64,000 nucleotides of DNA from NCBI GenBank assembly GCA_050742455.1, contig JBOGIG010000029.1:3455-67454 (forward strand). The letters are read 5' to 3'. The translations under genes and the position numbers were made by a program. Positions 1 through 64,000 of this stretch are shown in pieces. This stretch comes from Acidimicrobiales bacterium. Lineage in GTDB: Bacteria; Actinomycetota; Acidimicrobiia; Acidimicrobiales; JBOGIG01. The first letter of the stretch is position 1. Each line of letters starts with the position of its first letter. Under the pieces are notes generated by a model. The model searched no databases and was not told where the DNA came from. It saw nothing but the letters and a program-made list of their open reading frames with translations.

Positions 1-8557: not shown

Positions 8558-8723
8558 CCAGGCGACACACGGGGTCCCGTTTCGAACCCGGTTCACGGCG
8601 TCGGCCGGACATCCGCCGTCCTTGGCCTCGAATCCGACGCCTTCGGCCCCAGGAGTGGTCAAGTAATGTTCCCGCGATGGCCGCCACGCGACGTCGCCGC
8701 CGGCCCCTACCCGTCCGCCGAGT

Positions 8724-9977
8724 GTGGAGGACCTCGGATTGAGCCTGGCCCTCGGGATCCTGGGCTTCGTCCTGGCCGGCCTGGCGGGGCTGGCAACGAT
8801 CCTCCTCGCCACATCGCGCCGCTCCGCCTCCAGGCGCATGCAGGCTGTCGTCACGCGCCTGGAAACCGGGTGGGGACCACCCATGTTGGAGTCCAAAGGC
8901 CAACAATCCTGCCTGAACCGCCTGGAGCGGGTAGCCGGGACGGCCAAGGCGTCGGTAACCGAGGCCGAGGAACGGACTACCCGACTCGGTCGGGCCCTGG
9001 ACGCCCTGGAAGTGGGAGTCGTCGTGTGTGACCAAGACGGGGAGGTGGTCTATCGCAATCGAGCCATGGATTCCATAGTGGGCAACCGCCGCACCGACGC
9101 AGTAGCCATCAAGGCCGTACAGGAAATGTTGGCCGAGAGCGCCGTCACCGCCCCCCTTACCCGGGCACTGGACCTGTACGGACCGCCGCGACGGACCCTG
9201 ATCGTGCACACCTCTGTGGTCGACGATGGCCGACGGGCCATCGGGGCCATTGCCGTGCTCGAGGACGTCACCGAGCGCAAACGACTGGAGGCGGTCAGGC
9301 GGGACTTCGTGGCCAATGTGAGCCATGAGCTGAAGACTCCCATTGGGGCCCTGGGACTACTGGCCGAGACCCTGGCGGCCGAGGACGACCCGGGTGTATC
9401 GCGACGGCTGGCCGAGCGGATACACAACGAGGCGTTCCGAGTGAGCCGGATGATCGAGGACCTGTTGGACCTCAGCCATATCGAGGCCGAGGAATCCCCG
9501 ATCAGGGAAGTGATATCTCTCAATCTTGTCCTGGCCGAGGCGGTCGACAGTGTTCGGGGACTGGCGGCGTCGGCGGGCGTGACGGTGGAGGTGACCGAGG
9601 CAATAGGCGCCGATCTCGTCCTTGGTGATCGGCGCCAGCTCACCTCCGCTGTCAACAACCTCTGCGAAAATGCCATCAAGTACTCCGAGAGTGGTTCGAC
9701 GGTGCACGCACGGGCGTCGACGGCTGAGAGCTGGGCATTGATCGAAGTCACCGACCACGGTATCGGAATCCCGTCGCGGGACTTGGAGCGGATCTTCGAG
9801 CGCTTCTACCGGGTCGAGGCCGCCCGCAGCCGCAAGAGCGGGGGGACGGGATTGGGACTGGCTATCGTGCGACACGTGGCCGGCATCCACATGGGCCGGG
9901 TCGAGGTGGCATCGCGCGAAGGCGAGGGGTCGACCTTCACGCTCAGGATTCCCCTCGCTCCAGGTCCCGTGACATGA
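8724..9977 (+). CDS. senX3: Phosphate-responsive sensor histidine kinase
   Basis: TM N-terminus, PAS-like segment, HisKA box FVANVSHELKTPIGAL, and HATPase G-boxes GGTGLGLAIVRHV. It overlaps the cognate regulator by 4 nt. Confidence 0.8.
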   Translation: MEDLGLSLALGILGFVLAGLAGLATILLATSRRSASRRMQAVVTRLETGWGPPMLESKGQQSCLNRLERVAGTAKASVTEAEERTTRLGRALDALEVGVVVCDQDGEVVYRNRAMDSIVGNRRTDAVAIKAVQEMLAESAVTAPLTRALDLYGPPRRTLIVHTSVVDDGRRAIGAIAVLEDVTERKRLEAVRRDFVANVSHELKTPIGALGLLAETLAAEDDPGVSRRLAERIHNEAFRVSRMIEDLLDLSHIEAEESPIREVISLNLVLAEAVDSVRGLAASAGVTVEVTEAIGADLVLGDRRQLTSAVNNLCENAIKYSESGSTVHARASTAESWALIEVTDHGIGIPSRDLERIFERFYRVEAARSRKSGGTGLGLAIVRHVAGIHMGRVEVASREGEGSTFTLRIPLAPGPVT

Positions 9978-10780
9978 GCGAGACCCGGCCCAAGGTATTA
10001 GTTGCCGACGATGAAGAGTCGTTCCTGGAGGCACTGCAAATCGGATTGACCCGGGAAGGCTTCGTTGTGGAGCTGGCTCGCGATGGGATGGAAGCGCTGG
10101 AGAAGTTCGCCGCCACCGATCCGGACCTGGTCCTGTTGGACGTCATGCTTCCCGGGCTTTCGGGAATCGACGTCTGCCGCGAGATCCGCAGACTCTCGCC
10201 GGTGCCAATCATCATGGTCACGGCCAAGGACACCGAGATCGACACGGTGGTGGGCCTGGAAGTCGGAGCTGACGACTACGTGGCTAAGCCCTACCGCCTC
10301 AGAGAGCTGGTGGCCCGCATGCGCGCCGTCCTGCGCCGCACTCCCGCCTCCGACGAAGCCAGTGGCGGTGCTCTCACGGATGCCGACCGCCCGAGCCTGG
10401 CGGTGGGAGAGGTAACACTTGACCCAGCGCGCCACGAGGTCACCGTGAGGGGGGAGAATGTACACCTGCCCCTGAAGGAGTTCGAGCTTTTGGAATTGCT
10501 GCTGACAAACGCCGGGAGGGTCCTTACCCGAGATATTCTCATCGGGCGCGTTTGGGGCCATGATTACTTCGGAGATACCAAGACCCTCGATGTCCACATC
10601 AAGCGGCTGCGGGCTCGCCTGGAGAGCGACCCGGCCCGACCGACGCTGATCACCACCATTCGCGGTCTCGGCTACCGCTATGAGAAGACTTCCACCAATC
10701 GCTCGGGCCGACTGGCGGTAGGACCCCACCAGAGTGGTCCCCCAGACCACCCTCAATCTGACGAAGGAGGCCGGCCATGA
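9974..10780 (+). CDS. regX3: OmpR-family response regulator
   Basis: VLVADDEESF...DLVLLDVMLPGLSG...VTAKD...GADDYVAKPY plus a winged-helix end IRGLGYRY. It carries a tail of about 30 aa running into phoU. Confidence 0.85.
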   Translation: MSETRPKVLVADDEESFLEALQIGLTREGFVVELARDGMEALEKFAATDPDLVLLDVMLPGLSGIDVCREIRRLSPVPIIMVTAKDTEIDTVVGLEVGADDYVAKPYRLRELVARMRAVLRRTPASDEASGGALTDADRPSLAVGEVTLDPARHEVTVRGENVHLPLKEFELLELLLTNAGRVLTRDILIGRVWGHDYFGDTKTLDVHIKRLRARLESDPARPTLITTIRGLGYRYEKTSTNRSGRLAVGPHQSGPPDHPQSDEGGRP

Positions 10781-11514
10781 CCGGCACACGCAAGGCATTC
10801 CACGAAGAGATAACCGAGATGGAAGACGATGTAATACGCATGGGGGCCATGGTCATCGAGGCCATCGGGGGAGCGGCCTCGTCCCTCCTGGACGGCGATC
10901 TTCAGGCCGTGGAACGGGTGATCGAGAACGACAAGGCCATAGACGACCTCACCCATTCAATCGAGGAGCGATGCTATTTGCTCTTGGCTCGTCAGCAGCC
11001 GATGGCCATCGACCTGCGCACGATCGTGGGAGTGCTGAGAGTGATCCACGAGCTCGAACGCGCGGGGGACAATATGAAGAGCGTGGCCAAGGCCTCCCGT
11101 CGGTTGTACCCCCACGGCCTTGAGCCCAAGATGAGGGGCCTGATCGACCGCATGCGCGACCAGGCCACAGTGCAGATGCGCCTGGCCATAGATGCCTTCG
11201 CCGACCGGGACCCGGTTCGAGCCACGGCCCTCGAGGACATGGACGACGTCATGGACGACCTGCAGAAAGACCTGTTCCGAACGATTTTCGCGGCTGCCGC
11301 CATTGACGACGTGTCCATTCACCGCGCCGTGCAGGTGACCCTCATCGGACGCTTCTTCGAACGCACCGCCGATCATGCCGTCAACATTGGAGATCGCGTG
11401 GCCTACATGGTTACTGGCAGGTTCCCCGAAGGTCCCAAAGGGCCGGCCCACCTATCGGGTAATGGTGCCCAGGGATCCAATGGGGAACGCGCTGCCGACG
11501 CACCCTCTTCGTGA
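10777..11514 (+). CDS. phoU: Phosphate signalling complex protein PhoU
   Basis: 245 aa. Duplicated PhoU helical repeats (E..D..ID, RIGDHA-like FERTADHAVNIGDRV). The ATGA overlap with the regX3 stop was seen. Confidence 0.85.
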   Translation: MTGTRKAFHEEITEMEDDVIRMGAMVIEAIGGAASSLLDGDLQAVERVIENDKAIDDLTHSIEERCYLLLARQQPMAIDLRTIVGVLRVIHELERAGDNMKSVAKASRRLYPHGLEPKMRGLIDRMRDQATVQMRLAIDAFADRDPVRATALEDMDDVMDDLQKDLFRTIFAAAAIDDVSIHRAVQVTLIGRFFERTADHAVNIGDRVAYMVTGRFPEGPKGPAHLSGNGAQGSNGERAADAPSS

Positions 11515-11579
11515 CCACGAACCCAACCAGCCAAGCGCACGCCGGCCAGGGCCGGCGGCGCCCGTCGTTACTTCGGCCC

Positions 11580-11660
11580 GTTACCGCGCTCCGGCCTGTT
11601 ACCGCGCCCCGGCCTGTTACCGCGCCCCGGCCTGTTACCGCGCCTCGGCCTGTAACCGCA
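11580..11660. repeat. Tandem repeat, 18 bp x about 4.5 (GTTACCGCGCCCCGGCCT, 1-2 variant bases)
   Basis: Read directly. It lies in the convergent intergenic region between the phoU stop and the anti-sigma stop. Confidence 0.95.
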
Positions 11661-11683
11661 CTATCCCCGCCCCGAGGGGTCGA

Positions 11684-12460
11684 TCAGGCAAAGTGCGCCG
11701 TAGCCAGGGTAGAGCCTCCCGGCTGAACCAGGCGAGCCTCGACCACCTGCCCGAGGCCGGCAGGCACCGGTGCGCCCCAGTCGCCCCGTCCCTCATATAG
11801 GTTGAATTCTCCGACCAGCACGTCGCGTCCGGTGCTGAATTCCAGGTGGCACTGGATCGGCCCCTTGCCCACCCCTGCGTCATTGACCGACATAAACACC
11901 CAGGTAGGTTTGGCCGGGTCCACTAAGACCACGCCCAAGCTTCTCGAAGAAGGCGACAGCAACGGACTGGCCAGCAACGTGCCTTGACTGTGCGGCACGG
12001 CAACGGCCGAGCGACTTACCGGTCCGGAGTCCGATCGACTCAGAGCCCACAGGCCGGTCCCGGTGAGGAGCACAAGGGCAGCCACCACTGCCGCCGCCTT
12101 GAGCCGGAAGGGGCCTCGCAGCCCCATGAGTACACCTCGACCGAGCCGCCGCTCTTGGCCAATTGACAGGTCCCCCATCATCGACAGGTCCGCGGTCCGC
12201 TCGACGCCGGACATGGCCATCCGGTCCAGCACTCGGGTCTCGAATCCAGCCGGAGGCTCGGCTTGCGGCGCAAAGGCAATGACGGCATCGCTGGCCTTGG
12301 TCAGCTCCGCCACCAACCGACGACAGCGCCCGCAGGCCTCCAGGTGGTTCAGGGCCCGAGCCCTTTTGGGACCGGTGAGGATGCCCAGGGCCAGTTCGCA
12401 GGCCACCTCGGCCAGCTCCTGACATCCGCCGTGGTCCACGGAATCGCGTCCGTGGTCCAC
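11684..12460 (-). CDS. Anti-sigma factor (zf-HC2 type) with one TM helix
   Basis: N-terminal H-x3-C-x2-C motif (NHLEACGRCRRL), a central TM helix (AAVVAALVLLTGTGLWAL), and a start 2 nt after the sigma gene stop. Confidence 0.7.
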   Translation of the reverse strand: MDHGRDSVDHGGCQELAEVACELALGILTGPKRARALNHLEACGRCRRLVAELTKASDAVIAFAPQAEPPAGFETRVLDRMAMSGVERTADLSMMGDLSIGQERRLGRGVLMGLRGPFRLKAAAVVAALVLLTGTGLWALSRSDSGPVSRSAVAVPHSQGTLLASPLLSPSSRSLGVVLVDPAKPTWVFMSVNDAGVGKGPIQCHLEFSTGRDVLVGEFNLYEGRGDWGAPVPAGLGQVVEARLVQPGGSTLATAHFA

Positions 12461-12461
12461 G

Positions 12462-13040
12462 TCAGGTCAGCTCCGAGGTCGGCACCATGGCCGCTCTGAC
12501 CTTGATCAGAGCGGTGCGTATGCGTGTCTTGGCCGTCCCCAGCGGAATGTTCTCGATGACCCCGATCTCGGCTGCCGTACGCCCACCGAAGCTGGCCAGC
12601 ACCAGAGCCCGGCGCTGTTCCACGGGCAGTGTCTTGAGCACCTCGGTTAGGGCCGCGGCATCCTCGTCGGCCACGACCCTTTCGTCGGGACCGATTTGAA
12701 AATGATGAGGCCAGGGATCACTGATGTTGTGCGGGTCGGTCGGATCGGCCCGCTTCATGCGTAGGTGGTCCACGGCCAAGTTGCGGGTGATGGTGAGCAG
12801 CCAACTTACGACGCTTCCCCGTCTGGGGTCGAAGGCCGGAGCGTGCTTCCAGGCTCTAAATATGGCCTCTTGGGCGATGTCCTCGGCTTGTGACGAATCG
12901 CCCAGCATCTGAAAGGCCAACCCGTAGACCCGGCGCTGGAACCGGCGCACAAAGGCTACTCCGGCTTGCTGGTCGCCCACGCTCATTCCGGTCAGCAGCG
13001 CCTCGTCCGAAAGCGCCGATCCGTCCCAAAGTTCAGCCAC
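12462..13040 (-). CDS. ECF-type RNA polymerase sigma factor
   Basis: Region 2 (DIAQEAIFRAWKH...WLLTITRNLAVDHLR) and region 4 (LPVEQRRALVLASFGGRTAAEIG...GTAKTRI). Confidence 0.85.
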   Translation of the reverse strand: MAELWDGSALSDEALLTGMSVGDQQAGVAFVRRFQRRVYGLAFQMLGDSSQAEDIAQEAIFRAWKHAPAFDPRRGSVVSWLLTITRNLAVDHLRMKRADPTDPHNISDPWPHHFQIGPDERVVADEDAAALTEVLKTLPVEQRRALVLASFGGRTAAEIGVIENIPLGTAKTRIRTALIKVRAAMVPTSELT

Positions 13041-13173
13041 AACTATCCCTACGGGATTCGAGGGTTCCGGGATTGGATAACCGTCCCTTGCCCAGATGGG
13101 CCAATCCCGGCACCGGCCCGGCCCGTATGCCCACCAACTGCACGTTCCCGCACGAACCGGACCGAGTCACGAA

Positions 13174-13743
13174 ATGAGGCCCCCTGCCATGCCGAGAATT
13201 CTTCCATTTAGCGCCTCCCTGCTGGCCCTTAGCGTGTCGGCAGCCGCTTGCGGAGCCACGGTTGCCCACCACCAAGTTCGCCGACCGAACCCCTCGTCGC
13301 AAGGTTCCCAGAACACCTTGTCTTCCTCCAGTTCATCTACCTCCCTGCCTGACCCGACTGGTGGCATCTCGTCGACGCCGGGCTCAGCAACCACACCACC
13401 CTCTCCAGGGTCAACTGCAAACTCGATCCAACCCAGATTCTCCACGGGGCCGGCGCTCTCGTCCGGCTCGGGGGCGCCATTCACCGGCGCGGGGACTCCT
13501 GTTCCGAGCGCCCCTCCACCCCAAGGGGGGCCGCAGGGAACTCAACCCCCTTCTACCGCTCCGCCACCCCCCGCGACCCAGCCACCCAGCCCGCCAGCGT
13601 CCCTTCCCCCCACCACACCGCCCCCTACGACTCAGCCGCCCAGCCCGCCGACCACCTCGCCGTCGGGCATTCCTCAAGGAGGCGGGGGCGACCACGACGG
13701 TGACAACTCGGGTGGGCCGAGCGATGGGGACGGCGCCACGTAA
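13174..13743 (+). CDS. Pro/Ser/Thr-rich putative lipoprotein
   Basis: The internal ATG of ORF 13096..13743 gives MRPPAMPRILPFSASLLALSVSAAAC with a lipobox-like AAC. The remainder is low-complexity P/T/S-rich. The start is uncertain. Confidence 0.45.
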   Translation: MRPPAMPRILPFSASLLALSVSAAACGATVAHHQVRRPNPSSQGSQNTLSSSSSSTSLPDPTGGISSTPGSATTPPSPGSTANSIQPRFSTGPALSSGSGAPFTGAGTPVPSAPPPQGGPQGTQPPSTAPPPPATQPPSPPASLPPTTPPPTTQPPSPPTTSPSGIPQGGGGDHDGDNSGGPSDGDGAT

Positions 13744-13768
13744 TCGAGGGACCGGCGGTCCTGGCCGA

Positions 13769-14971
13769 TCAGGCGATGGAACTGCCTGAACCGGCGACCA
13801 CATCCTGGCGAAGGCCAAAATTGACCAGGTCCCGGAGCCGGGGGTCATTGGAGAACACCTCGGTCATGGGCTCAGACAAACCCAGCCTCCGTTGCAACAG
13901 TTCGGTGGCCACTACCTGGTCCCACAGCACCAGGGTGGCTACCACACCTTCCTCCCCGGCCCGGGCCGTTCGCCCCGAACGATGCAGGTAACCCTTGTGG
14001 TCCTCGGGCGGGTCATAGTGGATTACCACGTCAATCCCGTCGATGTGAATGCCCCGGGCGGCCACGTCGGTGGCCACCAGGGCGGCCAGCTTTCCGTCGG
14101 CGAAGTCCTTGATGGCCCGCTCCCTCACGTTCTGTCGCAGGTCCCCGTGGATGGTGCCGGCCTTAATCCCTTCACGTTGCAGTTGGCCCACCAGACGGTC
14201 GGCGCCACGCTTGGTGCGAACAAAGATCAAGGTGCGGTAAACCCCTTGGGTGATGGCCGCGGCCACCTTGACCTTGTCCATCTGGTGAACGGACAGAAAT
14301 CGGTGCAGCATGGACGACACGGTCACATCCCGGGCGCTTACCCGGTGTTCGACGGGATCCGACATGTAGCGGCTGCGCAGTCTCTCCACATCGCCGTCCA
14401 AGGTGGCTGAAAACAACAGCGTCTGGTGCTTTTCGGGCAGGCGGCGAAGGACCCACTCGACCTGTGGCATGAAGCCCATGTCCGCCATGCGGTCTGCTTC
14501 GTCCAGCACCAGGGCAGTCACGTCTCCGACGCTGAGCTCACCGCGATCACCCAGGTCGATGAGGCGACCCGGTGTGGCAATCGCCACGTCCACTCCCCGG
14601 CGCAGGGCCTCGATCTGGCGATCCATATTTGCCCCCCCATAGAACGAACCGACCCGCAGGCCCAAGACCTTGCCCAGGGGAGCCATCACCTCGCTGACCT
14701 GGGCCGCCAATTCCCGGGTGGGGACCAGCACCAAGGCCACGGGCCGGCCCGGGCCGGCCGCCACCGAAGCGTTCTGGAGGAGCGGCAGACCGAAGGCCAG
14801 CGTCTTACCCGACCCGGTCTTGGCCTGCCCGCAGACATCACGACCGGACAGAGCGTCGGCAATAGCCAGCTCCTGGATGGGAAAGGGCTCGGAGATTCCG
14901 GAGCGGTCCAGCTCCTGGCACAGGGGGGCAGATACCCCCAAGGAGGCAAACGAAACGGGGCTTTCGGTCAT
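13769..14971 (-). CDS. DEAD-box ATP-dependent RNA helicase
   Basis: Motifs AKTGSGKT, PTRELA, DEAD, SAT and HRSGRTARAG are all present. Confidence 0.9.
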   Translation of the reverse strand: MTESPVSFASLGVSAPLCQELDRSGISEPFPIQELAIADALSGRDVCGQAKTGSGKTLAFGLPLLQNASVAAGPGRPVALVLVPTRELAAQVSEVMAPLGKVLGLRVGSFYGGANMDRQIEALRRGVDVAIATPGRLIDLGDRGELSVGDVTALVLDEADRMADMGFMPQVEWVLRRLPEKHQTLLFSATLDGDVERLRSRYMSDPVEHRVSARDVTVSSMLHRFLSVHQMDKVKVAAAITQGVYRTLIFVRTKRGADRLVGQLQREGIKAGTIHGDLRQNVRERAIKDFADGKLAALVATDVAARGIHIDGIDVVIHYDPPEDHKGYLHRSGRTARAGEEGVVATLVLWDQVVATELLQRRLGLSEPMTEVFSNDPRLRDLVNFGLRQDVVAGSGSSIA

Positions 14972-15148
14972 GTTCTCTCTTCATCGTGCGTGTGAAGACT
15001 CACACGGGGTCAGGGTGGGTCGTCCCCGGCCACGATCGCTCTGCGCCAGGCGCGGGGACAATCTGATGGGTCAATGAGAACAACCCGCGAAAGCCGCCCA
15101 GTGCGGCGATCGCACCAACCAGGATAGCCGGTCTGACCTGCGTAAGCG

Positions 15149-16465
15149 CTATTTCGATGAAATGGTGGCCATGCCCCGCATGTAGGCACGCAGGCACTCG
15201 GGCACGTCGACCGAGCCGTTCGCGCGTCGATGGGTCTCGATCAAGGCGGCCCAAATGCGGGGCCAGGCCAGAGCCGAACCATTCAGCGTGTGCACGAATG
15301 CCGGGCGTGACCCATCATGGGGCCGGTAGCGGAGATTGGCCCGGCGAGCCTGGTAGTCACCGAACCAGGAGACCGAAGACACCTCGAGCCACAACCCACA
15401 GCCCGGGCTGTACACCTCCAGATCGAAGGTGCGCGCCGCCGACTGACCCAGGTCCCCGGCACACAGGTCGACAAGCCGGTATGACAATCCCAATTCCTGC
15501 AGGAGGGACTCGGCCCTCGACAGGAGATTCGCGTGCTCATCTGGTGCCTGCTCAGGTGTGGTGTAGGCCAGGATCTCCACCTTGTCGAACTCGTGCACCC
15601 TCAGCACTCCCCTGGTGTCGCGGCCGGCCGACCCGGCCTCGCGGCGGAAACAGGCAGTCGCGGCACACAGCCTCAATGGCAGGTCGTCTTGGCGCAGGAT
15701 CTCATCGCGTCCGAGCGACGTCAGGGGAACCTCGGCGGTTGGAATGGCCCACAGGTCGTCTCGCTCCACGTGGTAGGCGTCATCGGAGAACTTGGGTAGG
15801 TGTCCGGTTGAGACCATGGTCTCGGTGCGCACCAGGCTGGGGGGGCGAATTTCTTCGAAAGCATCGGAGTGACGGTCAAGGGCAAAAGAGGTGAGGGCTC
15901 GCAGCAGGGTTGCCCCCGCACCGCGATACATGGGGAACATGCTCCCCGACAGCTTGGCCCCCCTCTCCAGATCCAGGATTCCCAGTTCCAAGCCGGCTTC
16001 CCAGTGCGGTACCCGTTGATGGGGTGAGTAGTCATCCTCGGCCGGCTCCCATGACTCGCAGGCGCCAGACCCGGCCCGCCAGTAACGGCGGACCACATTG
16101 TCCTTCTCGCTGTCCCCGTCGGGAGCCTGGGGAGCGGGCAGGTTGGGGATTACCAAGAGCAGATCGCGGAGCCGGCCTTCGACGGTTCCCGCTTCCGCTT
16201 CGACCACCTTGGCCTGTTCGTCCCAATCTCTGGACTCTTGAGCCAGTCGGGATGCCGTCTCGTTGTCGCCGGCACGCTTGGCCTTGCCCACCTTTTGGGA
16301 CAAGTCCTTTATGGCACCCCGTATCCGGTCCCTCCGACCCGCCAACTCCCGATGACGCAGGTCCATCTCGATCACCGCATCCGCGGTGGTGACGTCGACG
16401 CCGCGCCGGGCGAGAGCGAGCTTGGTCCCATCGGGATCCGAGCGCAGCAGGCGAATATCGATCAT
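15149..16465 (-). CDS. serS: Serine--tRNA ligase
   Basis: 438 aa. MIDIRLLRSDPD..., an N-terminal coiled-coil arm and class II core motifs (FRREAGS, GSALA). Confidence 0.9.
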   Translation of the reverse strand: MIDIRLLRSDPDGTKLALARRGVDVTTADAVIEMDLRHRELAGRRDRIRGAIKDLSQKVGKAKRAGDNETASRLAQESRDWDEQAKVVEAEAGTVEGRLRDLLLVIPNLPAPQAPDGDSEKDNVVRRYWRAGSGACESWEPAEDDYSPHQRVPHWEAGLELGILDLERGAKLSGSMFPMYRGAGATLLRALTSFALDRHSDAFEEIRPPSLVRTETMVSTGHLPKFSDDAYHVERDDLWAIPTAEVPLTSLGRDEILRQDDLPLRLCAATACFRREAGSAGRDTRGVLRVHEFDKVEILAYTTPEQAPDEHANLLSRAESLLQELGLSYRLVDLCAGDLGQSAARTFDLEVYSPGCGLWLEVSSVSWFGDYQARRANLRYRPHDGSRPAFVHTLNGSALAWPRIWAALIETHRRANGSVDVPECLRAYMRGMATISSK

Positions 16466-16492
16466 GTGGGTTCAAACAGTAGTGTCCCGACC

Positions 16493-17455
16493 GTGCCCGC
16501 AATTCTGGTCGAGGACCTGGTCGTTTCCTATGGCCCGACCCGGGCCGTAGACCATGTCAGCCTTGGGGCCGAGGCCGGTCAAGTGGTAGCCCTCCTCGGG
16601 CCCAACGGAGCAGGCAAGACCACCACGGTCGAGACGCTCGAAGGCTACCGGCGCCCCGATTCGGGCACTGTGCGGGTCCTCGGGCTGGATCCGGTGAGCG
16701 ACCGCCGGGAACTGGTCCCCCGTATCGGGGTAATGCTGCAACAGGGTGGCCTGTATCCCTCTCTCAGTTCGACCCAAGCAATAAGGCTGTTCTCCCGCCT
16801 TTACGACGACAGCGTCGCAGCGGCCGAGTTGCTCGAAGCCGTGGGGCTTACAAATGTGGCTCGGACGCCTTGGAGATCTCTCTCCGGCGGGGAACGGCAA
16901 CGGCTGGCCCTGGCCCTGGCCCTGATCGGTCGACCTCGGGTGGCCTTCCTGGACGAGCCCACCTCCGGGATCGATCCGACCGGACGCCAGGTCATCCGGA
17001 GGGTGATCAGGGGGCTCGCCGACCAGGGGGTGTGCGTGCTGATGACCACCCACGAATTGGACGAGGCAGAACGTCTGGCCGACCACGTAGTCATCGTCGA
17101 TCGCGGGCGGGTGGTGACCTCGGGCGCGCCGGCCGAGATCATGGCCTCGGGACGGGGCCGCGATATCCGCTTCGGGGCTCCTCCTGCCATTGATGTATCG
17201 GGCTTGGCCCTACGCCTGGGAGGACCGGTCTTTGAGTCGAGCCCCGGTGAATACACGGCCGAGGTTCCCGCCAGTCCCCCCAACGTGGCCGCTCTCACCG
17301 CCTGGCTCGCCGAGCACGATCTTCCCCTCGGCGATCTGCGGGCCGGGCGCCAAAGCCTCGAAGACGTGTTCCTCGCACTCACATCGAACAGCCACGACCC
17401 CTCCGAACCGGCTCCCCCAGGTGGCTCCCGGCGGCAATCCCGACGACGCCGATGA
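16493..17455 (+). CDS. ABC transporter ATP-binding protein (DrrA/ABC-2 type)
   Basis: Walker A GPNGAGKTT, signature LSGGERQRL, Walker B FLDEPTSGID. The track ORF starts inside serS, so I used the in-frame GTG at 16493 (GTG 16466 is also possible). Confidence 0.8.
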   Translation: MPAILVEDLVVSYGPTRAVDHVSLGAEAGQVVALLGPNGAGKTTTVETLEGYRRPDSGTVRVLGLDPVSDRRELVPRIGVMLQQGGLYPSLSSTQAIRLFSRLYDDSVAAAELLEAVGLTNVARTPWRSLSGGERQRLALALALIGRPRVAFLDEPTSGIDPTGRQVIRRVIRGLADQGVCVLMTTHELDEAERLADHVVIVDRGRVVTSGAPAEIMASGRGRDIRFGAPPAIDVSGLALRLGGPVFESSPGEYTAEVPASPPNVAALTAWLAEHDLPLGDLRAGRQSLEDVFLALTSNSHDPSEPAPPGGSRRQSRRRR

Positions 17456-18180
17456 GGCGTCTCGGTGCCCAGTGCGCGGCCGAAGTGACCATGACCATGC
17501 GCCAGGGGGAATCGATGTTGGTGGCCCTGGGCATTCCTGTGTTGTTGCTGGTTTTCTTCTCCGAGGTCAAGGTCCTGCCCACTGGCAGTAGGCCAGTTGA
17601 CTTCCTGACGCCGGGGATTCTGGCCCTGGCGGTCATGTCGAGCGCCATGGTCAGCCTGGGGATCTCCACCGGCTTCGAACGGAGCTATGGAGTACTCAAG
17701 CGCCTCGGCTCCACTCCCCTCACCCGAACCGAGCTGGTCGGGGCCAAGGCAAGCGCCGTGGTGGCCATCGAGACCATCCAGATCGCCGCGCTGGTGGTAG
17801 TGGGACTGGCACTCGGCTGGCGTCCGGGGGGAGGAGTCGGCGGTGCGGCGGTGGTGCTCGGCGCAGTCCTTGCCGGCACCGCTGCCTTTGCCGGCATCGG
17901 CCTGTTTCTGGCCGGCAACTTGTCCGGGCTGACAAATCTGGCCGGAACCAACGGCTTGTACCTGGTGCTGTTGTTGTTGGGGGGGATGGTGGTTCCCCTG
18001 GCCAAATTGCCCGGACCCCTCCAAGCAATAGCCCAGGTGCTACCGGCCGCCGCTCTGTCCCAGCTTCTCCACGGAGCCCTGTCGTCGGGTCCCACATTTC
18101 GGTTGGGATCGGGCTTGATCCTTCTGGCCTGGGCGATTGTTGCCCCGGTGATCGCCGCGGCTACATTCAGTTGGGAGTGA
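17452..18180 (+). CDS. ABC-2 type transporter permease
   Basis: 242 aa, about 6 TM helices, with a 4-nt overlap on the ATPase gene. Confidence 0.75.
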   Translation: MRRLGAQCAAEVTMTMRQGESMLVALGIPVLLLVFFSEVKVLPTGSRPVDFLTPGILALAVMSSAMVSLGISTGFERSYGVLKRLGSTPLTRTELVGAKASAVVAIETIQIAALVVVGLALGWRPGGGVGGAAVVLGAVLAGTAAFAGIGLFLAGNLSGLTNLAGTNGLYLVLLLLGGMVVPLAKLPGPLQAIAQVLPAAALSQLLHGALSSGPTFRLGSGLILLAWAIVAPVIAAATFSWE

Positions 18181-18203
18181 CACTCGACGATACCGAACAA
18201 TCG

Positions 18204-18947
18204 ATGCGAGACCCTTCCGCGGGCCAGCCACCGGCCCAGCAACCGGCCCAGCAACCGGCCCAGCAACCGGCCCAGCCACCGGGCCGAGCTAGCCGGTCAC
18301 GACAGGCAAATCGCCTCTCCTATGTGGCCCTCGTAGTCGTGTTGGCGGTTGCCGCCGTCGGAGCAGGCATTGCCTACGCCCATGCCAGCCGAGGTTCGAC
18401 GTCTGCCCCAGGCCCATCCAATCCGTATGCCGGAACACCAATGAGCGGCGCCGTGGCACCCAATTTTACCCTCACCGACCAGTTCGGCCATCCCTTCAGT
18501 CTGGACCAGTATCGCGGGCGGGAGGTCATCTGGACGTTGATCGACAGCCGCTGCACCGACACCTGCCCCCTGGCGGCCCAGGTCCTCAGATCGGTAACCA
18601 ACGAGCTCGGGGCCCAGGCCGCCCGCGTACAGATCCTGGCCATAAATGCCAACCCGGGGGCGCCAAAGGTCTCCGACGTTTATGCCTGGTCGGCCCAGCA
18701 CCACATGCTCGATCGCTGGCGGTTTGGGACGGCGACGCCTACATATTTGGATTCGCTTTACCGCGCCTACCACGTGGCCGTGGTGATGGACCACGGTAAG
18801 CTCATCCATGACTCGGCCACCATCCTCATAGACCCGAGCGGTCACGAGCGCCTCTTCTTCGAGACTTCGCCCAACAAGGATCGCTCCAGCCTGGCGGCCG
18901 AAACTTCGGCCCTACTCGGTGGAGTCCGCAGCCTCATGCCCCACTGA
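18204..18947 (+). CDS. SCO1/SenC-family thioredoxin-fold copper chaperone
   Basis: CxxxC motif in IDSRCTDTCPLAAQ, one TM helix and a thioredoxin-like core. It lies beside ctaB/ctaA. The start is uncertain (TTG 18171 / ATG 18204). Confidence 0.75.
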   Translation: MRDPSAGQPPAQQPAQQPAQQPAQPPGRASRSRQANRLSYVALVVVLAVAAVGAGIAYAHASRGSTSAPGPSNPYAGTPMSGAVAPNFTLTDQFGHPFSLDQYRGREVIWTLIDSRCTDTCPLAAQVLRSVTNELGAQAARVQILAINANPGAPKVSDVYAWSAQHHMLDRWRFGTATPTYLDSLYRAYHVAVVMDHGKLIHDSATILIDPSGHERLFFETSPNKDRSSLAAETSALLGGVRSLMPH

Positions 18948-19000
18948 CTCGGCGCGTAGTCGACCCTCTCCTTGATGCCCTCGAACCAGATGGGGCAGCT

Positions 19001-19906
19001 TCAGATCAGGTGCGGATGGAAATGGACCAGCTGGTCTACGGCCATCGCGGCAAAGAGAAGGGTCAGGTAGGTGATCGACCAGCCGAAGAGCTTCATGGCT
19101 CTTTGGGGAGTGCCGTCAGAGCGCAATTGAAGGGCGTAGAAGACGAAGACGGCACCGAGGATCAGGGCCGCTCCCAAATAGATGACACCCATGTGGCCCA
19201 CAGGGGCGAAAATGAGGGAGGTGGCCCACAGGGCCACGCTGTAGAAGATGATCTGGCGCGCCGTCGAGGCAAAGCTGGCCACGGCCGGGAGCATGGGTAC
19301 ATCTGCGGCCGAGTAGTCATCCCGGTACTTGAAGGCCAGTGCCCAAAAGTGCGGGGGGGTCCAGACAAAGATGATGGCAAACAGGACCAGCGGAGCCAGG
19401 CCCAATCCGCCCGTTACGGCCGACCAGCCGACGAGGACCGGGACAGCCCCGGCAGCCCCGCCGATGACAATGTTCTGGCGCGAGCTCCGCTTCAACCAGA
19501 GCGTGTAGACGAAGACGTAAAAGGCCGTGGCGCTGACGGCCAGTACGGCCGACAACAAGTTGACCAGGGCCCACAGCTCCACGAACGCCGCTACTTCCAA
19601 TGACACGGCGAACACCAACGCCGCCGAAGGCGTCATGACCCCGGTCACCAGGGGACGTTGGCGGGTCCGGTGCATGATGGCGTCGATGTCGCGATCGACG
19701 ACCATGTTGATGGCGTTGGCCCCGCCGGCAGCCAAGGCCCCCCCGATCAGGGTCCAAGCCATCAGCGCCACCGATGGCCACCCTCGCTTAGCCACGATCA
19801 TGGTGGGCAGCGTGGTAACCAGCAACAACTCGATGATGCGGGGCTTGGTCAGGGCGAGGTAACCGCGGGCTCGGCGCCCGAGCCCAGCAGTTTGGATCAT
19901 CGCCAT
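19001..19906 (-). CDS. ctaB: Protoheme IX farnesyltransferase (heme O synthase)
   Basis: Only the C-terminal 302 codons of track ORF 19001..20650 look like CtaB (MAMIQTAGLGRRARGYLALTKPRIIELLL...). The upstream 247 codons are antisense to ctaA. Confidence 0.85.
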   Translation of the reverse strand: MAMIQTAGLGRRARGYLALTKPRIIELLLVTTLPTMIVAKRGWPSVALMAWTLIGGALAAGGANAINMVVDRDIDAIMHRTRQRPLVTGVMTPSAALVFAVSLEVAAFVELWALVNLLSAVLAVSATAFYVFVYTLWLKRSSRQNIVIGGAAGAVPVLVGWSAVTGGLGLAPLVLFAIIFVWTPPHFWALAFKYRDDYSAADVPMLPAVASFASTARQIIFYSVALWATSLIFAPVGHMGVIYLGAALILGAVFVFYALQLRSDGTPQRAMKLFGWSITYLTLLFAAMAVDQLVHFHPHLI

Positions 19907-19973
19907 CGGCGGTGATCCTACGACGAGTGCCAAGGGCAGGGCAATGTGACTACTAGAGGCGGAGCAGGCCAGG

Positions 19974-20963
19974 ATGTGGCTTGGCGAGGTGAAGCGCCGT
20001 AGGATTCCAACAGTGCGACCCCTTCGCCTGAGCCCGGCCACCTTTAGGCGCTTGGCTCTGGCCACAGCAGCCGCCCTGGCCTTGACCATCGTGACCGGAG
20101 CGGCCGTCCGACTCACCGGCTCGGGCCTGGGCTGTCCCGATTGGCCCACCTGTGCCGGCCATGAGGTGGTTGCGGCCTGGTCATTCCATCCCATGGTGGA
20201 ATTCACCAATCGCCTGATCGTCACTGCCGTGTCCATCCTGGTGGCCGTCACCGCCCTGGGGTCCCTGGTGCGCCGGCCCCGGCGGAAGGACTTGACCTGG
20301 TTGTCCTTCGGACTGGTGGCCGGTGTAGCCGCCCAGATCGTCCTCGGAGGTCTGACCGTCCTGTTCAAACTGGCCCCTCCCCTGGTGATGGGCCATTTCC
20401 TCCTTTCCCTGGTAGTGCTGGCCGATGCGCTGGTGCTGGTGCACCGGTGCGGTCGAGCCGAGACGGCAGCGGTGTTGATGGTGCCCCGCTCCCTGCTGTG
20501 GCTCACCCGCTTGGTGGTGGCCACCACCTCGGTTGTCATCGGACTCGGCACAGCCGTGACCGGCAGTGGCCCCCACAGTGGCGATATCCATGCCAAGCGA
20601 CTGGCCGTGAAGTTCTCCGCCATGGCCGAGATCCACGCCACCGTGGTCATGCTGCTGATCGGCCTGACGTTGGGGGCGCTGTTTGCCTACCATCAGGCCT
20701 CGGCTCCCGTTGGGCTCCAGCGCAAGGCCCGCATCCTCTTGTACCTCATGGTGGGACAGGGCTTGGTGGGCTACGTCCAGTACTTCACCCGGGTTCCGGC
20801 CGGGCTGGTGGCCGTGCACGTGGCCGGCGCCACAGCCGTCTTCATCGGGGTCGTGCGCCTGTATCTGGCCCTGTTCATACATCCGCCACCCGAGGTGACA
20901 TCCGCGTCCGAGGGGGTGAGGGACGTCGCCTCGGACCAGCCTTACGTCCTGGCCGGGAACTGA
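19974..20963 (+). CDS. ctaA: Heme A synthase (COX15/CtaA family)
   Basis: [17 protein letters not shown] motif and multiple TM helices with conserved His residues. Confidence 0.8.
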
Positions 20964-21268
20964 TGGCTCTGGCCCCTCCCCAGGCGGCCCCGGTATCAGT
21001 GGACGAGCCGATTCCGCATTCGGCCAGTGAGCCGGATCGGCCCTGGGTGGTGATCGTGTGGAACGACCCGATCAATTTGATGTCCTATGTCACCTACGTG
21101 CTGCAGAAGCTCTTCGGTTACAGCCGAGACAAGGCCACCAAGCTTATGCTCGACGTCCATCACAAAGGCCGCGCAGTAGTGTCCTCCGGCACCCGGGAGC
21201 GGGCCGAGATCGACGTTTTCCGTCTTCACGAGCACGGCCTGTGGGCCACCATGGAGCACGACCGATGA
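20963..21268 (+). CDS. clpS: ATP-dependent Clp protease adaptor ClpS
   Basis: The internal ATG of ORF 20447..21268 overlaps the ctaA stop (TGATG). [43 protein letters not shown]. Confidence 0.85.
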
Positions 21269-21744
21269 ACCGCCTCCGCCCCATACGACGCAACCGGGAC
21301 GGTAGATACGAACTTCGACTGGGCCGGGTCGAACGCCAGCTATTGCAGTCCCTTCCCGGACAGCTCGAGCCCATCTTGGCCTCGGGGTCGGACGAGCTTC
21401 GCCGCCTGTACCCCCCGGCCTACCGCGATGATCCGGGTCGCCAGGCGGAGTACGAACAGCTAATGCAGGCCGATCTGACCGAGCGACATCGTCAATCCCT
21501 GTCGGTGCTGGCCGACACGGCGGGCTCCCGGTACCTGACCGAGGATGAACTGGCCACGTGGCTCAGGGCCATCAACAGCCTCCGCCTGGTCATGGGCACG
21601 CGACTTGGAGTGACCGAAGATGTCGCGTCGACGAGGATGCACAAGTCCAATGACCCCGAGCGGGCCCAGATGGCCATCTACCACTACCTGAGCTATTTAC
21701 AAGAGCAAGCGGTGGCGGCCTTGTCGGGATCCGTTCCGGAGTAG
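21265..21744 (+). CDS. DUF2017-like protein (conserved ClpS neighbour in actinobacteria)
   Basis: The ATG at 21265 overlaps the clpS stop. The family assignment comes from recollection of the clpS-DUF2017 pairing and sequence character. Confidence 0.5.
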
Positions 21745-21781
21745 GCGGCGGCCCTTTGGATCCAATCCGCCATGGACTCCT

Positions 21782-22768
21782 TCAAGTGGGGTAGTACACG
21801 GCGCCGACCGTCCCGGGTCCGGTATGTGCCCCCACGCTGGGGCCGATCCGGTAGCGAACGGACTCGACCACTTCGGGGGCGGCAGCAATTTGTTCGGCCA
21901 GCTCGGCGGCCAGATACCCGCTGGCGGGATCAGACATACCCACCCCCACCCTCAGGTTCGAGCCGAACCGCCTGACATGGTCTGCCATGGCCTTCGCCGC
22001 AGATTCCAGATCGGGAGCGGACCCGATCACTTCCATGCGCCCGTCCACGAAGGTGAGAATGCTGACGCTCTCCGATTTCTTGAGCTGGGCTGATCCGCTG
22101 TCGGGGCCGGGCCCGCCCGCGGTGCCCGTCGGGGCCAGGTCCGCGGTGCCCGTCGGAGCCAGCCGGCCGCCCCGCCGGGCCAGGTCCAGAGTCTGGACCA
22201 CAAATACGTTGCCGGTGAGGGCACCGACTGCCTCTGCCCGCAGGGCTGCACTATGCGGCGAGGCTCCATCGGCCAGCATCCGAGCCGCCTCCCAAACACA
22301 ACACGTCACCCCGAATGAAGCCGTCGAAGAGTCGACCAAACGAACCGGAACTCCGACCTCGGCCGCGGCCAGCCGCGCCCCATTGAGGGTGGTCGAGGCA
22401 GAAGCAGACACATGCACGGACACGATCTCGGTGGCGCCCCGAGCCACCAGCCTGTCGTAAGCCTCGACAAACCGGGCCGGCCCGGGAGCACCGGTTGACA
22501 CCTCCCCAGCACCGTCAGCCAATAACCGGTAGAACAGATCGGCGTCCAGATCGACCCCTTCCAAGTATTCCTGGCCTCCCACCACCACGCTGAGCGGAAC
22601 GACTTCGATGCCGAATTGCTCGACCAATGTCGGGGGAATCTGGGAGTTGGAATCGGTGCACAGTCCGATCAACCGTCTCGCCGCCTCAGCTGTCTCGCCA
22701 CTTCTGCGACCCGTCGCCTCAGTTGCCCTGAACCCTTGCGGCGCGGAAGCGCTCCATGATGACCGCAC
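21782..22768 (-). CDS. DegV-family fatty-acid-binding protein
   Basis: LIGLCTDSNSQIPPTLVEQFGIEVVPLSVVVGGQEYLEG... The true start is probably downstream of 22768, because the first 50 nt overlap plsY. Confidence 0.7.
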   Translation of the reverse strand: MRSSWSASAPQGFRATEATGRRSGETAEAARRLIGLCTDSNSQIPPTLVEQFGIEVVPLSVVVGGQEYLEGVDLDADLFYRLLADGAGEVSTGAPGPARFVEAYDRLVARGATEIVSVHVSASASTTLNGARLAAAEVGVPVRLVDSSTASFGVTCCVWEAARMLADGASPHSAALRAEAVGALTGNVFVVQTLDLARRGGRLAPTGTADLAPTGTAGGPGPDSGSAQLKKSESVSILTFVDGRMEVIGSAPDLESAAKAMADHVRRFGSNLRVGVGMSDPASGYLAAELAEQIAAAPEVVESVRYRIGPSVGAHTGPGTVGAVYYPT

Positions 22769-23321
22769 TGCTCACCGCTGCCGCTATCGGAAGTCCGACA
22801 CTGGGCTCGGGCCCCCAGGCATTGGGCCAACCCTTCTTCCACCACACGATCCCACCTCCGACCCAAGCCAAAGATGCGACGGCGGTGGCGGCGAAGGCAC
22901 GATGGCGGAATCCGGATCGGGATGTCACCAGGGCGACCCCCAGATCGATGGGGAAATAGGCCGGAAACGTCACCAGACACTGGCCCACACTGGCGGCTAC
23001 GCCCTTTCCCCCCTTGAATCCACGAGCCACCGGATAACAATGGCCCACCACCGCAGCCACCCCACCCAGGTGGGACCCGGTGCCGCCGGCCAGGGTACGT
23101 CCGATGCCGCAAGCCAGCGCCGCCTTGGTGACGTCTGCGGCCAAAACCGCGCCGCCCCAGCCCGCTCCCAGCACACCCATGGCGTTGGCCGCGCCGGGAT
23201 TGCCCGAGCCTCGCCGGCGCAGGTCGGTCGAGCCGGCGGCCCAAGCAGCGAGGTCGGCTGAGGGAAATCCACCCAGGCCGTACCCGAGCAGTGCTGCGGC
23301 GATGGCTCGGGACGCTCGCAT
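22719..23321 (-). CDS. plsY: Glycerol-3-phosphate acyltransferase PlsY
   Basis: Internal ATG (MRASRAIAAALLGYGLGGFPSADL...), GSGNPGAANA motif and GGKGVAASVG. Confidence 0.8.
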   Translation of the reverse strand: MRASRAIAAALLGYGLGGFPSADLAAWAAGSTDLRRRGSGNPGAANAMGVLGAGWGGAVLAADVTKAALACGIGRTLAGGTGSHLGGVAAVVGHCYPVARGFKGGKGVAASVGQCLVTFPAYFPIDLGVALVTSRSGFRHRAFAATAVASLAWVGGGIVWWKKGWPNAWGPEPSVGLPIAAAVSSAVIMERFRAARVQGN

Positions 23322-23399
23322 GGATTCACAATAGCGTCGAGGGTTGAAACCTGACCGACAACCCACGCCGCCGGACGTGAAAGAATCGAAGGTGCCCGG

Positions 23400-25838
<2,439 letters not shown>

Positions 25839-25869
25839 TAACGTATGGGCTCGACCGAGCAGGCAATGA

Positions 25870-25945
25870 GCCCCCATCGTCTAGCGGCCCAGGACACTGC
25901 CCTTTCAAGGCAGCAGCACGGGTTCGAATCCCGTTGGGGGTGCCA
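25870..25945 (+). tRNA. tRNA-Glu (anticodon TTC), CCA encoded
   Basis: Manual cloverleaf: GCCCCCA TC GTC...CTTTCAA loop...GGTTCGAATCC...TGGGGGT G CCA. Confidence 0.9.
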
Positions 25946-25992
25946 TACGCGGCGTAGTGGGAAGCAATCGAAGTTGGAATGAGCAACACGTG

Positions 25993-26067
25993 GGACCTGT
26001 GGTGCAGTTTGGAGTGCACGCCGGCCTGTCAAGCCGGAGGTCGCGGGTTCAAATCCCGTCAGGTCCG
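25993..26067 (+). tRNA. tRNA-Asp (anticodon GTC)
   Basis: Acceptor GGACCTG/CAGGTCC, anticodon loop CTGTCAA, T-arm GGGTTCAAATCCC. Confidence 0.9.
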
Positions 26068-26098
26068 CTGGGCGCGGTAATTCAGGGCCCAGGAGCAA

Positions 26099-26171
26099 GG
26101 TCGGGTAGCTCAGTTGGTAGAGCGCGCGCCTGAAAAGCGTGAGGTCACCGGATCGACGCCGGTCCCGACCA
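26099..26171 (+). tRNA. tRNA-Phe (anticodon GAA), atypical T-loop
   Basis: Acceptor GGTCGGG/CCCGACC, D-arm GCTCAGTTGGTAGAGC, anticodon loop CTGAAAA. The T-arm is ACCGG-ATCGACG-CCGGT. Confidence 0.85.
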
Positions 26172-26212
26172 CTCAAAAGCCGCAGGCCAGGGCCGGACCG
26201 GCTCGCCACAAG

Positions 26213-26252
26213 GTTCACCCCGAGTTCACCTTGGATTAACCGTTCGGCAACC
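26213..26252 (+). promoter_or_regulatory. PHO box: four 11-nt direct repeat units upstream of pstS
   Basis: GTTCACCccga GTTCACCttgg ATTAACCgttc GGCAACC, starting at 26213, 26224, 26235 and 26246. This matches the actinobacterial PhoP/RegX3-type GTTCACC 11-nt periodic consensus. Confidence 0.7.
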
Positions 26253-26361
26253 GCACGGCTGCGCTGAGGCCACCGGGGGTGTGTACCGTACGCCACGTGA
26301 GCAGGATTGGCGCTGACACATCCCCCTCCCGGTCCCCCTGGTCCGGGACCGAGATCACGAG

Positions 26362-27486
26362 GTGACCTTGAAACGACTGATCATCCTGGCAGTGACCGCT
26401 TCGGTGGCCCTGGCCGCCTGCTCGGCCGGCAGTCCCCAGGCCAACAACTCCCCTATCCCGGGGACCCCGGGGTCGAGCGGCACCGGCGCCATCGGCAACC
26501 CGGCCAAGCCAGTAACCCTCAACGAGTCAGGCTCATCTCTCCTCTATCCCTTCCTTCAAGAGTTGGTGGCGCCGCTGCACCAGAAGTACCCGAACATCAC
26601 CCTGGCGCCGGCGCCGGGTGGCTCGGGAAAGGGCATCAGCGACGCGATCAGCGGCACCGTCCAATTGGGTGGCTCTGACGCCTACCTGAGCCCAGGCCAG
26701 TTGGCCGCCAACAAGGGGCTACTCAACATCCCCATCGCCGTTTCGGCCCAGGCCATCAACTTCAACCTCGCCGGCATCACGAGCCTGAAACTCAGCGGCA
26801 ACATCCTGGCCCAGATGTACGAGGGCAAGATCACCAAGTGGAATGACCCGGCAATCTCCGCCCTGAACCCCGGAGTCACAATCCCGCCCACCCCCGTTGT
26901 CCCGGTGCGACGGGTGGACTCCTCGGGTGACACCTTCATCTTCACCAGCCTGCTGACCGCCACCAATCCGGCCTGGAACAACGGCCCGGCCTTTGGCACC
27001 ACCGTGACGTGGCCCCCGGTTCCTACAGAAGTGACGGCCAACGGCAACCCGGGCATGGTTCAGACTTGCAAAGCGACCCCCGGGTGCGTGGCATACGTGG
27101 GGGTCAGCTCGGAGTCAGCGGCACAGACGGCATCGCTGGGTGAGGCCATGCTGCAGAACAAGGCCGGGAACTTCGTCCTTCCCACCGCCGACACCATCAA
27201 CGCCGCGGTGAGCGCCGGTGCGGCCGGCGTGCCGGCCAGCCTGGCCGCTCCGCTGATTTACGAGAGCGGGTCCCAGTCCTACCCCATCGTCAACTTCGAG
27301 TACCTTGTGGTCAAATCCACCCAGCCCGACGCTCCCACCGCCCAGGCCATCCGCACCTTTTTGTCCTTTGCCATCGACCCCAACGGGGGCAGCACCCCGC
27401 AGTACCTGTCCAAGGAAGGATTCGTGGCCCTGCCCAGCTCGGTGGCATCCAAGGTGCAAAAGGCCATTGGCGCCATCTCGGGGTGA
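26362..27486 (+). CDS. pstS: Phosphate ABC transporter substrate-binding lipoprotein
   Basis: Lipobox LAACS. GSSLLYPFLQ...GGSGKGISD...GGSDAYLS is typical of PstS. Confidence 0.9.
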   Translation: MTLKRLIILAVTASVALAACSAGSPQANNSPIPGTPGSSGTGAIGNPAKPVTLNESGSSLLYPFLQELVAPLHQKYPNITLAPAPGGSGKGISDAISGTVQLGGSDAYLSPGQLAANKGLLNIPIAVSAQAINFNLAGITSLKLSGNILAQMYEGKITKWNDPAISALNPGVTIPPTPVVPVRRVDSSGDTFIFTSLLTATNPAWNNGPAFGTTVTWPPVPTEVTANGNPGMVQTCKATPGCVAYVGVSSESAAQTASLGEAMLQNKAGNFVLPTADTINAAVSAGAAGVPASLAAPLIYESGSQSYPIVNFEYLVVKSTQPDAPTAQAIRTFLSFAIDPNGGSTPQYLSKEGFVALPSSVASKVQKAIGAISG

Positions 27487-27527
27487 GCGACTACTGATGG
27501 TGATCGACAATTGATGGCGAGCGACTA

Positions 27528-28607
27528 ATGACCGTCGTCGGCGAACGTCGGAACCGTTCCCGGTCCGACCCCTCCTCAAGGGCCCGGGAACGTTCATCGG
27601 CTCGGGAGCGGCGCCGATCCGAGCTGACCGGTCCCGATCGGGCCCTGCGGGCGGTGCTGGCCTCGGCAGCCGTTGTTCCCGCCGCGGCCCTGGTCTTCCT
27701 GGCCTATGAGATGTTCAAGGCGGCCTATCCGGCCATCGTGTTCAACGGGTGGAGGTTCTTCACCACCAAGACCTTTACCCTGGGCAACCTGTACGGCGGG
27801 TCGCCCGAGATTCACCACGGATACGTAGCCGCCCACGGCGCCCACTACGGCGTGCTGGCCCTTCTGTTCGGCACCGTGGTGTCCTCGCTCATCGCCCTGG
27901 TGGTAGCCGTGCCTGTTGCAGTGGGAGGCGCCGTCCTGCTGGCCGAGCGGGTCCCGGCCCGCCTGCAGGGGCCGCTCGGTATCTTCTTGGAGCTGCTGGC
28001 CGGCATCCCCAGCGTCATCTTCGGGCTATGGGGCATTTACACCTTCGGGCCGTTCCTGTCCCGAACCGTATTCCGCTGGATCGCCGACCTGGGACTGCCC
28101 TGGCTGTCCGGACCCACCGGCGCCGGTCAGGGCCTTCTCACCGCCTCGTTGGTCCTGGCCGTGATGATCGTACCCATCATCGCCTCGATCACCCGAGAGC
28201 TCATCCGCTCGGTGCCGAGCCTGTCCAAGGAAGGGGCCGTGGCTCTGGGCCTGACCCGTTCGGAGACGGTCCGCGTGGTGACAATCCCGTTCGTGCGCAC
28301 CGGGATCATCGCCGCTTCCATCCTGGGTTGGGCTCGGGCCCTGGGCGAGACCATCGCCGTTCTCATCATCAGCGGCAATGCCTTGAACATCTACCCCCAC
28401 AGCATCTTCGCCCCGTTCTCGACCATGGCTTCCACCATCGCCGCCATCCTTGACGGTGCCCTGACCGACTCGACGCACATGGCCGTGCACGCCCTGGCCG
28501 AAGTCGGCCTGGTGCTGCTGATTGTCACCCTGCTGACCAACTTTGGCGGTCGCTTGCTCACCCGTCGGTTCTCTACCGCCGGCCTGCCCGTGGGACGGGG
28601 GGTCTAA
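27528..28607 (+). CDS. pstC: Phosphate ABC transporter permease PstC
   Basis: 359 aa with 6 TM helices and an EAA-like loop (ALGLTRSETVRVVTIPFVRTGI). Confidence 0.85.
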   Translation: MTVVGERRNRSRSDPSSRARERSSARERRRSELTGPDRALRAVLASAAVVPAAALVFLAYEMFKAAYPAIVFNGWRFFTTKTFTLGNLYGGSPEIHHGYVAAHGAHYGVLALLFGTVVSSLIALVVAVPVAVGGAVLLAERVPARLQGPLGIFLELLAGIPSVIFGLWGIYTFGPFLSRTVFRWIADLGLPWLSGPTGAGQGLLTASLVLAVMIVPIIASITRELIRSVPSLSKEGAVALGLTRSETVRVVTIPFVRTGIIAASILGWARALGETIAVLIISGNALNIYPHSIFAPFSTMASTIAAILDGALTDSTHMAVHALAEVGLVLLIVTLLTNFGGRLLTRRFSTAGLPVGRGV

Positions 28608-28612
28608 GGCGG

Positions 28613-29467
28613 ATGCCCAGAACCATGACCCGGCGGGGAATGCGGGATTTCACCTTCTGGGGGTTATGCACGCTCGCTTTCTTGTGCATCGCCGGGCCGG
28701 CCCTGGCCGTGCTCATCAGCGTGTTCCACCAGGCGCTCCCCTCCTTTGGCTGGTCTCTGTTCACGGCCAGGACCAATTCCGTCGGCATCCAGAATGCCAT
28801 CCTGGGCAGCCTGTTAATGCTGGTCGGCGTGTTGATTCTGGCTGGCACCATCGGGGTGAGCGCAGGCATCTATCTGTCCGAGTTCGCCACGGGTAGAACA
28901 CAGAGACTCCTTCGCTTTCTGTCCGAGGTCCTGGCCGGGACGCCCTCGATAGTGATCGGGTACATCGGCTACATCACCCTCGTGGTGCAGTTCCACTGGG
29001 GCTTTTCTCTCCTGGCTGCCGTCGTGGCCCTGTCGGTCCTGGTGCTGCCCTACGTGGTCAAGACGACCGAAGTGGCATTCCGCCAGGTGCCGACGGTCCT
29101 GCACGAAGCGGCCGCCGGCCTGGGCCTGCCTCGTTTCACCACGGTGCGCAAGATCCTCATGCCCGCCGCCCTGCCCGGGGTGGTATCCGGACTGATAGTG
29201 GCCCTGGCCATCTCAACAGGGGAGCTGGCCCCCCTCCTGTTCACGGCCGGTTTCAGCGATAAGAACCCCTCGCTTCAGCTCCTTCACCAACAGGTCCCCT
29301 ACCTGACCGACGTGACTTTCACCGACCTGTCCCTGCCAGGGGCAAGGGCCCACGCCACAGCGGCGGCAGCCGGGGCCGTCACCCTGGTCCTGCTCATCCT
29401 CCTCATCATCCTCGGACGCCTGGTGTCGAGGCGTTCCCGACGCAACACGCAAAGGATGGCACTTTGA
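28613..29467 (+). CDS. pstA: Phosphate ABC transporter permease PstA
   Basis: 284 aa, permease with [24 protein letters not shown]. Confidence 0.85.
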
Positions 29468-30408
29468 CCAAGCGAAACGGACCCGCCCTCGTCGCCCGCC
29501 CCGATACGATGCGGTGGCCGTTCCCCTCCCCAGCGCCGGAGAACCCGTATAACATGCCCGAAACCGTCTCCCCGACCATGACAGTCCACGAACCGCCAGA
29601 ACCTCAGACTCATTCCGCCGGCGGCACTGAGGTGCCCGACCCCATCTTCAGCGTGGAATCACTCTCCTTTTACTATGGGGGCGTACAGGCTCTAAACGAC
29701 ATCAGCCTGACCATTGGCAAGAACGAGGTGACGGCCCTCATCGGACCCTCCGGCTGCGGCAAGACAACCTTCATCCGCTGCCTCAACCGACTCAACGACC
29801 TGATTCCTGGAACTCGGGTGGAGGGCCGCATCGACTTCGAGGGCCAGTCCCTCTACGGCCCTGGAGTACGGGCCATCGAAGTGCGGCGCCGGATCGGCAT
29901 GGTATTCCAAAAACCCAATCCTTTCCCCCGATCCATATACGACAACATCGCCATCGCCCCCCGGATCAATGGCATCAAGGTCGACATGGACGACCTGGTC
30001 GAGGAGAGCTTGACCCGGGCAGCCTTGTGGGACGAAGTCAAGGACAAGCTGCGGGACACGGCCTTCAGCCTGTCCGGAGGCCAGCAGCAGCGGCTTTGCA
30101 TCGCCCGAGCCATCGCCGTGCGCCCGGAGGTGATCCTCATGGACGAGCCCTGCTCGTCTCTCGATCCGGTGGCCACCTTCCGTATCGAGGAGCTCATGTC
30201 GGACCTGAAGACCGACTACACCATCGTGGTGGTGACCCACAACATGCAACAGGCTGCCCGGGTCTCGGATCGGACTGCTTTTTTTACGGTGGATGTGTCG
30301 GACGGTGGCCGCACCGGCGTCATGGTCGAGATGGGGCTGACACCCCAGATCTTCACTGCCCCGACGGACCAGCGCACAGAGGACTACATCACCGGCCGCT
30401 TCGGATAG
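29464..30408 (+). CDS. pstB: Phosphate ABC transporter ATP-binding protein PstB
   Basis: [34 protein letters not shown]. The N-terminal extension suggests the true start may be ATG 29554 or 29578. Confidence 0.9.
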
Positions 30409-30428
30409 TCCGAACGCCGCCGCGCCGA

Positions 30429-30725
30429 CTACCCGCCGGCCATGGCCCCCAGGATCACGAACTGCTCACCCCCGGAAACCACCGCCTCGGGCAGGGCGGC
30501 GTCGGGTAGTTCATGGGACAGGTCCTCCTCGCAGGCAAAGAACCGGACGAAGGGGCGGCGCTGCTGGTTGACCTGGTCTCGGATGGTCCCTTTGAGCATG
30601 GGGTAGCGATCCTCCAAGGCGCCGAGAACGGAGCGCTGGGTGGCGGCGCCCACGACTTCGAGCTGCACCTCGCCTTTGATGTTGGCCAACAGGCGAAGAT
30701 GGGCCGGCAGAACCACCCGGATCAT
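30429..30725 (-). CDS. MoaD/ThiS-family ubiquitin-like beta-grasp protein ending in Gly-Gly
   Basis: This is the C-terminal 98 aa of track ORF 30429..31100, starting [13 protein letters not shown]... and ending ...[10 protein letters not shown]-stop. Its ATG overlaps the stop of the upstream gene (ATGA). Confidence 0.7.
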
Positions 30726-31837
30726 GGCAGGGTCTGGACCTCCACCGACAGAACGGCGGGCAGATCTCGGACTATGGGCTCCCAGCTGTCCCCGGAGTCG
30801 GCCGACGCATAGACCTGTCCACCGGTGGTGCCGAAGTACACCCCACACGAATCCAGGCTGTCGATGGCCATGGAGTCCCGCAGCACGTTGACATAGCAAT
30901 CCCGCTGAGGCAGACCTTTCCCGAGCGGCTCCCACTCTTCCCCACCGCTGCGGCTGCGATAGACCCGCAGGCATCCGTCCGGCGGGTAGTGCTCCGAGTC
31001 GCTCTTGATGGGCACGACATAAATCGTCTCGGGTTCGTGGGCATGCACGTCGACGACGAATCCGAAGTCGCTGGGCAAGTTGCCACTGATCTCTCGCCAT
31101 GTTTCGCCGCCGTTGTCGCTGCGCATGACGTCCCAGTGCTTCTGCATGAACACGACATCGGGACGACTGGGGTGGGCGGCGAGGCGGTGAACGCAGTGTC
31201 CCACCTCGGCTGTGGGCTCAGGGATGTTTTCGGATCGCAGGCCAACATTGGCCGGTCGCCAGGTCAGCCCGGCATCGTCGGAGCGAAACACCCCCGCAGC
31301 CGAGATAGCCACCAGGATGCGATTGGAATCGTCCCGATCCAACAGGATGGTGTGCAGGCACATACCCCCGGCCCCGGGCTGCCACGACGGCCCCGAGGCG
31401 TGGCCCCGTAGGCCGGACAGCTCTTCCCACTGCCCACCTCCATCGGTTGAGCGGAACAGGGCGGCATCCTCGACCCCGGCGTAGACCGTGTCGGGATCGA
31501 GGGGCGAAGGTTCAAGATGCCATACCCGGGCGAACTCCCACGGATGGGGCGTGCCATCGTAGAACTGGTGGGTACCGGGCACGCCGTCGTAACGGAACTC
31601 GTTGCCCACTGGGCGCCACGTGACCCCGCCGTCGTCGGACCTCTGGATCACTTGCCCGAACCAGCCCGTGGACTGCGAGGCATAAAGGCGGTCAGGCTCG
31701 ACCGGGGATCCCTTGAGGTGGTAAATCTCCCACCCGCCGAAGTGAGGTCCGTTGATATCCCACTTCTGACGCTTGGCGTCCGAGGAGAGGATGAACGCTC
31801 CCTTGCGGGTGCCGACCAACACCCTTACTCCGCTCAT
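30722..31837 (-). CDS. BNR/Asp-box repeat beta-propeller protein (annotated in databases as sialidase/glycosyl-hydrolase-like; function unknown)
   Basis: Six S-x-D-x-G-x-x-W-type boxes: [54 protein letters not shown]. No signal peptide is evident. Confidence 0.75.
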
Positions 31838-31894
31838 TCGGTGCCCCCCTGGCTCGGCTGGTAGTGGCCATACCGTATCGCGGAGCCCGAGAGC

Positions 31895-32263
31895 TCAGGG
31901 CTCGATCAGGCCGGGCTCTCCCTGGTCGTTGAGCACCGCCAGGCCATGAGTGAACCAGGCCAACATGCCACCGTCCAGATTGCGGGCATCTATGCCACGG
32001 GGACGCAGGGCCTCGACCACCCGGGACGATCGGCCGCCCCGATGGCATACACATATGACCATTCGATCGGCCGGAAGTGCGTCGAGTTGGTCCAGAATCC
32101 CGCCCATGGGAATGTGGACAGCCCCGGGGGCATGGCCCAGGGCCCATTCGTCATCCTCTCGCACGTCAACCAGCACCGCTCCGGCGCTGATTAGATCATG
32201 GGCCTCAAGCGGTCCCACGCCCGCTCCCGGCTCAGGAGTTGGGGTCATCATCGCCGGCCACAT
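31895..32263 (-). CDS. Single-domain rhodanese-like sulfurtransferase
   Basis: VLVDVREDDEWALGHAPGAVHIP...VICVCHRGGRSSRV, with the active-site loop C-H-R-G-G-R-S. Confidence 0.8.
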   Translation of the reverse strand: MWPAMMTPTPEPGAGVGPLEAHDLISAGAVLVDVREDDEWALGHAPGAVHIPMGGILDQLDALPADRMVICVCHRGGRSSRVVEALRPRGIDARNLDGGMLAWFTHGLAVLNDQGEPGLIEP

Positions 32264-32362
32264 CCATATTCATCGAGCCCACGGCGGCCGCGGCCACCGG
32301 GTCCAGCGGGATCAGACTCGTCATCGGCATCCACCTCCAGGAGTTGAGCCTATTGTTCTGGC

Positions 32363-32587
32363 ATGTTCGACAAGTTCGATCAAATCGTGCGCTGCCGGGA
32401 TGGCCACCTGTTCACCACCATCTGGATCCCCCTGGCCTCATTCAAGGCCGTTCGCCTGGGCTCGAAGAGATGGCAGCACTGCCCGGTGGGCCGGCATTGG
32501 GTGACGGTCGAAATGGTTGACGAGAACAGCTTGAGCCCGAGCGATCTGAGCCAGGCCCGATCGGTCCACGACATCCGTATCCCCTGA
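32363..32587 (+). CDS. Small conserved hypothetical protein with possible Cys/His metal site
   Basis: 74 aa: MFDKFDQIVRCRDGHLFTTIWIP...WQHCPVGRHWVTV. The paired C-x3-H / C-x4-H elements give it the character of a real gene, but the family is unassigned. Confidence 0.45.
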   Translation: MFDKFDQIVRCRDGHLFTTIWIPLASFKAVRLGSKRWQHCPVGRHWVTVEMVDENSLSPSDLSQARSVHDIRIP

Positions 32588-32601
32588 TCGAACCCAGGTG
32601 C

Positions 32602-33399
32602 TCAGCCCAGGCCTAGGACAGCCGGCACCTGGTCGTGGGAATCCACCACGAAGTCGGCCGGGGGCGCATCGGGGCTGCCGGAGGGAGAACCCGCTGCGGG
32701 CGCAGGATTGTCGTCACTGATGCCCGTATAGCGGATGGCGATCATCCCCATGGCCTTGGCTCCCGCCACGTCGGTGCGGCTGATGTCGCCGACGTGGGCC
32801 ACCCGCTCCGGGACGGGGTTGCCCAGAGCGGCCAGAGCGTGCTCGAAGATCTGGGGGGCGGGCTTGTAATGGCCGACCTCGTCGGAAAAGGAAAATGCGG
32901 AAAAGAAGTCCAAGAGCCCGTGCTTGTCCAGAAAGACCCGAAGGACCCTCGACGGCGTGAACCCGACGTCACAGATAACCCCCAGGACCACCCCGGCCGA
33001 TCGCAGCCGCTCCAGGCAATCGCCAACGTGGGGAGTGGCATGGACATCGGCGTCGTGGATGGCCGTGGTGAACGCGGCGATGAGTTGTTGCCGCAACCCC
33101 TCGCTCATCGGGTATCCGAGATCCTCGACGATCTGGGTCGCCGCGGCCACCGCCACGAATTGCTCGTTGGCGTGCCACGACCGCACGTAGGTGTCCCAGG
33201 CCCGGTCGTAAACGGCATCCAGCGCCTCTCGCTCGGCCGGAAAACCGGCCTCTTCCAGCAGCCTGGCCCAGGCCGCCAGGCGGCGGCCCTTGAGGTGGCC
33301 CCGCTCCTCGTAGATGAGCGTGTTCCAAAAGTCGAAAGTTACCGCGTCCACTTTGCCCGGCGAGTCGGGCCCGGTTGATGCGCCACGTTGGTCCACCAT
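32602..33399 (-). CDS. HAD-superfamily hydrolase
   Basis: Motif I VTFDFWNTL, motif II (ICDVGFT) and motif IV HVGDISRTDVAGAKAMGM. Confidence 0.75.
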   Translation of the reverse strand: MVDQRGASTGPDSPGKVDAVTFDFWNTLIYEERGHLKGRRLAAWARLLEEAGFPAEREALDAVYDRAWDTYVRSWHANEQFVAVAAATQIVEDLGYPMSEGLRQQLIAAFTTAIHDADVHATPHVGDCLERLRSAGVVLGVICDVGFTPSRVLRVFLDKHGLLDFFSAFSFSDEVGHYKPAPQIFEHALAALGNPVPERVAHVGDISRTDVAGAKAMGMIAIRYTGISDDNPAPAAGSPSGSPDAPPADFVVDSHDQVPAVLGLG

Positions 33400-33412
33400 G
33401 TCTGTCGAGCGC

Positions 33413-34825
33413 TCAGGCCGGGGCCGGAGTGCGCAACACGCCCTCGGCCCGAGCCGCAGCTCCGACGGCCTTGGCCACGTTCTTGACCACGTCCTTGTTG
33501 AAGACGGACGGAACTATGTAGCTGGGCGATAGCTCCGACTCGGGTACAGTGGCGGCGATGGCCTCGGCGGCCGCCAGCTTCATCGACTCGGTGATGGAGT
33601 GCGATCCGACATCCAACGCCCCCCGGAAGATGCCGGGGAAGCACAAGACGTTGTTGATCTGATTGGGGTAGTCGCTGCGCCCGGTGGCGATCACCGCCGC
33701 AATCCCGTCCGCCTCTTCGGGCGTGACCTCGGGGTCGGGATTGGCCAGGGCGAAGACTATGGGGTCCTTACCCATGCGGCGTAGGTCGTCGTGTGACACC
33801 AGACCGGGTCCGCTTACTCCGATGAACAGGTCGGCTCCCGGCATTACCTGAGAGATAGAGCCCTGGCGCTTGTCCGGGTTGGTATTGAGAGCCATCCACG
33901 CCTTGGCTCCATCCAGGCCGGGGCGCCCTTCATAGATCGCCCCCTGGCGGTCCACTCCTACGATGTGGGTGACTCCGGCCTCGGAGAGGATCTTCGTGAT
34001 GGCGATGCCGGCCGCTCCCACCCCGGCAATGACAACCGACAGATCCTGCATCTTCTTGTCCACAACTTTGAGTGCATTGTTGAGGGCAGCCAGAACCACG
34101 ACCGCCGTACCGTGCTGGTCATCGTGAAAAACCGGTATGTCCAGGCTGGCCTTTAGGGCATCCTCGACCTCAAAGCACCGGGGGGCCGCCACATCCTCCA
34201 GGTTGATGCCACCGAACACAGGCTCGAGACGTTCGACCGTCTCGATCAACTCGGCCGCCGAGGTCACGTTCAGGCAAACGGGGAAAGCATCGATGCCGGC
34301 GAACTCCTTGAACAGCATGGCCTTCCCCTCCATCACCGGCAGGGAGGCGTAGGGCCCGATATCACCCAGGCCCAAAACGGCGGTCCCGTCGGTCACGATG
34401 GCCACCGAGTTCGCCTTGATCGTGTATTTGTGGGCCTCGGAGGGGTCCTTCGAAATGGCATTGCACACCCGGGCCACCCCCGGTGTGTAGGCCATGGACA
34501 GGTCGTCTCGGGTGGTAAGGGGGGACTTGGAGGTCACCTCGATCTTGCCCCCCAGGTGCATGCGGAACGTTCGGTCCAGGACCGACACGACCTCTATGCC
34601 GCTCAAGGCCGTTATGGCGTCCTTTATGCGGGTCACGTGGTCGGTGCCACTGGCAAGTACGGTGACGTCGCGGACCATCCGGGGACCGGCGATCTCGACG
34701 ATGTCCAAACCGAGGATATTGCCCCCGGCCCCGCCTATGGCGGTGGTAAGTCGGGCGAGCGTTCCTGGTTGGTTTTCCAGTTGCACCCTGATGGCTACCG
34801 AGTAAGAGGCATTGGGAGTTGGCAT
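33413..34825 (-). CDS. NAD(P)-dependent malic enzyme with N-terminal ACT domain
   Basis: I used the internal ATG at 34825, because the track start 34972 would overlap bldC. ACT-like IRVQLENQPGTLARLTTAIGGAGGNILGLDIV, then LSMAYTPGVARVC and GVGAAGIA. Confidence 0.85.
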   Translation of the reverse strand: MPTPNASYSVAIRVQLENQPGTLARLTTAIGGAGGNILGLDIVEIAGPRMVRDVTVLASGTDHVTRIKDAITALSGIEVVSVLDRTFRMHLGGKIEVTSKSPLTTRDDLSMAYTPGVARVCNAISKDPSEAHKYTIKANSVAIVTDGTAVLGLGDIGPYASLPVMEGKAMLFKEFAGIDAFPVCLNVTSAAELIETVERLEPVFGGINLEDVAAPRCFEVEDALKASLDIPVFHDDQHGTAVVVLAALNNALKVVDKKMQDLSVVIAGVGAAGIAITKILSEAGVTHIVGVDRQGAIYEGRPGLDGAKAWMALNTNPDKRQGSISQVMPGADLFIGVSGPGLVSHDDLRRMGKDPIVFALANPDPEVTPEEADGIAAVIATGRSDYPNQINNVLCFPGIFRGALDVGSHSITESMKLAAAEAIAATVPESELSPSYIVPSVFNKDVVKNVAKAVGAAARAEGVLRTPAPA

Positions 34826-34901
34826 CAGACCTGCAACGGTACTTGTGCTCGGCCCTGCCCTACCACACGGGGAGAGGTTCGGGCTTCCACACGGGGGAGG
34901 T

Positions 34902-35114
34902 TCAGGCCTCGCTGTAGCTGGCATCCTCGAGGCACTGGCGGATCTCCGATGCCCGGAAACGACGGTGGCCACCCAGAGTCCGCACCGCGGTGAGCTTGCC
35001 GGAACGGGCCCAACGGGTCACGGTCTTGGGGTTGACCCGGAATAGAGCCGCAACTTCCGCCGGAGTCAAGAGTGGATCTGGAACGGTTTGATCGGGCACG
35101 GGTTTCCTTTGCAT
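34902..35114 (-). CDS. bldC: BldC-family (MerR/excisionase-like) small DNA-binding protein
   Basis: LLTPAEVAALFRVNPKTVTRWARSGKLTAVRTLGGHRRFRASEI is near-identical in pattern to Streptomyces BldC, as I recall it. Confidence 0.8.
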   Translation of the reverse strand: MQRKPVPDQTVPDPLLTPAEVAALFRVNPKTVTRWARSGKLTAVRTLGGHRRFRASEIRQCLEDASYSEA

Positions 35115-35225
35115 TGTTCGGTCCGTTTAGTACCTTTTATGCTAAGAGGAAACGGGCAAACAGTCCATAGGTCGAACGGCCTATAATTCGGTCGTATTTA
35201 CCCTAAATGACTAGCCACCTTGTAG

Positions 35226-36371
35226 CTAAATATGACTAGCCCTCGCCAATATCATCCGGGCCTGTCCGGTTCCGGCCACCAACCGACCTACGACCGTGGC
35301 CTGGATCCCCGACAGGGCCAGCACATCGATGGCCACCTGCTGCTCTCCGTCAGGTAAGGCCATCACCATCCCCAAACCCAGGTTGAAGACCTTTTCCATC
35401 TCCGACGGTTCAATGTCTCCATGGCGTTGAATCTCGTCGAATATGGCAGGCACGGGCCACATGCCCTTGTGGATCTCGGCGTCGCAATTCGTCGGAAGGA
35501 TACGGGCCAGATTGGCGCAGATTCCTCCGCCGGTTATGTGGGCGATACCTCCTATCTCAACCTGACCAGAGTTGAGCAAACCAAGCACCGCGGGGGCATA
35601 GATGACCGAAGGCTCCAACAATTCGTCGGCCAGGCTGCGGTCCGCCCCGGCCCAGGCCGGTCCATCCAGAGCCAGTCCCCCCACGTCAAGGAGGGCCCGG
35701 CGGGCCAGCGAATAGCCGTTGGAACGCAAGCCGGGCGACCCCAGCCCCACCAGCACGTGACCCGGCCGCAACTTCGACCCGGTGATGACCGCGTCCTCTT
35801 CGACCACCCCGACGGCAAAACCCACCAGGTCGAACTGACCCGGCTCCATGACGCCGGGATGCTCGGCCATCTCGCCACCGATGAGAGAGCACCCGGCCAA
35901 GCGACAGCCCCGGGCCACCCCACCGACCAACTCGACCATCTCGGCCGGGCTCACCTTGCCCGTGGCCACGTAGTCCAGGAAGAAGAGGGGCTCAGCTCCC
36001 AGGCAGACCAGATCGTCAACGCACATGGCCACCAGGTCGATACCGATGGTATCGAGGCGTCCGGTCTGCTGCGCCACCACGGCTTTAGTCCCCACCCCGT
36101 CGGTGCCCGCCACCAGCACGGGACGTTGCCACCGGCCCGAAGCCAGACTGAACAGGCCACCGAAGCCTCCGATGTCGCCTCGTACCTCGGGCCGGAAAGT
36201 GGAAGCCACCAGGTCGGAGATGGCTCGCACGGCAGCCTCGCCTCCTTCGATGTCCACTCCGGCCCGGGCGTAGGTGAGCGGGCCGGTCGGTGACGTTTTG
36301 CCCGAGGCCGACCCGGACAGCCGAACAGGGCCTGAGTCCCGCTCAGGGCCTGCATGACTGCCCTCAGGCAC
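35226..36371 (-). CDS. purM: Phosphoribosylformylglycinamidine cyclo-ligase (AIR synthetase)
   Basis: YARAGVDIEGGEAAVRAI...GGFGGLF...DGVGTK. Confidence 0.9.
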   Translation of the reverse strand: MPEGSHAGPERDSGPVRLSGSASGKTSPTGPLTYARAGVDIEGGEAAVRAISDLVASTFRPEVRGDIGGFGGLFSLASGRWQRPVLVAGTDGVGTKAVVAQQTGRLDTIGIDLVAMCVDDLVCLGAEPLFFLDYVATGKVSPAEMVELVGGVARGCRLAGCSLIGGEMAEHPGVMEPGQFDLVGFAVGVVEEDAVITGSKLRPGHVLVGLGSPGLRSNGYSLARRALLDVGGLALDGPAWAGADRSLADELLEPSVIYAPAVLGLLNSGQVEIGGIAHITGGGICANLARILPTNCDAEIHKGMWPVPAIFDEIQRHGDIEPSEMEKVFNLGLGMVMALPDGEQQVAIDVLALSGIQATVVGRLVAGTGQARMILARASHI

Positions 36372-37824
36372 CCCGGGGGACTTCTTCCAGGCTGGATTTG
36401 GTCCAGGTCACCGGGACCTCCACCGGATAGTTGCCAGTAAGGCAGGCGCTGCAGAACCCACCCCCGGGAACACCAATGGCCTCGACGAGGTTCTCCAAAC
36501 TCAAAAAGGCCATCGAGTCGACCCCCAGGTAGGTCCGCATCTCGTCAAGGGTCATGTTGGCCGCCAGAAGCTCGGAGCGACTTCCCGTGTCGATGCCATA
36601 GAAGCAGGGCCAGGAATAGGGCGGTGACGACACCCTGAGATGTACTTCGGCGGCGCCGGCCTCCCGAAGCATCTTGGTAATGGCCCGCTGGGTCGTTCCC
36701 CGCACTATGGAATCGTCCACCACCACTACCCGGCGACCGGCAATGTTCTCCCTGAGCGGGTTGAGCTTGCGCCGCACTCCCCGGGCCCTGGCTTCCTGGC
36801 TGGGAGCGATGAAGGTACGTCCGATGTAGCGGTTCTTCACCAGGCCCTGGCCGTAGGGGATGCCGCTGGCCCGGGCGTAGCCTTCGGCAGCCGGCACCCC
36901 CGAATCGGGAACGCCCATGACGAGGTCGGCTTCTACCGGCGCCGTGGCGGCCAACAGCTCACCCATGCGCCGGCGGGCCCCGTGCACCTCCTGGCCATAA
37001 AGCCGGCTATCGGGGCGGGCAAAGTACACGAACTCAAAGATGCACAGCCGGGGATCCACCGCCCCGGGAGGGAAAGGCATGACCGATCGGGGCCCGTCGG
37101 CGTCGATGACGACCATTTCGCCCGGATCCAATTCCCGTACAAACTCGGCCCCGATCACGTCCAGGGCCGGGGTCTCGGATGCCAGCACCCACCCTTTGGT
37201 TGGGAGTCGGCCCAGGCACAACGGACGGAACCCATTGGGATCGCGCACCCCGATGAGCCGGTCGGCGTCCATGAGGACCAGGGAGAACGCTCCGGCCAGG
37301 CGGGGAAGGACCGTCACCAGTGCGGTCTCCAGGCCGCCCTGGTCCTCGCCGGGGAACGCCCTTGACACCATCTCGGCCACCAGATCGCTGTCGCTCGCCA
37401 CCGTGCCGGGGAGCATGCCCTCGTCAGCGGCCAGCTTGGCCGTATTGGTCAGGTTCCCGTTGTGACCCAAGGCGAATCCGGCGTCGCCCGCAGCTCGAAA
37501 TACCGGCTGGGCATTGCGCCAAGTGCTCGATCCCGTGGTCGAATACCGGGTGTGGCCGATGGCCAGGTAACCGTCCAGGCCGGACAGGGTCCTCTCGTCG
37601 AAGACATTGGTGACTAGGCCCATGTCTTTGACCACGGTGATGGTATCGCCGTCGCTAACGGCCATGCCCGCCGATTCCTGGCCCCGGTGTTGCAAGGAAA
37701 AAAGACCGTCGAAAGTGAGCTGAGCTACTGGCTCGCCCGCGGCCCGAACCCCAAATACGCCACACGCCTCTTTAGGGTGATCGTCCAGCTCGCTGCTCAA
37801 GCCGAAGGGCCGTTGGCCGGTCAC
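36364..37824 (-). CDS. purF: Amidophosphoribosyltransferase
   Basis: N-terminal nucleophile CGVFGV, PRPP loop VVVVDDSIVRGTT, and a C-terminal Cys cluster. Confidence 0.9.
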   Translation of the reverse strand: MTGQRPFGLSSELDDHPKEACGVFGVRAAGEPVAQLTFDGLFSLQHRGQESAGMAVSDGDTITVVKDMGLVTNVFDERTLSGLDGYLAIGHTRYSTTGSSTWRNAQPVFRAAGDAGFALGHNGNLTNTAKLAADEGMLPGTVASDSDLVAEMVSRAFPGEDQGGLETALVTVLPRLAGAFSLVLMDADRLIGVRDPNGFRPLCLGRLPTKGWVLASETPALDVIGAEFVRELDPGEMVVIDADGPRSVMPFPPGAVDPRLCIFEFVYFARPDSRLYGQEVHGARRRMGELLAATAPVEADLVMGVPDSGVPAAEGYARASGIPYGQGLVKNRYIGRTFIAPSQEARARGVRRKLNPLRENIAGRRVVVVDDSIVRGTTQRAITKMLREAGAAEVHLRVSSPPYSWPCFYGIDTGSRSELLAANMTLDEMRTYLGVDSMAFLSLENLVEAIGVPGGGFCSACLTGNYPVEVPVTWTKSSLEEVPRGA

Positions 37825-37960
37825 GCCTTCAAGTCTCCCACACCACCCCCTACGCTAGGCCAACCGCCCAGGCAAACCGGCATGAACCGAGACCCGGGGG
37901 AGGAGATCGCCCCGCCGGCTCAGAACTCGGGCGCCACGGCCATGCCTTAGCCTGGGCCTG

Positions 37961-38821
37961 GTGATCGACCTGCACACCCATTCAACCTGCTCGGACGGAT
38001 CCGAGACCCCCGAGAGGGTGGCCGAGCTGGCCCACGAGGCCGGGTGCCACGCCTTCGCCTTGACCGATCACGACACCACCGAGGGCCTGGGTCGGGCGGC
38101 CCGCCGGGCTGCAAAGCTGGGAGTCGAATTCGTCCCCGGTTGCGAGATCTCCTGTGAGTTCTCGCCGGGGAGCCTGCACGTGCTGGTTTATTTCGTGGCC
38201 GACGGTCACGGGCCGCTGGCCGACGAACTGGTCCGCCTACGCCAGGACCGTCTGGCGAGAAACCGTCAACTCGTGGCCCGCCTGTCGGGTCCTTCGGTGG
38301 GACTTGACATCACCGAGGACGATCTCGCCGCCGAGGCCGGCGGTGACCTGTCCCGGGCCGGCCGTCCCCACGTGGCCACCATCCTGATGCGGCGAGGGGT
38401 GGTGAAATCAATCCAGGAGGCGTTTGACACCCTGTTGTCCAAGGGTAGAGCCGGCTATGTGGGCAAGGGACGACTGGGGCCGGCCCAGGTGGCCGATCTG
38501 GCCCGCCAGTCCGGGGGCCTCGCCGTGCTGGCCCATCCCCTCAGCCTCGGGCTGGATCCGCCCTCGCTGGCGAGCGCGGTGGCGGAGCTGGCCTCGATGG
38601 GATTCGCCGGGATAGAAGCCACCTACGGCCGCTACTCCACCACCGAGCGGGCGGGGCTGGCCGATCTGGCCGCTCGCAACAACCTCGTCGCTACCGGAGG
38701 ATCCGACTTCCACGGGCAAGTCAAGCCGGACCTGGCCGTCGGTGCGGGCCGGGGTGACCTGGCCGTACCGACGGAGGCGCTGGTCGCCCTAAAAAGGCTA
38801 TTGGAGAGGCGACCCGGCTAG
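37961..38821 (+). CDS. PHP-domain metal-dependent phosphoesterase (TrpH/YciV-like)
   Basis: IDLHTHSTCSDGS...ALTDHDT...AHP...GGSDFHG. Confidence 0.8.
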   Translation: MIDLHTHSTCSDGSETPERVAELAHEAGCHAFALTDHDTTEGLGRAARRAAKLGVEFVPGCEISCEFSPGSLHVLVYFVADGHGPLADELVRLRQDRLARNRQLVARLSGPSVGLDITEDDLAAEAGGDLSRAGRPHVATILMRRGVVKSIQEAFDTLLSKGRAGYVGKGRLGPAQVADLARQSGGLAVLAHPLSLGLDPPSLASAVAELASMGFAGIEATYGRYSTTERAGLADLAARNNLVATGGSDFHGQVKPDLAVGAGRGDLAVPTEALVALKRLLERRPG

Positions 38822-41139
38822 TCCCCGGCGGGAGTCAGAGCGCAGCGCCATGCCTCTCGGGCCTGTTCCATGGCCAGATCCAACAGGCCATCGATCACCA
38901 ACCGGTCGCCACCGGCACGCCCGAGCTCTCGCCAACCCAGCCCGGCCCCCTCCACTGCCGCCCGGAGTGTCTCCACCTCGTCGTCGGCCACACAGATGAC
39001 CACCCTGGAAGGCGCCTCGTTGAACAGGTCGCCATGACCCCTGACACCCGAAACGTGAAATCCGACTTGGGACCGGACCGCCATCTCGGCCAGGGCCAGA
39101 CCCAAACCGCCATCCGAGATGTCATGAATGCCGCCCAGGGATGGGGCGCCGTGCGGGAACCGAGAACCTCCGAGCGGTGGGACGCCGTCTTGGGTCTGGG
39201 GGTCAGACGCAACCTGGGCCGCGACCAATCCGGCCACGAACTGGATCAGGGTCGCGTGAACCACCAGGTCAACCTGGAGCAGCCGACCGCCCCGGTGGCT
39301 CCGCTGTCCGACGGCCCAGCGCGACCCGGCCAGGTTGGGGGGGCCGTGGGTGGCACCCACCATGACCAGGCGCTGGCCATCGACCAGGCCCACTCCCGGT
39401 GGGCGACGGCTTAGATCGGCGATCAGACCTACCGTCCCGATCACCGGGGTGGGGTGGATGTCGACCCCGCCGCTCTCGTTGTAGAAGCTCACGTTGCCCC
39501 CCACCACGGGCAGGCCCAGGCCGACACAGGCCTCGGCCATGCCGTCGATCGACTCCGACAGTTGCCACATCACCTCGGGGTGTTCGGGGTTACCAAAGTT
39601 CAGGCAATTGACCACTGCTGCCGGCGTGGCCCCGGCACAGGCAACGTTGAGTGCTGACTCGGCCACCAGCATCGCCGTTCCACGTCGTGGATCGTTGGAG
39701 CACCACGCCGAGTTGCCGTCGGTGGACAGGGCCAGCCCCTTTCCCGTGTCGGGCAGGCCGGGGGCCGCCAGGCGGATCACCGCGGCGTCCCCACCGGGAC
39801 CCTCGACGGTATTGAGGAACAGCTGATGGTCGTACTGGCGGAAGATCCACGACGGGTCCACCAGCATGGCCAGGACATCGGCGCCACAGTCGAGTGGTGC
39901 GGCCAGGTCGCTTGGGTCGTTCGACCAGCGAGCTTCCTGGTCGGGCGGGGGCGCCATCGGCCGGTGGTAGACCGGGCCGTCGTCGGCCAGCGATGGGGCC
40001 GGTACGTCGGCCAGGACATCACCGTCCCAGTCCGACAGCACCCGTAGACGCCCGGGGCCGTCGGCCGCAGCGGTCACCCGGCCCACAACCGCGGCATTGA
40101 TCTCCCATCGGCCACAAATCTCTTTCACCCGGTCGAGTGAGGCAGGCTCGACGATGGCCAGCATCCTTTCCTGGCTCTCCGACGTCATCACCTCGAAAGC
40201 CTCCATGCCCTCTTCCCGGCGGGGCACGGCGGCCAGGTTCACATCCATTCCCACCCCACCGCGCGATGCCGTCTCGGAAGTGGCGCAGGTCAGGCCCGCT
40301 CCCCCCAGGTCTTGAACGCCCACCACCAAACCGGTGTCTAGGAGCTCCAGGCAGGCCTCGATCAGGCGCTTTTCCTCGAACGGGTCCCCAACCTGGACGC
40401 TGGGACGCTTCGAGGTGTCGTCACTGAACCCAGCCGAGGCCAGGACGCTGACTCCTCCGATGCCGTCGCGCCCGGTGGCCGACCCCAGCAGCACGGCCAG
40501 GTTGCCCGGCCCGCTGGCCCGGGCCAGAACCAGGCGGGAAGTAGGCATGACGCCCAGGCATAGGACATTGACCAAGGGGTTGGCGGAATAGCACAGGTCG
40601 AACTCGATCTCGCCCCCCAGCGTGGGCACCCCCACCGAGTTCCCGTAGCCGGAGATACCCGATACCACCCCCTCCAACATCCAGCGGGACCGGGGATCGT
40701 CGGGGGGCCCGAAGCGAAGGGGGTCCATGATGGCTATGGGGCGGGCACCCATGGTGAAGATGTCCCTCAGGATCCCGCCCACGCCGGTGGCCGCCCCCTG
40801 GTAGGGCTCCAAGGCGGAAGGGTGGTTGTGACTCTCGATTCGAAGGGCCACCGCCACCCCTTCCCCGGCATCGATGACCCCGGCGTTCTCGCCCGGACCG
40901 ACCAGAACACCTGGACCCGAGGTGGGCAAGCGCTTCAGATGAACCCTGGATGATTTGTAGGAGCAGTGCTCGCTCCACATCACGGCATACATGGCCAACT
41001 CCAAGTGGTTGGGTCGGCGCCCCAGGATGTCCTCAATCCGCTCGGCTTCGGCGTCCGACAGCCCCAGCATGAGATGGATGGACTCGCCCATTCCCCCCAC
41101 CGTAATCGAGCCCACCACCAGGTTCGGATTGCTCCCCAT
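38818..41139 (-). CDS. purL: Phosphoribosylformylglycinamidine synthase subunit PurL
   Basis: LGLSDAEAERIEDILGRRPNHLELAMYAVMWSEHCSYKSS... I chose the start at internal ATG 41139; 41091 and 41223 are also in frame. Confidence 0.9.
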   Translation of the reverse strand: MGSNPNLVVGSITVGGMGESIHLMLGLSDAEAERIEDILGRRPNHLELAMYAVMWSEHCSYKSSRVHLKRLPTSGPGVLVGPGENAGVIDAGEGVAVALRIESHNHPSALEPYQGAATGVGGILRDIFTMGARPIAIMDPLRFGPPDDPRSRWMLEGVVSGISGYGNSVGVPTLGGEIEFDLCYSANPLVNVLCLGVMPTSRLVLARASGPGNLAVLLGSATGRDGIGGVSVLASAGFSDDTSKRPSVQVGDPFEEKRLIEACLELLDTGLVVGVQDLGGAGLTCATSETASRGGVGMDVNLAAVPRREEGMEAFEVMTSESQERMLAIVEPASLDRVKEICGRWEINAAVVGRVTAAADGPGRLRVLSDWDGDVLADVPAPSLADDGPVYHRPMAPPPDQEARWSNDPSDLAAPLDCGADVLAMLVDPSWIFRQYDHQLFLNTVEGPGGDAAVIRLAAPGLPDTGKGLALSTDGNSAWCSNDPRRGTAMLVAESALNVACAGATPAAVVNCLNFGNPEHPEVMWQLSESIDGMAEACVGLGLPVVGGNVSFYNESGGVDIHPTPVIGTVGLIADLSRRPPGVGLVDGQRLVMVGATHGPPNLAGSRWAVGQRSHRGGRLLQVDLVVHATLIQFVAGLVAAQVASDPQTQDGVPPLGGSRFPHGAPSLGGIHDISDGGLGLALAEMAVRSQVGFHVSGVRGHGDLFNEAPSRVVICVADDEVETLRAAVEGAGLGWRELGRAGGDRLVIDGLLDLAMEQAREAWRCALTPAGD

Positions 41140-41222
41140 CGTTGGACGGTGGGGTTGATTCGACAGCAAAGATACGAAATACTTATCAAATGCCACGATC
41201 ATCCAAGGCAGATAAAGTCTCA

Positions 41223-41618
41223 ATGACGATCCAGCACAAAGAAGCTCTGGCCGTCGGTCGAGAGCAAAGTCGTGCCGTTCGCCGCTACCTGGAAGCGCTG
41301 GAACAGAACCGGCCCAAACGGGGGAGAAAGCGCACGACGGAGTCGGTGGAGCGTCAGCTTCGAACCGTGGTGGAGAGCCTCAAATCTGCGGAACCTCTTC
41401 GTCGACTCAACCTCCTGCAAAAGAAACGGGACCTCGAAGCAGAGCTGGGCCATACGGAAGAAGGCGTCGACATAGTGGCCCTGGAAAGGGACTTCGTGGC
41501 CGCCGCCGCCGCCTATGGCGCCCGCAAGGGGATCAGCTATGCCTCCTGGCGGGAGGTAGGGGTTGACTCGACCGTCCTGCGACGGGCCGGCATCGCCCGC
41601 ACCAGGACTTTGAAGTAG
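41223..41618 (+). CDS. Lys/Arg-rich hypothetical protein (131 aa)
   Basis: The internal ATG of ORF 41142..41618 gives MTIQHKEALAVGREQSRAVRRYLEALEQNRPKRGRKR..., with coiled-coil character. Its last 82 nt overlap the purQ 3' end on the other strand, so coding status is uncertain. Confidence 0.35.
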   Translation: MTIQHKEALAVGREQSRAVRRYLEALEQNRPKRGRKRTTESVERQLRTVVESLKSAEPLRRLNLLQKKRDLEAELGHTEEGVDIVALERDFVAAAAAYGARKGISYASWREVGVDSTVLRRAGIARTRTLK

Positions 41619-42262
41619 CTCTCCAAGACGAGGGCGCCATCGGCGCCGCCGAGTAGGGCCGACCAACTACGCTCAGGATGGGGCATTATCCCCGTCACAT
41701 TTCCCTCGGCGTTGCAAACGCCGGCGATGTCCCCCATCGAGCCGTTGGGATTGTCGACGTAGCGCAGAACCACCCGATCGTCGGCCTCCAATTCATCCAA
41801 GGTTCGACGGTCACATGTGTAGTTACCTTCAAAATGGTTGATAGCCAATTTGATCCTCTGGCCCGGGACAAGACTCGATGTCAATGCGCTGATCCTGGAG
41901 GCAACCGTCAAATCCACCTCGTCACATATGAATCGCAATCCGCGGTTCTTCTGCAGGGCGCCGGGAAGTAGTCCGGCTTCGGTGAGAATCTGAAAGCCGT
42001 TGCAAATACCCAAAACTTGTCCCCCGGCGGCGGCAAAGTCGTTCACCGCTCCCATCACCGGGGAGAATCGGGCAATGGCGCCGGGGCGAAGGTAGTCCCC
42101 GTGGGCGAAGCCTCCGGGAAGGATGACGGCGTCATAGTCACTGAGGTCGGTATGGCGATGCCAGATGATGGTGGCCGAGGCGCCCAACCCGGTCACAGCG
42201 GCGATTACGTCGTGCTCGCAGTTCGATCCGGGAAACTGAACGACGCCGATGTGGACAGTCAC
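41537..42262 (-). CDS. purQ: Phosphoribosylformylglycinamidine synthase glutaminase subunit PurQ
   Basis: GVVQFPGSNCEHD, GICNGFQIL, MPHPER. A non-conserved-looking C-terminal tail of about 20 aa is present. Confidence 0.9.
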   Translation of the reverse strand: MTVHIGVVQFPGSNCEHDVIAAVTGLGASATIIWHRHTDLSDYDAVILPGGFAHGDYLRPGAIARFSPVMGAVNDFAAAGGQVLGICNGFQILTEAGLLPGALQKNRGLRFICDEVDLTVASRISALTSSLVPGQRIKLAINHFEGNYTCDRRTLDELEADDRVVLRYVDNPNGSMGDIAGVCNAEGNVTGIMPHPERSWSALLGGADGALVLESYFKVLVRAMPARRRTVESTPTSRQEA

Positions 42263-42281
42263 AGTCGGATCCGCACTCCCG

Positions 42282-42323
42282 GGACACCCGGGACACCCGA
42301 GACACCCGAGACACCCGAGGACA
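42282..42323. repeat. Tandem repeat, 9 bp x about 4.5 (GGACACCCG x2, AGACACCCG x2, partial)
   Basis: Read directly. It lies in the 76-nt gap between the purS stop and the purQ start. Confidence 0.9.
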
Positions 42324-42338
42324 GCAGGGGGACGATTT

Positions 42339-42593
42339 TCACATGACCGTGATGATGTTCACGTGACTGTCCTCGATGACGGGATTGGTCAGAAAACGAT
42401 CGCACATGGCGGCCACCTCGGATTCGGCCGCCTGGGTACTTGGGGCTTCCAGTTCGAAACGGATAGCCTTGCCCACCCGAACGGACTGGACACCCTCGAA
42501 TCCGAGTGCGGGCAATGACTTTTGCACCGTGGCCCCGGCCGGGTCGGCCACTCCGGACCGCAGTTGCACTTCGACCAACACGGAGAATCTCAT
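42339..42593 (-). CDS. purS: Phosphoribosylformylglycinamidine synthase subunit PurS
   Basis: 84 aa: VEVQLRSGVADPAGATVQKSLPALGF...FLTNPVIE. Confidence 0.85.
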   Translation of the reverse strand: MRFSVLVEVQLRSGVADPAGATVQKSLPALGFEGVQSVRVGKAIRFELEAPSTQAAESEVAAMCDRFLTNPVIEDSHVNIITVM

Positions 42594-42597
42594 CAGG

Positions 42598-43506
42598 TCA
42601 GGCGCCCCACCACTGGGTCAGAGCCAATCCGGATAGGCGTTCGTAGGCCTGCACGTAGCGGTCACTGGTGGCCTGGACCACCTCGGAGGGAAGGGTGGGA
42701 GGGGGCGGTACCTTGTTCCAACCGGTCGATTCAAGCCAGTCCCGTACCGGCTGCTTGTCGAATGAGGGACAGGTCCGGCCCGGGACGTAGGAGTCGGCCG
42801 GCCAGAACCGGGATGAGTCCGGTGTCAATAACTCGTCGCACAGGGCCAGCTCACCGTCGATCAGGCCCAGCTCGAATTTCGTGTCAGCCATGATGATCCC
42901 CTGGTCGGCCGCCCTCTGCGCTCCGCGCTCGTAGGCGGCCAGGCAAATCTGGCGGGCCCGATCGGCCAATGGCCCACCCACCAGGGCCACGGCCTGGTCG
43001 TAGTCGATGTTCTCGTCATGGCCGGACTCGGCCTTGGTGGACGGGGTGAACATGGGTTCGGGCAAGCGGTCCGATTCCACCAGACCTGAGGGGGCGGCCA
43101 TGGAATGAATCGTTCCCGACTGCTGATATTCCTTCCAGGCCGACCCAGATAGGTACCCCCGCACGATGCACTCGATGGGCAACATCTTGGCCCGGCGCAC
43201 CACCATGGCCCGGCCGGAGGCACCGGCCGGCGCATCGGAGGGGAAGGCGGCCGGGTCGGTGTCCACCAGGTGGTTGGGGGCGATATCGGAAAGCTCGGAG
43301 AACCAATAAGTCGACAGGGCGGTAAGGACCCGCCCCTTGTGCAATATGGGTTCGTCTAACACCACGTCGAAAGCCGACAAGCGGTCGCTGGCCACCATGA
43401 ACAACCGTTCGTCGCCGAGGTCGTAGATGTCGCGGACCTTGCCCGAATAGATCAATTCCAACCGATTACTCCAATTCATCCAAGGCGTCGATGACGCGAC
43501 CGGCAT
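42598..43506 (-). CDS. purC: SAICAR synthetase
   Basis: LIYSGKVRDIYDLGDERLFMVASDRLSAFDVVL. The start may be the internal ATG at 43479. Confidence 0.9.
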   Translation of the reverse strand: MPVASSTPWMNWSNRLELIYSGKVRDIYDLGDERLFMVASDRLSAFDVVLDEPILHKGRVLTALSTYWFSELSDIAPNHLVDTDPAAFPSDAPAGASGRAMVVRRAKMLPIECIVRGYLSGSAWKEYQQSGTIHSMAAPSGLVESDRLPEPMFTPSTKAESGHDENIDYDQAVALVGGPLADRARQICLAAYERGAQRAADQGIIMADTKFELGLIDGELALCDELLTPDSSRFWPADSYVPGRTCPSFDKQPVRDWLESTGWNKVPPPPTLPSEVVQATSDRYVQAYERLSGLALTQWWGA

Positions 43507-44770
43507 GGGTCAGGGAACGCTCCAGACTGAAGGCCTGATCCAGCTCGGCCGGTCCGATCCCGACCTCGGGGTCCCCTTCGAGTACGGAGCGAAATGATCT
43601 GCCCTCGCCCCAGGCGGTGGAGGCATCGCGCTGAACGATGCGATAGGCATCGTCCCGGGCCATGCCTGACTCCACCATGGCGAGCAGAACGGGCTGGGAG
43701 AAGACCAGCCCGTGGGTCAGCCCAAGGTTACGGGTCATGGCCTCGGGATGAATGACCAGGCCTTCGACAAGTCCGGACATCTTTTTCAACATGTAGTAGG
43801 CCACCAGACTGGCGTCGGGCAGGATGATCCGTTCCACCGAGGAGTGAGAAATATCGCGCTCGTGCCACAGTGCCACGTCCTCCAAGCCGGCGCCGAGATA
43901 GCCCCGCAGGACCCGGGCCAATCCCACCAGGCGTTCGGAAAGGATGGGATTACGCTTGTGGGGCATGGCCGAACTCCCCTTCTGGCCCTCACGGAATGCC
44001 TCGGTGGCCTCGCCCACCTCGCTGCGTTGCAGGTGACGGATCTCGGTGGCAAAGGCCTCGATGCTCGCCCCTGTGCAGGCGCAAGCCCACAGATACTCGG
44101 CGTGGCGGTCACGGGCCAGCACCTGGGTAGCGGGTACCGCCACCAGATCCAGGGCGGCACAGACATGAGCCTCCACCCTGGGGTCGATGTTGGAGTAAGT
44201 CCCCACCGCCCCGGACAGCTTCCCTACCGCCACCCCGGCTCGGGCCGAGCGCAACCGTGCCCGGTCCCGATCGGCCTGCAGGCACCACAGGGCCAGCTTG
44301 GCCCCCATGGTGGTCGGTTCGGCGTGAATACCGTGCGTACGCCCGACCACGGCTACCTGGGCCCACTCTCGGGCCCGGCGACGAAGGACGTCGACCAATT
44401 CGGAAGATGCCTCGATCAAGAGGTCACAGGCCCTGACCAAGGTGGCCGATAGGGCGGTGTCGACCACATCGGAAGAGGTCAACCCGTAGTGGAGCCAGGC
44501 CCCCTCAGGCGAAGCGATGGCGGCTTGAACCACGTCGACGAATGCGGCAACGTCATGGTCGGTCACCTTCTCCCGTTCGGCAATGGCCCTCACCAATTTG
44601 GCGTCCACCACCGGGGCCGCTTTGCGCACCAGGTGGACATCCGAGGTGGGAATCGTCCCGATCTCCGCCCAGCCTTCGAGGGCCAGCAGCTCCACTTCCA
44701 GCATTAGGGCGAACCTGGCCTCATCGCTGAAAAGGTTCGACATCTCCTCCAGGCTGTAGCGGGGGATCAT
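43466..44770 (-). CDS. purB: Adenylosuccinate lyase
   Basis: MIPRYSLEEMSNLFSDEARF...GSSAMPHKRNP signature. Confidence 0.9.
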   Translation of the reverse strand: MIPRYSLEEMSNLFSDEARFALMLEVELLALEGWAEIGTIPTSDVHLVRKAAPVVDAKLVRAIAEREKVTDHDVAAFVDVVQAAIASPEGAWLHYGLTSSDVVDTALSATLVRACDLLIEASSELVDVLRRRAREWAQVAVVGRTHGIHAEPTTMGAKLALWCLQADRDRARLRSARAGVAVGKLSGAVGTYSNIDPRVEAHVCAALDLVAVPATQVLARDRHAEYLWACACTGASIEAFATEIRHLQRSEVGEATEAFREGQKGSSAMPHKRNPILSERLVGLARVLRGYLGAGLEDVALWHERDISHSSVERIILPDASLVAYYMLKKMSGLVEGLVIHPEAMTRNLGLTHGLVFSQPVLLAMVESGMARDDAYRIVQRDASTAWGEGRSFRSVLEGDPEVGIGPAELDQAFSLERSLTHAGRVIDALDELE

Positions 44771-45217
44771 CTATCGGGCCCCCGCAGCGCGGAACTCGTC
44801 GAGTCGCTTGGACATGGCCTCGTCGGCGATGGAGACCATCTCGACCACCAGTACGGCGGCATTGGCCGCGCCGTCGATGGCCACGGTGGCCACCGGGATT
44901 CCCCTGGGCATCTGAACGGTGGCGTAAAGGGCGTCCACCCCACCCAGGGCCCCACCCGACAAAGGAACTCCGACCACGGGGAGGGTGGTGTGGGCGGCCA
45001 CCACGCCGGCCAGATGGGCAGCCATGCCCGCCCCACAAATGATGGCCGAGTAGCCATTCGACCGGGCCTCCCGCGCGAAGACGGCAACCTGATCTGGATT
45101 GCGATGAGCCGACATGACGCGTTCGTCGGGTTCGATGCCGAACCGGGTCAGCATCTCGCCGGCCGGAGCCATCTTGTCGTGATCACGGGGCGAACCCATG
45201 ACAATCGCCACTTTCAC
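44771..45217 (-). CDS. purE: N5-carboxyaminoimidazole ribonucleotide mutase
   Basis: KVAIVMGSPRDHDKM...VMSAHRNPD...AGMAAHLAGVVAA. Confidence 0.85.
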   Translation of the reverse strand: MKVAIVMGSPRDHDKMAPAGEMLTRFGIEPDERVMSAHRNPDQVAVFAREARSNGYSAIICGAGMAAHLAGVVAAHTTLPVVGVPLSGGALGGVDALYATVQMPRGIPVATVAIDGAANAAVLVVEMVSIADEAMSKRLDEFRAAGAR

Positions 45218-45239
45218 TGCCCGCTTGCTCCTTTTGTAA

Positions 45240-47986
<2,747 letters not shown>

Positions 47987-50509
47987 TCAGGGGTCGATCC
48001 GGACGTCCAGGGTCAATCCCGAGGTCCCCGAGTCCACGATGATCGTGTCGCCGTCGCTGAACCGACCCTCCAGCAGGGCGAGGGCCAGCTTGTCGGACAG
48101 CTCTCGCTGCATCACCCGACGAAGGGGTCGAGCCCCATAGTCGGGGTCATAACCCAGCTCCGCCAGGCGGTCCACTGCGGCGTCGGTGACCTCCAGGACC
48201 AGGCGCCGGGGTGCCAGCCGATCCTTCAGCCGCCCCAACTGGATCTCCACGATGCGCCTGATGTCTTCCCGGGTAAGCGCGGTGAACCTGATGATCTCAT
48301 CGATGCGATTTATGAACTCGGGTTTGAAGAACCCTGCCGGGTCGCCCGAAAGATTCGACGTCATTATCAGCACAGCGTTGGTGAAGTCCACCGTCCGTCC
48401 CTGCCCATCGGTCAGTCGACCGTCGTCGAGGACCTGGAGCAGGATGTCGAATACATCGGGGTGGGCCTTTTCCACTTCGTCCAGGAGCACCACGCTGTAG
48501 GGGCGCCGCCTCACCGCTTCGGTCAGCTGGCCTCCTTCGTCATAGCCAACGTAACCAGGGGGCGCCCCCACCAAGCGGGCCACCGAATGACGCTCGGAGT
48601 ATTCGCCCATATCGATGCGGACCATGGCCCGTTCGTCGTCGAACAGGAAGAAGGCCAGGGCCCGAGCCAGCTCCGTCTTGCCGACCCCGGTCGGACCGAG
48701 AAACAGAAAGGACCCGATGGGCCGGTTGGGGTCGGATAGGCCCGAGCGGCTCCGGCGGATGGCATTGGCCACCGCGCTCACTGCCGGAGCCTGGCCCACC
48801 ACCCGGGCCCCCAGCACTTCCTCTGCCCTGATGAGCTTGTCCACCTCACCTTCCATGAGCCGCGCTACCGGCACGCCGGTCCACCTGCTGACCACGTCGG
48901 CCACGTCCTCGGCGTCCACCTCCTCCTTGAGCATCTTCTGATCGGCCTGCAGGCCGGCCAGCTCTGCGGTGGCCAACGTGATTTGTTCCTCGATTGAGGG
49001 GACCTGGCCATAGCGGATCTCTGATGCCCGAGCCAGGTCACCGTCCCGCTCGTGGCGCTCAGCCAGACCGCGGGCCGCCTCCAACTCCTCCCTCAGAGAG
49101 CGTATGGACGAGATGGCGCCAGACTCGGCATTCCACTGAGCGGTCAGTGCGCCCGATTCCTCCCTCAGGTTGGCCTGCTCCTCATCGAGGCGGCCCAACC
49201 GTTCGACCGATGCCGCATCGGTCTCCTTGGCCAGCGCCACCCGTTCGATTTCCAGCTGGCGGATGCGGCGGTCAACAACGTCGAGCTCGGTCGGAACGGA
49301 GTCGATCTCGATGCGCAGCCGACTGCCCGCCTCGTCGATGAGGTCGATGGCCTTGTCGGGCAGGTTGCGACCTGTCACGTAGCGATCAGAAAGTACTGCG
49401 GCGGCCACCAGGGCGGCGTCCTGAATCCGGACGCCGTGGTGTACTTCGTAGCGCTCGGCCAGGCCCCGCAGGATGGCGACTGTGTCGGTCACACTCGGTT
49501 GCCCGACGAACACCTGCTGGAAGCGTCTCTCCAGTGCGGCATCGGTTTCGATGCGCTTGCGGTACTCATCGAGAGTGGTGGCCCCGACCATGCGCAACTC
49601 ACCGCGGGCCAGCATGGGTTTGAGCAGGTTGGCGGCGTCCATCGACCCTTCGGCCGCACCAGTCCCCACGATGGTATGCAACTCGTCGATGAAGGTGATG
49701 ACCTGCCCAGCGGCATCGGCGATCTCCTTGAGGACGGCCTTGAATCGCTCCTCGAACTCTCCCCGGTACTTGGCCCCGGCCACCATCCCGGCTAGGTCCA
49801 GAGCCACCACCTTCTTGTCCCGCAGCCCGACGGGGACGTCACCCTGCACGATCCGATTGGCCAGACCCTCGACTATGGCGGTCTTACCCACGCCTGGCTC
49901 GCCGATCAGAACCGGATTGTTCTTGGTCCGGCGGGACAGCACCTGGATGACACGGCGGATCTCTTCGTCCCGCCCAATAACCGGATCCAACCTCCCCTGG
50001 CGGGCGTCCTCGGTCAGGTCTCGGCCGTAGCGTTCCAGAGCTCGGTAGGTGCCCTCGGGATCCTCGGAGGTGACCCGCTGGCTGCCCCTGATCTCTTTGA
50101 GTGCGGCCAATATTTCATCGCTACGCGCTCCGATGAGGTCGGCCAATGCCAGGAGCACGTGCTCAACCGACAAGTACTGGTCACCCATGTCGCCACGAAA
50201 TCCGTCCGCCCGATCCAACGCGTCTGACAGGTCGCCGGACAGGGTCGGCCTGGGTGGGTATGAGGAAGACCGGGCGGTATGCACCTGGGGAAGCCGGCCC
50301 AGTTTGGCTTCCAGCTCCCGACGCAAGTCGGGCACCGACCGGCCCAGGCGAGCCACCAGGGGCACGGCCAAGCCGTCGGGCTGGTTGAGCAAGGCCAGGA
50401 CAATGTGCTCGGGCACCACCTCGGGGTTGGAGAAGGCGAGGGCCCGCTCTGACGCATCGGCCAGGGCCTGCCTGGTCTTGACCGTCCACCTGTTGGGGTC
50501 GAGGGCCAC
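47987..50509 (-). CDS. clpB: ATP-dependent chaperone ClpB
   Basis: 840 aa with two AAA+ modules (GEPGVGKTA; GPTGVGKTE), a middle coiled coil and a Clp N-domain. Confidence 0.92.
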
Positions 50510-50510
50510 G

Positions 50511-50927
50511 TCAGTGCCAAGGCCTCGGGAGCGACGAGCCCACGAACACCGCTGGGGCCTGACTCAGAGGCACGAGATCGCGCCGGTATTGGCGGTGGGT
50601 ACGAGCCACCGCCTCAGCCCCGGCCCGGCGAAGCTCGATGACCTCGAGCTGGAGGCGGGCCACCTCGGCCTCCAGGGCCAGGACCCTTTTGACGCCTTCC
50701 AGGTTGAGTCCGGCGTTGGTCAGGTCCAGGATGCGCCTGAGCTGGGCGATGTCGGCCTGGGAATAGCGCCTGCTCCCCCCTCCCGTCCGGGCCGGGTCCA
50801 ACAGTCCCCGGCGCTCGTAGATGCGCAGGGTCTGAGGGTGCAGCCCGGCCAGTTCGGCCGCCACCGATATGACAAACACCCCGGCAGTGTCAGGCATAGA
50901 GACAAATCCGTCCTCAAACATCATCAC
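50511..50927 (-). CDS. hspR: MerR-family heat-shock repressor HspR
   Basis: [43 protein letters not shown]. It sits after dnaJ. Confidence 0.85.
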
Positions 50928-52036
50928 GCTCCTAGGTATTCGCGGGGAGAGGGGCCCGACACCTTGTCCAGGGCCTGGATGGCCCGGCGCTGCTCCTCGG
51001 TCAATTCGCTCGGTACGATGACCTCCACCGTTACGAGGAGGTCCCCCGCTCCTCCGGATCGGGGTGCGCCCCGACCGGCGACCCGGAAGGTTCGCCCCGA
51101 TCGAGTGCCGGCCGGGACCTTGAGCGTTACCGGCGCGTCCATGGTGGGCACGGTGACAGATGCACCGAGAGCGGCCTCGGGAAACGTCACCGGCACGGTG
51201 ATTGTCAGGTTCGATCCCCGACGGCCAAACACGTCATGGGGACCGACCCGAACGGTGACGAACAGGTGACCCGGGGGGCCACCATTACGGCCTACGGCGC
51301 CACGGGACTTGATCCTGATTCGTTGGCCGTCCTCCACTCCCGGCGGTATGCGAACCTTGACTTTGCGAGCCCGATGCTCGATACCCCGGCCACCACAGGT
51401 GGCACAGGGACGCTCGATGATCGATCCTCGCCCGGCACAAGTGGCACAGGGCTGAGAAAAGGAGAAGACGCCCTGGTTTTCCTCGACCAGTCCCCTTCCC
51501 CGGCAGGTGGGACAGGTACTGGGAGAGCTTCCCGGCGCCGCTCCCGTCCCGTTACATGTAGAGCAGGCCGCATCGCTGGTCAGGTTCACCGCCGTTGTCA
51601 CCCCTCCGATGGCATCGGCAAACGATAGGTAGAGCTCGGCCTCGAGATCTTCACCCCGCTGAGGAGCACCCGCCCCCGGACCGCGACCGGCGCCGCCCCG
51701 GTTCCGGCCGAAGAGGCCCCCGAGAAGATCGCCCAGATCGCTTACCTGGAAATTGAACCCGCCGGCGCCGCCCGAACCTCCTGGACCAAACCCGCCCATC
51801 CCCACCGGGCCCATCCTTCGGACTTCGTCGTACTCTTTTCGCTTGTCGGCGTCCCCCAGCACGTCATAGGCGGACGAGATGTCCTTGAAACGGTCCTCAG
51901 CGCCAGGGTTGGCATCGGGGTGGAACTTCTTGGCCAGCTTGCGGTATGCGCTGGTTATCTCCCGGGGCGTAGCCGAGTCCGACACACCCAGGGTTTTGTA
52001 ATAATCCTTCTCGAACCACTCCCGTTGCGGGCTCAC
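50924..52036 (-). CDS. dnaJ: Co-chaperone DnaJ
   Basis: J-domain with HPD (KFHPDANP), a G/F-rich linker and four CxxCxGxG zinc-finger motifs. Confidence 0.92.
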   Translation of the reverse strand: MSPQREWFEKDYYKTLGVSDSATPREITSAYRKLAKKFHPDANPGAEDRFKDISSAYDVLGDADKRKEYDEVRRMGPVGMGGFGPGGSGGAGGFNFQVSDLGDLLGGLFGRNRGGAGRGPGAGAPQRGEDLEAELYLSFADAIGGVTTAVNLTSDAACSTCNGTGAAPGSSPSTCPTCRGRGLVEENQGVFSFSQPCATCAGRGSIIERPCATCGGRGIEHRARKVKVRIPPGVEDGQRIRIKSRGAVGRNGGPPGHLFVTVRVGPHDVFGRRGSNLTITVPVTFPEAALGASVTVPTMDAPVTLKVPAGTRSGRTFRVAGRGAPRSGGAGDLLVTVEVIVPSELTEEQRRAIQALDKVSGPSPREYLGA

Positions 52037-52110
52037 TCTGGCTTCGCCGTCCTGTCAGTCGTTGCTCTCCGTTGCTTGCCGGATACTCTCCGTTGCACTC
52101 CGGATCTCGT

Positions 52111-64000: not shown

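Follow-up and report, generated by a model that had tools for sequence, protein, structure and literature searches.

The conserved unit at this locus consists of two genes, encoding a beta-propeller and a small protein ending in Gly-Gly (GG), rather than the three of the original prediction, which had joined a rhodanese to them in a single operon. Because the pairing of propeller and GG protein has been kept across phyla and domains of life, in both gene orders and as natural fusions, it is supported as a true functional pair. By analogy with MoaD-MoaE, we read the two, with a probability of roughly 40%, as the large and small subunits of one enzyme whose E1 would be supplied in trans.

All three predicted genes are present on the minus strand of the window (the whole 64-kb stretch that was analysed), and their main features were borne out by the open reading frames and the sequence. 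They encode a single-domain rhodanese of 122 aa (31895–32263; Pfam PF00581, E = 7.4 × 10−17) whose active-site loop, CHRGGRS, starts at C73 (32027–32047), a cytoplasmic Asp-box propeller of 371 aa (30722–31837) and a CysO/MoaD/ThiS-like beta-grasp protein of 98 aa (30429–30725) with the C-terminal tail AMAGG (30432–30446). The ATG of the small gene overlaps the propeller TGA in an ATGA (30722–30725), an arrangement that points to translational coupling. Rhodanese stop and propeller start are separated by 57 nt (31838–31894), not the 58 nt predicted, including an AGGGGGG Shine-Dalgarno-like run; a consensus scan, weakly informative in a high-GC genome, found no promoter- or terminator-like site in this spacer. 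The surrounding region (19.0–41.2 kb; Pfam, all larger ORFs) holds PstSCAB-side genes, a HAD hydrolase, malic enzyme and purine genes. The usual partners of a sulfur carrier had been predicted to be absent nearby, and no ThiF, MoaE, ThiG, CysM or JAMM was found among the larger ORFs of this region. Probes for MoeB and Mec/JAMM likewise gave no match in a six-frame translation of the whole window, which by the MoeB probe contains no E1.

Of 80 independent genome loci, drawn from at least 12 phyla, 79 encode the GG protein directly downstream of the propeller, the 80th being cut by a contig end, and among the 76 complete homologous loci at least 56 have the two genes overlapping by 4 nt. In a sister subfamily (~45% identity), 57 of the 67 usable loci have the partner next to the propeller and the other 10 have none. 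More distant relatives (30–35% identity) from Pseudomonas, Ralstonia, Mitsuaria, Cupriavidus and Burkholderia carry a Pfam-positive ThiS gene directly upstream, and this reversed order also occurs, with a 4-nt overlap, in Thermoplasmatota archaea. In P. aeruginosa the two genes, named MoaD/ThiS and 'exo-alpha-sialidase', are neighbours of pmpM. Natural ThiS-propeller fusions form four archaeal-type protein clusters (mutual identity 69–76%), in which GG is followed by a linker of ~9 residues and then the propeller. At 79 of 80 loci the adjacency is far beyond chance; of the conserved neighbourhood that the original prediction had proposed to look for (propeller, GG protein and rhodanese), the propeller-GG part was found. 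Relatives in Streptomyces and Rhodobacterales keep the polar core described below and have no partner, which we count, with the 10 partnerless sister-subfamily loci, against the main reading.

When neighbouring genes from two sets of loci, ~170 together, were clustered all against all, no conserved third gene emerged. Minor recurrent neighbours (YCII, ECF42-type sigma, HxlR, VOC, Zn-ADH, TauE, IlvD and EamA) each occurred at no more than 14% of loci, an E1 was adjacent at one locus and a JAMM protease at none. A Ubl-conjugation or defence system (E1-E2-JAB; Bil/CBASS-type) was considered and rejected on the lack of a conserved third gene in these loci and on a PADLOC search, in which no model matched.

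The rhodanese is a lineage-specific neighbour outside the conserved module. Its identity is clear (62.1 bits against PF00581, cut-off 22.2, with the CHRGGRS loop present), and within NCBIfam it most closely matches the rhodanese domains of MoeB/MoeZ. However, in tblastn and phmmer searches a rhodanese stood beside the pair at none of the 80 genome loci and at none of 90 loci of more distant relatives, and likewise at none of the loci of the closest Acidimicrobiales relatives. Taken literally, the proposal that rhodanese, propeller and GG protein constitute one dedicated three-component sulfur-transfer operon is on these counts improbable, even though the genes are co-directional across a short gap free of terminator-like sites, the active-site loop is intact with its nearest likeness in MoeZ/MoeB, and one metagenomic locus (L093) carries a rhodanese domain, within a MoeZ, behind the pair. 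Absent from all other examined loci, the rhodanese is at most a local recruitment and not a defining component; here it may serve as persulfide donor.

The propeller belongs to the family of PDB 3b7f (Reut_B4987 / YP_299179.1), a structure from structural genomics labelled 'putative glycosyl hydrolase with BNR repeats'. It matches 3b7f_A over its full length (residues 4–366; phmmer E = 3.3 × 10−69, profile E = 1.6 × 10−118), and its AF2 model (pTM 0.85) has the same fold (Foldseek TM 0.86–0.87), with seven blades and an atypical closure. The two share H162, H217, H222, H234 and H265 at ~35–45% identity; they differ in extra invariant His and Cys residues that belong to the window's clade. Six S-x-D-x-G-x-x-W boxes had been predicted, of which five are canonical: SDDGGVTW (residues 67–74, 31616–31639, also a Pfam BNR match), STDGGGQW (130–137, 31427–31450), SDDAGLTW (186–193, 31259–31282), SDNGGETW (240–247, 31097–31120) and SADSGDSW (345–352, 30782–30805), all on the minus strand. 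The remaining one, fifth in order, is the variant SRSGGEEW (295–302, 30932–30955), and the seventh blade has a degenerate box besides (S18..D20..W26).

Among the source names for this family are 'exo-alpha-sialidase' and 'glycosyl hydrolase, BNR repeat', and the Asp-boxes give weak matches to GH74 and to sialidases. If these annotations were correct, the propeller would act as a glycosidase, either an exo-alpha-sialidase or one of the GH74 type, and the small gene would be an unrelated neighbour, which we regard as extremely unlikely. The propeller has seven blades whereas GH33 has six, its Pfam BNR_2 score of 19.8 bits is below the cut-off of 31.4, and no RIP motif is present in its sequence, so that it falls outside the GH33 sialidases. 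GH74 requires two tandem propellers (~700 aa or more) against the single one of 371 aa here, and the GH74 matches, confined to Asp-box stretches with a TM of ~0.33 normalised to the target, do not place it in that family either. Signal peptide and carbohydrate-utilisation context are both absent, and the 3b7f family was listed as functionally uncharacterised in a 2009 survey of Asp-box proteins (PMC2716378). Since the two genes stay together, side by side or fused, in many bacterial phyla and in some archaea, 'sialidase' is almost certainly a wrong label; the propeller does not resemble a glycosidase, in line with the original proposal of another role for it. Two further NCBIfam matches, to 'rhoda_near_glyco' and to 'F510_1955 glycosylhydrolase', fell far short of their cut-offs and were dropped; F510_1955 itself is a lipoprotein of unknown function from Anoxybacillus.

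An alignment of 42 family members (30–83% identity) contains a family-wide invariant polar core of T10, K12, H146, H162, C215, H217, Q232, H234, R239, H265, R320 and D326, position 215 being Asp in the proteobacterial clade. The motif GHCVH (residues 213–217, 31187–31201, minus strand) is part of this core, which would lie on the inner strands and top face, judging by strand order in the AF2 model rather than by coordinates. The window's clade adds invariant H40, H90, H98, H107, C160, H214, H267, H283, C314 and C331. Identity across phyla is 77–83%. At ~79% amino-acid identity, fourfold-degenerate sites were 0.39 identical against 0.35 expected from composition; this saturation of synonymous sites at ~80% protein identity indicates long-term purifying selection, and recent horizontal transfer is rejected as the cause of the high identity. 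The structure of 3b7f has an open tunnel of 9 × 11 Å (PMC2716378). Purifying selection, the invariant polar core and the open tunnel together suggest that the propeller is an enzyme.

The nearest single-propeller structural neighbours after 3b7f (Foldseek) are nevertheless binders and not enzymes, namely Ycf48, which binds the D1 peptide, DAIP, and sortilin, whose Vps10 domain binds C-terminal peptides. They are of the same propeller type and bind peptide tails at or in the propeller, which raises the alternative of a non-catalytic binding scaffold or sensor, with the beta-grasp protein as its ligand, regulator or chaperone, a tail or surface in the tunnel and no sulfur chemistry. A Ser/Thr-kinase-propeller fusion (P0259) exists that resembles a sensor architecture, some subfamilies have no partner, an adjacent E1 is almost never seen, and the partner in a Nonomuraea relative (L091) ends in PALA, without GG, which also counts against the carrier reading. 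Against this, Ycf48, DAIP and sortilin are extracytoplasmic or lumenal, reach a TM of only 0.3–0.6, and have neither the His/Cys/Arg core nor a beta-grasp partner. Pure binding would leave unexplained a GG terminus retained by every clade but one; the His/Cys/Arg/Lys/Asp constellation is invariant down to 30% identity; enzymes and multi-contact machines typically combine high protein identity with saturated synonymous sites; and L093 ties the pair to a MoeZ-type E1. We consider a scaffold or sensor unlikely, though it is the foremost of the alternatives.

The small protein had been predicted to be a GG-terminated beta-grasp protein of the MoaD/ThiS type, and its assignment as a CysO/MoaD/ThiS-type carrier is supported by predicted fold and profile comparison. 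AF2 models a beta-grasp fold (pLDDT 82) whose tail, residues 96–98, is disordered, so that both the fold of this family (~65–100 residues) and its flexible GG tail are present in the model. The top Foldseek matches are CysO (3dwg_C and 4n6e_B), SAMP1 (3po0), MOCS2A/MoaD and Urm1, at TM 0.6–0.73. Aligned by hhalign with a Pfam-positive ThiS partner, the small-protein family gave a probability of 94.5% (E = 8 × 10−8), and NCBI names the protein a MoaD/ThiS family protein. Its divergence puts it out of reach of the Pfam ThiS model: it has no Pfam match at E ≤ 0.1 and so stays below the curated threshold of PF02597, whereas partners of related propellers pass this model (27.4, 48.2 and 36.8 bits). 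Against the NCBIfam SAMP1 model it reached 16.5 bits (cut-off 60), and its profile found no meaningful match among PDB sequences; the missing Pfam ThiS score and this profile result speak against the carrier reading. A free GG terminus in orthologues had been set beforehand as a test, and 71 of 76 complete orthologues end in exactly A-x-A-G-G, with G97 and G98 invariant in the alignment.

Not all carriers in the wider family end at GG. One to eight residues follow it in 17 of 55 sister-subfamily carriers, and archaeal partners have extensions of 2 and 17 residues, as in precursor-type carriers. The propeller might then be a hydrolase acting on the carrier C-terminus, an analogue of the JAMM proteases Mec+ and QbsD that would trim post-GG extensions and fusions or release adducts. 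The four fusion clusters with their short linker after GG, the consistent lack of a JAMM protease nearby and a core rich in His, Cys and Asp would all suit such a role. In the window-containing clade, however, nearly all carriers already end in GG and leave nothing to trim, yet there the propeller is most constrained; adduct release would still require a further synthase, and neither Pfam nor NCBIfam gave a hydrolase signature. A hydrolase of this kind is in our view doubtful, and a little more so than a scaffold. The JAMM-linked systems (CysO/Mec+, QbsE/QbsD, HcyS/HcyD) and the archaeal SAMPs do resemble the pair in the CysO/SAMP1-like fold of the carrier and in the processing implied by post-GG extensions in some members. 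They differ in that the pair's neighbourhood lacks a JAMM, an E1 (with one exception) and a synthase of a known type.

The reading we prefer, a carrier with a propeller enzyme, would work as follows. Propeller and carrier would be made 1:1 through translational coupling and form a complex. A housekeeping E1 of the MoeZ/MoeB type, its gene elsewhere in the genome, would adenylate the flexible A-x-A-G-G tail and turn its C-terminus into a thiocarboxylate, with sulfur from a rhodanese persulfide, a step for which the adjacent rhodanese may have been recruited in this genome. The tail would then reach the conserved pocket of His/Cys/Arg/Lys/Asp residues, probably a metal site, where the central tunnel would open on the top face, and there sulfur would pass to a small-molecule substrate much as in MoaD-MoaE, ThiS-ThiG and CysO-CysM, on another catalytic fold. 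More tentatively still, the 3b7f-family propellers would be a new enzyme class acting on the activated C-terminus of a dedicated Ubl carrier, in the strongest form a metal-dependent, thiocarboxylate-using sulfur insertase.

Sulfur-carrier chemistry is a plausible function for the pair, by analogy with these systems. In all three, as here, a GG beta-grasp carrier gene lies beside its partner gene, frequently with a 4-nt overlap; the carrier is occasionally fused to the partner, the E1 is often encoded elsewhere and the flexible tail would be expected in the partner's active site. CysO and MoaD are, with SAMP1, the nearest structural matches of the window carrier. The partner is what differs, a seven-bladed Asp-box propeller that resembles neither MoaE nor ThiG nor the PLP-dependent CysM. 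Overlap between the genes for MoaD and MoaE is common, and M. tuberculosis has a fused form, MoaX, that is cleaved behind its GG, so the ThiS-propeller fusions are compatible with a carrier and its enzyme. Given a single adjacent E1 in ~170 loci, no JAMM and no conserved third gene, the thiocarboxylate step is argued from analogy. That single case, the metagenomic locus L093, has propeller, Ubl and a MoeZ-type ThiF+rhodanese gene in this order; the last, joined by a 4-nt overlap, is translationally coupled behind the pair and gives the best indirect support for thiocarboxylate chemistry, with the MoeZ-like rhodanese upstream of the window's pair as a further link.

To our knowledge, protein-thiocarboxylate carriers feed only MoaE, ThiG, CysM/MetY-type synthases, BexX, tRNA thiolases and siderophore enzymes. 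We found no description of a BNR or propeller protein paired with ThiS/MoaD in the searchable literature, as the original prediction had supposed of a propeller partnering a sulfur-carrier or Ubl protein, and no partner of the BNR or propeller kind is mentioned in two surveys of beta-grasp proteins (Iyer 2006; Burroughs 2007). If our reading is true, thiocarboxylate carriers gain a partner of an entirely different fold; if the propeller is a sulfur insertase, its product would be a sulfur-containing metabolite or cofactor widespread in soil bacteria (at least 12 phyla) and Thermoplasmatota archaea. The propeller is very widespread in Bacteria and Archaea, with more than 8000 clusters at 90% identity among the matches listed, and is among the most constrained proteins of these genomes, at present mis-annotated as a sialidase. 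The crystal structure of 3b7f has stood without a function since 2007, and the gene pair offers a testable handle on it, with family members in tractable organisms such as P. aeruginosa, R. solanacearum, C. metallidurans and B. cenocepacia.

Three co-directional minus-strand genes were borne out by open reading frames and sequence: a 122-aa rhodanese with a CHRGGRS loop (31895–32263; Pfam E 7.4e-17), a 371-aa Asp-box propeller (30722–31837) and a 98-aa protein with the C-terminus AMAGG (30429–30725). A 57-nt spacer separates the rhodanese and propeller genes, and the ATG of the small protein overlaps the propeller stop codon (ATGA). The window derives from an Acidimicrobiales MAG. The usual sulfur-carrier partners were absent nearby, as predicted: no ThiF/MoeB, MoaE, ThiG, CysM or JAMM gene was found within ~10 kb of the propeller–carrier cassette, and MoeB and JAMM probes had no match anywhere in the 64-kb window. 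ORFs resembling a pstSCAB phosphate transporter, assigned from ORF translations only, converge onto the cassette (26362–30408, plus strand). Upstream of it (33413–47848, minus strand) are a HAD hydrolase, an ACT-domain malic enzyme and then purine-biosynthesis genes, of which the first three were Pfam-supported (AIR-synthase-type, PurM-like; amidophosphoribosyltransferase-type, PurF-like; FGAR-amidotransferase-type, PurL-like; family test up to ~41 kb). This gene context recurs in no other locus. A candidate 74-aa ORF (32363–32587, plus strand), divergent from the rhodanese at a distance of 100 nt, has the motifs C-x(n)-H ... C-P-x-G-x-H-W and no family match, and the sole Pfam match of a 455-aa protein (24471–25838, plus strand) is a 50-residue C-terminal CysS_C anticodon-binding domain.

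A propeller scan of species-representative genomes gave at least 595 confirmed relatives, and neighbourhood statistics rest on the best-scoring 80 loci per scan. The best 80 of at least 595 came from Actinomycetota, Acidobacteriota, Gemmatimonadota, Chloroflexota, Burkholderiales, Planctomycetota, Verrucomicrobiota, Methylomirabilota, Eremiobacterota, Binatia and others, with propellers of ~371 aa that were 76–82% identical to that of the window. The pairing with the GG protein was kept, the small protein lying directly 3' of the propeller in 79 of these 80 loci; at the 80th, the contig stops at the propeller's last codons. The two genes overlapped by 4 nt in at least 56 of the 76 complete cases, and the carrier ended A-x-A-G-G in 71. 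Among the 80 loci, the recurrent minor neighbours (at L011, L019, L032, L059, L069, L079, L080 and others) were YCII/DGPF (11 loci) and VOC/glyoxalase proteins (5), ECF42-type sigma factors with DUF6596+TPR near the cassette (8) and co-directional HxlR regulators directly upstream (8). The Pseudomonas aeruginosa pair is surrounded by the same set (YciI, ECF sigma, VOC, thioredoxin), which may hint at stress regulation. A TauE/SafE permease lay upstream of the propeller at three loci (L031, L051, L076).

The rhodanese did not share this conservation. No homologue of it was found by tblastn or phmmer in any of the same 80 loci, it was missing from the closest Acidimicrobiales loci too, and clustering of all neighbouring ORFs gave no conserved third gene. 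The three-gene operon of the original prediction was not supported, and a true operon that includes the rhodanese is highly improbable. The closest similarity of this stand-alone rhodanese is to MoeZ/MoeB rhodanese domains. On one metagenomic contig (L093:1898–4469), a propeller is followed by a GG carrier and a 383-aa ThiF+rhodanese protein (MoeZ-type), translationally coupled, the carrier and MoeZ-type genes overlapping by 4 nt; among ~170 loci, only this one has an E1 adjoining the pair. The two cases point the same way, towards sulfur activation, but are rare.

The small protein had no Pfam match, and its match to the SAMP1 model was below threshold. Its AF2 model has a beta-grasp fold (pLDDT 82, last three residues disordered), for which the best PDB structural matches were CysO (3dwg_C, 4n6e_B), SAMP1, MOCS2A/MoaD and Urm1, and profile–profile comparison with the Arthrobacter ThiS partner gave a 94.5% probability end to end. 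Thus, its assignment as a MoaD/ThiS-like protein was upheld. There were 47 invariant columns among 43 small-protein sequences, unusually many for a MoaD/ThiS-type family, which suggests extensive protein contacts.

Over its full length, the propeller is homologous to PDB 3b7f (E 3e-69; Foldseek TM 0.86), whose family was listed as functionally uncharacterised in a 2009 Asp-box survey, which describes an atypically closed, seven-bladed fold with an open 9 × 11 Å tunnel (PMC2716378). The protein did not qualify as a GH33 sialidase, since it has seven blades and its BNR_2 score is too low for that domain's threshold, nor as GH74, since it is a single propeller and that class needs two. Its amino-acid identity to 73 full-length gap-free homologues (from the best 80 of at least 595) averaged 0.79, whereas fourfold-degenerate third positions were essentially saturated (0.39 identical versus 0.35 expected from composition). 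This argues for long-term purifying selection and rules out recent transfer as the cause of conservation; the propeller is unusually constrained for a protein without known function. Its other structural neighbours (DAIP, Ycf48, sortilin) bind peptides or proteins, and a non-catalytic binding pair is a doubtful explanation that we keep in view. Conserved polar residues in 42 family members (30–83% identity) are T10, K12, H146, H162, H217, Q232, H234, R239, H265, R320 and D326, together with C215, which is Asp in the proteobacterial clade; the window's clade has many further invariant His and Cys. Judged from model strand order, these residues would lie on the innermost strands and top-face loops round the tunnel mouth, where propeller enzymes usually have their active site.

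The pairing extends beyond this clade. Propeller relatives at 30–35% identity in P. aeruginosa, Ralstonia solanacearum, Mitsuaria, Cupriavidus metallidurans and Burkholderia cenocepacia are named 'exo-alpha-sialidase', and each has directly 5' an 89-aa gene ending QALSGG, named MoaD/ThiS wherever the record is annotated and passing Pfam ThiS in C. metallidurans; a glycosidase with an incidental neighbour gene is scarcely credible. Downstream of an Arthrobacter relative lies a ThiS gene that Pfam recognises. In a sister subfamily sampled from metagenomes (~45% identical to the window propeller), 57 of 67 loci with enough flank had a downstream carrier (35 ending GG, 17 with 1–8 residues past GG, 3 longer fusions). 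Thermoplasmatota archaea have ThiS first, then the propeller, with a 4-nt overlap and 2- and 17-residue extensions past GG. The partner was missing beside Streptomyces, two Rhodobacterales and 10 of the 67 sister-subfamily propellers. Among the loci examined, solely in Nonomuraea gerenzanensis (L091:6084–6395) did a downstream beta-grasp-like partner lack Gly-Gly, ending VLPALA, and the DNA 3' of its stop codon does not suggest simple GG truncation. A partner-less propeller on a Rhodobacter sp. CZR27 plasmid (L086:2589–6116) is divergent from egtB–egtD (ergothioneine synthesis) and adjoins ilvD; ilvD is also found next to the propeller at seven sister-subfamily loci (L162 and six others).

Propeller and small protein very probably function together physically. 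Our preferred reading, to which we give a probability of roughly 40%, is a two-subunit enzyme of carrier and partner, like MoaD–MoaE. A housekeeping E1, together with a rhodanese, would activate the carrier in trans. The carrier's tail would reach a conserved pocket of the propeller, one that probably binds metal, and sulfur would then pass to a substrate. The pairing was predicted to be undescribed, and full-text literature searches (subscription journals mostly outside coverage) found no description; comprehensive beta-grasp surveys (Iyer 2006, Burroughs 2007) mention no BNR or propeller partner. The system would pair a carrier of the MoaD/ThiS type with a partner of a new class.

Four clusters of ThiS–linker–propeller fusions (P0301, P0391, P0392, P0393; L180:379–1749; 434–467 aa) have an internal GG followed by a ~9-residue linker, and their nearest unfused relatives are in Thermoplasmatota and other Euryarchaeota. 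Because the clusters are 69–76% identical to each other, the fusion was kept by evolution and is not an assembly error. The frequent fusions and extensions past GG could mean that the propeller is a C-terminal hydrolase or processing enzyme outside the JAMM class, but the most conserved clade has no need of trimming, which makes this rather unlikely. MoaX, the fused MoaD–MoaE protein of M. tuberculosis, becomes active by cleavage after GG, so the fusions do not contradict the synthase model. Two GG carrier ORFs run on into a further domain, an AAA+ ATPase in one (L037:7110–8867; whole ORF 585 aa) and YjbR in the other (L010:1200–1886; 228 aa), through apparent fusion or a lost stop codon. In a 704-aa protein (P0259), a 3b7f-family propeller is fused behind a Ser/Thr protein kinase domain at the N-terminus, which suggests that in some proteins the propeller can take on a sensing or binding role.
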